Shown: positions 1 through 64,000, counted from the first letter of the stretch. The stretch is 64,000 nt of DNA from Dehalococcoidia bacterium (GCA_963664035.2 OY760867.2:3212503-3276502); one strand, 5' to 3'. Notes: generated by a model from the letters alone, not told the origin. Numbers and translations are program-made.

Positions 1-3000
1 GCGGTATCGCCATGCCGTCGTAGTCCAGCACCGGGTAGTCGTACGCCGCGCCGAAGTCCCACGGGTCGTCCTGGCCCGTCGCGTCGCTGCTGTCGTTGTC
101 GGCGTTGTCGAGGTCGAGGTCCCAGTTGGCGTAGATGGTGCTGGTCGTGGCCGTCGGCGTCTTCAGCTCCGCCGTCGTCTTGCCGGTCCCCTGCCCCGAC
201 GTCGTGATGCCCGACGTCGTCGTGTCCCAGTAGCTGTAGGCGGTGATGCCGGAACCGTGCCTGCCCGTCAGGCCGCCGACGTTGCTGGTGACGGTGCTGA
301 CGCTGGTGGTCGCGCTGGCGGCGATGCCCGTCGAGTAGCTCGCCGTTATCTTGCCGCCGTCCTGCGAGCCCACGAGGCCGCCCGCGTTCAGGGTGGCGGC
401 GCCGCCGGCCGCGGTGGACCTGGCGTTCGCCGCTGAGTAGCTCGACTTTATCTCGCCGCCCTTGTGGTAGCCGACCAGCCCGCCCGCGTGCGCCTCCCCG
501 CCGCTAGTCGCCTTGACGGTCGCGCCGGCCGACCCCCGCGAGTACGAGGCGACGATGTTCGCGGTATCCTGGTAGCCCGCGAGGCCGCCGGCGTAGGACT
601 TGGCGCTCGCGTCGTTGCTGTCCTGGGTCGCCGTCACCGCCGCCCGCGCGTAGCTGGACGTTATCGAGCCGCCAACCTGCTTGCCGACCAGCCCGCCCGC
701 GTGGGGCGGCTTGTCGGTGTTGGAGGACGCGTTCGCCGTGGCCGTCACCGCGCCGGTGACGTACGTATCGACTATCCTGGCCCGGCTGTAGCCCGCCAGC
801 CCGCCAGCATAGACGCCGAGGTCGCCGACGGCGGCCGAGGCGTTGGCGAACGTGACCGAGACGCCCTCCAGCCCCAGGTTGCGCACCACCGCGCTCTGCC
901 CCAGGTCGCCGAAGAGCCCGGCGAACAGCTCGTACCTGTAGCTGCCCGACGAGCCCGTCCGCGCGCCGGAGCGGTTGATGAACAGGTTGGAGATGACGTA
1001 GTCATTGCCCTCGAAGGTCGTGTTGAACGGCGCGCTGCTGGCGTCCGCCGACGTGGAGTCGTGCGCGATGGGCCACCAGCCCTTGCCGCCGTCCCAGTAC
1101 GTGTCGCCGGAGTCCGCGCTGCCGTCGCCGTCCGTGTCGAAGTCCAGGTTCGCCGATAGCTCGTAGCCGCTGCACGTCGGGTTCCCCGTGCCCGCGCTGG
1201 CGATGCTCACCACGCTCTCCCCGCAGCCCATGTTGTCCTCGGCGTCCGGGAACGCCGTAGAGTAGGCCGTCGCGTTCGCGGAGTCGTCCACGACGCCGTT
1301 GCCGTCCAGGTCGTAGCGCATGGCGTTGAGCTGCGCCAGGTTGCTCACCTCTATGAGGCCGTCGTTGTCGGCGTCGTAGTCGCCCGTGCCCGCGACCGCC
1401 GTCGTCGTCTTCGTGTTCGCCGGGTTGGACGGCGCGGAGTCGTCCGTGCCGCCCGTCTTCGTCGCGATGACGCGCACGTAGTACCGCGTGTCCGCCGTCA
1501 GCGCGGGCGTCGGGTCGATCTTGTAGTGCGTCGTGCTCCCGCCCGATACGGTCGCCTCCGACTTGGACGCAAAGGTGCTCGACTTGCTCCACTCCACCTT
1601 GTAGCCTTCCGCGTCGTCCACCGCCGTCCAGTCCGCGCGGAGCTTCGTGCCGTCCGCCGACAGCCTGAGGCCCGTCGGCTTGGCGAGCTCGTCGTCGTCC
1701 TTGATCGTGATCGTCTGCGTGGAGGAGGCGTACACCCACGGCCCAACGGCCGCGCCGTTGAGCGCGAGGGTGACGTCGGAGGCGTCCGTCTTGTCGTTCA
1801 CCGCCGTCAGCGTGACGATGACCGCCGCGGTGGACGACGTGGCGATGGCGCTCGTGGCGGGGTTGAGGGTGTACGCCGCGTTCGAGGGCAGCGTGACCGT
1901 TATCGCCTCGTGCCAGGCCGCGCCCGGGGTCAGCGTCACGGTCGTCGAGTTGACCCGGCTCGGGCTCGTCAGCGCGCGCTCCCATATCGTGAGCGGCGAC
2001 GCCGTGAGCGTCACGACCGCGCGCTGCCTGGAGACGACGTGCGCGCCGAAGTCCAGCACGGGGTACTGCCCAGCCGTGCCGAAGTCCCACGGGTCGTCGT
2101 TGCCGGTCTGGCCGTCCACGTTCACGTCCCAGTTCGCGTATATGCCCGTCTCCGTCGTCGGCGTCTGCAACTCGGCCGTCGTCTTGCCCGTGCCGGAACC
2201 CGTGGCAGTGATGCCCGAGGTCGTCGTGTCCCAGTAGCTGTTCGTGACCGTTGCCGTGGGGCCGGAGCCGCCCACCAGTCCGCCGGTCGTGGCCGTGCCG
2301 CCCGTCGCCGTCGCGCTCACCGCGCCGGTGGAGTAGCTGGCCGTTATGGTCCCCGTGTTCGTCCCCACCAGTCCGCCCACGTCCGCGTTGCGTCCCGCGC
2401 CAGTGACGCCGCCCGACGCGTACGACGCCGTTATCGTCCCGCTGTTATCGGAGACCAAGCCGCCCGCGTAGGCGTTGTTCAAGGGCGTGCTGCCGCTGTC
2501 CGTGCCCCGGTTCGAGGTCGCGCCGCCCCTCGCGTAGCTCGCCGCGATCGTCCCGCCCGCGGCGTTCAGGCCCACCAGCCCGCCAGCGTGCCCCTCGTTC
2601 GCGGAGTGGGCCGTCGCCGTCGCGTCGGCGCGCGAGTAGCTCGCCCGGAGCGTGCCGTCGTTCTGCCCGACCAGGCCGCCCGCGTAGGCCTTCTTCAACG
2701 TGCCCGACCCCGTCCTGTTCGCCGTAACCTCGCCGAGCGACCACGACCCCGTTACCGCGCCCCGGTTGCGCCCCGCCAGCGCGCCGACGTACACCGCGTC
2801 GCCCGTCGTGCTCCCCGTCGCCGAGACGCCCGCCAGCGCGACGTTGTACACCGTCGCGCCCGGCCCGATGACGCCGAACAGCCCCGCGTAGGAGTTCCCC
2901 GACGTCGCGCTCAGGTTCACGTGCAGGTTGCTTATCGTGTACGGCCCGCCGTCGCCGGACGAGTCGGCGTCGGCGTTGCCGTCGAAGTCGCCGGTGTAGG

Positions 3001-6000
3001 CCGTCGTGCCGTCGCCTATCGGCGTCCAGCCCGCGCCGCTGTTCCAGTACGTGTCGCCGGAGTCCGGGCTGCCGTCGCCGTCCGTGTCGAAGTCCAGGTT
3101 GGCGCGAAGCTCGTAGCCGCTGCACGCCGGGTTGCCGGTGTTCGACGCTATGGTGACGACGGACTCGTTGCAGCCCATGTTGTCCTCGGCGTTGGGGAAC
3201 GCCGTGTTATACGACGCTTGGTTCGTCGCGTCGTCCACGACGCCGTCGCCGTCCAGGTCCCAGCGCATGGCGTTTAGCTGCGCGAGGTTGCTCACCTCTA
3301 TGAGGCCGTCGTTGTCGGCGTCGTAGTCGCCCGTGCCCGCGCTCGCCGTCGGCGTCGCGCTCACGACGTTCGACGGCGGCTGGTCCACGCCCGCGCCCTT
3401 CGTCGCTATGACGCGCACGTAGTAGGTAGTGCCCGCCGTCAGCCCGCTCGATATGGTGTGCGTTACCGTGCTGCCGCTCGATATGGTGGCCGAGGAGGGG
3501 CTGCTCCAGTCGGTGGCCGACGTGCTGTTCCACTCCACCGTGTACCCAGTCGCGCCGCTCACCTGCGTCCAGTCCACCTGGATCTTCGTCCCGTCCACCG
3601 ACAGCTTCACGTTCGTCGGCGCGGCGACCTCGTCGTCGTCGTTGATCGTCAGCGTCGGCGCGTCGCCGACGCTCACCCATGGGTCGTCGGTGGCCGCGGT
3701 GATGCTGACCGACTTGTTCACCGCGGTGGACGGGCAGGCCGACGCGCCGCACAGGTAGTTGTTCACCGCCGTCAGCGTGACCGTCGTGGTCGTCGCGCCC
3801 GCCGCGATCGTGCTCGTAGCCGCGCTCAGCGTGTACGAGGCGTCCGCGAGGGGCGTCACCGTCACGTCGTTGTGCCACTCCCCGCTCAGCGTCGCCGTGA
3901 CCGTCGTCACGTTCACCCGGGCCTGCGTGGTCAGCGCGCGCTCCCATATCGTCGTAGGGCTGACGGTGAGCGTCACGCTGGCCCGCTGGGGCGGGATGGT
4001 CAGGTGGTATTGCAGCACCGGGTAGTCGGACGCCGTGCCGAAGTGCCACTGGTCGTCCTTGCCGGTCGCGTCGTTATTGTCCTTGTCGGCGTTGTCGAGG
4101 TCGAACTCCCAGTTGGCGTAGATGCCCGTGAAGCCCGTCGGCGTCTTCAGCTCGCTCGTCGTCTTGCCCGTCCCCTGCCCCGTCGCGGTGATGCCCGACA
4201 CGGTGGTGTCCCAGTAGCTCACGGTCGTCGTGCCGGTGACGTACCGCCCGGTCAGCCCGCCCTTGTTCTCCGTGGGCAATGAGGTTGTGCGCGGGTTTGT
4301 GGAGGGAACGCCGACGGAGTAGCTGGCGGTTATCTTGCCGCCATCCTGCGCCCCCACCAGGCCGCCGGCGTAGAGGTTGTGACTGGTGCCGCCGCTGGCG
4401 GTGGCCGCGGCGTCGGCCTCCGAGTAGCTGGACTTGATTTCGCCGCCCTTGTGGTAGCCGATGAGGCCGCCGGCGTAGGCCGTGCCTGTTCCAAAGGTCT
4501 TCACGTCGGCGGTAGCGGAGCCGCGGGCGTAGGTTGCGACGATATCGCCGCCGTCCTGGTACGCGACCAGCCCGCCGGCGTAGCTGAAGCGCTGGAAGTC
4601 AGAGCCGTGCTGGTTGGCGGTAACGGTGACGCGGGCGTAGCTGGAGATGATGGAGCCGCCCACCTGCCGGCCTATCAACCCGCCGGCGTGGGGGTCTTTG
4701 TCATTGCCGGTGGTGCCCGTGCTCTTGGCCGTGACGCTGCCTGTCACGTAGGTCTTGAATATCTCGCCCGCACTGTAGCCGGCCAGCCCACCCGCGTACA
4801 CCTCGGGGCCGGAGGACCCGGTGATTTCGGAGTTCGTGAAGGTTATGGAGACGTCCTCCACGCCCAGGTTCCTGATTTTCGCGCTGGAACCCAGATCGCC
4901 GAAAAGCCCCGCGAACAGACCGTACCTGTAGTCCTCGGTTTGCGAGCCGGTCCGGCTGCCTGTGCGGTTGATGAACAGGTTGTAGATGACGTAGTTGTTC
5001 CCCTCGAACACGGCGTTGTAGGGGTGGCTGCTGCTGTTGTGAGTTTTGGCCGTATCGGCGATGGGCAGCCAGCCGGCGCCGCTGTTGTAGTAGGTGTCGT
5101 CCGTGCGGTCGCCCGCCGTGTTGTCGTCGAAGTCCAGGTCGCCCGATAGCTCGTAGCCTGTACATGCCGGGTTCCCCGTGTTGTTCGACGCTATCGACAC
5201 CGCCGACTCGTTGCAGCCCATGTTGTCCTCGGCGTTCGGGAAGGCCGCATCGTACTGGGTCGTGTAGTCGTACTCGCCAAGGTTCGTGTCCGTGTAGTCC
5301 CCGTCGTTGTTGTGGTCGTACTTGTCCGCGACGCCGTCGCCGTCCAGGTCGTAGCGGATGGCGTTGAGCTTGGCGAGGCTGTCCACGTCTATCAGGCCGT
5401 CGTTGTCGGCGTCGTAGTCGCCCGTGCCGGCGCTGGCCCTGGTCGTCGCGCTCGCCGTGTCGGACGGCGGCTCGTCCGCGCCGCTCTTGGTCGGCAGCAC
5501 GCGCACGTAGTACGTCGTGTCCGCGGTCAGGCCGCTCGTGATCTTGTGCGTCACCGTGCTGCCGCTCGATATCGTCGCCGTACCGGTGATGCTGCCGGCC
5601 CACGAGTCCGACGTGTTCCACTGGACCTTGTACCCCGTCGCGTCCGTCACGGCCGTCCAGTCCACCTGTATCTTCGTGCCGTCCACGGAGAGCTTGACGC
5701 CCGTCGGCTTGGTCAGCTCGTCGTCGTCGTTGATGGTGATGCTTACGTCCGTGCCCTTGGATACCCACGTCGTGCCCGCCGGGTGCGCGGCCTGCGTGAG
5801 CGCGACGACGGCGTTCGCGGCGTCCGCGAAGTTGTTGACCGCCGTCAGCGTGACCGTCGTGGTCGTCGCGCCCGCCGCGATGGCGCTCGTGGCCGCGCCC
5901 AGCGTGTACACCGCGTTCGTCGGGAAGGTAACCGTCAAGTCGTCGTGCCATGCCGGGTCCAGCGTCGCCGTGACCGTGGCGGCCGTGACGCGGGTCGAGC

Positions 6001-9000
6001 CGCCCGTGTTGGACTCCCATATCGTCGTCGGGCTGACGCTCAGCGTGACGACGGCGCGCTGGACGGACGAGGCCAGGATGCCGTACTTCAGCGTTGGGTA
6101 CTGGTTCGCCGCGCCGAAGTCCCATGCGTCCTGCAGGCCCGCCGCCGTCGTGTCCAGGTCGATGTCCCAGTCCTTATATATGTCGTTCGCGCCCGTGCCG
6201 TAGGCCGTCGGCGCCTGGAGCTGCGCCGTCGTCTTGCCCTCCGGCGAGTTGTTGTCCGAGTCGTCGGCGATGCCGGACGTGTCCGCGTCCCAGTAGGAAT
6301 CGGTGTTCGTGCCGCCCGTGTGGTGGCCCACCAGCCCGCCCGCCTCCAGCGTCCCGTCCCCCGTCGCCGTTGCCGCGCCCGTGGAGAAGGACGCCGTGAC
6401 GTTGGCGACCTGCCAACCCACCAGGCCGCCGACCCTGGCCCGTCCCGTGACGCTTGCGGTTGCGGTGGCGTCGTAGTCGCCGGAGACGTCGCCCCGCGCG
6501 TAGGACGCTCTAATCGGCCCGTTGTTGCGCCCGACCAGGCCGCCCGCGTGGACTCTGCCGTTGTTCTGGGCGACGGTGTTTCCCGACACCGCCCCGCCCG
6601 CGTAGGACGCGGTCACGCTGCCTCCGCTGGCGTGGCCGACGAGACCGCCCACGTTGGTTGCGATGCCGTTCTGCGAGCTCTTGGAATGGGCCGTCACGTC
6701 GGCCAGCGAGTAGCTGGAGACGATGCTGCCGCTTGACCGGCCGACCAGCCCGCCGACGTCGGAATTGAGGTCGCTCGCGGTCAGCGTCACCGGATCCGAG
6801 GACGATTCTCCGGCCCGCACCCGCCCCGTGGTGTAGCTGTCCTCCACCGTCACGCCGGATTCCACATATCCCGCCAGCCCGCCCACGTTCACCTCGCTGC
6901 CCGTCGAGACGTTCAGTGTCACGTCCACGTTCACCAGCGACACGTTCTCGATCGTCTGGCCGGTCCCGTTCAGGTCGGCGAACAGCCCCGCGTAGTTGCC
7001 GCTGCTGCGGTCGATGAACAGGTTGGAGATGGTGTAGGTGTTGCCGTCGAAGTCGCCCGTGTAGTCGCCGCCGCTCACTCCGCCGATGGGGTCCCAGCCC
7101 GCGCCGCCGTTCCAGTAGGTGTCGCCGGAGTCCGCGCCCGCCGGGTTTGCCGCGGAGGTCGCGCTGTTGTTCGTGTTGAAGTCCAGGTCGGCGGTCAGCT
7201 CGTAGCCGGAGCAGGTCGGGTTGCCGGTGTTGTTCGACTGTATGGTCGCGCCGGTCTCCCCGCAGCCCATGTTGTCCTCGGCGTTCGGGAAGGCGGCGTT
7301 GTAGGTGGACGTAGCGGTCTCCGGCGAGCCGTTGCCGTCCAGGTCGTAGCGGATGGCGTTCAGCTTGGCGAGGCTGTCCACGTCTATCAGGCCGTCGTTG
7401 TCGACGTCGTAGTCCACGTCGCCGGTGGTGGGCGTGACGCTCGCGGAGTCGGACGGCGCGGAGTCGTCGTAGCCCGTCTTGTTGGCCGTGACGCGGAAGT
7501 AGTAGGTCGTGCCGCTCGTAAGGCCCGTCGTTACCTTGTGGGAGTTGGTCGACGATGTGCCCGACGACGGCGTGCCCGTGAAGGTGGAGGAGGTGCTCCA
7601 CTCGATCGTGTAGCCCGTCGCTTCGCTCACCGCCGTCCAGTCCACCTGCACCTTGGTCCCGTCCACGGAGAGCCTGACGCCGGTGGGCTTGGCCAGGATG
7701 TCCTCGTCCTTTATGGTGATGGCCGGCACGCTGGAATCCTGCCGCAGGTGGCTGGACGTCGGCGAGAGGTTCAGCGTCAGGTCCGCCGCGTCCACCTTGT
7801 TGTTCACCGCCGTCAGCGTTACGCCCGCGGCCGTGGTGGTGCCGGCGGGGATGGTAAGCTCCGTCGCGCTGAGGGTGTAGGCGGCCGTCGGCGTTGGGAA
7901 GGTGTACTCCAGGTCGGTCTTCCACTCGCCGGAGAGCGTGGGCGTGATGGTGGTGGAGGTGACGGGCGACGCGCCGCAGACAGCGGTGTCGGTGCCCTTG
8001 GAGCTTTCGCAGAGGGTGGCATTGGCGACGGCCCAGGTTACGGTCGGCACGGATTGCAGCAGCACGTAGGGCAGCGTCCGCACGTGCAGCACCGGGTACT
8101 GCGTGGCCGTGCCGAAGTCCCACGGGTTGTCGTTGCCCGTGACCCCGTCCACGTTCACGTTCCAGTTGGCGTAGAGGCCGGTCGGGTAGTTCGGCAGCGA
8201 CTTCTGCGCTTCCGTCGGCGTCTGCAATTCGCTGGTGGTCTTCCCCTCCGGCGCGGCGGTGTCGGCGTCGTCCGCGATGCCCGTGGTGTCGGTGTCCCAG
8301 TACAATTCGCTGACCGTGCCGGAGTTGCTGCCCACCGAGCCGCCGATGTTGTTCGTGCCGGAGTCGTCGCCCGTTACACCCCCTATCGAGTGGCCCACAG
8401 TGATGGTGGAGCCGGGCCCGTTGTAGCCCACCAGCCCGCCGGCGTTCACCGTGCCTACCGCGCTCGCCGACACGTCGCCCGTCGAGTACACCGCCCGCAA
8501 GGTCCCGGTACTCTCGTTGCGGCCCACCAGCCCGCCGGCGTCAGCGTCGCTGGACGAATTCGTGCTGCCCGTTGCCGTCACGTCCCCCGTCGCGTAGCTC
8601 GCCTCGACGGTGCCGACATTGTTCCAGGCGACGAAACCTCCCGCGTATGCGTCGGCCGCGGCGCTCCCTGACACGGTCGCCGTCACCGTCGCCCCGGAGT
8701 AGCTCTTCCGTACCGTTCCGCCGAGGTTGTTGCCGATGAACCCGCCTGCGTAGGCCCTGGCGCCGGAGCCGCCGCCGCTGGTGGCGCTTATCGAGCCGCT
8801 CACGTACGAGTCGGTGATCAGCCCCTGGTTGTTGTTGGCCACCAGCGCTCCCGCGAAAGCGCCGTCCGCGGTCGAAACGCACGTTACGGATACGTTCGAC
8901 GTGTACAGGTTTCGCAGCTCGGCGCCAGTGCCGGAGCCGCTGTCGTACAGGGTATTGATCAAGCCGCAAAAGGTTGACACAGAGCCGCTCCGGTTGATGT

Positions 9001-11452
9001 ACAGGTTCTTTATCCCGTACTGGTTGCCTTCCAGTATGGCCTCGTAGGTATTGATAGGATTCCAGCCGGAGCCGCTGTTCCAGTAGGTGTCGCCGGAGTC
9101 CGCGCGCCCGTTGCCGTTGGTGTCGAAGTCCAGGTCGTTGGCGAGCTCGTAGCCGATGCACCCGGTGGAGGGGCAGCCCATGGCCGGAGCCGGGTTCGTG
9201 AAAGCGAGGTCGTAGTTCGTATTGCCGATAGCCCCGTTCCCGTCCTGGTCGTGGCGCAGTGCGTTCAGATGGGCCAGGCTGCTTATCTCGATCAGCCCGT
9301 CGCCGTCCGAGTCGTAGTCCTTGCCGGGGCTCTGCTGGGCCGTGGACGCGGGGCCGTCGTCCACGTTCGCGTCCGTCTTGACCGCGTACACCCGCACGTC
9401 GTAGACGGTCGTGCTCGTCAGGCCGGAGATGGTGTGGGAGCACTTGGTGGGAGTCCCCGTGCAGTTGGACGTCGCCACCGTGGTGTCCGCGCCCCACGTG
9501 TTGGACGTGGACGCCTTGTGCGCCGCCTTGTAGTTGTCCGCGCCGGTCACCGGGTCCCACGAGAGTACCAGCGACGTGAAGTCCGTCCCCTTCGCCGCGG
9601 CCAGGTTCGCCGGCGCCGCGAGCTCGTCGTCGTCCGCGATGGTCAGCGTGGGACTGGTGGACGTGGCGATGACACGCATGTCGTTGACGGTGTAACCCGT
9701 CGCGAGGTTGATCGCCTTGTCGGCGGCGTCCACCTTGTCGTTCACCGCCGTGAGCGTCACGGTCGCCGGGTTGGGGGTCGTGGTGGCCGCGGCGAAGGAG
9801 ACCGTGGTCGTGCTGAGGGTGTAGGCCGTGCCGGTCGGCAGCGTCAGCGTTATGGCCTTCCCCCACGCCGCGCTCAGGGTCGGCGTGATCGTCGCGGAGT
9901 TCACCCGGCTCCCGACCGCGCGCTCGTAGATCGTCGTCGGCGACGCCGCGAGCGTGATGGTCGCGCGCTGGTCGGATGCGGTGAGAGACCCGTACTTGAG
10001 CCCCGGGTACTGGCTGGCCGTGCCGAAGTCCCAGGGGTCGTCCGTGCCGTTGGTGAGCTGGTTGTTGTTGTCGGCGTTGTCCACGTCGATGTTCCAGTTG
10101 GCGTAGATGCCGCTGTAGCCCGTCGGCGTCTGCAGCTCGCTCGTCGTCTTGGACGTGCCCTCCACGCTGCTGGAGTCGCCGGACGCCGTCGCGTCCCAGT
10201 AAGAATCGGTGACGGTGAGGCGCCCCGTCGCCTTGGCGGCCACCAGCCCCCCGTCCGTGGTCGCCGTCGTCGCGCCGATGGAGTAGCTGTAGAAGATGCT
10301 CCCGCTCAGGTACCCGACGAGGCCGCCCGCGCGGTTGGCCGCCGCGCCGCTGGCCTCCACGGCGCCCGCGGCGTAGGAGCCCTGGACCGTCCCGCCGAGA
10401 TTGCCCACCAGGCCGCCCGCGTTGGCCGTGGACGAGCTCGAGACGGTGGTGACCACGTCGACGTCGCCCGTCGCGTAGGAGCCGCTGACCGTCCCGGCGG
10501 CGTCGCCCGCGACGCCGCCGCCATGCACGGTCGTGATCGGCCCGGCCGACTCCACGTCCGCGGTGGAGTAGCTGCCGACGACGACCCCGCCGCTCTCCAG
10601 GTACCCCACGATGCCGCCCACGCGCCCGGTGGTGACCGTTGCCGCCGTGTTCCCGGAGTAGTCTTCGACGCGCAGCTTCACCGCGCCGCCGATGACGAAG
10701 GAGTCCTCTATCGTCCCCGCGGAGGCGCCGGCGATGCCGCCCACGCGGACGTCCGAAGAGCCCGCGTGTAGAGGGTTGTGGTCGATGTACACGTCCTTCA
10801 GCGTCAGGTTATGGATCTTCCCCGCGCTTCCCAGGGCTCCGAAGAGGCCCATCCGGTAGTTGGTGTTACTGTCCAGGGTGGAGCCTTCCTGCAAAAGGTA
10901 CAGGTTGGAGATGGCGTACGGCCCGCCGTCGCCGGAGGGGTCGGAGTCGTTGTTGCCGTCGAATGTGGCGGTGAAGGGCCTTTGGGTATCCGACGGCCAG
11001 CCCTGCGTCGCGTACACGCTGCCGATGGCCCACCATCCCCTCTGGGGAAAAGATCTCGACGTCCATATGTTCTTCCAGGTGGACGCGTTCTTGTAGCTGG
11101 AGTCATCGTTGAAGTCCAGGTTGGCGCGCAGCTCGTAGCCTATGCAGCCGCTCTGGGGGCAGCCCATTCCCGCCTCGGGATTCGAGAAGGCGTTGTTGTA
11201 GAACGTGACGTCAGCGGTGTTGCCTGCGAAGCTGGCTGTCGGCGTCCCGTCGCCGTCGACGTCGAAGCCGATCGCCGCCAACTGCTCCAGCTTGGTGATC
11301 TCGATCAGCCCGTCGTCGTCGGTGTCGTAATCGGTGTTGGCGTAGACGGCGCCGCCGCTCCACAGCAGGACGGCGGCCGCCAGCGCGGCCAACGCCAACG
11401 CCGGCCCAGCCCTCAGCCTGCCGGGCCCTGTCCCGCGCCTGGCTCCAATCAT
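1..11452 (-). CDS. Giant secreted GLUG-repeat/FN3 modular surface protein, N-terminal 3,817 codons (3' end lies beyond the left window edge)
   Basis: The minus frame with codon tops = 1 mod 3 is open from ATG (rc of cat 11450-11452) to position 1. No track ORF occupies this frame. My translation starts [69 protein letters not shown]...[21 protein letters not shown]...RVGGIAGAS...RVGGIVGYLESGG. The left edge reads ...[43 protein letters not shown]...DDPWDFGAAYDYPVLDY. DYDxDxDGLIE motifs at ~11.3, 9.3, 7.4, 5.4, 3.3 and 1.36 kb give six ~2-kb modules. The gene is paralogous at DNA level to 48.9-64 kb. Confidence 0.85.
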   Translation of the reverse strand, partial: MIGARRGTGPGRLRAGPALALAALAAAVLLWSGGAVYANTDYDTDDDGLIEITKLEQLAAIGFDVDGDGTPTASFAGNTADVTFYNNAFSNPEAGMGCPQSGCIGYELRANLDFNDDSSYKNASTWKNIWTSRSFPQRGWWAIGSVYATQGWPSDTQRPFTATFDGNNDSDPSGDGGPYAISNLYLLQEGSTLDSNTNYRMGLFGALGSAGKIHNLTLKDVYIDHNPLHAGSSDVRVGGIAGASAGTIEDSFVIGGAVKLRVEDYSGNTAATVTTGRVGGIVGYLESGGVVVGSYSTADVESAGPITTVHGGGVAGDAAGTVSGSYATGDVDVVTTVSSSSTANAGGLVGNLGGTVQGSYAAGAVEASGAAANRAGGLVGYLSGSIFYSYSIGATTATTDGGLVAAKATGRLTVTDSYWDATASGDSSSVEGTSKTTSELQTPTGYSGIYANWNIDVDNADNNNQLTNGTDDPWDFGTASQYPGLKYGSLTASDQRATITLAASPTTIYERAVGSRVNSATITPTLSAAWGKAITLTLPTGTAYTLSTTTVSFAAATTTPNPATVTLTAVNDKVDAADKAINLATGYTVNDMRVIATSTSPTLTIADDDELAAPANLAAAKGTDFTSLVLSWDPVTGADNYKAAHKASTSNTWGADTTVATSNCTGTPTKCSHTISGLTSTTVYDVRVYAVKTDANVDDGPASTAQQSPGKDYDSDGDGLIEISSLAHLNALRHDQDGNGAIGNTNYDLAFTNPAPAMGCPSTGCIGYELANDLDFDTNGNGRADSGDTYWNSGSGWNPINTYEAILEGNQYGIKNLYINRSGSVSTFCGLINTLYDSGSGTGAELRNLYTSNVSVTCVSTADGAFAGALVANNNQGLITDSYVSGSISATSGGGSGARAYAGGFIGNNLGGTVRKSYSGATVTATVSGSAAADAYAGGFVAWNNVGTVEASYATGDVTATGSTNSSSDADAGGLVGRNESTGTLRAVYSTGDVSASAVGTVNAGGLVGYNGPGSTITVGHSIGGVTGDDSGTNNIGGSVGSNSGTVSELYWDTDTTGIADDADTAAPEGKTTSELQTPTEAQKSLPNYPTGLYANWNVNVDGVTGNDNPWDFGTATQYPVLHVRTLPYVLLQSVPTVTWAVANATLCESSKGTDTAVCGASPVTSTTITPTLSGEWKTDLEYTFPTPTAAYTLSATELTIPAGTTTAAGVTLTAVNNKVDAADLTLNLSPTSSHLRQDSSVPAITIKDEDILAKPTGVRLSVDGTKVQVDWTAVSEATGYTIEWSTSSTFTGTPSSGTSSTNSHKVTTGLTSGTTYYFRVTANKTGYDDSAPSDSASVTPTTGDVDYDVDNDGLIDVDSLAKLNAIRYDLDGNGSPETATSTYNAAFPNAEDNMGCGETGATIQSNNTGNPTCSGYELTADLDFNTNNSATSAANPAGADSGDTYWNGGAGWDPIGGVSGGDYTGDFDGNTYTISNLFIDRSSGNYAGLFADLNGTGQTIENVSLVNVDVTLNVSTGSEVNVGGLAGYVESGVTVEDSYTTGRVRAGESSSDPVTLTASDLNSDVGGLVGRSSGSIVSSYSLADVTAHSKSSQNGIATNVGGLVGHASGGSVTASYAGGAVSGNTVAQNNGRVHAGGLVGRNNGPIRASYARGDVSGDYDATATASVTGRARVGGLVGWQVANVTASFSTGAATATGDGTLEAGGLVGHHTGGTNTDSYWDADTSGIADDSDNNSPEGKTTAQLQAPTAYGTGANDIYKDWDIDLDTTAAGLQDAWDFGAANQYPTLKYGILASSVQRAVVTLSVSPTTIWESNTGGSTRVTAATVTATLDPAWHDDLTVTFPTNAVYTLGAATSAIAAGATTTTVTLTAVNNFADAANAVVALTQAAHPAGTTWVSKGTDVSITINDDDELTKPTGVKLSVDGTKIQVDWTAVTDATGYKVQWNTSDSWAGSITGTATISSGSTVTHKITSGLTADTTYYVRVLPTKSGADEPPSDTASATTRASAGTGDYDADNDGLIDVDSLAKLNAIRYDLDGDGVADKYDHNNDGDYTDTNLGEYDYTTQYDAAFPNAEDNMGCNESAVSIASNNTGNPACTGYELSGDLDFDDNTAGDRTDDTYYNSGAGWLPIADTAKTHNSSSHPYNAVFEGNNYVIYNLFINRTGSRTGSQTEDYRYGLFAGLFGDLGSSAKIRNLGVEDVSITFTNSEITGSSGPEVYAGGLAGYSAGEIFKTYVTGSVTAKSTGTTGNDKDPHAGGLIGRQVGGSIISSYARVTVTANQHGSDFQRFSYAGGLVAYQDGGDIVATYARGSATADVKTFGTGTAYAGGLIGYHKGGEIKSSYSEADAAATASGGTSHNLYAGGLVGAQDGGKITASYSVGVPSTNPRTTSLPTENKGGLTGRYVTGTTTVSYWDTTVSGITATGQGTGKTTSELKTPTGFTGIYANWEFDLDNADKDNNDATGKDDQWHFGTASDYPVLQYHLTIPPQRASVTLTVSPTTIWERALTTQARVNVTTVTATLSGEWHNDVTVTPLADASYTLSAATSTIAAGATTTTVTLTAVNNYLCGASACPSTAVNKSVSITAATDDPWVSVGDAPTLTINDDDEVAAPTNVKLSVDGTKIQVDWTQVSGATGYTVEWNSTSATDWSSPSSATISSGSTVTHTISSGLTAGTTYYVRVIATKGAGVDQPPSNVVSATPTASAGTGDYDADNDGLIEVSNLAQLNAMRWDLDGDGVVDDATNQASYNTAFPNAEDNMGCNESVVTIASNTGNPACSGYELRANLDFDTDGDGSPDSGDTYWNSGAGWTPIGDGTTAYTGDFDGNADADSSGDGGPYTISNLHVNLSATSGNSYAGLFGVIGPGATVYNVALAGVSATGSTTGDAVYVGALAGRNRGAVTGSWSLGEVTANRTGSGTLKKAYAGGLVGQNDGTLRASYSRADATATAHSANEGHAGGLVGLNAAGGTIAASYARGGATSNRGTDSGSTPLNNAYAGGLVSDNSGTITASYASGGVTGAGRNADVGGLVGTNTGTITASYSTGAVSATATGGTATTGGLVGGSGPTATVTNSYWDTTTSGITATGSGTGKTTAELQTPTTETGIYANWDVNVDGQTGNDDPWDFGTAGQYPVLDFGAHVVSRQRAVVTLTASPLTIWERALTSPSRVNSTTVTLTPGAAWHEAITVTLPSNAAYTLNPATSAIATSSTAAVIVTLTAVNDKTDASDVTLALNGAAVGPWVYASSTQTITIKDDDELAKPTGLRLSADGTKLRADWTAVDDAEGYKVEWSKSSTFASKSEATVSGGSTTHYKIDPTPALTADTRYYVRVIATKTGGTDDSAPSNPANTKTTTAVAGTGDYDADNDGLIEVSNLAQLNAMRYDLDGNGVVDDSANATAYSTAFPDAEDNMGCGESVVSIASAGTGNPTCSGYELSANLDFDTDGDGSADSGDTYWDGGKGWWPIAHDSTSADASSAPFNTTFEGNDYVISNLFINRSGARTGSSGSYRYELFAGLFGDLGQSAVVRNLGLEGVSVTFANASAAVGDLGVYAGGLAGYSRARIVDTYVTGAVTATANASSNTDKPPHAGGLVGKQVGGSITSSYARAAVTATQDSNDASAKSYAGGLAGYQDTANIVASYSRGSAGATVKATSGGEAHAGGLVGYHKGGEIKSSYSAANARSTAAGGAATLNAGGLVGSQDGGKITASYSTGIAASATTSVSTVTSNVGGLTGRHGSGITAYSYWDTTTSGITTSGQGTGKTTAELKTPTATTSTIYANWDLDLDNADNDSSDATGQDDPWDFGAAYDYPVLDYDGMAIP
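11339..11452 (-). other. Sec-type signal peptide of giant gene 1 (38 aa)
   Basis: MIGARRGTGPGRLRAGPALALAALAAAVLLWSGGAVYA has a basic n-region, an Ala/Leu hydrophobic core and a VYA-N cleavage-like site. The first Ca-binding motif follows directly. Confidence 0.6.
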
Positions 11453-11672
11453 GGGCCGCCGCCCCCAATCGAGACCGACCGCCAGCTTCCAAAACAACGC
11501 CAAACCCTCCCCCCAGATATGACGTTCTGATATTAAGCCGCATCAAATGATACCATACCTTAACCAGCTATACCACGCATTCATGAAATCACGATGAAAT
11601 ATCAACCTATTTCATTACTTTAACAACAATCATCCCAAGAACGATCAACCCCCACACCTTACGCCCAAGTGT
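11453..11672 (-). promoter_or_regulatory. AT-rich upstream region of giant gene 1 (putative promoter/leader)
   Basis: This is the only markedly AT-rich stretch in the first 11.7 kb (11520-11640). On the minus strand TGgTATCAT (rc of 11547-11555) resembles an extended -10 box ~95 nt upstream of the ATG. A GGGGG run sits ~10 nt upstream of the ATG. There is no convincing -35, and the TSS is unsupported. Confidence 0.25.
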
Positions 11673-11728
11673 CCACTCCCCACTATCCACTATCCACCAT
11701 CCACTATCCCCTATCCCCTAACCACCTT
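11673..11728. repeat. Eight tandem CCACTAW-type heptads (orphan array)
   Basis: ccactcc ccactat ccactat ccaccat ccactat cccctat cccctaa ccacctt, read directly from the sequence. Confidence 0.9.
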
Positions 11729-11756
11729 GCCACCCGAAGAACGCGCGTGCTATACT
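11727..11756 (+). promoter_or_regulatory. Sigma70-like promoter candidate TTGCCA-18nt-TATACT
   Basis: TTGCCA at 11727-11732, an 18-nt spacer, then TATACT at 11751-11756. It points toward the repeat region and Uma2 gene 1. This is sequence resemblance only. Confidence 0.25.
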
Positions 11757-11783
11757 CCCCCCATGCACCACCGCGCACATACT

Positions 11784-11813
11784 CGTAGGGGCGGGTTTCA
11801 AACCCGCCCTCCC
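11784..11813. repeat. GC-rich hairpin unit (family GGGAGGGC-stem-loop-CCCTACGGG), inverted orientation
   Basis: cgtaggggcgggtttcaaacccgccctccc. It has perfect 10-bp arms gggcgggttt/aaacccgccc (11789-11809). Related units lie at 12020-12052, 12067-12096 and 13818-13850. Confidence 0.85.
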
Positions 11814-11851
11814 AATCCCGACATGCGGCCATGCCGCGCCCTCGTCCGTCG

Positions 11852-11931
11852 TGTCTCATTCTGTCTCATTACTGTCTCATTCTGTCTATTTCGCGTCTCA
11901 TTTTGCCTCGTTCGTGTCTCCCGCTGTCTCA
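11852..11931 (+). repeat. Eight helically phased TGTCTCA-like boxes (4 x 21-bp tandem units); candidate transcription-factor binding array
   Basis: Box starts are 11852, 11862, 11873, 11883, 11894, 11904, 11915 and 11925 (tgtctca x3, tgtctat, cgtctca, tgcctcg, tgtctcc, tgtctca). Spacings are 10,11,10,11,10,11,10. Two inverted boxes lie at 11947-11953 and 11957-11963. Confidence 0.8.
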
Positions 11932-12002
11932 CGGCCCGTAGCTGGAATAGACAAAAAGAGACACTTCCGAGGAAAATCAGGGTGAGGGCTCCCCCACTAA
12001 CC

Positions 12003-12125
12003 GTATCTGTTCAGAGTATGGGAGGGCAGCCACAAGGGCTGCACCCTACGGGATGGAAGCCGTAGTCGTAGGGGCGTCCCTTGTGGGCGCCCTAGGTGAG
12101 GAACGCACCAACTCTGAACAGTTAC
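12003..12125. mobile_element. 123-bp MITE-like element with 15-bp terminal inverted repeats and an 8-bp target-site duplication
   Basis: TIR-L is gtatctgttcagagt (12003-12017). TIR-R is actctgaacagttac (12111-12125), whose rc gtaactgttcagagt matches 14/15. The direct repeat cactaacc abuts both ends (11995-12002 and 12126-12133). The interior is two mutually inverted GC-rich hairpin units (12020-12052, 12067-12096). No coding capacity. Confidence 0.7.
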
Positions 12126-12152
12126 CACTAACCACTGACCACTAACCACCTC
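12126..12152. repeat. CCACTAA/CCACTGA heptad array upstream of Uma2 gene 1 (insertion target of the MITE-like element)
   Basis: ccactaa ccactga ccactaa ccacctc at 12125-12152. Removing the element plus one TSD copy restores a continuous heptad run with 11994-12002. Confidence 0.8.
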
Positions 12153-12183
12153 CTGTGCTACCATACCGGCAGGAGCGAGCGCC

Positions 12184-12966
12184 ATGGCCACGACACCGAC
12201 AGTCCTGACCCCCCACAGGCCCACAGAGGCCGATGAGGTCTTCTACCCCGAAACGGACGGTATGCCATTGCCAGACGGATATGAGCAGGAGCCGCATTTC
12301 ACAGACACTGTTTCGACTCTGAGACTCCACCTGGGCGGCCCCACGACCGCCGTCAGCGGCGACACCTTCGTCTACTACGTCGAGGGCGACCCCAAGAAGT
12401 GGGTGTCCCCGGACTGCTACGTCGCCTTTGGCGTGGACGTGGAGTCCATAAGGGGGTTCAACACCTACCGCGTGTGGGAGACGGGCAAGGCACCCGACTT
12501 CGTGCTGGAGATAGGCTCTTCGTCGACGGCGTCGAACGACGTGGGTCCCAAGCGCGAGTTGTACGCGAGCCTTGGCGTCCGGGAGTACTGGCGCTTCGAT
12601 CCCACGGGCGGCGACCACTACGGCGAGCCGCTGGTTGGCGAGTACCTGGTTGGGGGCGAGTACCGCCGCTTCGACATGAGCGCCGGGCCGGGCGTCGCGC
12701 CGCGGGGCCACAGCCCGCTGCTGGGCCTGGACCTGTGCTGGACGGAGGGCCGCCTGCGCTTCTACGACCCGGCGGCTGGCCGCTGGCTGGAGAACCACAC
12801 CGAGTCCGCCGCCCGCGCCGATGTCGCCGAGTATCTCGCCGCTACCGAGCAGACCCGCGCCAATGCCGCCGAGTATCTCGCCGCCGCCGAGCAGACCCGC
12901 GCCAATGCCGCCGAAGCCCGCGTGGCCGAGATGGAAGCCGAACTGCGTCGCCTGCGCGGCGAGTAA
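12184..12966 (+). CDS. Uma2-family (DUF820) PD-(D/E)xK endonuclease, copy 1
   Basis: ATG is preceded by AGGAG 9 nt upstream. Motifs: FYPETDGMPLPDG, SPDCYVAFGV, KAPDFVLEIGSSSTASNDVGPKRELYASLGVREYWRFDP. The C-terminus is a coiled-coil tail ...AEARVAEMEAELRRLRGE. Confidence 0.85.
   Translation: MATTPTVLTPHRPTEADEVFYPETDGMPLPDGYEQEPHFTDTVSTLRLHLGGPTTAVSGDTFVYYVEGDPKKWVSPDCYVAFGVDVESIRGFNTYRVWETGKAPDFVLEIGSSSTASNDVGPKRELYASLGVREYWRFDPTGGDHYGEPLVGEYLVGGEYRRFDMSAGPGVAPRGHSPLLGLDLCWTEGRLRFYDPAAGRWLENHTESAARADVAEYLAATEQTRANAAEYLAAAEQTRANAAEARVAEMEAELRRLRGE
12826..12909 (+). repeat. In-frame 42-bp tandem duplication in the Uma2 copy-1 tail
   Basis: gccgagtatctcgccgc(t/c)(a/g)ccgagcagacccgcgccaatgcc occurs twice (12826-12867, 12868-12909). 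It encodes AEYLAATEQTRANA/AEYLAAAEQTRANA. Copy 2 carries one unit. Confidence 0.9.
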
Positions 12967-12975
12967 CTCCCCTCC

Positions 12976-12996
12976 CCACTATCCACTATCCACTGG
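12976..12996. repeat. CCACTAT heptads upstream of Uma2 gene 2
   Basis: ccactat ccactat ccactgg, ending 10 nt before the ATG at 13007. Confidence 0.8.
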
Positions 12997-13006
12997 AGCA
13001 AGAGCC

Positions 13007-13768
13007 ATGGCCACGACACCCACAGTCCTGATCCCCGACAGGCCCGCCGAGGCCGATGAGGTCTTCTACCCCGAAACGGACGGTATGCCATTGCCAGACG
13101 GACTTAAGCAGGAGCCGCATTTCACTGAGATCGTTTCGACGCTGAGACTCCACCTGGGCAGCCCTACTACCCTCGTCAGCGGCGACACCTTCGTCTACTA
13201 CGTAGAAGGCGACCCCGGGAGACGGCTATCCCCCGACTGCTACGTCGCCTTTGGGGTGGACGTGGAGGCCATGATGCGCTTGAATAGCTACCGCGTGTGG
13301 GAAGCAGACAAGGCCCCCGACTTCGTGCTGGAGATAGGCTCTCAGTCCACCGCCTCCAACGACGTAGGCCCCAAGCGCGACCTCTACGCGAGCCTGGGTG
13401 TCCGCGAGTACTGGCGCTTCGATCCGACGGGCGGCGACCACTACGGCGAGCCGCTGGTGGGGGAGTACCTGGTGGAAGGCGAATACTGCCGATTCGAGAT
13501 GAGCGTCGGGCCGGGGGTCGCGCCGCGGGGCCGCAGCCCGCTGCTGGGCCTCGACCTGTGCTGGACGGAGGGCCGCCTGCGCTTCTACGACCCCGCGGCT
13601 GCCCGCTGGCTGGAGAACCACACCGAGACCGCCGCCCGCGCCGACGCCGAGCAGACAGCCCGCGAGGCCGCCGAGTATCTCGCCGCCGCCGAGCAGACCC
13701 GCGCCGATGCCGCCGAAGCCCGCATGGCCGAGTTGGAAGCCGAGCTGCGGCGGCTGCGCGGCGAATAG
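13007..13768 (+). CDS. Uma2-family (DUF820) endonuclease, copy 2 (tandem paralog)
   Basis: An internal ATG at 13007 (GGAG 9 nt upstream) gives MATTPTVLIPDRPAEADEVFYPETDGMPLPDG..., collinear with copy 1. I counted 8 mismatches in the first 118 nt. The track's longer ORF (12821..) overlaps the end of copy 1 and is rejected. Confidence 0.85.
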   Translation: MATTPTVLIPDRPAEADEVFYPETDGMPLPDGLKQEPHFTEIVSTLRLHLGSPTTLVSGDTFVYYVEGDPGRRLSPDCYVAFGVDVEAMMRLNSYRVWEADKAPDFVLEIGSQSTASNDVGPKRDLYASLGVREYWRFDPTGGDHYGEPLVGEYLVEGEYCRFEMSVGPGVAPRGRSPLLGLDLCWTEGRLRFYDPAAARWLENHTETAARADAEQTAREAAEYLAAAEQTRADAAEARMAELEAELRRLRGE

Positions 13769-13775
13769 CGAATAG

Positions 13776-13897
13776 CCAAAATCCCCCACCTAAATGGCGG
13801 TGACGCTCTACGGCAAGGGGGAGGGCTGGTTTGAAACCAGCCCCTACGGGTGATGGCCGATAGATATGGCGCTGAACCTGGAGGTGGGGGATTTGGG
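13776..13897. mobile_element. Second small inverted-repeat-bounded element carrying one GC-rich hairpin unit
   Basis: ccaaaatcccccacct (13776-13791) pairs with aggtgggggatttggg (13882-13897), with a 13-bp perfect core and 15/16 overall. It encloses hairpin unit 13818-13850 (gggctggttt g aaaccagccc). The possible 4-bp flank repeat atag (13772-13775, 13898-13901) is weak. Confidence 0.4.
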
Positions 13898-13979
13898 ATA
13901 GCTCCCTTCGTCCCTTCGCACCCGTGACGGTGATATGCTGTAGATACCAGCGTCGCTGGCGTGACGGAGGTGAAGAAAG

Positions 13980-16355
13980 ATGACGGAACGAGACGAGCGC
14001 GGCCGGCGGATAGAGGCGCTGCAGGAGCGGCTGACCCGGCTGAGCGAGGCCAGTCTCAGGATCAACGACAGCCTCGATCTCGACGTGGTCCTGCAGAGGG
14101 TGCTGGACAGCGCCCGCGCGCTGACCGGCGCTCGCTACGGCGTGATGACCACCCTGGACGAGTCGGGGCGGATAGACAACTTCCTGTCCTCCGGCCTCAA
14201 CCAGGAGGAGGCGCAGGAGTTGTGGGCGATGCCGGGCGGCATGGACCTCTTCGACTACCTGAACTCCATCCCCGAACCGTTGCGCGTCCCCGACTTCGCC
14301 GAACACGCCAGGTCGATGGGCCTGCCCGAATTCCTGGAGCCCGCCCCGATGAGCGCCTTCCTGACCGTCCCGATCCGGCACCGGGGCGACAGGGTGGGCA
14401 ACGTCCACATAGCCAATAGGGACCCCGGCGAGGAGTTCAGCCGCGAGGACGAGGAGACGCTGGTAATGTTCGCCTCCCAGGCCGCGCTGGTCATCGCCAA
14501 CGCGCGCAGGCACCGGGAGGAGCAGCGCGCCAGGATGGCGCTGGAGACGCTGGTGGAGGCATCTCCCGTGGGCGTCGTGGTCTTCGACGCCAGGACCGGA
14601 GCGCCGCTCTCGTTCAACCAGGAGGCGAGCAGGATCGTGGGCAGCCTGATGGACCCCGACCAGCCGCCCCAGGGGCTGCTGGAGGAGATGACCATCCGGC
14701 GGGCGGACGGACGCGAGGTCTCGCTGAAGGAGTGGCCTCTGGCCGAGGCGCTGAGCGGCGGGGAGACCGTGCGGGCCGAGGAGATCGTCATGACGGTCCC
14801 CGACGGCCGGAGCGTCACCACGCTGCTCAACGCCACGCCCATCCGCTCCGAGGGCGGCGAGCTCGATCGCTTCGTCATCATCATGCAGGACATGACGCCG
14901 CTGGAGGACCTGCAGCGGCTGCGCGCCGAGTTCCTCGGTATGGTCAGCCACGAGCTGCGCACGCCCCTGACCTCCATCCGCGGCTCGGCCACCACGATGC
15001 TGGACGCCGCGCCGGACCTGGATCCGGCGGAGCTGGGCCAGTTCCTGCGGATCATAGTCGACCAGTCCGACAACATGCGCGAGCTGATCGACGACCTGCT
15101 CGACGTGGCGCGCATCGAAACGGGCGCGCTGTCGGTCAGCCCCGAGCCGGCCGAGATGGCCCGGCTGGTGGACAGGGCCAGGAACACCTTCCTGAGCGGC
15201 GGGGGCAGGGACACCCTGAGCATCAACCTCGCGCCCGACCTGCCCCTGGTGATGGCCGACAGGCGGCGCATAGCCCAGGTCATCGTCAACCTGCTCTCCA
15301 ACGCCGCGCGGCACTCGCCCGAATCGTCGACGATCAGGGTCGGCGCGGTCCGGGACGGGCTCCACGTGGCGGTCTCCGTCGCCGACGATGGCCGGGGCAT
15401 ACCGTCGGAGCACCTCCCGCGCCTGTTCCGGAAGTTCTCTGGGTCCGACGCGAGGGGGCAGGGCGACACGGGGCTGGGCCTCGCCATATGCAGGGGGATA
15501 GTGGAAGCCCACGGAGGGCGCATCTGGGCCGAGAGCCAAGGGCCGAGCCTGGGGGCGCGGTTCACCTTCACCATCCCGATAGCGGTGGAGGCCGGAGCCG
15601 AGATCGACCTGCCCTCGGAGCGCTCGCGGCGCGCACAGGGAGGAGACGCCGCCCCCATCCTCGTGCTGGACGACGACCCGATGACTCTGAGGCACGTGCG
15701 CAACGCGCTCTCCGGGGGAGGCTACGACCCCATCGTGACCGCCGATCCGGAGGAGGCGCTCCGCCTGATGGTGGAGAACCGGCCCCGCATGGTCCTGCTC
15801 GACATGGTGCTGCCAGGACACGACGGCATAGACCTGATGGGCGACATCTTCGCCATCTCCGACATTCCGGTCGTCTTCCTGTCCGCCTACGGCCAGCATG
15901 AGACGGTGACGCGCGCCTTCCAGGCGGGAGCGGCCGACTACATCGTCAAGCCGTTCACGCCGACCGAGCTCGTGGCCAGGGTGAGGGCGGCCCTGCTCAG
16001 GAGGGAAGAGCGCTTCCGGTCCGAGCCGTCGGAACCCTACGTGCTGGGCGACCTGACCATCGACTACGCCATGAGGCTGGTCTCCCTGGCCGGCCAGCCG
16101 GTGCAGCTAACGGCCAAGGAGTACGACCTGCTGCGCACGCTGTCGACCAACGCGGGGCGGGTGCTGACGCACGACCAGTTGCTGCGCAGGGTCTGGGGCA
16201 CCGGGAAGCGCGGCAACGTGCGGACGCTCCGCACCCACCTCAGGAGGCTGCGCCAGAAGCTGAACGAGGACGCCGGCAACCCCACGTACATCTTCTCCGA
16301 GCCCCGCGTAGGCTACCGCATGGCCGAGGGCGAGCCGCCCGAGCAGGATTCCTAA
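13980..16355 (+). CDS. Soluble hybrid two-component protein: GAF-PAS-HisKA-HATPase_c-REC-OmpR/PhoB-type winged-helix
   Basis: GGAGGTG lies 8 nt upstream of the ATG. The GAF-like N-terminus reads ...FLTVPIRHRGDRVGNVHIANR...EDEETLVMFASQAALVIANARRH. H-box is MVSHELRTPL (~14944-14973). N-box is NLLSNAARHS. G-boxes are DDGRGI and GLGLAICRGIVEAHGG. REC: ILVLDDDP, MVLLDMVLPGHDG, YIVKPF. The C-terminal trans_reg_C region reads LTAKEYDLLRTLSTNAGRVLTHDQLLRRVWG...RTHLRRLRQKL...PRVGYRM. I saw no hydrophobic TM segment. Confidence 0.9.
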   Translation: MTERDERGRRIEALQERLTRLSEASLRINDSLDLDVVLQRVLDSARALTGARYGVMTTLDESGRIDNFLSSGLNQEEAQELWAMPGGMDLFDYLNSIPEPLRVPDFAEHARSMGLPEFLEPAPMSAFLTVPIRHRGDRVGNVHIANRDPGEEFSREDEETLVMFASQAALVIANARRHREEQRARMALETLVEASPVGVVVFDARTGAPLSFNQEASRIVGSLMDPDQPPQGLLEEMTIRRADGREVSLKEWPLAEALSGGETVRAEEIVMTVPDGRSVTTLLNATPIRSEGGELDRFVIIMQDMTPLEDLQRLRAEFLGMVSHELRTPLTSIRGSATTMLDAAPDLDPAELGQFLRIIVDQSDNMRELIDDLLDVARIETGALSVSPEPAEMARLVDRARNTFLSGGGRDTLSINLAPDLPLVMADRRRIAQVIVNLLSNAARHSPESSTIRVGAVRDGLHVAVSVADDGRGIPSEHLPRLFRKFSGSDARGQGDTGLGLAICRGIVEAHGGRIWAESQGPSLGARFTFTIPIAVEAGAEIDLPSERSRRAQGGDAAPILVLDDDPMTLRHVRNALSGGGYDPIVTADPEEALRLMVENRPRMVLLDMVLPGHDGIDLMGDIFAISDIPVVFLSAYGQHETVTRAFQAGAADYIVKPFTPTELVARVRAALLRREERFRSEPSEPYVLGDLTIDYAMRLVSLAGQPVQLTAKEYDLLRTLSTNAGRVLTHDQLLRRVWGTGKRGNVRTLRTHLRRLRQKLNEDAGNPTYIFSEPRVGYRMAEGEPPEQDS

Positions 16356-16645
16356 GGCAGTGATGGTCGCGCCGGACGCGTTCACCGCCGCCAGCCCGCC
16401 GCGGACCACGTTGCGGCCCCTCGCCGCGCCGGAGCCGTGCGCGTAGGACGCCGTTATCGCGCCGTCGTTCTGGGACACCAGGCCGCCCGCGTGCCCCTCG
16501 TTCCTAGTGGCGCCGTCCGCCGTGGCCGTCACCGCCGCCCGCGAGTAGCTCGACACTATCGCGCCGTTCGTTCCAACCCACCAGCCCGCCCGCGATGGCG
16601 TCGTTGGCTCCCTCCACCGTGATCGTAACCGTCGCGCCGACCCGC
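16356..16645 (-). pseudogene. Frameshifted fragment of a GLUG-repeat protein gene (relic)
   Basis: The minus strand reads ...VGATVTITVEGANDAIAGGLVGWNE, then a frameshift near 16570, then NGAIVSSYSRAAVTATADGATRNEGHAGGLVSQNDGAITASYAHGSGAARGRNVVRGGLAAVNASGATITA. This is the same vocabulary as the giant genes. Similarity ends at the stop codon of the kinase gene (16355) on one side and at the ArsR promoter on the other. Confidence 0.7.
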
Positions 16646-16652
16646 AGGGGCC

Positions 16653-16690
16653 TTGACATGCAACCCTGTGGTTGCGTATTGTATGCGCGC
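16653..16690 (+). promoter_or_regulatory. Sigma70-like promoter with embedded inverted-repeat operator; likely leaderless or near-leaderless ArsR transcript
   Basis: TTGACA at 16653-16658, an 18-nt spacer, then TATTGT at 16677-16682, with the ATG at 16691. Inverted repeat tgcaacc-ctgt-ggttgcg (16659-16676) fills the spacer. No SD precedes the ATG. Confidence 0.45.
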
Positions 16691-16963
16691 ATGGACAAAG
16701 ACCTGGTCTTCAAGGCGCTCGCGGACCCAACACGGAGGTTGATGCTGGACGAGCTCTCTGAGCGCAAGGAGCAGACGCTCTACGAGCTCACGGCGCGCTT
16801 GATCATGCGGCATGAAGTCGCCATCTCCCGACAGGCCCTGGCCAAGCACATCGATCTCCTGGAACAAGCGGGGCTCGTAAGCTCGGAGAAGCGCGGCAAG
16901 TATCGGATGCTTGTCTTCAACGACGGACCCATCAGGGCTGTCATGGAGCGATGGCTCAAGTGA
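16691..16963 (+). CDS. ArsR/SmtB-family winged-helix transcriptional regulator
   Basis: MDKDLVFKALADPTRRLMLDELSERKEQTLYELTARLIMRHEVAISRQALAKHIDLLEQAGLV... has the typical ALADPTR + HTH pattern. The track start (16595) runs into the GLUG relic, so I use the internal ATG at 16691. Confidence 0.8.
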   Translation: MDKDLVFKALADPTRRLMLDELSERKEQTLYELTARLIMRHEVAISRQALAKHIDLLEQAGLVSSEKRGKYRMLVFNDGPIRAVMERWLK

Positions 16964-16989
16964 CACTATGAAAGAAGAGGAGGCCGGAT

Positions 16990-17373
16990 ATGCGCATTAC
17001 ACTCACCAGCGTCTTCGTAAGCGATCAGGACGAAGCCCTGAGGTTCTACACGGAGACCCTCGGCTTCGTGAAGAAGCATGACTTGCCCGTGGGGGAATTC
17101 AAGTGGCTTACCGTCGTCTCGCCCGATGACCCGGATGGGACCGAGCTCCTGCTCGAACCGAATGACAACCCGGTAGCGCGAGAATATCAGAAGGGGATAT
17201 TCGACCAGGGCATCCCAGCGGCGTCCTTTAGCGTCACGGACATCCGCGCAGAGTATGAGAAGCTGAAGTCGCTGGGCGTAGCCTTTACGATGGAGCCAAC
17301 GGAATTGGCCAACGTCACCATCGCGGTCTTCGACGACACCTGCGGCAACCTGGTCCAGATAATGCAGACGTAA
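16990..17373 (+). CDS. VOC (glyoxalase/bleomycin-resistance/dioxygenase) family protein
   Basis: GAGGAGG lies upstream of the ATG. MRITLTSVFVSDQDEALRFYTETLGFVKKHD...LLLEPNDNP...VFDDTCGNLVQIMQ has the typical betaalphabetabetabeta VOC fold signature. It sits 26 nt after the ArsR gene. Confidence 0.8.
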   Translation: MRITLTSVFVSDQDEALRFYTETLGFVKKHDLPVGEFKWLTVVSPDDPDGTELLLEPNDNPVAREYQKGIFDQGIPAASFSVTDIRAEYEKLKSLGVAFTMEPTELANVTIAVFDDTCGNLVQIMQT

Positions 17374-17482
17374 CGACGATCGACCAGGCTATCCCGCTCT
17401 TCAGGAGATGGACGCCGATAGATCGATCAGCCTCTGGCAACGTCTGTTCAGGACACGGTTCCCGCAACGGGCCGACTGAGCT

Positions 17483-20400
17483 TCACGCCTCCGTCCATCT
17501 GACAGAGATCCCCAACTGCTCGAACGCCTCGACGATTCTCTGATTCAGAACGTCTTGGGAGATGCCGGCGTCGCTGGTAACCTCTATGGTCACGCTCAAC
17601 TCTGCCCCGGCGTCCTGCTCTTGCAGGACCTTAAACAGGTATGGCTGAAGGTTGTTGGTCTTGGCTACGGCGAGGTCATCGACATCGAGCCTGACCCGCG
17701 TCAGGCGCTTGGGCGGGGGCGGGACCACCTGGTCGCTGATCTTGCGGACAGCCTTACCGTGCTCTTCAGCAGGGGCCTGTTTACTCTCGCTCCCGGTCTC
17801 ATCCTTTTCGCTCCCCGGCTCCTCCGGGCGCAATTCCTCGCGGATGAGCTGAAGCATTTCTCCCTTCACCAGCGAGGCTGAGCCGTCGAAGAGAGTTGCC
17901 AGGCCGTCGACGCCTTCGGGCTTCTCGACCAACGCCTGGTACTTGCTCGTAGCGACATCGCCTATAGCGACGGCCCATAAACCCTGGGAGACGCCCTCCC
18001 GGATGCAGGAGCGAAGGGTCTCCTCCCTATTGGGAAGGATCGGGAGGTAGGTCCATTGGGGAAACCTTCGGCTGGCTTCGGACAAGTCCAGGGCGTCCGT
18101 CTCATCCTTCCACAGGCTCGGAGCGATCTTGGCGTTGAAGTAGACGGCGCCCATCTTCGGAAGCACTTTCGGCGCGCCATAGTCCTGGTCCGAGAGGCGC
18201 TGCACCACTCTTCGCGCAATCTGTTCGCCCGTGGTGGCGGGCACGGGCAGAGACAGCGGCTCCATCCCCTGCTCATCCGGGTAGAACACCCACCTGTAGG
18301 CGGTCGCCACGCTCGTCTTCAGGCTGTCGCGCTTGGCTCTGCTCCGGCTTTCCAGGTCCTTCACTTCGAGGTTGCTGAGGTCGATTGACTTCCTGCCCGC
18401 CGACCCTACAACGGACTCATAGGCCAACACTTCACGGACCGCGTGCTCCGCCCGGCCCCAGAACTCCCTGTCGGGCGCTACAAGCACCAGGGCGTTCCTC
18501 CACTGGCGGAGACCGCCGCCCACCCTGTCCCATAGCTGACGCACCCGTTCCCTATCGGCGCCGGCGGTCGTCCCGCCGTTGCCGGACTCGCCAACGGCGT
18601 ACCTGGGATCCAGCACTGCGACGGCGGGGTCCGGGTTGTCGGGAATCTGGCCGTCCGCGCCCGCCCAGGGGATCACCCTGAACCCGGCAGCCGTCCCGAT
18701 TACTCCGTCAACCTCCGTGCGCAGCCGGTCCGCCACAATGGACTGCGACTGTTCGTCGGCCCTCTGCGCGATCACCCTATAGATGTTTGGACGTGTCTGG
18801 AAGCTGAGCGAATCGCCCTCCCGGTGTACGTACCAGAGCGTCTCCTCCAGCGAGCTCAGGACCTCCGTTACGTACTCGGGGCCGACGTTGGGAGCCACGG
18901 TGCCTAGGCGAAGCTCCTGCGGCGTGCCTCCTCTCCGTTCCATGCCCCCGAACGAGTGCATGAGCACCGTCGTGGCGACTCCCCGCGCGATGTGGAATCG
19001 CGCGTAGTCGCTCCCGCGATTCCGGTCCTGCATGTCGGCGTGGGCGTCTCCGCCAACGATGTCAGCCGCCACCACGCCGTCGTAGCCGCCGCCTGCGCCG
19101 GCGGCGCTGACGATCCGCGTGCGGGTCCGCTCCCGTTCCAGGTCTACGTGCGCCGACTGTATCGCATGGGCCTCGCGCCGGTTGGCCCACTGGTCGGCGA
19201 CCACTCCCGCCAGGAGCTGGAGGGTCGCCCGGGTCCTGGGAAAGTCCGGCGCGGTCGACCACTTCTTGTAGATGACGTCGATCAACTCCGGGTGGAGGGG
19301 ATACGCGGCCCTCTGCTGTTCCAGGTATTCGGGAGTCAGGGCCGCCGCGTCGTACAGCCCCGGCGTCTTCTCATAGACCTGCCTGTACGCGTCCGCGACT
19401 CGCTCCGCTGCTCCGGCGTCCACGCGCTCGAACAGCCGCCTGCGCATGAGCACGTAGATGTCCTCGTCGTTGATGGGCGTCCGCTTGGAGACCACGCGGT
19501 CGGCGCGCGGCTGCAACTCCTCCATGATGCTCAGCTCGTTGCGGAGCTGCTCAGGATCGAGGCCGCCGAACTCACGCCTGCTCTTGGGCAGTGAGATGAG
19601 CACGCAGACGCCGGGAACGTTGCTGGCAAGCTGGAGGGTCTCCTGGAGGAACTGCACCGTCTGCCGGTAGAGGTTTAGCGTGCGGCGGGAGCTGGAGTAT
19701 CTCAGCTTCACGAGGTAGCTGACGATCTCATCGAGCAGGATCAGGCATGGGGACGCCTCCTCCAGCACCTGCCTGAAGACGGCGTTGCCGGGAGCCTCGC
19801 CCCGGCCGTCCGAGTCGATGACCAGCTTGTGGAAGATCCCGACACCCACCTGGTGGGCAAGCTCTCCCCAGAGCGTGTTTACCGACGCGCCATCCTCCTT
19901 CATCGCCGGTTCGCTGCCCGCCTCCTGGCCGTCGAACACCAGCACGCGGGCGCCGGCGGGGATGCGTACTCCGCCCAGCGCCTCCGCGACGGAGGGTATT
20001 TTCGACGCCTCTTGGGGGCTGCCGATCAGGTGGTAGAGCGTCAGGAGGGCGTGGGTCTTGCCGCCGCCGAACGGCGTCTGCACCTCGGTGACAGCGGGCC
20101 CCTGCCCTCCGCTCATCCTACTGGCTATGTCCCGCACCATCTGCGTCAGGTTCTCGGTGAAGTAGGTCTGGGAGAGGAAGCGCTTGGGGTCGAGGTATTC
20201 GTCGCGCGCCGACCCCGCGAAGACGCCGCCGAGGGTGGCCGCGAAGAGCGACTCGTCGATGTGGGCCGGGTCCCGGAAGCCCTCACGAGGCGTACACGCC
20301 TCCCACCAGTACGGAATCTGCCCTTTCGTCGCGGGCATGGCCTCCCGAACCGCGGGAGCCTCTGCCTGCGTCATGCCAAGGACCTGCTTGCGTATCGCCT

Positions 20401-20836
20401 CTACCTCGTCGGCCTCCGGGAGGCCCGCCGGGCGCAAGAGCTGTGCCATGGCGTACAGGGCGTGCCCGACCTCATCGGCGAGCATGTCGCCCGTTCGCGG
20501 GTGCGCCCACGTGTTGCGGGTCTCCCCCACCTGCAGGAGCCACGATTGCGTCTGCTTGAAGTTGTGGTAAGTATCCTCGAAGGCGCGGTCGAAGTTCTTG
20601 GTGACGACGCGCACGAGGTGGCCCGCGTCGAGAAGGTCCGCCCTGTCCGCGCCAGGGTTTCTGTCCAGCTCGCGATTTAGGCCCCGCCTCTGCGGGGTGG
20701 TCATGGCGTCGAGGACGCCGCGCTCCCACCAATGGCCCTTGAATGACGCGGTGAGCCGCTCCTTCACGAGCCTGCGCATGGCGTCGGTGTACAGCTTGAG
20801 GCCGCGCCCCAGGGCCGCGTGGTTGGTCTCGGTCAT
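17483..20836 (-). CDS. HEPN (Swt1-like) - DUF499 P-loop ATPase fusion, 1,117 aa
   Basis: AAGGGA lies 6 nt upstream of the ATG. The helical N-terminal ~150 aa carry the Rx4H motif RNTWAH (20501-20518). The DUF499 signatures are LFAATLGGV, TYFTENL and QTPFGGGKTHALLTLYHL (Walker A, 20051-20074), plus the Walker B-like CLILLDEIVSYL. Confidence 0.8.
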   Translation of the reverse strand: MTETNHAALGRGLKLYTDAMRRLVKERLTASFKGHWWERGVLDAMTTPQRRGLNRELDRNPGADRADLLDAGHLVRVVTKNFDRAFEDTYHNFKQTQSWLLQVGETRNTWAHPRTGDMLADEVGHALYAMAQLLRPAGLPEADEVEAIRKQVLGMTQAEAPAVREAMPATKGQIPYWWEACTPREGFRDPAHIDESLFAATLGGVFAGSARDEYLDPKRFLSQTYFTENLTQMVRDIASRMSGGQGPAVTEVQTPFGGGKTHALLTLYHLIGSPQEASKIPSVAEALGGVRIPAGARVLVFDGQEAGSEPAMKEDGASVNTLWGELAHQVGVGIFHKLVIDSDGRGEAPGNAVFRQVLEEASPCLILLDEIVSYLVKLRYSSSRRTLNLYRQTVQFLQETLQLASNVPGVCVLISLPKSRREFGGLDPEQLRNELSIMEELQPRADRVVSKRTPINDEDIYVLMRRRLFERVDAGAAERVADAYRQVYEKTPGLYDAAALTPEYLEQQRAAYPLHPELIDVIYKKWSTAPDFPRTRATLQLLAGVVADQWANRREAHAIQSAHVDLERERTRTRIVSAAGAGGGYDGVVAADIVGGDAHADMQDRNRGSDYARFHIARGVATTVLMHSFGGMERRGGTPQELRLGTVAPNVGPEYVTEVLSSLEETLWYVHREGDSLSFQTRPNIYRVIAQRADEQSQSIVADRLRTEVDGVIGTAAGFRVIPWAGADGQIPDNPDPAVAVLDPRYAVGESGNGGTTAGADRERVRQLWDRVGGGLRQWRNALVLVAPDREFWGRAEHAVREVLAYESVVGSAGRKSIDLSNLEVKDLESRSRAKRDSLKTSVATAYRWVFYPDEQGMEPLSLPVPATTGEQIARRVVQRLSDQDYGAPKVLPKMGAVYFNAKIAPSLWKDETDALDLSEASRRFPQWTYLPILPNREETLRSCIREGVSQGLWAVAIGDVATSKYQALVEKPEGVDGLATLFDGSASLVKGEMLQLIREELRPEEPGSEKDETGSESKQAPAEEHGKAVRKISDQVVPPPPKRLTRVRLDVDDLAVAKTNNLQPYLFKVLQEQDAGAELSVTIEVTSDAGISQDVLNQRIVEAFEQLGISVRWTEA

Positions 20837-20856
20837 TGCATCCCTTACTTAGGATA

Positions 20857-21477
20857 TTATGCTATCCGCCACAGCCTGTGCAAGAAATCGCGTACGTGGC
20901 TGAAGGCGCTATCGTCGAGATCCCAATAGCCCCTCTTGGCTGCTACCCCTACCGAGAGATGAGGAGCGGGCTTGGTGGTGAGATAGGCTCGAGCGCGCGC
21001 CTTATCCGAGCGCTCGACGGAATGAGGCAATGCTTCCACGCACCCGAAGAACGTGTTGACGCAGCCATCGATAGGGCTTCCCTCGAAAGTCTCGCACAGA
21101 AGGGTTTCGAGCATACCCGCCCGCCCGCGTCCGGGCAGGATCAATGCCGACACCGCCGGGCTGGACTCGACGCGCTCTCCGGGATTGCTTGGCATGGGTA
21201 GTCCCGCATTCCTGAGCGACGAACGAACACTCTCGAACGCCGACGCGCCGTTTCTCTCCGCGTCCCGAACGATGCCCAGGCTCCTAACAGTGTCACGAAA
21301 CCCCGGCACGTTCACGAGGGCGGCAAGGTAGCCGCGCAGCTCATCCACTCCGCCGAAGTTGTGTATCTGAATACCTGGAAGCGAGAGGTGTTCCGAGAAC
21401 GCCTCGAAGAAGTTGCGCTGGTCGTTTCCTTCTACGAGAAGCTGGATTTCGCTCTCGATGCGTGTCGCCAGCCCCAT
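20857..21477 (-). CDS. Small Toprim-like partner protein, copy 2 (DUF3226/DUF4276/RloB-like class; assignment tentative)
   Basis: MGLATRIESEIQLLVEGNDQRNFFEAF...LGIVRDAERNG... has a conserved acidic E (LLVEG) and a D-A-E pair, as in Toprim-type partners of ABC ATPases. The start is taken at ATG 21477, one nt after the ATPase stop. An alternative start lies at 21498. The track's start at 21522 overlaps the upstream gene by 44 nt. Confidence 0.6.
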   Translation of the reverse strand: MGLATRIESEIQLLVEGNDQRNFFEAFSEHLSLPGIQIHNFGGVDELRGYLAALVNVPGFRDTVRSLGIVRDAERNGASAFESVRSSLRNAGLPMPSNPGERVESSPAVSALILPGRGRAGMLETLLCETFEGSPIDGCVNTFFGCVEALPHSVERSDKARARAYLTTKPAPHLSVGVAAKRGYWDLDDSAFSHVRDFLHRLWRIA

Positions 21478-21478
21478 T

Positions 21479-22537
21479 CTAGCGGACCTCCAACCCATGG
21501 AGCATGGCAGCGCCGATGACATCGGGATAATACGTCACGCAACGGACCGCCGAGTCTGTGGCTTCGAGCCTGTGAAGTCGGAAGGAGTCGGACTCCAATA
21601 ATCCTTGAGCCGCGCCGATGCACTCCAGGCTGTGAGTGGTCGCGAACACCTGGGCGTTGAACTGTCTCGCCGCCGTATCGATGACCTGCCATACCTTTGG
21701 CAGCAAGGTATGGTGGAGCCCATTTTCTATCTCGTCCACCAGTACCAGGCCACCTGGAACGGAAGATATGGCCAGTACGAGCCTGGCGATTCGGGTCATG
21801 CCTTCTCCCATGACGGACAGCGGTATCAACTCCGATAGGCCGACGTCGCCCCAGATCATTGGCTCGCCGCTTGCCGAACTGTCCTCTATGCTCTGCAAGT
21901 TGGGCTCGACTACTCTCAGGGCTTCTAGCAGGAGGTCGCCGCGTTTTTGCTTTCGCAGTGTCCCCAAGCGTACAGCGTCTTCCCGGGCGTTGCCTATTCG
22001 AGATGACAGGATGACCGAATTGAATGGGACCTTGACGTCCGGCTGTGAAATCTCGACACCCTGTCCCTTTGGTCGTATGAAGCCCTCAGCATGAACGCCG
22101 GCCGGCCCGTCGTACCGGAACGTGAGAGCGCGTTCACCGGGAAGGTTTACCATCAAGCCCCCATCGAGTGAAATCTCTGTGGTCTGCGGGCGTTCCGATC
22201 GGATATCCAAGGCCAATTCGCCAAGAGAGGCGTGCAGGCCGGAAATCTCTATCGGACTGTCCAAGTCCAGACCCGAGAAGAACTCCTTCCACTGTGTCTG
22301 ACTTACTGCCGGCGTCATACCTACTGCGGAAAGCCCTATGGACGGCTCGAGCCCTCGCATGATATTGACATTCATCGCGAGTTCTGGATTCCCTGCCCCG
22401 GAAAGTAGGAAGAGCGCCTCCAGCAGGCTGGTCTTCCCAGAGTTGTTCAGTCCGGCGATCAGGTTGACGCGGCTCAACTGATCAATCTCGAGCATCCTGA
22501 GGATGCGGAAATTTCGTATTTGCACTCGCTCAATCAT
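21479..22537 (-). CDS. ABC-type (AAA_21/AAA_15, OLD-N-terminal-like) ATPase, copy 2
   Basis: AAGGAG lies 8 nt upstream. MIERVQIRNFRILRMLEIDQLSRVNLIAGLNNSGKTSLLEAL holds Walker A (22428-22457). Other motifs are MGEGMTRIARL, GGLVLVDEIENGLHH (Walker B) and VFATTHS. Confidence 0.8.
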   Translation of the reverse strand: MIERVQIRNFRILRMLEIDQLSRVNLIAGLNNSGKTSLLEALFLLSGAGNPELAMNVNIMRGLEPSIGLSAVGMTPAVSQTQWKEFFSGLDLDSPIEISGLHASLGELALDIRSERPQTTEISLDGGLMVNLPGERALTFRYDGPAGVHAEGFIRPKGQGVEISQPDVKVPFNSVILSSRIGNAREDAVRLGTLRKQKRGDLLLEALRVVEPNLQSIEDSSASGEPMIWGDVGLSELIPLSVMGEGMTRIARLVLAISSVPGGLVLVDEIENGLHHTLLPKVWQVIDTAARQFNAQVFATTHSLECIGAAQGLLESDSFRLHRLEATDSAVRCVTYYPDVIGAAMLHGLEVR

Positions 22538-22574
22538 CGCCCCACTCCTTCCGGCACAACAAATTATACTTGAT

Positions 22575-25418
22575 TCACCTCTCGCCCTCGAAACCCGGGA
22601 GCATCGGCGGGCCTGCCGCGGGCTGTTCGGGCGGTGGGGCGGCCATGACGCCGCTGCCGAGGAGGCCGAGGATGATGCGGCGGTCCTCGTCGCCGTCGGG
22701 GAGGCACTCCGCGACGGCCTGGCCCAGCGTCCGCAGCGCCGACCAGCGCGTCTCGCCTACCTCGCCGCGGTAGAGCGCCAGCCTGTCGGTCATGTTCTGG
22801 CCCCACAGCCAGGCGGCGCGCTGGAGCCGGTCGATGAGGGGCGCGGGCCGGGCCGGAGAGCCGTAGCCCAGGTCCTCGTCGTCCGCCGCCCGCCGGCGTA
22901 TGGTGCGGAGCTTCACGACCTTCTTGCTCTTCTCACGCGCCTCGGACGCGATGGACTGCGGGCGCGTCATATCGTCGTAGGCCGCGCCGGTCGCCAGGCA
23001 GAGGGCGATGGCCTCGCCCGCGTCCAGCGGCGCCCGCGAGTAGCTCCATACCCACGTTACGTACTGGCGGGTGATCGGGTCCACCATGCCCAGGTCCGCT
23101 CCCTGCAAGACCTGCTCCAGCGCCACAGCCGTCGACTCCCGCCGCACGATGTCCAGGAAGTCGCGCACCGAGACCTCGCTCCCGTCGGGGCGCAGCACGC
23201 GAGCGTGGCGTCCGAAGACCGAGAGCGCGGGGCCGATGGCGCTGATGAAGAAGTCCGCCCCCCGGATGCCCTTGCTCCAGAAATAGAGCAGCCGCTCCCG
23301 GATGACCGGGCGCATGTCGTCCATGACATCGCTGAGGAAGGCATCGCGTGCTTCGCCTTCCCGCTTCCTGCACGCCATCCAGACGGAGGTGGCAAGCCGG
23401 GCCTGACCCAGGCCGGCGACCTTGTTCTGCAACTCGGTATCTATGGGCCAAGAGGCATTGGGGACCAACCCTGCTCCTAGCAGCCCCTCAATGAGGGTTG
23501 ACCAAGCGTCCGGGTCGGTATGGGCGAACACGACGCCCGTAAGCCCTCCGATCTCGAGAGACTGCGACATGGACTGGAAGGCTTGGGCCATACCATCAAC
23601 GTAATGCTGCCTTGCCGCTTCCTTGCGGTTCTTACCCCTTTTGTCCCTGCTGGCGTAGACATTCATTACTATCTGTTCCCTCTTAGGGGTTAAGGGCAGT
23701 CCTAGCAGGTCGGGATACAGGAACCCAATTGAGCGTTTCAGCCAGACGTAGAAGAAGTCAGATAGATCGGCGTAGTTGATGGCATCGTAGTAAGGCGGGT
23801 CTGTAAGGACTGCTCTACAAGTCGTACGGGAATGCGCGGCTCCAACTTGCCGAACCTCACCACGCCATTCGCCTACTATTGCCGCATTCAGCGCCCGGAC
23901 TAATCCAGATAGTAGACTTGTCCAACTACCACCAGCGGCACCGATGGGATTGACCTCGGAGTAATCCCAAACCATCGGTAGCGCTTGCCGGGCCAATGCG
24001 TTGTGAGAACTCTCCACTTCATTGCCCCATCGGGATACGGTAGCATTGTAGTCCGCCAGCTTGTCCACCCCCATCCCCAAGTATGTAGCCACCGCTTTGG
24101 CGTACTCAGTGTCCAAACCCTCTCTGAGCATCTGCATATGGGACTCACCCACTAGGCGAGCGAAGGTCGTCAGGGCTAGCAATTGACGTGAGCTGAAAAT
24201 CTCCGCAAAAGTCTCAATCCCGTAACCTCTGCCAGCTACCGTCTCCGGCCCCTTGGACATTGGTTCATCGGGCAGTAGGGAAGGGTCTCCATTGTGGCTT
24301 GCCAATCTCTCAGCGATACGCGCCACAGTCCTGTGGAACGTCTCTTGGTCATCGTCTGAGTCTTCCCGGTAAAATTTACCGGACCCCTTGCTTTCCAAGA
24401 CCACCGCCGTCATAGTCGCGCCCATCTTTCCTTGAGTGGATAGCCGCCGAACATCCGCGCCCTTCACCACCTGCTCACACAGCAGGCATCTGGTGTCACC
24501 GCGCGATGTAGTGGCCTGCGCGGGGTTGCCGGTCACATCAGCCCCCTCCACGACCTCGAAGTCCACGCGGTTGTTGTCCTGGTCTATGTTCGGCTTCAGC
24601 GCCACTCGCTTCTTTGGTTTCCGCGCCAGCCAGTACTGGCGGATGAGTGGCATCTCGGCGTCGCAGTTTGGGCACGGGATGGTGCGGCTCCACAGGTACG
24701 CGACCGGCACGCTGCCGTCGGGGTCTGGGGGGTAGAACTCGGCCAGCTCCTCCCGCGCCCGCTCCAGCATCCAGTTGCCCCAGTAGCGCACGTCCGTCGC
24801 CAGGGGGTTGCGGCGGTATGCCTCGGCAAGGTTGCCGTCGGCAAAGCTGGACTGGGAGTCGTCGGCGTCCGCCTCCAGGATGTATCCGGGCGCGGGCCTG
24901 CTGTCGGGCTGTCCGTACCGCTGGGGATACTCAACGGTGCCCTTGAGGATGAGGACGGCGACGGGGTTGAGGTCGCTTGCCTCGACCTCGCAGCCGAGGC
25001 GCAGGCCCTCCAGGGGGATGGCGCCGCCGCCCGCGAAGGGGTCGAGCAGCTTTGGCGGCCTGCCGCCGTTGTCGTCGAGGATTCGGCGCCGCGCCCGCTC
25101 CAGCAACTCTGTCCCGGTGAGGCCGCTGCCGCCGTCGTCCTTCGTACGCACGACCCTTTCGGGGTGGCGCACGGCGTCCCAGCTTGCGAGGTCGGCGACC
25201 TCCTTCAGCAGCTCCTCGCGCTCGGCCTCCGTCTCAGGGTCGTCCACCAGCGAGGCGTATATGAAGGCGCGACAGGCCGCCAGCGGCCGCCGCGCCCACC
25301 AGATGTGCAGCGTCGAGATATGCCCATGCCGCACGTTCTTCTCCCGTCGCGAGTGCGCCGACACCTCCTCCAACGGGAAGGCGACTTCGATGAGCCGCTT
25401 CCGGCGCTGGGAAGTCAT
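22575..25418 (-). CDS. DUF1156-family DNA methyltransferase with Zn-ribbon (DPPY catalytic motif), 947 aa
   Basis: The internal ATG at 25418 (ATGA overlap with the upstream stop) gives MTSQRRKRLIEVAFPLEEVSAHSRREKNVRHGHISTLHIWWARRPLAACRA, the DUF1156 signature. The SAM motif LLDPFAGGGAIPLEG is at ~25011-25050. The Zn-ribbon is CPNC (24660-24680) plus CLLC (24470-24499). The catalytic motif is TDPPYY (23790-23801). Confidence 0.85.
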   Translation of the reverse strand: MTSQRRKRLIEVAFPLEEVSAHSRREKNVRHGHISTLHIWWARRPLAACRAFIYASLVDDPETEAEREELLKEVADLASWDAVRHPERVVRTKDDGGSGLTGTELLERARRRILDDNGGRPPKLLDPFAGGGAIPLEGLRLGCEVEASDLNPVAVLILKGTVEYPQRYGQPDSRPAPGYILEADADDSQSSFADGNLAEAYRRNPLATDVRYWGNWMLERAREELAEFYPPDPDGSVPVAYLWSRTIPCPNCDAEMPLIRQYWLARKPKKRVALKPNIDQDNNRVDFEVVEGADVTGNPAQATTSRGDTRCLLCEQVVKGADVRRLSTQGKMGATMTAVVLESKGSGKFYREDSDDDQETFHRTVARIAERLASHNGDPSLLPDEPMSKGPETVAGRGYGIETFAEIFSSRQLLALTTFARLVGESHMQMLREGLDTEYAKAVATYLGMGVDKLADYNATVSRWGNEVESSHNALARQALPMVWDYSEVNPIGAAGGSWTSLLSGLVRALNAAIVGEWRGEVRQVGAAHSRTTCRAVLTDPPYYDAINYADLSDFFYVWLKRSIGFLYPDLLGLPLTPKREQIVMNVYASRDKRGKNRKEAARQHYVDGMAQAFQSMSQSLEIGGLTGVVFAHTDPDAWSTLIEGLLGAGLVPNASWPIDTELQNKVAGLGQARLATSVWMACRKREGEARDAFLSDVMDDMRPVIRERLLYFWSKGIRGADFFISAIGPALSVFGRHARVLRPDGSEVSVRDFLDIVRRESTAVALEQVLQGADLGMVDPITRQYVTWVWSYSRAPLDAGEAIALCLATGAAYDDMTRPQSIASEAREKSKKVVKLRTIRRRAADDEDLGYGSPARPAPLIDRLQRAAWLWGQNMTDRLALYRGEVGETRWSALRTLGQAVAECLPDGDEDRRIILGLLGSGVMAAPPPEQPAAGPPMLPGFEGER

Positions 25419-26047
25419 GCCGTTTCTTCGGGCTGGAAGAAAAGCCGCCTCAGCCACGAAACGAGAACGTCGGCTTGAGGCAGATTCGGATCGAGGAAGC
25501 GGGCCGTAATGGCAGTACCGTAGGGCAAGCCAGGCTCCGACTGCCATGCGAGCCAGGTGTGAATGACCGCCTTGGGCCTGTCATTGTCTTTGAAACGCTG
25601 CTCTGGGACCGAATCTACGCTGGCGGCCGCGTGGTCGAGGAGCGCGTCCCGTTGCGGAACCATGAAACGGAGAAAGTCCTCCAGGATTCCTGGGGTCTTG
25701 TTATCCGGCATTATCCAGACGCCTACCCTTGGTAGATCCGATTGGCGCTCCAATACCGTTTCATCAGTATCTGGCGCTTCCGGCACATTCTTGTATCCGA
25801 TCTGCATGAGCCGTTCACGAATGGACTGCCAGCGGGCGTCCAAGTTGGTATCCGCGTCGATTACCACGCCAACAACGTCTCCCTCCTCGGCGAACCGGAG
25901 TCTGGTGGGAATGCTCTCTAGCAAGCCGGGGGCGCCGCCATGAGTGGCGACCTCGTCCAGAAGCGGAAGGTCTCTATTGCCGCAGATATGCTTCAGGACG
26001 TGTTCGTCGTCTTTGTCCTCCACCAGCAATATCCTCAGGTTGGCCAA
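25415..26047 (-). CDS. Small Toprim-like partner protein, copy 1 (DUF3226/DUF4276/RloB-like class; assignment tentative)
   Basis: A TTG start lies 2 nt after the ATPase stop. (M)ANLRILLVEDKDDEHVLKHI...VVGVVIDADTNLD... has the same E ... D-x-D layout as copy 2, but the rest of the sequence is diverged. Confidence 0.6.
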   Translation of the reverse strand: MANLRILLVEDKDDEHVLKHICGNRDLPLLDEVATHGGAPGLLESIPTRLRFAEEGDVVGVVIDADTNLDARWQSIRERLMQIGYKNVPEAPDTDETVLERQSDLPRVGVWIMPDNKTPGILEDFLRFMVPQRDALLDHAAASVDSVPEQRFKDNDRPKAVIHTWLAWQSEPGLPYGTAITARFLDPNLPQADVLVSWLRRLFFQPEETA

Positions 26048-26049
26048 GG

Positions 26050-27180
26050 TCAGCGCACCTCTATGCGGTGGCGCGTTGCGATGGCTAGCTCATCTTCGTC
26101 TGCCACAACTGGGATAATGTCGTCGCCTCTGCGGGTAAGGCGTAGAAGCGCCCCCTCTTCAGGGGACTCGGCCGCGGCCTCCTGGAAGGACTTCACTACA
26201 TCCTGGCTGTGGGTCGCGGCGAAGACCTGGACGTCAAGCTCCTGGGCCAGCCGGAATATCATGCGCCAGACGTCCAACTGCACGGAGTGGTGCAGGCCGT
26301 TCTCGAACTCGTCGATCAACAGGACCCCGCCGCGAGCGTTGACGATGGACAGGGTTATGGCGAACAGGCGGTTTATGCCGTCTCCAAACGAGCGCAGAGG
26401 AACGGGTCGCCCAAAGCTCTCGGAGCGCACTATCGCCGTTCTCATCCTGGAAGACCCATCGCCGGCGATCATCGTGACGGCGGAGAGTCTCGGATCGACG
26501 ATTCGCAGCGCTTCGACCACGTCTTTTTCGTTGTCCGTTAGCGCGACTTCCGCCCAGAGACGTTCCAGCGCGTTCGTCTCCTCCCCGGCGTAGGGACTGA
26601 CGTGTATGCAGGGCATCCGCACCCTGTCGGACGACCTGGGGCGAGGCATCCGGTTCGAGCGCGCATAGCGGAGAAATCGCTCCAAGCGATATAGCTGCCT
26701 TCCATCTTCCGTCTCGACTACCAGCGCGGCTAAGTATCCAGGTTCCCAGCCGGGCGAGTCTTCGCGCATGACCAGCCTTATGCGTCCCTCAGAGTCCTCC
26801 TCCTCGGCGAACCAATCCAGCCGCATCATTAGCTTCGTAGGGCCAGTTCCGCCGTTCGTCGAGATGACGATTGGGGCGAAGTCATCCGAGAGCCTGGGAA
26901 ATCCGTTGAACATGGCGGAAATCTGGAACAGGCTCTCGGGGTCTGAGGAGCGCTCCTCTTCATCCGCCTCCCCGAGGTGCTCTTCGCGGGATCTGAGGAT
27001 ATCGTGTATGAGATCAGGGGCGGCGTTGTGCGTGTATATGCGCAGCGCTTCGAGAATCGAAGACTTCCCGGTGTTGTTCTTTCCCGTGATCAGGGTGACG
27101 CGGCCCAGCCTCGGGATCGAGAGGTCCTTGATCCCGCGATAGCCCTGGATCGAAAGGTCAGGAAACTGCAAATCGCTCAT
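26050..27180 (-). CDS. ABC-type (AAA_21/AAA_15, OLD-N-terminal-like) ATPase, copy 1
   Basis: The internal ATG at 27180 (ATGA overlap with the helicase stop) gives MSDLQFPDLSIQGYRGIKDLSIPRLGRVTLITGKNNTGKSSILEAL, with Walker A at 27061-27090. Other motifs are FGDGINRLFAI, GGVLLIDEFENGLHH and VFAATHSQD. The track's 66-codon N-terminal extension is Arg/Gly-rich junk overlapping the helicase. Confidence 0.8.
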   Translation of the reverse strand: MSDLQFPDLSIQGYRGIKDLSIPRLGRVTLITGKNNTGKSSILEALRIYTHNAAPDLIHDILRSREEHLGEADEEERSSDPESLFQISAMFNGFPRLSDDFAPIVISTNGGTGPTKLMMRLDWFAEEEDSEGRIRLVMREDSPGWEPGYLAALVVETEDGRQLYRLERFLRYARSNRMPRPRSSDRVRMPCIHVSPYAGEETNALERLWAEVALTDNEKDVVEALRIVDPRLSAVTMIAGDGSSRMRTAIVRSESFGRPVPLRSFGDGINRLFAITLSIVNARGGVLLIDEFENGLHHSVQLDVWRMIFRLAQELDVQVFAATHSQDVVKSFQEAAAESPEEGALLRLTRRGDDIIPVVADEDELAIATRHRIEVR

Positions 27181-30100
27181 TCCTCCCGCTCCTTTCCATT
27201 GGCCGGACGGCTCGCGGCCCTCAACTCCTCCGAATCGACGTGATACTCCACCACGCGCTCCGTGGCCTTGACCCCCTTCCCCACCGGGTCCTGGATTATC
27301 CAGAGCTCCGGCTCGGCGAGGGCGTGGTCCACCTCGTAGATGAAGAACTCGCCGCGCATCCGGTGGGCCAACTGCCACTCGGTATAGTATAGGGTAACGC
27401 CGCCGGTCGCGGCGTGTCCCTTCACCTCGATGTAGCGGACGGCGCCGTCCGGCCCGTCGCTCCGTATGTCGCAGCCCACGCCGGTCTTCGACACGTCCCT
27501 GGGGTCGCGGCCCTGCGCGGCCTCGTAGTCCATGGCGACCTTCATGGCGGCCATCTCGACGGTCGTGTTGTCGCCGCCTCGCCCCTCCTCGCGCACCCTG
27601 GGCACTGGGCCTGGGACCACGGCGGCCACGCCGACGACCCTGGGCGTGCGTATGGACGTGACCCTTCTGCGCTGAAGCTCCTCGCGCCGCCGTCTCAGGT
27701 CGGCCGTCAGAGTCTCGATCTGCTCGTTGGTGGTGCGGATGGCGATCCGCATGTCCCTACCCCCGGCCTCCTCCTCGTGCTGGCGTTCGAGCCGGCCCTG
27801 GAGCTCCGAGAGGTTGTCGTTGGCCGACTGCTGGAGGGCGCGCTCGACTATGCCCGCCTGCCGCTCCTGCTCGGCGGTGACCTCGGCCAGGTACTCCTCC
27901 GAATAGAGGCGGCTCGCGGCGGCGACCGCGCCGTCTCCCTCGGCCAGGCCCTTCAGGGAGTCTGGGGCGGCGGGGGCCACGTCGGAGGGGGGCAGGTCGA
28001 GGAGCACACCGGGCGTAACCGGCTCGAACTCGGCGCCGCGCTGCCTGAGCGCGAGCAGCCGCCCGTGTACCTCTTCCCCGACGCCGTTGACGACCGCGAC
28101 CTCCAGGAGCCACACGAGATAGGGGCCGCGCGCCTCCTTGTCCACGAAGACGGTCCCCCTGGCGAGCCGGGGCCGCCCCAGGTCGAGGAGGCGGCCCATG
28201 ACCGCATCGAAGAGCGGGTGGTTGGGCGCGACGAATTCGGCGGGCGGGTCGCGCCGGAGACGATCCTTGCTGAAGGTGATCAGCCGGCCAGCGGCCCCGA
28301 GCTCTCCCGCGTTGCCGGCCTGCGCTCCCCGGCGGATGTCGGCGGGAACGAAGTCGAGCCGCCAGTCGCTATCGGCGCCGGGCGTAATGCGGCCGTCGAG
28401 GTACCGTAGGCCGTCGACGAAGAACCGTTCCACGAACTCGGGCGTCAGCCGCCGCTCCTTCGAGTCGCGCTCGTCGCCGAGTATGGAGGCCATGTCGACG
28501 TGGGACGTCGCGAGGGCTTCGCCCAGGGCGTCACGCGCGGCGGCAACCGACGCGGAGCCGTCCACGAACTCGAGGTCGCCGAGGATGTCGTCCATGGAGC
28601 GGCGGTTCAGAATCGCCTCGCGGATCAGCGCGTCCAGGCGGACCTGCCCGGCGTCGAGGACGCTCGACACGACGTCGTACACCTGGTCGTGGCCGAGCTG
28701 CTCGCGCATCCGCTCCAGCTTCTCCATCAGGCGAACGAGCACGGAGCCTTCCCGCGTGGTGTTGGCCACGAGATTCACGACCTCGACCTCGTACTCCTGG
28801 CCGTAGCGGTGTATCCGTCCCATCCTCTGCTCCAGCCGATTCGGGTTCCACGGCAGGTCCCAGTTGATCATCACCTTGCAGAACTGGAGGTTGATGCCCT
28901 CGCCGGCGGCTTCCGTGGCGACCATGAACTGGGCCGGGCCGCGAAACTCCTTCTCGGCCCCTATGCGGTCGGCAAGCTTCATCCCGCCGTGGATGTTGCA
29001 GACGCTGTAGCCCCACTCCCTCAGTTGTCTGGTCAGGTAGGTCAGCGTGTCGCGGTGCTCGGTGAAGACCAGTATCTTCTCGTTGCGGTCGGCGACGGTC
29101 TGGCTCTCGATGACGCGGCGGAACTCGCCCAGCTTGCGCTCCGGCCCCCCGCGCCGCGTCGCATCGGCCAACGCTATCAGGTCGTCGAGCCTGGCTATCT
29201 CGGCGCGCAGGTCTTCGGGTGTCCGCGCGGTGGACGCGCCGGACAGGGCCTCTTCCTCTTCGGCCGTCAGCTCGTCGAGGTCGTCCTCTTCCGGGTCGTA
29301 TTCGATGCTCATCGCTCGCTGCTTGGAGCGACCCGACCGGCCGGCTTGTTCAAGCTCCTCGGTCAGGCGGTCGCGCCGCCGCTCCAGGCTGCGCGTAACG
29401 GCGTAGAGCGAGGATGCGAGGCGGCGCTGGAGGACGATGAGCGCGAGCGTGACGTTCCGGTTCCCGGCCTCCTCAGCCTGGGCGAGGCCCTCGGACACGT
29501 AGCTTGTCACGGCGTCGTACAGCCTCTGTTCGCGCGGCTCAAGCTCGTACGCCATCGTGTCCACGTGGCGGGGCAGGAAGAGCGGCCTGCCGTCGAAGTG
29601 CTTCATCGACTCCTTCATCCGGCGCAGGAAGTAGGGCGAGCCGTCCTTGTCGAGGACGCTCTTGGCCCCCTCCTCGGACGCGAACACCTTCTCGTCGAGA
29701 AGCGAAAGAAGCAGCCGGAAGTTCTCAGGGTCTCCCTTGTGGGGCGTCGCCGTCATCAACAGCAGGTGCTTGGCGCTGGCGGCCAGCCGCTCGGCCAGCA
29801 CGTAACGCTTGGTCTTGTCTATCTTCCGCCCGTAGCGATAGGCCGAGAGTTTGTGGGCCTCGTCGAAGATGATGAGGTCCCACCGCGACTGCTCGACTCC
29901 TGGGAGGATGTGGTCCTGGATAGCCAGGTCGACGGAGGCAACCACGAGGTCGTTCTCGACCCACGCGTTCTGCCCGAAGCTGCCGGAGATGAGGTCGCCC
30001 GTGACGAGCACGAACGGCTCTCTGAAGCGCTCCCACATCTCCCGTCGCCACTGGTCGGTCAAAGCCTTGGGACATAGCACCAGGACCCGGGAGACCTCCC

Positions 30101-30554
30101 CGCGCTGCATCAGCTCGCGCATGAGGAGGCCCGCCATGATGGTCTTGCCCGCGCCGGGGTCGTCCGCCAGTAGGAAGCGGATGCGGGGCAGCGGCAGGAT
30201 GTGGCCGTAGACGGCATCGAGCTGGTGGGGCAACGGATCGACCTGCGACACGGACACGGCGAACTGTGGGTCGAAGGCGTGGGCCATGTGTGTCCGCAGC
30301 GCTTCCACGGCCAGTCGGAACAGGCGAGGCTCGGCGTCGAAGGTGTGCGTTCCCCCGGCGACCTCGGTGACCTGGGCGCTTACCTGGTCGGCCGGGATCG
30401 TCCGGTCATAGTACTGGGAGTCGACAACACCAACCGCCTCGATCCGAACGGCTGAGCCGTGCTCGCCCACACGAATGACGCGCACGGGTCCGGGCCAGAA
30501 CGGACCCTCGATGACGGTATCGGGCTGAAGAGAGGATGCAGACGGAGAAGCCAT
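27177..30554 (-). CDS. SNF2-family helicase fused to C-terminal DUF3883 (PD-(D/E)xK-like) nuclease domain, 1,125 aa
   Basis: Motif I is LLADDPGAGKT (~30138-30167) and motif II is DLIIFDEAHKL (~29846-29872). Motif III is LLMTATPHKG. Motifs V/VI are EGINLQFCKVMINWDLPWNPNRLEQRMGRIHRYGQ. The C-terminus reads AMKVAMDYEAAQGRDPRDVSKTGVGCDIRSDGPDGAVRYIEVKGHA...FFIYEV (~27250-27560). Confidence 0.85.
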   Translation of the reverse strand: MASPSASSLQPDTVIEGPFWPGPVRVIRVGEHGSAVRIEAVGVVDSQYYDRTIPADQVSAQVTEVAGGTHTFDAEPRLFRLAVEALRTHMAHAFDPQFAVSVSQVDPLPHQLDAVYGHILPLPRIRFLLADDPGAGKTIMAGLLMRELMQRGEVSRVLVLCPKALTDQWRREMWERFREPFVLVTGDLISGSFGQNAWVENDLVVASVDLAIQDHILPGVEQSRWDLIIFDEAHKLSAYRYGRKIDKTKRYVLAERLAASAKHLLLMTATPHKGDPENFRLLLSLLDEKVFASEEGAKSVLDKDGSPYFLRRMKESMKHFDGRPLFLPRHVDTMAYELEPREQRLYDAVTSYVSEGLAQAEEAGNRNVTLALIVLQRRLASSLYAVTRSLERRRDRLTEELEQAGRSGRSKQRAMSIEYDPEEDDLDELTAEEEEALSGASTARTPEDLRAEIARLDDLIALADATRRGGPERKLGEFRRVIESQTVADRNEKILVFTEHRDTLTYLTRQLREWGYSVCNIHGGMKLADRIGAEKEFRGPAQFMVATEAAGEGINLQFCKVMINWDLPWNPNRLEQRMGRIHRYGQEYEVEVVNLVANTTREGSVLVRLMEKLERMREQLGHDQVYDVVSSVLDAGQVRLDALIREAILNRRSMDDILGDLEFVDGSASVAAARDALGEALATSHVDMASILGDERDSKERRLTPEFVERFFVDGLRYLDGRITPGADSDWRLDFVPADIRRGAQAGNAGELGAAGRLITFSKDRLRRDPPAEFVAPNHPLFDAVMGRLLDLGRPRLARGTVFVDKEARGPYLVWLLEVAVVNGVGEEVHGRLLALRQRGAEFEPVTPGVLLDLPPSDVAPAAPDSLKGLAEGDGAVAAASRLYSEEYLAEVTAEQERQAGIVERALQQSANDNLSELQGRLERQHEEEAGGRDMRIAIRTTNEQIETLTADLRRRREELQRRRVTSIRTPRVVGVAAVVPGPVPRVREEGRGGDNTTVEMAAMKVAMDYEAAQGRDPRDVSKTGVGCDIRSDGPDGAVRYIEVKGHAATGGVTLYYTEWQLAHRMRGEFFIYEVDHALAEPELWIIQDPVGKGVKATERVVEYHVDSEELRAASRPANGKEREE

Positions 30555-30748
30555 GTCAGAAGTGAGGCTTGGGAGTTGGCCCTCAGTGTATCATGACACC
30601 CCACATCCGACTCTACACCTCCAGCGTGAAGCGCAACGAGGTTCTTGATTCGCCATGCCTGGTGGGCCAAGGCGTACCGATTTGCGAACTTTTCGGCGGG
30701 AGGTCTCAATACCCTTGATATAAGGATGGGGCAGTTCTCACGCCCGGC

Positions 30749-33700
30749 CTACTGGTCCTGGTCTTCGCCGCGCCTTCGGCGTCTGGCCGCAAGGAAGAGG
30801 ACCGCGGATGCCAATACGCCTATGGCGACGGCCACGGCTAGGAGCGCCGGCCACGCCAGCGGCGCCGGGGCGTCCCGGTCCACCGGCGCTCCCGGTGCGG
30901 CGGTCGGCTCCACGGCCGGCCCGGCGGTGGGAGTCGGCTCGGGCGTAGGCGTAGGCGTGACCGCAAGCGCCAACTCCGGCTCCGGCGTGGCCGTAGCTGT
31001 CGGCTCGGGCATGGGCGTGGGAGTAGGCTCCGGCGTGGCCGTAGCTGTCGGCTCAGGTGTGGGCGTGGGAGTAGGCTCCGGCGTGGGCGTAGCTGTCGGC
31101 TCAGGTGTGGGCGTGGGAGTAGGCTCCGGCGTGGGCACGGCTGTCGGCTCAGGTGTGGGCGTGGGAGTAGGCTCCGGCGTGGGCGCGGGTGTCGGCGCGG
31201 GAGTAGGCTCAGGCGTGGGCGCGGGTGTCGGCTCAGGCGTAGGCTCGGGCGTCGGCGCGGGTGTCGGCTCAGGCGTGGGCTCAGGCGTAGGCCCAGGCGT
31301 GGGCGCGGGCGTCGGCTCAGGCGTCGGCTCGGGTGTGGGCGCGGGCGTCGGCTCAGGCGTGGGTTCCGGTGTGGGCGCGGGCGTCGGCTCCGGCGTGGGC
31401 TCGGGCGTGGGCTCAGGCGTGGGCTCGGGCGTCGGCTCAGGCGTGGGCTCGGGCGTCGGCTCAGGCGTCGGCTCAGGCGTCGGCTCGGGCGTCGGTGTTG
31501 GTGTCGGCGTTGGCGTCGGCGTTGGCGTTGGCGTCGGCTCAGGCGTGGGTATGCGACCAAGCCCAGGCCTTGGTCTGGGATCGGGCTCTTCTATCACAGG
31601 AGGAGGCGCGGCGATGACCTCGCCCACCGTGACCGTCCCGATGGATATGCCGTGGTAGCCGGGGTCATGGCTGTGGGCGGTGTGCTCGACGGTGACCCCA
31701 TTGCGCGAGCCGATGTGTTCGCTGCCTGCGGTGATTCTGACGGTCTTCGCCTCGTTCCAGTCGTCGGGGGTGAAGAAGACGAGCGAGGGACTCGCCGTCA
31801 CGTCGCGGTCGCCGGTGACGTCTACCTTCACCACCACGTCGCTGGTGGGCCGCTCGTTGACGAGGACGATGGTGTAGGTGACGAACCTGCCTCCCTGCAC
31901 CTCGTCTATCTGCTCGGTGGATAGCTCCACGCCCCGGGTATTGACCACGGCGAACCCGGAAGGGTTGCCGTCGGCGGGGGACTTCACCACTGAGTTGACG
32001 GCCCGGACCTGGAACCCGTAGGAGTTCAGCGTGTCCAGGCCGTTGACGACGGCCTCGCGGGCATCGGCCCCGCCGGACACCGTCTTCCACGACGTGGGGG
32101 CTGTGCCGGCGCCATAGGATCGCTGCCGGTATTCCCATCCGGTGATGGTGGAGTCAGCGGGGCTGGGGTCGTCCCACGTGAGCCTGGAGGTCCCCAGATC
32201 CGTTCCGTTGCCGGCGGCAAAGTTTCGCGGTGGGGCCGGAGGCGTGACGGCGATGTTTTCGGTGGTCAGCTGGTTGATGGTGGCCGGGCCCGCTCCCGCC
32301 GTGTTCACCGCCCGAAGCTGGAAGCTGTAGGTCTGGCCTCGGTCCAGGTTGGTCACGGTGTATTCGGTCCTGGGCACGAGGGTGACGTTGGCCGGGGCCG
32401 CGCCGTCCGCGCCCGCCGCCGCCGAGGTGGTCTGCTCCACCATTGCGGAGATGTCCTTCCACCCCGTGTTGGTGGGCGGCGTCACCGTCGCCTCGTCCGT
32501 CGGCGGGTACGTCACGGTCTGCACAATGGGCCGCACTTCCACGGTGCAGACCTGGCTGGCTGGCGGCTGCCCGACGGGCGCGCACGTCGCGGTGTAGGAC
32601 GTGGTGGTTGCGCTGCTGCCCTGTATGTCCGCCCATCTGCCGAAGCTGCCCGTTCCCGTCTTCTGGCGGTACTGGTACTTCCGGATGGTGGCGTCCTGCG
32701 GGTCGTCCCAGGTGAGCGTCGTCCGATTATTGCCGGCGTTGAAAGCCGTGAACGTCCACGATGCATGGGCTTCCAGCGGGAACTCGACGTTCTTGATCCG
32801 CTTCACGGGGGCGACCTGGAAGAGGTACTCCTTGTCCGCGGCCAGTCCGCTGACCTTGTAGGACCTGATGGCGCCGTCGATATAGCCGCAGCAGCCGCCC
32901 AGGTACACCGTCGTGTCGGCTTGAGGCTGGGCGGAGAGCCTCACACTCACGTTCTGCGCCGTGTTCCAGTTGCCGGCGGTGAAGGTGAGCGTGGAGCGGC
33001 TGAAGACCACGCCGTCCATCGATAGCCTGACTCTTACGGTGGCGGCGGGCCTGGAGGCCAGCTTGACGCCGACGGTCTGGTTCGTGTTCCAGTTGCCGGT
33101 GGTGAAGGTGAGCGTGGACGAGCTGAAGTCCGGGCTGGTCGCGATGTCCGTCCATCCGCCCTCGACGGTCCCCGCTACGAAGTTCGACGTCGTGCCGCTG
33201 GGGGGCGTTGCCGTGGCCACGTCCGAGGCCGGGTGTACCACCGGGCGCACCTCCACCAGGCAGACCCGCCCGGTGGAGCATGAAACGTCCCAGGACGTGG
33301 TCGCTTCGTCGCTGGAGGGTATGTTCGTCCAGCTGTTGAAGCTGCCCGTTCCCGTCTTCTTCCGGTACTGGTACTTCACGACGTGGTTGTTGTTGGGATT
33401 GGCCCAGGTGAGCGTCGTCTTGTTGTTGCTGGCTGTGTAGGCGGTGAAGCTCCACGGCCCCACGGTCGTCACGATCATGCCGCTCTGCGACACGCCGCGT
33501 ATCTCGAAGGCGTACTCCGTGCCGTCGGCCAGGCCCGTCGCCCCGTAGGAGGTGGTGGACGACCCGCTGTTGGTTATATCCGTCCAGGCGCCGAAGCTGC
33601 CCGCTCCCGTCTTCTGGCGGTACTGGTACTTGTCGATAAAGCTGTTGTTCGGGTTGGCCCAGTACAGGGTGACCCGCCCGTTGGAGCCGATGTTGCCGAT

Positions 33701-36700
33701 GCTCCAGCTGTCCACCGCCGCAAGCGGCTTCTCCACGTTCGGCTTCACCGCCCGCACCTGGAAGGCGTAGGCCGTGCCGTCGGTGAGGCCGGTGACGGTG
33801 TAGGACCTCTGGGTCTTGGCCGCGCACGGCGAGGAGCAGGGTATGTTCGTCCAGGCGCCGAAGTCGCCCGTTCCCGCCTTCTGCCGGTACTGCCACCTGG
33901 TGACGGCCGGGTCGTTGGGGTTCACCCAGTACAGGGTCGCCTGGCCGCTGGCGGTGACGACGGCAAGGTCGTCCGGCTCGCCGGTGTCGGGGAGAACCCT
34001 GACCCGGTACCGCCACTTGACGATGTCGCTGTCGCTTGGGTTGGGCCACGACAGGGTGGTCTCCCCCGCGCCGCCCACGTTGGCGATGCTCTCGCTGAGC
34101 ACTGCCGGGCGCTCCTTCGAGGTGTTTTGCCGGGTCACGGCGCGTACCTGGAAGGTGTAGGTCGTGCCGTTAGTGAGGTCGGAGACCTCGTAGGAGGCGA
34201 GGGTGCGCACCGAGCACGGCGAGGAGCAGGGTATGTCCGTCCAGTCGCCGTAGTTGCCGAACTGCCCGCCGGAGGGCTTGGCCTTGGACCGGTACTGCCA
34301 CTTGGTGATGGCAGGGTCGTTGGGGTTCACCCAGTACAGGGTCGCCTGCCCGTCGGCGGCCACCGCCGCGAGGCTGCCCTCCATGATGCGGTACTGGTAA
34401 TTCCGGATGGAGTTGTCCTGGGGGTCGGTCCAGGTCAGGGTGGCCTGGCTGGCCCCCGTCTGCGTGACATTGCCAACGAAGTTCACCGGCTTGTCCGGCA
34501 GCAGCGTCACATCCTCCGCGTTGGACGCCGGGCCGTCGCCCGCCCGGTTGACGGCGCGCACCTGGAAGCGCATCACCTCGCCGTACACGCTCTCCACGAC
34601 GTGGAACGTGGACGAGTGGGTGCTGGTCGCCGTCTTCCAGAACGCCGCGCCCAGCAGCGTCGTCCATTCCCCTTCGTCGGTATCCGCGTCGCCGGTGGCG
34701 GCGCGGTACTCCCATCTGCTTACGGACGGGTCGGCCGGGTCGAGGGCGGCCCAGCTCAGCGTTACGTCGAAGCCCTGGTCCGACGCGTCGTAGGATACGG
34801 TCGTTATCCTGGAGAGGGTGGTCGCCGCCGGAGTCAGCGTTACGCTGGCGACGCTGGAGGCCACGCCGCCGCCGCCGAGGTTGACCGCCCGCACCTGGAA
34901 CCGGTATCCGGCCCCGGTGGCGCTGAAGGGCAGATCGTAGCTTCTCGTGTCCTTGTCGCTTCCTGGGATGTCCGTCCAGGCAGCGGCGTTCAGGTCAACG
35001 CCTGCCAGGGCGACCCGGTACTGCCACCTGACGATGGTGGGGTCCGACGGCAGCGTCCAGCTCAGCGTTATCCGGAAGTCGTTGGTGGCCTGCCTGTACG
35101 ACTTGGCGGCGGCGAGGCTCTGGGGCTCTCCGGGCTTGGCCGGGAGCTTGACCTGGTTGGAATCGTCCGACGCGGGGCTGTCGCCCGCGGGGTTTTTGGC
35201 GCGAACCTGGAAGGCGTAGGTCGTCGCGCTGGTCAGGCCGGTCACGGTGAACGTCCTGGTGCTCGCGTCGCTGGGGGACATGTCCGTCCACGGGCCGTAG
35301 CCGCCGAACTGCCCGCCCTTGGGCTTGGACTTGTAGCGGTACTGCCAGGCGGTTATGGACGGGTATCCGGGGTCGTTCCAGGACAGGGCGGCCTGCCGGA
35401 AGCCCTTTACCGCCGCCAGGCCCGTGGGCTTGAGGGGCTTCGTCGCGGCGGAGGCCACCGCCGAGCCGGGCCCGGCCACGTCGTTGGTGTTCACGGTGCG
35501 GACGCGGAAGTAGTAGACCGTGCCCGCGTCGAGGCCGGGGATGGTCAGCCTGTTGGTCGCCGAATTGCTCCCCGGGACATTGGCCCAGGCGCCCCAGGCG
35601 GCGGCGCCTTCCTTCTGGCGGTACTGCCACTTCCGGATGGCGGTGTCGGTGGTCGTAGCCCAAGAGAGGGAGACCGTCGTGCCCGCGGCGCTGGCCGACA
35701 GGTCCGTGGGCTGGGACGGCGCCGGCTGCGGCGTGGCGGACGCCTCGCCCGACGCGGCGCCCGTGCCGATGGAGTTGACCGCGCGTACCTTGAACGAGTA
35801 CTGCGTGGCGTTGGTCAAGCCGGCCACGGTGTAGGACATGGTGTCCGCGCCGGAATCGGTCACGCCGGTCCAGGAGCCGTAGTTGCCGCTCACCCCCTCC
35901 TTCTGCTGGTACTCGTACTCGGTGATGGAGGAGTCGTTGGGGTCGTCCCAGACCAGCACCACCTGCGCGTTGCCCGGCTCCGCCGCCAGGTTGGCGGGGG
36001 GCGCCGGGTACATGGTGGAGGCCTTCTCGTCCGACGGCGCGCCGATGCCGACGGCGTTCACCGCGCGAAGCTGGAACTTGTACGTGATGCCGTTCACGAG
36101 GTTTGTGACGGTGTGCGAAGTGGAGGTCGCGCTGGTGCTAACCGTCGTCCACGCCTCGAGGCCCGTGGCCGCCGCGGTGTTGTTCGACGAGACGTAGCCC
36201 CGCACCCGGTAGGTGTAGCGCGTCCCGCTGGTCAAATTCGCCGTTACGATGTGCGTCCTGGTGGCCGCGTTGCTGGACGAGATGTCCGTCCACGTGCTGC
36301 CGTCGGTGCTGTACTGCCACTTGGCGACGCTGCCGTTCTCGGGCCCCGTCCACTCCAGCGCGACCTCGGTGCTTGCGCCCCGGCCCACGACGAAGTCCGG
36401 GAAGTTCCCGGTGCGCATCCTGGCCTGCCACTTGGTGATGGTGGAGTTGTCCGCGCCGGCCCACGACAAGACCGTCTGCCGGTTTCCACCCGCCACGGTG
36501 AAGCCTACGGGCTTGGCCGGGAATAGAGCGAAGCTCACGGCGTCGGAGGCGGGGCTGATGCCGTTGGGCTTGGCGTTGTTGATGGCGCGTATCCGGGCCT
36601 TGTAGCTCGCGCCGTTGGAGAGGTCCAGCGTCACCTCGGTGGTGGCGTGGTCGCTGCCGGAGACGTGCCGCCAGCCGCCGGCCGCGGTGGGCGTTGCGCT

Positions 36701-39700
36701 CACCGGGCCCCTGGCGGTCCCGGCGACGAGATTGCCGCCGGAGTCCACGGCGCGCACCCGGTAGGCGTAGGCCGTGCCGTTGGTGAGGCTGCTCACGGTG
36801 GCCTGGCGGGCCGACGCGCCACCGGAGACGTCCGTCCAGCTCGCGCTCGTGGACGTGCTGTACTGCCACTTGGAGATGCCGGCGTTGCCCGCGTGCGTCC
36901 ACTTCAACGTCGCCTGGGCGTTGCCCGGTATGGCCTCCGTGCCGTCGTTGGCCACGCGCCACACCAGGTACTGGTAGCCCCAGCCGGTCGTACTGACGTC
37001 GGTGGTGGCCGTCCAAGAGAGGGTCGCCTGGCCGTCGCCGCCCGTCCCGCCCAGGCCCGCGGGCTTGGTCGGGCGGGCCAGCGGTATGACCGAGACCTCG
37101 GCGGAGACGGGGCTGTGGCCCAGCCCGTTGGCGGAGCGCACCTGGTAGGTGTACGTCTTGTTGTTGTCCAGGCCCGTGAGGGTCCTGGTGTGCCAGCGGT
37201 CGCTGCTGGACGTGCTCTCCTCGTTCACCGTTACCCAGTCGCCGTAGCCGCTCTCGGTGTCGCTCTTGGGCTTCACCCGGTACTGCCAGGAGTGGAAGTA
37301 GGGGCTCGAGTACGAGTTCATGGTGTTGTACCAGCGCAGCACGGCCTGGCCGTCGCCGCTGGTGACGGTGAAGCCGCTGGGCTTGAGAGGCTTGGTGGCG
37401 ACGGGGAAGGCCCAGTCCGTGTCGGAGGCCGCGCCCGGGCCGCTGCCATTCACCGCCCGCACCTGGAAGTGGTACTTCGTGTTCCACGTCAGCGGCGGCG
37501 TGTCGAAGCTCGTGGTGTTGCCGGCGCTGCCGGGCACGTCGGCCCACGCCGCCGACGTGATGGCGCTTGCGCCGCCGCTCGTGTAGCGGTACTGCCAGTG
37601 GGTGATAGTGGAGCCGCTGGGCGCGGTCCAGCTCAACGCGGCGAACCCAAGCCTGCCGCTCGCGGCGAATCCCGTCGGCTTGCCGGGCAGGGCGCGGGGG
37701 ATGGCCGCCGCCTCGTCCGACTCGTCGCCGTCGCCGGAGGCGTTCACGGCGCGGACCTTGAACCTGTAGGTCGTGTCGTTCGTCAGCCCGATCAACTCGA
37801 CGGACGTGGTGGCCGCGCCGCTGTTGGATATGGCCGTCCAGTTGCCCCAGGTGTTGGCGCCCTCCTTCTGCCGGTACTTCCAGCCGGTGATCGTGGAGTT
37901 GTTCGGGTCCGTCCAGCTCAGCGTCACCTTCGAGACCTTGGGCGTCGCCGTCAGGCCCGCGGGCTTGGCCGGCGTGGGCAGCGCGGGCTTGGCCTCGGCG
38001 GACTCGTTGGAGGCCGGGCCGGCGCCGGCGGCGTTGACGGCGCGCACCTTGAACCTGTACGTCGTGCCGTGGGTCAGGCCGGTCACGGTGTATGCCAGGT
38101 TGTTGCCGGACGCAGTGGGCGTCATGTCCGTCCATGCGCCGTAGCTGCCGTAGCTGCCGCCGTCGGGCTTGGACTTGTACTGGTACTGCCACGCGGTGAT
38201 GCTGTCGTTATCGGGGTCAGTCCAGGACAGGTCGACCTGGCCCTCGGTGTACAGGATGGACGTCTTGTCGGTCTTGGCGGCGGCGGTCGGGCGCGACGGC
38301 TTCGCCGGCAGCGTGGGAGCCGACACCTCGTCGGACACCGAGCCGTTGCCGGAGGTGTTCACGCCCCGCACCTGGAAGGTGTACGTAGCGCCGTTGTCCA
38401 GGCCCGTAACCGCGTAGGTCGTCGTGGAGTTGCCGGGGCTTGGCCCGGACGTCCAACTGCCGTAGTTGCCCGTTCCCTTCTTCCGCCGGTACTGCCAGCT
38501 ATCGACGTGGGTGGAGCCGCCCTTGGTCCAGACCAGCGTGACCTGGGCGTCGCCGCCGGTGGCGCTGAGCGAGGGGGCTTCCGGAGCGCCGGCCACGGGC
38601 CGGGCCGAGGCCTCGTCGGACGCCGGGCCTGGGCCGTTGATGTTGACGGCGCGAATCTTGAAGGTGTGGGTGACGTTGTTGCTCAGGTTGCTCACGGCGT
38701 AGGACGCGGTGGACGCGCCGCTGTTAGGCACGTCGGTCCACTTGCCGTACCCGCCGGTCGTCTTGTACTGGTACTGCCACTTCTCGATGCTGGCGTTGTT
38801 GGGGTTGGTCCAGGACAGGGCGACCTGGCGGTTGTTGGGCAACGCCGAAAGGCCCGTGGGCTTGGAGGGAACGGGGATGGGAGTGGCCGACGCCTCGGCA
38901 GAGGCCGCGCCGTCGCCGGCGGAGTTCACCGCGCGAATCCTGAATGTGTGGGACGTGTTGTTGGTCAGCCCCGTTACGGTGTAGGACTTGGTGGACGCCG
39001 TGCCGTTGGGCACCGCCGTCCACGAACCGTAGCCGCCGCCGGTCTTGTACTGGTACTCCCAGCCTGTGATGGTGGAGTTGCCGGGGGCGTGCCACGTGAG
39101 ATCGACCGACTGGTGCTTGCCCGCGGCGGTGAGGCCCGTGGGCTGGGCGGGCACAGGCACGGGCGTGGCCGTCCGCTCGTCGGACGGCGCGCCGATGCCG
39201 TAGGAGTTCGATGCCCGGATTCGGAAGGTGTACTCCGTGTTGTTGGTCAAGCTGCCGACTGTGTGAACGGTGGCGGCGGCCGAGGTGGACATCTGCGTCC
39301 ACGAGCCGTAGCTGCCCGCGCCGGACTTCTGCTGGTACTCCCACTTGTCGATGGTGGAATCGCCGGGGTCGGTCCACTTCAGCTCGACCGACTGGTGCTT
39401 GGCCACGGCGGTAAAGCCGGCGGGCTTGGCCGGCGCGCTCTTCGGCGTCGCCGTCGCCTCGTCCGACGCCGCCCCCTCGCCCGACGCGTTCACCGCCCGC
39501 ACCTTGAACTTGTACTCCGTGTCGTTCGCCAGTCCGGTTACGGTGACGGACGTCGCGTGAGACCCTATGGCGGAGCTGAGGTCGACGGTCTTGGAGCCGC
39601 CTGGAGGCGCTGCCGCCAGCTTGACGGACACCCCCTGCGCCGTGTTCCAATTCTGCGTCGTGAAGGTGAGCGTGGAGGGCGCGAAACGAACGTTGACGCC

Positions 39701-42700
39701 CCTGTCGAAGGTTATCGTCACGTCGGAAGATGGGGCGGCGGGCAGCTTGACTACAACAATCTGCACAGTGGGGTAGTTCTGGGTGGTGAAGGTAACCGCG
39801 GACGGGTTGGAAACCAGGGGGACCTCCACGTCGGTCCAGGTGTACGGCGGTGGGCTCAAGTCGAAGGGCGAGGTCGTTGCCGTGTACTGCCACTTGGTTA
39901 TGGACGAGTCGCCCGGATCGTTCCACGCCAGGTCGACCGACTGGTGCTTCGGCGTCGCCGCCAACCCCGACGGCTTCGACGGCTTGGCGATGGGCGTGGC
40001 TTTCACGCCTACGGACTCCGCCCCGTTCCCGTAGCTGTTCACGCCGCGTACCTTGAAGGTGTACTCCGTGTCATTGGTCAAGCCGGTCACGGTATAGGTG
40101 ATAGCGCCCACCGTCCCGGTAACGGTGGCCGACGCCCAGGTGGACCCGCCGTCCTTGCTGTACTGGTATGAGGTGGCCGCGATGCTGCCGCCGTAGGTCC
40201 ACCTGAGGGTGACCTGGGCGTCGCCAGGCGCGGCGGACTTCAGGTCCGGGGCGGTGGGCACGGGCCGCGGGGTGGCCTTCTTTTCGTCGGACGGCGCGCC
40301 GTCGCCGGTGGAGCTCACGGCGCGAACCTGGAAGGTGTGCTCCGTGTCGTTCGTCAGCCCGGTCTTGGTGTAGGCCGTGGTCGCCGCGCCGCTGCTAGGA
40401 ATGCTGAACCAACCGGTGTAGCCGAAGACGGTCTTGTAGCGGTACTCCCAGCGGATGATCGTGCTGTCGCCGGGGTCGTCCCACGCCAGTATGACGCTGG
40501 CGTTCTTGGGCGTAGCCGTGAACCCCGCCGGCTTCGCCGGCTTCACTACTGTCGGCGTCGCCGTCGCCTCGTCCGACTCGGCGCTCGCCCCATACGCGTT
40601 CGACGCCCGTATCTGGAAGGTGTACGCCGTATCGTTCGTCAGCCCCGTCACCGTGTAAGACGTGGCCGTATCCGACATGGACATCTGCGTCCAGGAGCCG
40701 TAGCCCGCCGTGCTCTTCTTCCGGTACTCCCACTTATTGATGGTGGCGTCATTCGGATTCGTCCAGGCCAGGTCGACGGATGCGGCCTTCGCCGTCGCCG
40801 TCAAACCCGTCGGCTTCGCCGGCGAGCTCTTCGGCGTCGCCGACTTTTCATCGGACTCCGCGCCGTCCCCGGAGGCGTTCACCGCCCGGATCTTGAAGGT
40901 GTGGGACGTGTCGTTCGTCAGCCCCGTCACCGTGTGGGACGTGGTGGACGCCGTGCTGTTGGGCACGTCCGTCCACGAGCCGTAAGCGCCGTCGGTCTTG
41001 TACTGGTACTCCCAGCCGGTGATGGTGGAGTTGTTGGAATCCGTCCACGCCAGGTCGACCGACCGGTGCTTCGGCGTCGCCGTAAACCCCGCCGGCTTCG
41101 ACGGCCTGGCGAGGGGCGTGGCTTTCACGCCTGCGGACTCCGCCCCGTTCCCGTAGCTGTTCACGCCGCGGATCCTGAAGGTGTACTCCGTGCCATTGGT
41201 CAGGCCGGTCACGGTAAAAGTGATAGCGCCCACCGTCCCGGAAACGGTGGCCGTCGTCCAGGTGGACCCGCCGTCCTTGCTGTACTGGTATGAGGTGGCC
41301 GCGATGCTGCTGCTGTAGAGCCACCTGAGGGTGACCTGGGCGTGGCCCGGCGTGGCGGACTTCAGGTCCGGGGCCGTGGGCGTGGGGCGCGGCGTGGCCG
41401 AAGCCTCGGAGGACGACGCGCCGTCGCCGGACGGGTTGACGGCGCGCACCTGGAAGGTGTACTCCGTGCCGTTGGTCAGCCCGGTCTTGGTGTAGGAGAT
41501 GGTGTTGGCGCCGCTGCCGGCAATGTCGTACCACGTGGTGTAGCCGCCCGTGGTCTTGTACCTGAACTGCCACTTGGTGATGGTGCCGTCGTTGGCGTTG
41601 TCCCAGTCCAGGAGCGCGCCGGCGCTCTGCGCCGTCGCGGTGAGGCCGGTGGGCGCGGCCGGCGGGGGCACGGGCGTGGCCGACACCTCCGCCGACGCCG
41701 TTCCGTTGCCATAGGAGTTCACGGCGCGAATCCTGAGCTGGTGCGCCGTGTTGTTGGTCAGCCCCATCACCCTGTGGGACACGGTGTCCTTGTCGCTGTC
41801 CGTGATGGCCGTCCACGCCGCGCCCCAGGCGCCGCCCGTCTTCCATTGGTACTCGTAGCCGGTGACCGTCGTGTCCGTCGTCTTCGTCCAGGTCAGGTCC
41901 ACCGCCTTGTCCCTCGCCGTCGCCGCGAGGCCCGTGGGCGCCGCCGGGACCGGCTTGGGCGTCGCCGACGCCTCGTCCGACGCCACGCCGTCGCCGGAGG
42001 CGTTGACGGCGCGCACCTGGAAGGTGTAGGCCGTGTTGTTGGTCAGCCCGGTCCTGGTGAACGTGGTGGTAGCCGCGCCGCTGCTTGGAATGGCAGTCCA
42101 TGAGCCGTAGCTGCCCGTGTCCTTTTGCCGGTACTCCCAGCGGGTTATCGTGCCGTTCCCCGGGTCCGTCCACGCCAATACCGCGCCCTGGTGCTTGGGC
42201 GTGGCGGTGAACCCCGCCGGCTTGGCCGGCTTGGTCGATGCGGCGGCGGCGTCCGACGCCAGGCTGTTGCCGACGGAGTAAGCAGCCCGCACCTTGAATC
42301 GATACGTCTTGCCGTAGGACAGCCCCGTAGCCGTGTACGACGACGTGCTGGCGTTGCTGCTTGGCACGTCGCTCCAAGTCGCGCCGTCGTCCTTGCTGTA
42401 CTGCCACCCCGTTATCGTCGAGTCGCTGGCGGCGGTCCAGGACAGGTCGACGGAGGTGTCGGTGGACGTGTTTATGGCCGCCGTCAGGCCGAGGGGCTTG
42501 TACATGGGCGTCGCCGTCACCGACGCGGCATCGCCGTAGCCCGTGGAGTTCGCCGCCCGCAGGCCGAAGGTGTAGGCCGTGCGGTCGGTCAGCCCGGTAA
42601 CGGTGTGGGACGTGTAGGTCGCGCTCGTGCTGATCCGCGCCCACGCCTTCAGGCCCGCCACCGCCACGGTGTTGTTCGCCGCGATGAAGCCCCGCACCCG

Positions 42701-45700
42701 GTAGGTCACGCGCGCGCCGTTGGTCAGCGTCGCCGTCACCGTGTAAGAGGTCTGCGTCCCCACCGCGCAGGGCGACGCGCAGGGGATGTCCGTCCAGTTG
42801 GAGCCGTCGGCGCTGTACTGGTACTTGGTGATGCTGCCGTTGTTGGGGTTGGTCCACTCCAGCCTGGTCTGCTGGCTCGCGCCCGTCCCCACCACGAAGT
42901 CCGCGCCGGTCCCCGCGCGGCTCCGCAGCTCGTAGGAGCTGATGGTGGAGTTGGACGGGTCGTCCCACGCCAGGGCCGCCTGCCCGTTCACCGCCGCCGC
43001 GGCCAGGCCCGTGGGCGCGGCCGGCACGCCGGCCGTGGCCCTCAGCGCGTTGGACTCGGCCCCGTCGCCGAGGCTGTTCACCCCGCGCACCCGGAAGGTG
43101 TACGTCGTGCCGCTGGCCAGGCTCGTCACGGTGTATGAGCGGGTGGTCGAGGCGCTGCCGGGTATGCTCTGCCAGCCCGCGCTCGTGGACGTGCTGTAAT
43201 CCCAGCTTGTGGCCGCGGCGCTGCCGGAGTAGGTCCACGTGAGGACGACCGAGGCGCTGCCGGACGGCGTGGCCGACGCCAGCGTGGGCGCGGTCGGCAC
43301 GGCCAGCGGCGTGGCCGACACCCCCGCCGACGCCGTCCCGTCCCCCGAGGCGTTCACCGCCCGCACCTGGAAGGTGTAGGCCGTGTTGTTGGTCAGCCCG
43401 GTCCTGGTGAAGGACGTGGTGGACGCTACGCTCCCCGGGATGTTCGTCCAGGCCCCGTAGCCGCCCGCGCTCTTGTACCGGTACTGCCACCTGGTGATGG
43501 CGGCGGTGGTGGAGGCGTTGCTCGTGTCCGTCCACGCCAGTATGACGCTGCCGTTCTTGGGCGTAGCCGTCACCGTGGGCGCGGACGGCCTGGCCAGTGG
43601 CGTAGCCTGGACCGCGCCCGGGGCGCCGTTGCCCGCAGGACTCACCGCCCGCACCTGGAAATCGTAGGCGGAGCCGTTCGTCAAGCTCCCCACCGTGTGC
43701 GTCCTCGTATCCTTCGTCGTCGCCCGCACCTCGACGTCGTTGTTCACGTTGGGGATCACGCCGCTGTTGACGTAGAGGCTGGTCGTGCTGGGGCAGCCGC
43801 TGTTGGAAGCGGTATTGCAGATCTCCGTCCAGGCGCCCCACGTCTGGGTCCCGGCGCGCCGGCTCCGCCACTCGTACCTGGTGATGAGGGAGTCGTTGAG
43901 GTTGGTCCAGGTGAGCAGCAGATAGGGGGCGCCGGTGCCCGCCCGGTAGCTGCCCTTCAGCGCCAGCTTCGTCCCGGTCACTTCCGTCCAGCCCAGCGTT
44001 CCGGTGGTCGGCCAGCCGGCGGTGGTCAGCTTGTGCCGCGTTTCCCACGAAGTGATCGACGAGTCCGCCGGCGACAGCGTCCACGAAAGCGTCGCCGTTC
44101 CATGCCCCACCGTCGCGGTAACCGCCGGCGCAGCCGGCCCCGGCGGCGGCGGGTTCGGCGTCGCTTTCGCCTCGTCCGACCCCGCCCCGTTCCCCGCCGC
44201 GTTGACCGCCCGCACCTGGAACGTGTACTCCGTACCGTTCGTCAGCCCCGTCGCCGTGTGCGAAGTGGCGGACGCGCTCGTGCTTACAGTCTCCCACGCC
44301 TGCAGGTTCGTCACCGTCGGCGCAGTGCCGGAGGACACCGCCGCCCGCACCTGGATCGTATGCGTTCCGCTCGGCAGCGCCGACAAACCGCCGGTGGAGA
44401 AGGTATGCGAAGTAACCGACGGACAGCCCGGATTCGCCGCGGTCCAGCAGATGCCCGTCCACGTGATCCCGTCCGCGCTGTACTCCCACTTGGTGACGTT
44501 GGACGTGCCGGACGCGGTCCACGACAGGGTAAACGTCTGTCCTCCGCCGTCGCTGACCACGAAGTCCGCGTTGCTCCCGGTCCACTGCCGGAGCTGCCAC
44601 CCGGAGACGTAGTCGTCATCCGGATTCGAATAGGTCCACGCCAGGTCTACGGACCCGTCCTTCGCCGTCGCCGTGAGTCCCGCAGGCTTCGATGGGACCG
44701 CCAGCGCCGTCGGCGTCACCGTCGCGTCGAGGCCATTCCCGGTCGAGTTAACCGCCCTCAGGCTGAACTTGTACGTCGTCCCGCTCGCCAGCCCCGCAGC
44801 CGTGTGCGAAGTGGCCGCCGCGCTCGTGCTGATCTCCTCCCACACCTTCAGCCCCGTCACCGCCACCGTGTTGTTGTTCGAGATGTATCCCCTCACCTGG
44901 TAGGTGTACTGCTGCCCGAAGGTCAGGGACTGGTTGATGGTGTGGGACATCGGGGTCCCCTGCGGGCAGGTCGACCCGCCGCCGCACGAGATGTCATACC
45001 ACCACCAACCATTCAGGCTGTACTGGTACTTGGCGATGCTGGAGTCGTTGAGGGCGGTCCACTCCAGCGTCAGCTTCTTGCTCGCGTACGCGCCCATCAC
45101 GATGTCCGCCGCGCTCCCCGACCGCGTCCGCATCTGGTACGACGTAATCGTCGAGTCGGCCGGGTCGGTCCACGATAGGAACGCCTGGGTCCCGGCGGAC
45201 TTGGCCGCCAGCCCGGCGGGCTTGGACGGGACCGCCACCGGCGTCCCCTTGATCGACGACGACGCCCCCTTCCCGTCCGAATTCACGGCCCGCACCTGCA
45301 CCTCGTGCTCCTGCGCGTTGATCAACCCCCCCACGTCCACGCTCGTCGCCGACGCGCTTATCGCCACCCAGGGCTGCCATTGAGTCGTCCCTCCCAGCGC
45401 CCTGTAGCGGTACTCGTAGCCCGTGATCGCGTTCACGTGCCCCGTCGGGGCCGTCCAGCTCACCCGCAGCGTCGCGTTGCCCGCCGCCGCGGACAGGTCC
45501 GCCGGCGCGTCCGGGACTCCCGTCGGCGTGACCGTAACCTCGTCCGAGACCGGACCGGGCTCGTCGTAGGTGTTCACGGCGCGCAGGCGGAAGGTGTGCG
45601 GCGTGTTCCCGGCAAGGCCCGTGACCGTGTACGCGGAGGAGTCGCCGCCCAGGCGCGTGGACGTCCACGCGCCCCAGCCGCCGTCGGTCTTGTACTGGTA

Positions 45701-48700
45701 CTCGTACGCCTTCCGGCCGCCGTGGGCCTTGTCGGACGGCCCGGAAGGGGGAGTCCAGCGCAGCCTTGCCGTGTTGGTCCCGGCGGAGGCCGCCAGGCCC
45801 GTGGGCTTGCCGGGCCGCCACGAGGTGTTGCTGCGGGCGGAGTCCGAAGGCGCGCTCTTGCCCGCGCTGTTCACGGCGCGGACGTGGAAGGTGTAGAAGG
45901 CGTTGCGAGTCAGGTGATGCACGTCGTGCTCGACGGTGCTCGTGCCGCTGTTGGGGATGGCGATCCAGGGCGTGGGAACGGTCATGTCGGCCTGGGGCTG
46001 GGCGTTCAGCCGGACGCTGACCGTCTGCGCCGTCCGCCAGTTCGCCGTGGTGAAGAACACCGCGTGCGGGCTGAAGGTCACGCCATACTGGGCAAAGGAT
46101 ATCTGCGTGGGGACCAGGGGCTTGGTGGCTGGCCGGACGCTGATCGTCTGCGCCGTGCTCCAGTTGGCGGTGGTGAAGGTCAGGCTGGACGCGCTGACGT
46201 TCACGTCCGGGCGGAGGTCGAGTGTCTTGGGCACGTTGTACTTGCCGTTGGTCTTCGGCGGCTCGGCGGTCAGCTTGACGTTGACCGTCTGCGCCGTGTT
46301 CCAGTTGCCGGTGGTGAAGGTGAGGCTGGACGGGGAGAACGTCATACCGCTCCGGGAGAGGGACACCGTCACCGTGGCCGTGGGGCGTTGGGTCAGCTTG
46401 ACCTGGACCTGCTGGGCCACGTTCCAGGGCTTGGGGTTGGCGTAGTTGTGGAATCTCACCTCGCCCGGGGTCGCCACCGGGCCGCTCACGGAGGCGATGC
46501 CGGACCACGCGCCGACGGAGGCATGACGGTACTCCCAGCCGGTGATGGAGGAGTCGTTGGGGTTGTCCCAGGTCAGCCTGATGCGGCCCTTCTGGTGACA
46601 TTCGCCCAGGACCAGGTTGCATGACGGCGGCTCGACGAAGCCGCTCCCCAGGCCCGCGGCCTGGAGGCCCGTGGGCTTGGCGGGAATGCCGACGGGGGTG
46701 GCCGTCGCGCTATCGGAGGCGGCTGAGTTCCCCTTGTAGTTCACCGCCCGCACCTGGAACGTGTAGGCCGTGCCGTTGGTCAGCCCCGTCGCCGTGTAGC
46801 GCCTGGTGGAGGCGCCGCTGCTCGGCACGTCCGTCCAGGTCGTACCGTTGTCCTTGCTGTACTGCCACTTGTAGATGGACGCGTCGCTCGGGTTGTCCCA
46901 CAACAGGTAGGCCGACCGGTTCCGGGCCGCGGCCGTCAGGCCCGTGGGCTTGGACGGGGCCGCGCTGGGCAGCGTGACGCTCGCGCCGGAGGACGGCTTG
47001 CCGTTCAGGATATCGGCGCCCGTACCCTTCCGGGCGCGGATGCGGAACTCGTTGGCGGCGCCCTCGGCGAGGCCGGCGGTCACGTCGTGGGTGATGGTGG
47101 TCGAAGCGCTGTTCGGCATGGCCGTCCAGGCCAGGGGCCATCTCATCCCGGTGGAGCCCTTGGGCCCGGAGGTGTCCGTCAGCACGTCGGCCAGCAGGTA
47201 CTCCTCGTTGGCCTTCAGCGCCCGCACCTGCACCTGGTAGTCGGTGCTGGTGGCCAGGCCCGTGATGATCTTGCTGGCGCCCGTCCCCGCGTCGGCCCAG
47301 TCGCTGAACTCTCCCGCGCCGGTCTGGGTGCGGTAGCGGTAGCCCGTCGCCCCGCTGACGGCCACCCAGTTGACGGTGACGCTGCCGCTGGCGTTGGTGG
47401 TCACGTAGGCCGTGCCGTCCAGGATCTTGGTCGTCGTGGCCGTTGGCGCAAGGTACTGCACCTGGACGTAGTAGGTCGTGCCGCTGACCAGGGTGGAGTC
47501 CTGGATGCGATAACTCGTCCTGTCCTTGCAGGCGGTGTCCGTACTCTGCCGGCAGACGTTGGCCCAGCTTCCCCAGGCGCCGCCGTCGCTCTTGATGCGG
47601 TACTGCCAGGCGGTTATGTTCGAGGTGCTGGCGGGAGCCTGCCAGCGCACTTCCTCAAGCTCCTGGGTGTTGGGCGTCCGCACCTGGTACTGGTAGCTCG
47701 TGATGTTACTGTTGCCCGGGTCCGTCCAGCCTAGGACTACCTTGCCGGTTTCAGGGGAGGCGGCGAAGTCCGTTGGCGCGGCCAGGGCGGGCCCGCCGGC
47801 GTCTTCGACGCCGGCGGCGCGGCTCTCCCCGGCGTTGTTCACCGCCCGGACACTGAATGTGTGCCCGCCGTAGTTTGTCAGGCCCGTGAAGGTGTGGCTG
47901 TAATCCGCCTGATTCTGAACGATCGCCACGTCCGTCCAGGGGCCGGCCCGGGAGCGGTTTTTGGTCACCCAGCGCACCTGGTGCTTGGTCACCGGGTCGC
48001 CCGGCGGGTCGGCCGGCTTGGTCCACGACAGCGTCGCTTGCCCGTCGTCGGTGGTCACTCGGAAGTTGGTGGGCTTGCCGGGGACGCCTACCTTATCCAG
48101 GGCCACGGTGTAGGTGGTGGACTCTGAGTTGGTGCTGTCCTTGACCTTGAAATTGAAGCTGGTCTCGTTGGAGAAGCTGCTCCCGGGCCGGTATTGCAGA
48201 CGCTTCAGCTTCCAGTTGCCCGTGGTGGCCGTGGTCACTTCCATCCCCGCGGTGACGAGCGTTGTCCTGTTGCAGGTACTCCTGGTGGGCCTAGTCTTGC
48301 AGAATGAAGTTACGGTATTTCGCTCATGGACGTACAGCGCCCCGGTGGCGGGCAGCGACTCGATGATGATCGACTGGTACGTGTTGCCGTCGGCGTCGAC
48401 GTACGTGAAGTCCTTGAAGGGGATGTAAACGTAGGTCGGCGCGGAAACGTCGTAGGACACGTCCACGCTGGTGGGCGGCGTATTGCCGTCCACGGCCCGC
48501 GCCACCACCTCCGGCGCGGCGATGCCGCTGTAGTTGGCGTCCGTGCTGGTCGCCGTGTGAACCAGCGTGGTGGACTCCGTGTCGACGTCGTTCAGGTCCG
48601 GCGTTACGGAGAGCGTGACCGTCTGCGCCGTGGTCCCGTTGCTGGACGTGAAGGTCAGCGTGGCCTGGTCCCCGGTCGTGTTGGGGTCGGTATCGAAGGT

Positions 48701-51700
48701 GGGGCGGCCCTGGTGGGTACCGGCCTTGCGGGTGATGGTCACGGTGACGTCGTTCGTGGGATTCGTGCCCAGCCGGACGGTGTAGGCCCCCGTCGTGGTC
48801 CCGGTGAGCGGCTCGTTCACGTCCACCGCCGTACTGCTCACCACCACCCAGCCCTTGAAGCCGGCGGTGGCGTCGGCCGAGGGCTGGCTGTAGTCCGCGC
48901 CCGACTTGGTGGCCTGCACCATCAGCGTGTAGGTGGTGCCTGGGACGAAGCGGTTGCCGCTCTCCGGTACCAGGTGCGTCGCCACGTCCCCCGCCGTTAC
49001 GTGGCGGGCGTCGTCATAAACCTCTGAGCCGGACTTCCAGTAGAGCCGGTAGCCCGTGGCGTCGGTCACCTTGGTCCAGTTGACGCGGATGCCGCCGCCC
49101 TCCTGGGAGGCGGTGACGCCGGTGACCTGCGCCAGCTCGTCGTCGTCCACGATGTTCAGGACGGGGGCGGTAGCAGTGGTGTTGCTGACCCACGTGGACG
49201 TCGCCGTCGTGCCGCCCGTCTTCGCCGGGTGGGTGGCCAGGGTCATCGCCTTGCTGTAGTTCGAGGCGTCGGTGTAGTTGTTCACCGCCGCCAGCGTCTG
49301 CGTCCCGCTCGTGCTTCCCGCCGCGATGGTGACGTCGCCGACGGTGTACGCGCTGGCGTCTTGCGGCACGGCGACCACCAGGTCCCGGTTCCACTCGGTG
49401 GTGGCGGTGACGGTGACGGTGGTCTGGGTCGCGCCGCCCACGCGCTCGTAGATGGTGGTCGGACTCAGCGTCAGCGATACGACGGGCCGCTGGTCGGCCG
49501 CGGTCAGCGCGCCGTACTTCAGCGCCGGGTACTGGTTCGCCGTGCCGAAGTCCCACGGGTCGTCCTGGCCGGTGGCGTGGTTGTTGTCGTTGTCCGCGTT
49601 GTCCAGGTCCAGGTTCCAGTCCTTGTAGATGTCGGTGCTCTGGGTCCCGTACGCCGTGGGCGCCTGGAGCTGGCTCGTCGTCTTGGCCGTGCCCTCGCCC
49701 CTGTCCGACCGCCCGTCGGTCTCGGAGTCGTAGTAGGACGCGGTGGTGGAGCCCGTTTGCTTGTAGCCCACCAGCCCGCCGGTCTCGTAGTTAGAGTTGG
49801 TGGAGTGGGTGACCGCCCCGGTGGCGAAGCTGTACTCGATGTTCCCGCGCTGGAATCCCACCAGGCCGCCCTCGTAGGCTTTGGCGCCGCCGGGAGCGGT
49901 GGCCGAGACGGAGCCACGGGCGTAGCTGACGCGGATGGTGGCATTCGGGCTTAGCTGGCCCGCCAGCCCGCCGGCCTGGGCATGCTTTCCGCTGCCGCCG
50001 GGAGCGGTGGCCGAGACGGAGCCGGCGGCGTAGCTGGCGTCCACGCGGGTTGCGGCGGCGTTAAGCACGTGCTCGCCCACGGCCCCGAAGAGCCCTCCGG
50101 CGAAGGTGTTGGTGCCGCTTTGCGTCCCCTGCGCAACGGCCGTGACGTCCGCCCACGAGTAGCTGGAGATCGTCACGCCGTCTTCGAGCGTCCCCGCCAG
50201 CCCGCCCACGAAGAGGTGCTTGTCGGCGGCGGTCATGGTGGACGTGGCGGAGACCGAGCCCGTCGTGTAGGAGTCCTCGACGGTGACGCTGCTGCCGAAA
50301 ATCCTGCCGGAAATCCTGCCCGCCAGCCCGCCCGCGTAGACGTGCCCGCCGCTGGACGTGGTGAGCTTGACGTCCACGTTCGTGACGCCCACGTTCGTGA
50401 TAGGCCCATCCTGGATGTGGCCGAAGAGGCCGGCGTAGCTGCCCGACGTGCTGTTGATGAACAGGTTTTCGATTTCGTAGCCGTTGCCGTCGAACCGGGC
50501 GGCGTAGAAGACCGTGCTAGTCCCGCCGATGGGGACCCAGCCCACCCCGCCGTTCCAGTAGGTGTCGCCCAAGTCCGCGCCGCCGCTGCCGTTGGTGTCG
50601 AAGTCGAGGTTGTTGGAGAGCTCGTAGCCCTCGCAGACCTGGTTGGCGGGCAGCGTCTCGTCCTCGTTGCAGCCCATGCCGGCCTCGGCGGTGGGGAAAG
50701 CGGACTCGTAGTTGGCCCCGTCGCCGGAAGCCACCGAGCCGTCGCCGTCCAGGTCCCAGCGGATGGCGTTGAGCTGCGCCAGCGTGGTTATCTCTATCAG
50801 CCCGTCGTCGTCCGCGTCGTAGTCCTTGCCCGGGCTGGCGGTCGCCGACGCCCACGGCCCGTCGTCGTAGCCCGTCTTGGTGGCCGCGAGGCGGAAGGTG
50901 TAGACGCCGTTGGAGGTGAGGGGGCTGATGGTGTGCGGCGAAGTGACGCTGGCGACCTCCGTCCACGTCGTATCCGCCGACTCCTTGTACTCCAGCTTGT
51001 TGCCCGTGGCCCCGGGCTGCCGCGTCCACGTGAGGGTGACCGAGGTGTAGTTGGCCCCTCCCGTAAGGGTGAACGCCGGCGCGATCAGCCCGAAGTCGTC
51101 GTCCTCGATGGTCAGCGACGCGCCGGAGGGCATGGCGACCCAGTTCTGGTCCGTCGTCGGCGTCAGCGTGACCGAGGCGTCCGTTGCGCCGGTCGTGTTG
51201 TTTACCGCCTCGACGATCAGCGTTCCCGTCGTCGCCCCCGCCGCGATGACCAGGTCCGTCGTGTACGTGTTGCCGGACTTCAGCCTGTATGTGGCGGCGG
51301 TCTCGTTGACTTCCAGCGTCACCGGCACCTCCTGGGCGGGGCTGATGGTGGCCGTCAGCGTCGACGTGGCAACCGGACTCGCGCCGCAGGCGTTCGTGTC
51401 CGTCCCCTTGGTCGTCTCGCAGATGCTGGCCGGCGACACCGCCACCGTCACCGACGCCCGCTGGTCCGCCGCCGTCAGCCCGTAGTCGAGAACGGGGTAC
51501 TGGCTGGACGTGCCGAAGTCCCACGGGTCGTCGGCTGCTGCCGTCCCGCCCACGTCGATGTTCCAGGCGGCGTAGATGCCTGTGCCGTAGGCCGTGGGCG
51601 TCTGAAGTTGGGTGGTGGTCGTGCCGGCGCCCGCCCCGGTGGCCGTGATGCCCGACGTCGTCGTGTCCCAGTACGAGTTGGCGACCGTCGCCCCGGCGTG

Positions 51701-54700
51701 TTCGTGCGCCGCCAGGCCGCCCTTGCGCTCCGTCGGGCTGCTCCCGCCCGACGTCGAGGGCTCGCCAGTGGCGAAGGACGCCGTGACCGTGCCGGCCTTC
51801 AGCTCGCCCAGCAGCCCGCCCGCGTTCAGCGTCGCTGTGTTCGCCGTGGCCGCGGTCTTCGCCTCCGGGTGGGCGTGGGAGTAGCTGGCCCTCACGCTGC
51901 CCGCGTCCTGGTAGCCGATCAGCCCGCCCGCGTTCGCCTCCGCGCCGGTGGCGGACCGGCTGTCGGCGACGACCGTTCCCGTGGTGAAGCTGGCCGTCAC
52001 CGACCCGCCTGTGTCCTGGTAGCCGACCAGCCCGCCGGCGTAGGCGTCCAGGCTGGCCGTGGCGCTGAGCTGCTCCGCCGTGACGTCGGCCCGGGCGTAG
52101 CTGCTGGTGATGCTCCCCGTGTTGTGCGCGACGATGCCGCCGGCGTAGGCGTCCTTCTCCGTCGTGTTGCTCGATATGTCGCTCTGCGTAGCCTTCACCG
52201 CGCCGACCACGGAGCTTCCGGTGATGGAGCCGCCGGCGTTCTTGCCAGCCAGGCCGCCGGCGTACACGTCCGTCCCGGTCGTCGCGCCGGAGTTGGTGGC
52301 GACGGTGACGGAGACGCCCCTGAGCTTGAGGTCCTTGACCACTCCGCCGCTGCCTATCTCCGCGAACAGCCCCGCCTGACCCACCGTGGTGGCGCCGCTG
52401 CGGTTTATGAACAGGTTGGAGACGGTGTACGTCCCGCCGTTGCCGTCGAACTCGCCCGTGAAGGCCCGGGTGGTGGTCGTCCCCGCCGTCGCGCCGATGG
52501 GCAGCCACCCCTGGCCGCCGTTCCAGTAGGTGTCGCCGGAGTTCGGCCCGCCGCTGTTGTTGGTGTCGAAGTCCAGGTTGGCCGTGATCTCGTAGCCCTT
52601 GCACGTCGGGTTGCCGGTGTTCTGGGAGGAGATGGTCGCCACGCTCTCCCCGCAGCCCATGTTGTCCTCCGGGCTGCCGAAGGCGCCGGCGTAGTTGGAG
52701 GTGTAGTCGTACTCGCCCGCGTCGGTGTAGTCGCCGTCGTCGTTGGAGTCGTACTTGTCCCCCACGCCGTCGCCGTCCAGGTCCCAGCGTATGGCGTTCA
52801 GCTTCGCCAGCGTGTCCACGTCTATCAGCCCGTCGTTGTCCGCGTCGTAGTCCACGTCGCCCGTGGTCGGCGTCGCGCTCGCCGAGTCCGAGGGCCCCGA
52901 GTCGTCGTAGCCCGTCTTGGTGGCGATGACCCGGAAGTAGTACGTCGTCCCGCTCGTCAGCCCCGTCTTGATCTTCAGCGTGTCGGTGCTGCCGCCCGTT
53001 ACCGTCGTCTCCGTGACGGTGGCGAATGTGGTGGATGTGCTGCGCTGGACGATGTATCCCGTCGCCCCCGTCACCGTGTTCCAGTCCACCTGCGCCTTCG
53101 CGCCGTCGACGGAGAGCTTGACGCCCGTGGGCTTGGCCAGCGTGTCCTCGTCCTTGATGGTGAGGGACGCCCCGGTGATGCTCACCCAGTTCTGCGCCGT
53201 CGCGCCGCCCACGGTGACGGCGTTGTCCGACGCGTCCGCCGTGTCGTTCACCGCCGTGATGGTGACGCTCCCGGTCGTGCTCCCGGCGGCGATGGTGATG
53301 GAGGCCGCGCTCAGCGTGTAGGCGCTGTCCGTGTCCAGCGTGACGGTGACGGGCAGGACCTCCGCAGCGCCCAGCGTGGCGGTGATGGTGGTGGAGGTGC
53401 GGTCGTCGCTGCCGCAGGCGTAGGTCACGCCCTGGACGGTCCCGTAGCCCTTGGCGGACTCGCAGATGTTGGCGTGGGTCGCGCTCAGCGTCAGCGCGGC
53501 CCGCTGGCTCGCCGCCGTCATCCCGTAGTCGATGGCCGGGTACTGGCTGGCCGTGCCGAAGTCCCACGGGTCGTCCGCGGCGGCCGTCCCGCCCACGTCG
53601 ATGTTCCAGAGGCCGTAGATGCCGGCGGTTATGCCGTAGGACGTGGGCGTCTGCAGCTCGCTCGTCGTCTTGCCCGCGCCCGCGCCCGTCGCCGTGACGC
53701 CCGTCGTCGTCGTGTCCCAGTAGCTGTTGGTCACCGTGCCGTTGTTCCGGCCAGCCAGCCCGCCGACGTAGGTGGTCGGGCTGCTCCCGCCCGAGGTCGC
53801 GGGCGCGCCGGTGGAGTAGGACGCCGCGATGCTGGCCCCCGACTGCAGCTGGCCCGCCAGCCCGCCCGCCGTCAGCGTGGCCGTCGCCGCCGACGCCGCG
53901 GCCTTCGCCTCCGCGCTGGCGTGGGAGTAGCTGGCCTTGACGCTGCCGGAGTCCTGGTAGCCCACCAGCCCGCCCGCGTAGGACTTCGCGCCGGTGGACG
54001 ACCTGCTGTCGGCCGCCACCGTCCCGAAGGAGTAGCTGGCCGCGATGGACCCGCCCGTGCCCTGGCGTCCCGCGAGGCCGCCGGCGTGGGCCTCCTTGCT
54101 GGCCGTGGCGCTGAGCTGCTCCGCCGTCACCGTGGCCCGGGCGTAGCTGCTGACGATGCCGCCCGTGTTCTCGCCCACGAGCCCGCCGGCGAAGGCGTCC
54201 TCCTCCGTCACGCTGGGGCTGGTGTTCGTGTTGTCGCTCTGGGTCGCCTTGACCGCGCCTTCGACGTAGCTGCCCGTTATCGACCCGGCGCTCTTGCCCG
54301 CGATGCCGCCGGCGTACACGTCCGCCGCGCTCGTCGCCGTCGCGTTGGTGGCGACGGTGACGGAGACGCCCTCCAGTCTGAGGTTCCTGACCGCCGCGCC
54401 GCTGCCAAGCTCCGCGAACAGCCCGGCGCGCCCTACCGTGGTGGAGCCGCTGCGGTTCACGTACAGGTTCGAGATGGTGGACGTCCCGCCGTCGAACTCG
54501 CCGGTGTACGCGCTGGCCGTCAAACTCCCCGCCGTCGCGCCGATGGGCAGCCACCCCTGGCCGCCGTTCCAGTAGGTGTCGTCGCTGCGGGTGCCCTTGG
54601 TGGCGCCAGTGTCGAAGTCGAGGTTGGCCGTGAGCTCGTAGCCCTTGCACGTCGGGTTGCCGGTGTTCTGGGACGAGATGGTGACGGCGCTCTCGCCGCA

Positions 54701-57700
54701 GCCCATGTTGTCCTCCGGGCTGCCGAAGGCGGCGGCGTAGCTGGTCGAGTCGGAGGCGTTGTCCACCACGCCGTCGCCGTCCAGGTCGTAGCGTATGGCG
54801 TTCAGCTTCGCCAGCGAGTCCACGTCTATCAGGCCGTCGTTGTCCGCGTCGTAGTCCACGTCGCCTGTGGTGGGCGTGATGCTCGCCGGGTCCGACGGCA
54901 CGGAGTTGTCATAGCCCGTCTTGGTGGCGATGACCCGGAAGTAGTACGTCGTCCCCGACATCAGCCCCGTCGTGACCTTCAGCGTGGTGTTGCCGCCGCC
55001 CGATACCGCCGTCTCCGTGACGACGGCGAAGGTGGTGGACATGCTCCGCTGCACGGTGTACCCCGTAGCCCCCATCACCGTGTCCCAGTCCACCTGCACG
55101 TTCACGCCGTCGACGGAGAGCTTGACGCCCGTGGGATTGGCCAGCGTGTCTTCGTCGACGATGGTGATGGACAGGGCCGCGCCGGGGATGCTCACCCACG
55201 GGTCGCCGGTGTCGGCGGCGAGGGTGAACGACGGGTCGGTGGCTACCTGCGTCTTGTTGTTCACCGCCGTCAGCGTCGCCGTCGTCGTTGTCGCGCCCTT
55301 GGCGATGGTCATCGTCGTCGTGCTAAGCGTGTACGCCGAGTTCGTCGGCAGGGTGACGATTACGTCGGCGTGCCAAGCGTTGGCCAGGGTGGCGGTGATG
55401 GTGGCCGAGGTCTGCGGGCTCGCGCCGCAGGCGTTGGCGTCGGTGCCCTTGGCGGACTCGCAGATGGTGGTCCGGTTGGCGGACATGGTGATGGTGGCCC
55501 GCTGCGGCGGGATCGTCAGGTGGTATTGCAGCACCGGGTAGTCGGACGCCGTCCCGAAGTGCCACGGGTCGTCGTTGCCCGTCACGCCGTCCAGGTTCAG
55601 GTCCCAGTTGGCGTAGATGGCGTTGCCCGTGCCGTAGGCCGTGGGCGTCTGGAGCTCGCTGGTCGTCTTGCCCGTGCCCTGGCCGGTGGCGGTGATGCCG
55701 GACACGTCGGTGTCCCAGTAGCTGTCGGTGGTCGTGCCGGAGACGTGATTCCCGGTCAGGCCGCCGACGCTGTTGGTAGGTTGGTAAATAGTGCCGGTGC
55801 CTGTGGTGGTGGCCGTGGGCGTTCCGACGGAGTAGCTGGCGGTTATCTTGCCGCCGTCCTGCGTCCCCACGAGGCCGCCGGCGTTGAGCTTGGTGAAAAG
55901 GTTGTATTGAACTCCAGTGGCGTAGGCGGTCGCCGTCGCGTCCGCCTCGGAGTAGCTGGACTTGATTTCGCCGTCCTTGTGGTAGCCGATGAGGCCGCCG
56001 GCGTGCCCTTCCCCATTGTTTTGAGAACTGACGATGGCGGTTGCGGAGCCGCGGGCATAGGTGGCGACGATGTCGCCGCCGTCCTGGTAGGCGACGAGGC
56101 CGCCGGCGTAGGACTTGGAGTTGGCGTCGTTGGCGGCGAAGTTGGCGGTGGTGGTGACGCGGGCGTAGCTAGACGTTATGGAGCCGCCGACCTGCCGCCC
56201 AATCAAGCCGCCGGCGTGGGGGTGCTTGTCCGTGCCGCTGACCGGTTCGACGGTGGCGTTGACGGTTCCTGTTACGTATGTCTTGAATATCTCGCCCGCG
56301 CTGTACCCCGCCAGACCTCCGGCATAGACTTCGGGGGCGCTGGGGATGCTGGTGAGGTAGTTCTTGAACGTTACGGAGACGTCCTCCACGCCCAGGTTCC
56401 TGATCTTCGCGCCGCTGCCCACGTCTCCGAACAGCCCGGCGAAGAGTGTATATATGTGAGGGTCCGTATTGGTGCCGCTGCCGGTCCGCGTCCCGCGGCG
56501 GTTGATGAACAGGTTGGAGATGACGTAGTTGTTGCCCTCGAAGACGGCGTTGAAGGGGTCGCTGCTGCCGTCGGGCGAGGTGGAATCGTGGGCGATGGGC
56601 TGCCAGCCCGCCCCGCCGTCCCAGTAGGTGTCGCCCGTTATGTCGGTGCGCCTGTCGTTGTTGGTGTCGAAGTCCAGGCTGTTGGAAAGCTCGTAGCCCG
56701 TGCAGGCGGGGTTGCCCGTGCCCGCCATTATGGAGGCGACGGACTCGTTGCAGCCCATGTTGTCCTCGGCGTTCGGGAACGCCGTGTCGTAAGAGGACTG
56801 GTTCGACGAGTCATCGGCCACCCCGTCGCCGTCCAGATCCCACCGAATGGCGTTGAGCTGGGCGAGGGTGGTAATTTCGATCAGCCCGTCGTTGTCCGCG
56901 TCGTAGTCGCCGTCGCCCGCGCTGGTCTTGGTCGTCGCGCTCACCACGTCGGACGGCTGCTCGTCCACGCCGCCGCCCTTGGTGGACAGCACCCGCACGT
57001 AGTAGGTGGTGTCGGCCGTCAGCGCGGGCGTAGGGCTGATGGTATAGGTTACGGTGCTGCCGCTCGATATGGTAGTCGTTCCCGTCGGGCTTGCCCACGA
57101 GTCCGCCGTGTGCCACTCCACCCTATAGCCCGTCGCGTCCGTAACCTGCGTCCAGTCCACCTGTATCTTCGTGCCGTCCACCGAGAGCTTGACGTTGGTG
57201 GGCTTGGCGAGCTCGTCGTCGTCCTTGATGGTGAGCGTCAGGGTGGACGGGGTAATCGCGATCCACCCGGTATCGAACGATACGCTGGGCGCTAGGTCTA
57301 TGGCGTTGTCGGCCGGTTGCGTCGTTCCGCACGCGCCCGTGCCGCAGTCGGTGTTGTTCACCGCCGTAATCGAGGTTGTGGCCACGGTTGTGCCGGCGGG
57401 GAAGGCGAGCGTGGTCGTGCCCAGGGTGTATGCGCTGCTGGGGGCCAGCGTGGCGACGGCATCGGAGTTCCATGCCTTGTTCAGCGTCAGGGTGAGCACG
57501 GTGGAGTTGGCGCGGCTCGGCGTGATGAGGGCGCGCTCCCAGATCGTCGTCGTGCTGAGCGACAGCGTAGTGGTGGCGCGCTGGTCGGCCGGGTCCAGCG
57601 TGCCGTACTTGAGCGCCGGGTACTGGCTGGCCGAGCCGAAGTGCCAGGGGTCGTCGCCGCCCGTTACGCTGTCCAGATCCAGGTTCCAGTTCGCGTAGAT

Positions 57701-60700
57701 GCTGTTGCCCGTGCCGTAGGCCGTAGGCGTCTGTAGCTCGCTGGTGGTCATAGGCGTGCCCGTCGCGCTGGTGGAGACACCGGAAGTCTGCGTGTCCCAG
57801 TACGAATAGGTGGTGCTGCCGCCGCCCGTGCGGAATCCCACCAGCCCGCCCGTGCTCAGCGTGCCGTCCCCGCTCGCCGTCACCGCGCCGGTGGCGAATG
57901 ACGCCGTGATGTTGTTACCGGACTGCCTACCCACCAGGCCGCCTGCGTAGGACCATCCAGTGATGCCGGTCGTGACCGCCGCGTCGTAACTGGCGAAGAC
58001 GTCGCCCCTGGCGTAGGACGCGCTCACGCTTGCACCGGAGGACAGGTATCCCACCAGCCCGCCCGCGTAGGCATTGCTGCTGTTTTGGGCGCTGGTGTTA
58101 GCGACAACGTCCCCGCCAGCGTAGGATGCGCTCACGCTTCCATGAGAGTGCCCAATCAGGCCGCCCGCGTAGATGCCGATGCCGGTCTGTGTGCCCGTCG
58201 AGTAACCCGTCACGTCGGCCAGGGAGTAGCTGGAAGTGATGCTACCGAAAGACCGGCCCACCAAGCCGCCCACGTAAGTCTGGCCGCTATAGGTGAAGGT
58301 GACGGGGTTCGTGGCCGACTCGCCGGCCCGCACCCTGCCGGTAGTGTAGCTGTCTTCGATGGTGCTCGGGCCGATGTAACCCGCAAGCCCGCCCACGAAA
58401 ACGCTGTCGCTGCTGATCGTCGTGCTGACCGTGATGTCCACGTTCACCAACCCGACGTCCTCTACGGTATGGTTGCCATTGCTGTCGAATCTCCCGAACA
58501 GGCCCCAGTGTCTGCCGCCCACCGTGCTGTTGATGAACAGGTTGCTTATGGTGTAAGGCCCGCCGTCGCCGCTCGCGTCCGTGTCCGCGTTGCCGTCGAA
58601 GTCGCCGGTGTAGGGATTCGCATTCGTCCTAGTCGTAGTCGCGCCGATCGGGTTCCAGCCCGCGCCGCCGTTCCAGTACGTATCGCCGATGTCCGCGCCC
58701 GACGGGTTGGCCGTCGACGTCGCGCTGCCGTCGGTGTTGAAGTCCAGGTTGGCGCGCAGTTCGTAGCCCACGCAGCCGGTGTTGGGGCAGCCCAGGTTCG
58801 CCACGCCCCCGGAGAAGGCGGCGGTGTAGGTGGAGGTGCCGTGCTCGGGCGAGCCGTTCCCGTCCAGGTCGTAGCGAACGGCGTTAAGCTGCGCCAGCGT
58901 GGTTATCTCCAGCATCCCGTCGCCGTCGGCGTCGTAGTCCTTGCCCGGGCTTACGTTGCTGGTAGTGGTGAAGGCGCTGTCGTCTATGCCGCTGTTGGCC
59001 GCGCCCACCGCGGACACACGGACGTCGTACAGCTTGGTGGGGTCGAGGCCGGTAATGGTGTGGCTGCACTTGGTGTTGTTCTCCAGCGTGCAGGACGACG
59101 CCTGTACGGTAGCCGCCAGGGTCCAGGCGCTCGCCGTGGACTCCTTGTACTCCAGCTTGTAGGCGGCCGCGCCCGTGCTGGTGGCCCAGGTCACCACCAG
59201 GGACGTCCGGTTCGGGTTGCCCGTGTCCTTGGCCGCCGCGATGCTAGACGGCGCGGCCAGTTCGTCGTCGTCCTTGATGGTGATGGTGGTGGTCGCGCCA
59301 ATGATGACCCACGTGGTGTTCGTGTGGTCGTTGCCGCGTGCGAGGGTTGCGACGAAGTCGTTGGCGTCCAGGTAGTTGTTCACCGCCGTCAGCGACGTGG
59401 TGGCGGTGGTGGCCCCGGCCGATATGGTGAGCGTGTTCGCGCCCAGCGTGTACGCGGCGTTCGTCGGCAGCGTCACCACCACGTCCTCGTTCCACGTCCC
59501 GTTCAGCGTCGCCGTCAACTCGGCCGAATTCACCCTGCTCGGGCTGCTAAGCGCGCGCTCCCAGATAGTGGACGGGCTGACGCTCAGCGTAGTAGTGGCG
59601 CGCTGGTCGGCCGGGTCCAGCGTGCCGTACTTCAGCACAGGGTACTGGCTGGCCGAGCCGAAGTCCCACGGGTCGTCGTTCGTGTTGTCGCTGTCCAGGT
59701 CCAGGTTCCAGTTCGCGTAGATGCCGCTGTAGCCCGTAGGCGACTGTGACTGCGCCGTCGTCTTGCCCGTACCCTGGCCCGTGGCGGTGATGCCGGAGGT
59801 GTCCGTGTCCCAATAGGAGTTGGCGGCAGTGCCGCTATTATTGCCCACCAGGCCGCCCGCCGCGAGCGTTCCGTCTCCCGTCGCCGTGGGCGCGCCGGTG
59901 GAGAAGGACGCGGTAACGCTGCCGGTCCCGGTTTGGTAACCCACCAGGCCACCCGCGTAGGCTTTGCCGGTCATGCCGGTTGTGACAGTGTCGTCATGGT
60001 CGGCGGAGACTTCCCCCCTCGCGTAGGACGCGCTCACGCTTCCAAGAAGGTATCCCACCAGGCCGCCCGCGTAGGACTCGCTGCTGTTCTGGGCCTCGGT
60101 GTTGGCGGAGACGGCCCCGCCCGCGTAGGACGCGCTCACGCTTCCACTACTGCCGACGTATCCAACCAGGCCGCCCGCAAAGGTCCCAATGTTGGTATTG
60201 CTGCTGCCCTTGGAGTGGCCCGTGACGTCGGCCAGCGAGTAGCTCGCGGTGACATCGCCTTCGATCCTGCCCACCAGCCCGCCTACCCGGGAGTAACTGT
60301 AGTCACCCGTGAAAGTGACGGGGCTCGTAGCCGACTCTCCGGCCCTGACCCGGCCGGTGGTGTAGCTGTCCTCGATGTTCACGCCCCCACTGCCCATGAG
60401 TCCCGCCAGCCCTCCCACGTCGACTTCGCTGACGCCCGACGGGGTCAAGGTAACGTCCACGTTGACGAGGGCGACGTTCTCCACCAGCGCGCCGCTGCCG
60501 CCGTTGAGGTAGGCGAAGAGGCCGGCGTACTTGCCCGAGGTGCGGGCGATGAAGAGGTTGGAGATGGTGTAGGTGTTGCCGTTGAAGTCGCCCGTATATG
60601 CGGTGACCGTGTACGGGCTGGCGCTTGCCATGCCGATGGGCAGCCAGCCCGTGCCGGAGTTCCAGTAGGTGTCGCCGGAGTCCGCGCCCGTGGGGTTGGC

Positions 60701-63700
60701 GCTGCTCTTCGCGCTGCTGTTGGTGTTGAAGTCCAGGTTCGCCGCTAGCTCGTAGCCCGTGCAGGCCGGGTTGCCGGGGCCCGCCGTTATGGTGGCGGCG
60801 GACTCGTTGCAGCCCATGTTGTCCTCGGCGTTCGGGAACGCCGCCGCGTAGCTCGTCGCGTTCGCCGCGTCGTCCACGACGCCGTTCCCGTCCAGGTCCC
60901 ACCGCATCGCGTTAAGCTGCGCCAGGTTGCTGACCTCGATCAGCCCGTCGTTGTCCGCGTCGTAGTCCCCCGTCCCCGCGCTGGCCTTGGTCGTGGCGCT
61001 CACTGCGTCCGACGGCGGCTCGTCCGCCCCGCTCTTCGTCGGCAGCACCCGCACGTAGTACGTCGTGTTCGCGCTCAGCGCGGGCGTCGGGTCGATGACG
61101 TAGTTCACCGTGCTCCCGCTCGACACGGTAGCCTCCGACGGACTTGCCCACGAGTCCGACGTGTTCCACTGCACCTTGTACCCAGTCGCCCCCGTCACCT
61201 GCGTCCAGTCCGCCCGTATCTTCGTGCCGTCCACCGACAGCCTGAGGCCCGTCGGCTTCGTCAGCTCGTCGTCGTCGTTGATCGTTATGCTTACGTCCGT
61301 GCCCTTCGAGACCCACGTCGTGTCCGTGGGATGGGTCGCCTGCGTCAGCGTCACGACGGCGTTCGCGGCGTCCACGAAGTTGTTCACCGCCGTCAGCGTG
61401 ACCGTCGTAGTCGTCGCCCCCGCCGCGATGGTGCTCGTAGCCGCGCTCAGCGTGTACGCCGCGTTCGTCGGGAAGGTCACCTCCACGTCCTCGTTCCATG
61501 CCTTGTCCAGCGTCGCCGTGACCGTCGCGCTGTTCACTCTGCTAGGGCTGCTCAGCGCCCGCTCCCAGATCGTCGCCGGGCTCACGCTCAGCGTCAGCCC
61601 GGCGCGCTGGTCCGCCGCCGTCAGGCTCTCGTACTTCAGCGTCGGGTACTGGTTCGCCGTCCCGAAGTCCCACGCGTCCTGCAGGCCCGCCGTCGTCGTG
61701 TCCAGGTCAATGTCCCAGTCCTTATATATGTCGTCCGCGCCCGTGCCGTAGGCCGTCGGCGTCTGGAGCTCGGAGGTCGTCTTGCCCGTGCCGGAGCCCG
61801 TGGCCGTGATGCCCGATGCCTGCGTGTCCCAGTAGGAGTCCGACGTCGCGCCGCCCGTGCGGTGGCCCGCCAGCCCGCCCGCCGCCAGCGTGCCGTCTCC
61901 CGTCGCCGTTGCCCGTCCCGTGGAGAACGACGCCGTGACGTTCGCGCCCTGCCAACCCACCAAGCCGCCGACCCTCGCCCGTCCTGTGACGTTTGTGGTT
62001 GCGGTGGCGTCGTAGTCGCCGGAGACCGCGCCCCGCGCGTAGGACGCGCTAATTGCCCCGTTGGTGTGTCCGACCAGGCCGCCAGCGTGGACCCTCCCGT
62101 TGTTCTGCGCCACGGTGTTTCCCGACACCGCCCCGCCCGCGAACGACGCGCTCACGCCCCCACTGCCGACGCGGCCGGCCAAGCCGCCAACGTTCGTCAC
62201 GACTCCGGTCTGCGCGCTCGTCGAATAGCCCGTCACGTCGGCCAGCGAGTAGCTGGAAACGATGCTGCCTTTCGACCAGCCCACCAGGCCGCCGACGTAG
62301 GAATTGAGGCTGCTCGCGGTGAGCGTCACCGGCTCGGTGGCCGACTCGCCGGCCCGAACCCTACCCGTGGTGTAGCTGTCCTTGATGGACACGGTCGTGT
62401 TGAAGACGTGCCCCGCCAGGCCGCCCACGTGAACGGCGCTGCCCGTCGTGACGTTCAGCGTCACGTCCACGTTCACCAGCGAGACGTTCTCGATGGTCTG
62501 GTTTGTGCCGTTCAGATGCGCGAACAGCCCCGCGTAGTTGCCGCTCGTCCGGTCGATGTACAGGTTTGAGATGGTGAAGGTCTGGCCGTCGAAGTCGCCG
62601 GTGTAGGCGCTGCCGCTCACGCCGCCGATGGGCTCCCATCCCGCGCCGGAGTTCCAGTAGGCGTCGTCGCTGCGGGTGCCCTTCGTCCCCGTGTCGAAGT
62701 CCAGGTCCTTGGTCAGCTCGTAGCCTCTGCAGGCGGGGTTGCCGGTGTCGTTGGAGGAGATGGACGCCGCCGTCTCGCCGCAGCCCATGTTGTCTTCGGC
62801 GTTGGGGAATGCCAGGTCGTAGCTGGCCTGGTTGCTGGGATCGTCCGCCTGGCCGTCGCCGTCCAGGTCCCAGCGAATGGCGTTGAGCTTGGCGAGGGTG
62901 TCGACGCCTATCAGCCCGTTGTTGTCGTTGTCGTAGTCCACCTTGTTGGAGGCGGGCGTCGCGCTCACCGAGTCCGACGGCGTGGAGTCGTCGTAGCCCG
63001 TCGCCGTGGCGATTACGCGGAAGTAGTAGGTCGTGCCCGACGTCAGCCCCGATGTGACCCTCAGCGTGGTGTTGCCGCCGCCCGTTACCGGCGTCTCCGT
63101 GACGGTGGCGAAGGTGCTGGACGCGCTCCGCTGCACCTTGTACCCCGTCGCGTCCGTAACCGCCGTCCAGTCCAACTGGACGTTCGCGCCGTCCACCGAG
63201 ATTTTGACGCCGGTGGGCTTGGCGACGATGTCCTCGTCCGTGATGGTCAGGGACGCCCCGGTGATGTTCACCCAGTTCCGGCCCGTCGCCGGCGTCAGCG
63301 TCACCGTATTGTTCGCCGCGTCCGTCTTGTTGTTCACCGCTCCCACCGTCAGCGTTCCGCTCGTGGAGCTGGCGGCTATGGTTATCGTCGACTTCGCCGT
63401 GCTGCCCGACTTCAGGGTGTAGACGGCGGCGTTGGTGCTGAACGTGAGGGTTACCGGGACTTCCTGCGCCGGGCTGATGGTGGCCGTCATCGTGGAGGAG
63501 GTTAAGGGAGACGCGCCGCAGGCGCTCGCGTTCGTTCCGGCCGAGCTTTCGCAGATGCTGGCCGGCGAGAACGCCACGGTCACCGCCGCCCGCTGGTCCG
63601 CCGCCGTCAACCCGTAGTCCAGGACGGGGTATTGGGTGGCGGTTCCGAAGTCCCAGGGGTCGTCGTTGGCGCTTGTGCCGCCAACGTTCACGTCCCAGCT

Positions 63701-64000
63701 GGCGTAGATGCCCGTCTCCGTAGTCGGCGTCTTCAATGCGCTGGTGGTCTTGCCCTCCGGCGCGTTCGAGTCCGTGTCGTCGGCGATGCCGGAGGTCGTG
63801 GCGTCCCAGTAGCTGTAGTTGACCGTGCCGGACTGGGTCGCCGTGAAGCCGCCGGACGCGGTGGTCGCGCCGGTCCCGGTCCCCGATCCCGTGTGGCTTC
63901 CCGTGGAGAAGGACGCGCTGATGGTCGCGCCGCTCGCGTTCGTCGCCGCGAACCCGCCCCGCGCGACCTTGTTGCCCTTGACCGTGCCCGCGCCGTGGGA
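30749..64000 (-). CDS. Giant cell-surface protein (GLUG modules + cadherin/Ig-like segment + ~53 FN3 + PT stalk + C-terminal TM anchor); at least 11,083 codons, 5' end beyond the right window edge
   Basis: The track ORF 30749..63736 starts at an internal TTG. The same frame translates without a stop to 64000 as ...[36 protein letters not shown]...[28 protein letters not shown](L)[10 protein letters not shown], which is the normal module sequence. The stop TAG is at 30749-30751. The amino-acid composition is coherent and non-degenerate across 33 kb. Confidence 0.9.
30785..30853 (-). other. C-terminal transmembrane anchor followed by RRRRR stop-transfer tail
   Basis: [34 protein letters not shown]-stop. 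I see no LPXTG, PEP or GG motif directly before it. Confidence 0.7.
30860..31606 (-). repeat. Pro/Thr/Glu-rich low-complexity stalk (PTPEPTPEP...), with 48-bp tandem DNA units at ~31021-31165
   Basis: The protein runs [30 protein letters not shown]...([12 protein letters not shown])n...[16 protein letters not shown]... On the plus strand, gagtaggctccggcgtggccgtagctgtcggctcaggtgtgggcgtgg is repeated 3 times with point changes. Confidence 0.9.
31950..48095 (-). repeat. Array of ~53 fibronectin type III domains (manual count of F-strand Y-x-F-x-V-R-A-V-N-type motifs)
   Basis: The recurrent unit is P(A/S)KP(T/A)G(L/F)TAxxxxxxVxLxWxDPxxxxIxxWxY(R/Q)[37 protein letters not shown](Q/K)(V/I)RAVNxxGxGxxSxExxATP. 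A C-terminal Ig-like domain at 31610-31945 carries ...[20 protein letters not shown]... Confidence 0.85.
48095..48870 (-). other. Unique central segment: Ig-like domain ([18 protein letters not shown]) plus cadherin-like domain ([14 protein letters not shown]...[22 protein letters not shown])
   Basis: The translation runs [40 protein letters not shown]...[15 protein letters not shown]...[21 protein letters not shown]...[31 protein letters not shown]...[10 protein letters not shown]. It occurs only once in the window. 48110-48420 looks less GC-rich by eye. Confidence 0.6.
48870..64000 (-). repeat. At least seven ~2-kb tandem GLUG modules, each with the same six parts
   Basis: Each module runs in order: a Ca-binding DxDxDG pair, a Cys pair, a GLUG beta-helix-like repeat region, an SYWDT motif, an Ig-like DDD(E/F)L domain and an FN3 domain. 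DYD(A/N)D(N/G/D)(D/N)GLI(E/D/G) motifs lie at ~62.92, 60.95, 58.92, 56.89, 54.84, 52.83 and 50.81 kb. Each module has 6-10 (A/V)GGL(V/A/I)G repeats, followed by [31 protein letters not shown]...[17 protein letters not shown]. Confidence 0.85.

Follow-up and report, generated by a model that had tools for sequence, protein, structure and literature searches.

Probable nesting of FN3 domains within FN3 domains in a giant surface protein from a Dehalococcoidia bacterium

Can an FN3 domain be interrupted by another domain of its own fold and still form one sandwich? The question is raised by a locus of a Dehalococcoidia bacterium (Chloroflexota), analysed here in a stretch of 64,000 nt (the window), in which an earlier note had read FN3 nested inside FN3 at seven or more sites. 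The quoted peptides are all encoded by a single minus-strand ORF and share its reading frame; amino acid i of this ORF lies at nucleotide 63736-3(i-1).

30749..64000, minus strand: giant ORF, >11,083 aa, open to nt 64000 and cut by the window end
30752..31594, minus strand: Pro/Thr/Glu-rich linker (aa 10715-10960), then a hydrophobic (transmembrane) helix plus RRRRR (aa 10961-10995), from the sequence

The giant ORF and its split FN3 units

The frame of the giant ORF is uninterrupted over >33 kb, and the N-terminus of its product, with any secretion signal, falls outside the window. Residues 1-5215 consist of repeated modules of ~650 aa, each with FN3 and a GLUG-motif region (Pfam fn3 and Glug matches). 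They are followed by an FN3 array (aa 5216-10594) of ~55 domains, ~29 of which are plain beads on a string. The hydrophobic helix with RRRRR is a probable C-terminal membrane anchor. None of the curated sorting-signal models matched the giant ORF (the score for TIGR01167 was 12 bits, below its cut-off of 15.9, with E 0.27), and the LPXTG motif is absent from the sequence; the protein is not a sortase-anchored Gram-positive pilus adhesin of the RrgA type. We consider it likely (probability about 0.8 for the whole reading) that this region codes for the stalk of a giant protein of the cell surface, anchored in the membrane by its C-terminus, in which split FN3 hosts fold as one domain around guest FN3s. 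At least seven, and probably nine, FN3 domains are each interrupted, in a single loop, by at least one FN3 guest.

The array was parsed with an FN3 HMM derived from six clean units of this protein. Split matches were obtained at all seven sites: N-halves at HMM 2-4 to 38-53, then one or two near-complete guest matches (about 9-20 to 75-94), then C-halves at 42-49 to 83-94. With Pfam fn3 (PF00041), the C-halves match at profile positions 41/42 to 75-83, and the nested segments, at 39.3-46.3 bits, exceed the cut-off of 25, which places them in the FN3 family. The units are listed below with their parts (aa), HMM positions in the order of the parts and, in brackets where it differs, the site as first proposed.

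46967..47791, minus strand: unit A, aa 5316-5590, two guests in one host; host N-half 5316-5356, guest 1 5357-5440, guest 2 5441-5529, host C-half 5530-5590; HMM 4-40 / 20-75 / 12-81 / 46-83; concatenated host 64.0 bits, HMM 5-83 (46990-47785, aa 5318-5583)
45821..46639, minus strand: unit B, aa 5700-5972, FN3 host with a non-FN3 insert of 162 aa (aa 5753-5914) made of '[14 protein letters not shown]' beta repeats, which match no Pfam family; HMM 14-51 / gap / 45-90
44702..45241, minus strand: unit C, type I, aa 6166-6345; host N 6166-6209, guest 6210-6292, host C 6293-6345; HMM 2-43 / 16-83 / 43-86, C-half at Pfam fn3 profile 42-75; concatenated host 78.0 bits (44700-45240, aa 6166-6346)
44150..44701, minus strand: unit D, type I, aa 6346-6529; host N 6346-6388, guest 6389-6475, host C 6476-6529; HMM 2-41 / 18-86 / 44-94; concatenated host 98.9 bits, HMM 3-94 (44150-44700, aa 6346-6529)
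43595..44146, minus strand: unit E, aa 6531-6714; host N 6531-6592 (strand C' included), guest 6593-6666 (without G strand), host C 6667-6714; HMM 2-53 / 20-78 / 49-87 (43590-44140, aa 6533-6716)
42500..43036, minus strand: unit F, type I, aa 6901-7079, the modelled unit; host N 6901-6943, guest 6944-7024, host C 7025-7079 (42500-43035, aa 6901-7079)
39440..39991, minus strand: unit G, aa 7916-8099, FN3 host with a non-FN3 insert of beta repeats (~93 aa); HMM 2-41 / gap / 54-94; concatenated host 105.6 bits, HMM 2-94
36527..37087, minus strand: unit H, type II, aa 8884-9070; host N 8884-8926, guest 8927-9012, host C 9013-9070; HMM 2-38 / 9-94 / 42-91 (36530-37085, aa 8884-9069)
36011..36526, minus strand: unit I, type I, aa 9071-9242; host N 9071-9111, guest 9112-9188, host C 9189-9242; HMM 4-41 / 16-87 / 42-93; concatenated host 87.3 bits (36020-36530, aa 9069-9239)

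The two guests proposed for one host in unit A were recovered as two guest matches in the HMM parse. Units B and G, within the range of that note, are two further split hosts.

Two parts of the earlier description have to be narrowed. First, the cut falls after strand C in general, but in unit E it falls after C', the N-half reaching HMM 53 and the alignment placing the insertion in the C'-E loop. Secondly, the guests had been described as complete FN3 domains. This is so for type II, as in unit H, where the guest (aa 8927-9012) is of full length, both ends kept, with the G strand and 'ATP' included. Most guests, however, match HMM about 13-86 only, the FN3 matches of the guests running from strand B to F/G, and lack the 'KPxKPxGLTA' start and the 'GxGxxSxxxxATP' end, and are therefore not quite complete units; type I guests are without the canonical A and G ends.

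It may be asked whether each flanking piece is what remains of a separate, degenerate FN3 domain, or a structured linker, and merely looks like a half-domain. Taken alone, the half-domain matches are indeed modest (11-49 bits), and half-domains are the least confident parts of a 751-residue AlphaFold2 model described below. Yet the N-half ends (about HMM 38-43) are always complementary to the C-half starts (42-49) around HMM position 42, N- and C-halves are balanced in number, and N precedes C every time in the parse. When the guests were removed in silico, concatenation of the halves gave one full-length FN3 match of 92-110 aa (HMM 2-94), scoring 32-106 as compared with 33-165 for ordinary units, and the concatenated hosts aligned with ordinary units column for column. 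The FN3 core residues (Trp of strand B, Tyr of C, Leu after E, Tyr of F) are found in the concatenated hosts and in most guests, and the motifs 'LxW', 'YxYR', 'GL' and 'YxFxVRA' are seen in the HMM-column alignment. Moreover, by established FN3 topology, an A-B-C fragment of three strands is insufficient for a sandwich by itself. The strict N-F-C pattern was found in none of 363 other proteins, mostly FN3 arrays, with 3,671 full-length FN3 matches; therefore it is not an artefact of the HMM. Together with the confident model of unit F, which reassembles both halves, and with the selection acting on them, these results make it very improbable that the flanks are remnants or linkers.

Predicted structure and a proposed role of the guests

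The structure of unit F was predicted with AlphaFold2 (aa 6901-7079) from a 7-sequence alignment, with pLDDT 91 and pTM 0.85; it is the sole confidently modelled unit. In this model, three host strands lie ahead of the guest (A 12-16, B 19-23, C 34-41) and four behind it. The guest, confidently folded, has 7 strands (46-49, 54-62, 71-75, 82-84, 95-103, 113-117, 123-125), and then come one long strand (127-136) and host E (143-147), F (155-162) and G (171-175). A seven-strand FN3 sandwich with A-B-E and C'-C-F-G sheets is thus predicted for the host of unit F, while at the other six sites reassembly of the host is suggested by the sequence. The orientation of the guest, and the closeness of its ends, we infer from the strand string and FN3 topology.

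The strand order of a unit, A-B-C / B-C-C'-E-F / C'-E-F-G, is formally ambiguous, as both copies of the strand set are FN3-like and type I guests are without the canonical strands A and G. Conceivably, the guest is completed by the N-half of the host, or halves are exchanged between neighbouring units or between molecules in a domain-swapped daisy chain. The Foldseek alignments bear on this point. Single FN3 structures of 93-115 residues (4u3h, 1x5z, 6pol_E, 8orl_C, 4wtw_B) align to the model over 172-184 columns of its 179 residues, with a gap of ~80 residues and a TM of 0.62-0.71 (target-normalised). Such a span over the whole model needs the outer N-half and the outer C-half in one domain, whereas alternative pairings would cover just ~115-125 columns; therefore the two outer halves make up one FN3. 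Tandem FN3 structures fitted the model poorly (TM ~0.2, rmsd ~30 A). As the pTM also points to one well-defined arrangement, a different pairing of the strands seems improbable.

We propose that the host runs through strands A-B-C, one to several guest FN3s and strands C'-E-F-G (with the one break after C'), and that its two outer halves would fold jointly into one normal FN3. The host would carry the chain along the stalk, and the guest would form a side branch from a loop at the C-terminal pole of the host. In the type I model, the last strand of the guest appears to run on into the host C' strand. Type I guests have lost the canonical A-strand start and the G-strand/linker end, and such trimming would bring the guest ends together, as insertion into a loop requires; in type II guests, with both strands in full, the ends would lie far apart. 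A guest fixed by its C-terminal pole would aim its BC, C'E and FG loops away from the stalk; these are the loops that FN3 binders use, and the C'E loop of the guests is often enlarged, with a cysteine pair. In a plain tandem array, neighbours cover both poles of every domain. Because those poles are covered there, and the guest loops would point outward here, the guests may be laterally displayed modules for binding or bracing.

Relatives, proposed origin of the guests and a complex region

Long repeat arrays misassemble easily, and several related contigs are noisy (P0015, P0016, P0020, L005); misjoined repeats could then give chimeric junctions that mimic nesting. The intact ORF speaks against this. 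In three Dehalococcoidia MAGs, all independently assembled and two of them chromosome-level records, collinear orthologues of 87-90% identity without stop codons show an identical domain order (C F F NFC NFC NFC F F NFC F...). Furthermore, dN/dS was well under 1 throughout (host N-halves, 0.23-0.29; host C-halves, 0.24-0.27; guests, 0.36-0.41; ordinary units, 0.30-0.38), with the same purifying selection on halves and whole domains. Among 388 proteins examined, 25, all metagenomic, carried 49 strict nested units of 26-93% identity to the window units, with two recurrent junction types; that of unit H recurs across many metagenomic proteins, and identical types occur in proteins just 35-45% identical. 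Taken together, an assembly artefact is hardly credible. Many metagenomic proteins have 20-60 plain FN3 units, and 131 of 144 further top-scoring FN3-array representatives have no nested unit.

Relatives with and without a guest were also found: in homologue P0137, two loops that are short and free of guests in this protein hold guests of ~87 and ~75 aa, with well-aligned flanks. Thus the three checks that the note had suggested (split HMM envelopes, structure prediction and relatives differing in the guest) all favour its reading. The loop takes other cargo as well, namely FG-GAP repeats in P0013 and the beta repeats of units B and G. The hosts of type I units have one another as nearest relatives, as do three of the four type I guests (g6210, g6944 and g9112), while the fourth, g6389, is nearest to ordinary units. 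By these sequence relationships, four of the seven units go back to a single ancestral module of host plus guest, and independent insertions were therefore fewer than the sites; the nesting is recurrent, as had been claimed, in its seven sites but less so in its events. The nesting may have arisen by a few independent insertions of FN3 cores into the loop, with whole host-plus-guest modules subsequently copied and guests gained or lost in a lineage-specific manner. The same-fold nesting is conserved in related genomes. As that note had supposed, the feature seems not to have been described: we found no paper or PDB entry on FN3-in-FN3 and no prior description in the literature.

Outside the range noted earlier, the HMM parse gave one more arrangement.

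32249..34501, minus strand: complex region, aa 9746-10496, a candidate two-level nest

The order here is H1 N-half, g1, H2 N-half, g2, g3, g4, H2 C-half, g5, H1 C-half (N F N F F F C F C in the parse), and two beta repeats interrupt the H2 C-half in its turn. With two N-halves and two C-halves in properly nested order, the region is a candidate for a two-level nest. It might instead be the product of an out-of-register duplication, the second N-half (aa 9882-9914) then being a half-domain without a partner or a piece of a long linker. This half resembles the start of a g3-type domain ('SIANVGG..TLSW' vs 'SIGNIGS..TLYW'), and g1 and g2 are 67% identical, as expected from duplication of a guest plus the next N-half. 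AlphaFold2 assembled neither host (751 residues, pLDDT 44, pTM 0.21, host halves below 50 and least confident), and in the fragment P0020 a g1/g2 hybrid is found and the second N-half is absent. However, P0020 comes from a frameshift-ridden long-read contig, where similar repeats can collapse, and the second N-half is kept in P0126, P0127 and P0129 at 67-78% identity; P0126 is collinear with the complex region, at 78% identity, as far as its fragment reaches. For this region only, a duplication without true two-level nesting is a possibility of some weight, though we lean towards the candidate nest.

Comparison with known systems

In the insulin receptor, the insert of FnIII-2 lies in the C-C' loop, the loop used in most units here. 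The FnIII-2 of the insulin receptor and IGF-1R is split by a large insertion into FnIII-2a and FnIII-2b and is still one FN3 (PMC10618199, PMC10560217). That insert, however, is largely flexible, is cleaved into alpha/beta chains and carries the ligand-binding alphaCT; it is not a folded FN3, whereas here the hosts take up folded FN3 domains or beta repeats. The receptor is also a single eukaryotic case, while nested FN3 is a repeated module here. It is an analogy of architecture only and implies no homology of the insertion.

The innermost guest of the pneumococcal pilus adhesin RrgA, D3, differs in fold from the domain that holds it. In RrgA, D3 is inserted into D2 and D2/D3 into D1, and only D4 is described as IgG-like (PMC5333627). 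It is a precedent for multi-level nesting in an elongated bacterial surface protein. The domains of RrgA gain stability from isopeptide bonds, and the protein is anchored by a cell-wall sorting signal (CWSS); in contrast, here FN3 lies in FN3, many times per chain, and no LPXTG was detected.

Tandem FN3 arrays (titin, fibronectin, large bacterial surface proteins) belong to the same family, PF00041, but modelled unit F could not be superposed on tandem FN3 structures from the PDB. In engineered domain insertion, a folded host receives a folded guest in one of its surface loops, and FN3 monobodies use the BC, DE and FG loops as binding face. Engineered insertions (for insertion engineering in general, see PMC12328240) are artificial and mostly combine unrelated folds, whereas the nesting here is natural, same-fold, repeated and conserved.

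The giant gene and its neighbours

The ORF list gives a giant reading frame at 30749..63736 on the minus strand, starting with TTG at 63736. The frame remains open on to the window end (nt 64000), and the sequence at 63737-64000 (minus strand) is still mid-module; the gene therefore runs past the window and the protein has more than 11,083 residues, its true N-terminus and any signal peptide falling beyond the window. The N-terminal part has at least seven large modules, each with FN3 and a GLUG-motif region (Pfam). Two further parts are as follows (aa numbers refer to the giant ORF).

aa 5216-10594, minus strand: FN3 array, read from the translation
30752-31594, minus strand: Pro/Thr/Glu-rich linker with about 245 residues of TPEP/TPTP repeats, then a hydrophobic helix and RRRRR

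The C-terminus thus has a three-part shape like a sorting signal, and P0137, a homologous metagenomic protein, ends alike. No sorting-signal family was found there in NCBIfam, the LPXTG_anchor match being 12 bits and below the cut-off. Long ORFs overlap the giant gene at 30000-58000, for example 49982..57295 (plus strand, 2437 aa), 33383..36526 (plus strand, 1047 aa) and 40848..44600 (minus strand, 1250 aa); they are regarded as by-products rather than genes because stop codons are scarce in DNA of 68-70% G+C. A complete Hma-type defence system (17483-30554, minus strand) adjoins the giant gene, and the neighbouring genes are these.

27177-30554, minus strand: HmaA, SNF2 helicase with NOV_C domain (PADLOC E 3.5e-205)
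22575-25547, minus strand: HmaB, DUF1156 adenine methylase (E 3.5e-143)
17483-20836, minus strand: HmaC, DUF499 ATPase with N-terminal Swt1-like HEPN domain (E 2.7e-123)
26050-27378 and 21479-22537, minus strand: two AbiLi/PDC-M38A-like ATPase genes, interleaved with the Hma genes
13980-16355, plus strand: hybrid sensor kinase/response regulator of 791 aa (GAF, PAS, HisKA, HATPase, receiver, winged-helix output)

FN3 hosts interrupted by FN3 guests

The earlier note had described, at seven or more sites, FN3 domains cut after strand C by one or two further FN3 domains, and had predicted split HMM envelopes there. All the peptides it quoted were found at their coordinates. An FN3 HMM of 94 positions was made from six clean units of the giant protein, and the whole protein was scanned. 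The predicted split envelopes were seen at all seven sites located by the note, where the hits follow in the order N-half of the host (HMM 2-4 to 38-53), one or two near-complete FN3 guests, and C-half of the host (42-49 to 83-94).

HMM coverage in three nested units (N-half; guest or guests; C-half)
aa 6904-7077: 3-42; 13-82; 42-94
aa 9073-9241: 4-41; 16-87; 42-93
aa 5318-5574: 4-40; 20-75 and 12-81; 46-83

The curated Pfam fn3 profile, which is independent of our HMM, likewise aligns the C-halves from profile position 41/42. When an N-half was joined in silico to its C-half, a single full-length FN3 match of 92-110 residues was obtained, with scores (105.6 bits over HMM 2-94 for the host at aa 7916/8050, 98.9 bits for unit D, 87.3 bits for unit I) inside the range of 29 ordinary units. 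The strict order of N-half, full FN3 and C-half occurs in 49 units of 25 proteins; as a control, it was found in none of 363 other fetched proteins, which hold 3,671 full FN3 matches.

A structure was predicted for the unit at aa 6901-7079 with AlphaFold2, using an alignment of six window units and one metagenomic homologue (the misaligned P0020 was left out). Mean pLDDT was 91 and pTM 0.85. It can be seen that host strands 12-16, 19-23 and 34-41 precede the guest and that host strands E (143-147), F (155-162) and G (171-175) follow it. The guest has seven strands, of which the first is short (four residues, 46-49) and the last is 123-125; after a one-residue break comes a long strand, 127-136, part of which we assign to host C'. 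In Foldseek, alignments of single FN3 structures of 93-115 residues (4u3h, 1x5z, 6pol_E, 8orl_C and 4wtw_B) to the 179-residue model cover 172-184 columns, with target-normalised TM 0.62-0.71. A span of this length places both outer halves of the model in one FN3, as the earlier note had proposed for the host halves. Tandem FN3 structures gave TM of about 0.2 and rmsd of about 30 A. No entry covering host plus guest was found in the PDB (by sequence profile or by fold) or in BFVD, where query-normalised TM did not exceed 0.43.

The split-FN3 observation is thus confirmed, and its interpretation as nesting is supported by the HMM parse and by one model. For the unit at aa 6901-7079 an FN3-in-FN3 architecture is predicted with good confidence; for the other units it is supported by consistent sequence evidence.

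An FN3 domain begins at one pole and ends at the other, which makes its insertion into a loop awkward. Guests of type I (units C, D, F and I) match the HMM from strand B to F only, with a first strand of four residues and a last strand continuing into the host; those of type II (e.g. unit H) retain full A and G strands. From FN3 topology, the trimming of type I guests would bring both guest ends to one pole, and their BC, C'E and FG loops would point away from the host. Most FN3 guests (units A, C, D, E and F, and guests g1 and g2 of the region at aa 9746-10496) have an enlarged C'-E loop that contains a pair of cysteines, in motifs such as 'IPCxSPC', 'CNTASNSGC' and 'CRQSTDTAC' (e.g. 'CASPC' at aa 6986-6990); ordinary units and hosts have no such pair in this loop. 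The two cysteines may staple this loop with a disulfide, at the pole that would be turned outward from the host.

Origin, conservation and spread of nested units

The type I hosts are mutual closest relatives. Three of the four type I guests (g6210, g6944 and g9112, named by their first residue) are also closest to one another, while g6389 is nearest to ordinary units; the remaining nested units are closest to ordinary FN3 units. This kinship of hosts and guests indicates that at least four insertions, and then the duplication of complete modules, gave rise to the seven sites. A single tandem duplication was considered as the origin and rejected: it cannot yield the order A-B-C, guest, C'-E-F-G, for which two separate duplications would be needed. 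Insertion is the simpler origin.

Homologues with and without a guest, the comparison suggested by the earlier note, are provided by P0137 and the window protein at two sites. In P0137 the C-C' loop of the g5-type domain contains an FN3 guest of about 87 aa, and the C'-E loop of the last host contains a second one of about 75 aa; at both places the window protein has a short loop, and the flanks align well. The P0137 contig (L005) has too many frameshifts for its upstream architecture to be parsed. In the protein P0016 (locus L001, 6533-7768) a direct 38-aa duplication, 'KWQMRHWTGSAADVVVGTGSSQEIALSWT...', gives an extra half-domain before a type I guest; it may be an artefact, because this long-read contig is full of frameshifts.

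Orthologues of the modelled unit, 87-90% identical, are present in three Dehalococcoidia MAGs (OY760908.2, OY762956.1 and CAXXLI010000002.1). Each frame is open over 6.5 kb, and all share the order C F F NFC NFC NFC F F NFC F F... (N, host N-half; F, full FN3; C, host C-half). Every part is under purifying selection, with dN/dS against these orthologues of 0.23-0.29 in the N-halves and 0.24-0.27 in the C-halves of hosts, 0.36-0.41 in guests and 0.30-0.38 in ordinary units. When 1.84 billion representative proteins were searched exhaustively with a profile, 24,502 FN3 proteins were returned at E <=0.001, and about 17 of the best 150 of these matched the nested profile whole, in one stretch. The HMM parse found nested units in 13 of 144 newly fetched proteins. 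The 49 nested units are 26-93% identical to window units, and the ten nested proteins looked up were all ENA metagenome proteins without a name or taxonomy. The junctions recur, as '...[AP]DF[VI]VG.G' ... 'NNTVAATGL.AW' in type I and '...P.GGL.A[FI].G' ... 'LGD..ATP..AGGW' in type II.

Other cargo, possible recursive nesting and known systems

The loop region that holds FN3 guests also holds beta repeats of about 45 aa.

45995-46480, minus strand: beta repeats in unit B
39590-39868, minus strand: beta repeats in unit G
32888-33124 (aa 10205-10283), minus strand: beta repeats

Motifs like theirs are also present at aa 4955-5215 and 10596-10712, in domains that stand alone. No credible Pfam family was found for these non-FN3 inserts at E up to 1; other modules gave weak Pfam hints (LapA, Big_9, Ig_SibA), all below threshold. 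In P0013, a metagenomic protein of 251 aa, two FG-GAP-like repeats (Pfam PF14312 listed) interrupt a single FN3 behind strand C, and the FN3 resumes with 'WTAIP...YTVTGL...FWIRA'. In another protein, then, an unrelated fold occupies this FN3 loop.

The region aa 9746-10496, outside the range of the earlier note, parses as N-half, full FN3, N-half, three full FN3, C-half (itself split), full FN3 and C-half, a balanced order that would mean two nesting levels. P0126 (78% identity) is collinear with it as far as P0126 reaches. AlphaFold2 on the 751 residues, with a 4-sequence alignment, gave pLDDT 44 and pTM 0.21, the host halves being below 50. Alternatively, the second N-half might be an orphan left by an out-of-register duplication: it resembles the start of guest g3, guests g1 and g2 are 67% identical, and the fragment P0020 lacks it, although P0020 comes from a noisy contig. 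Our tentative reading, to which we give a probability of roughly 0.4, is recursive nesting, in which host H1 would enclose g1, a split host H2 and g5, and H2 would hold three FN3 guests and a beta-repeat insert; the P0137 guest inside a g5-type domain would add a third level. By this recursive nesting the stalk would be a single-chain branched tree of FN3 domains, made by repeated insertion into one permissive loop. If so, a pulling force would reach inner domains only once their hosts had unfolded, and the protein would be a natural system for co-translational folding and forced unfolding of discontinuous domains.

The FN3 guests might be binding or bracing domains displayed sideways on a surface stalk; in these uncultured Dehalococcoidia, a stalk that exceeds 11,000 residues and bears side branches suggests lateral binding or bracing. 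FN3 is among the commonest and most engineered domains. Its C-C'/C'-E pole is a natural insertion site that takes FG-GAP and beta repeats as well as entire FN3 domains, and it offers a rule by which FN3 (monobody) scaffolds could be made branched or multivalent. Giant surface proteins can be misread when their domains are annotated linearly, and nested architectures are probably under-counted because half-domain matches are usually discarded as fragments.

The earlier note had not known recurrent FN3-in-FN3 nesting as a described feature of bacterial FN3 arrays; searches of about 8 million papers returned nothing relevant on nested, inserted or split FN3, which is no proof of absence. Proteins are known to evolve by domain insertion; natural examples of a fold that has taken in a second copy of itself are rare. 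FN3 nesting is insertion of this known kind, here repeated and within the same fold, possibly with recursion. In the pilus protein RrgA, the innermost guest has a fold different from that of its host. The nearest FN3 precedent is FnIII-2 of the insulin receptor, whose parts 2a and 2b are separated by an insert domain that, in contrast to the guests here, is not a folded FN3 (PMC10618199, PMC10560217). Among bacterial surface proteins, the nearest precedent for nesting at several levels is the sortase-anchored RrgA, in which D3 lies inside D2 and D2 inside D1 (PMC5333627).
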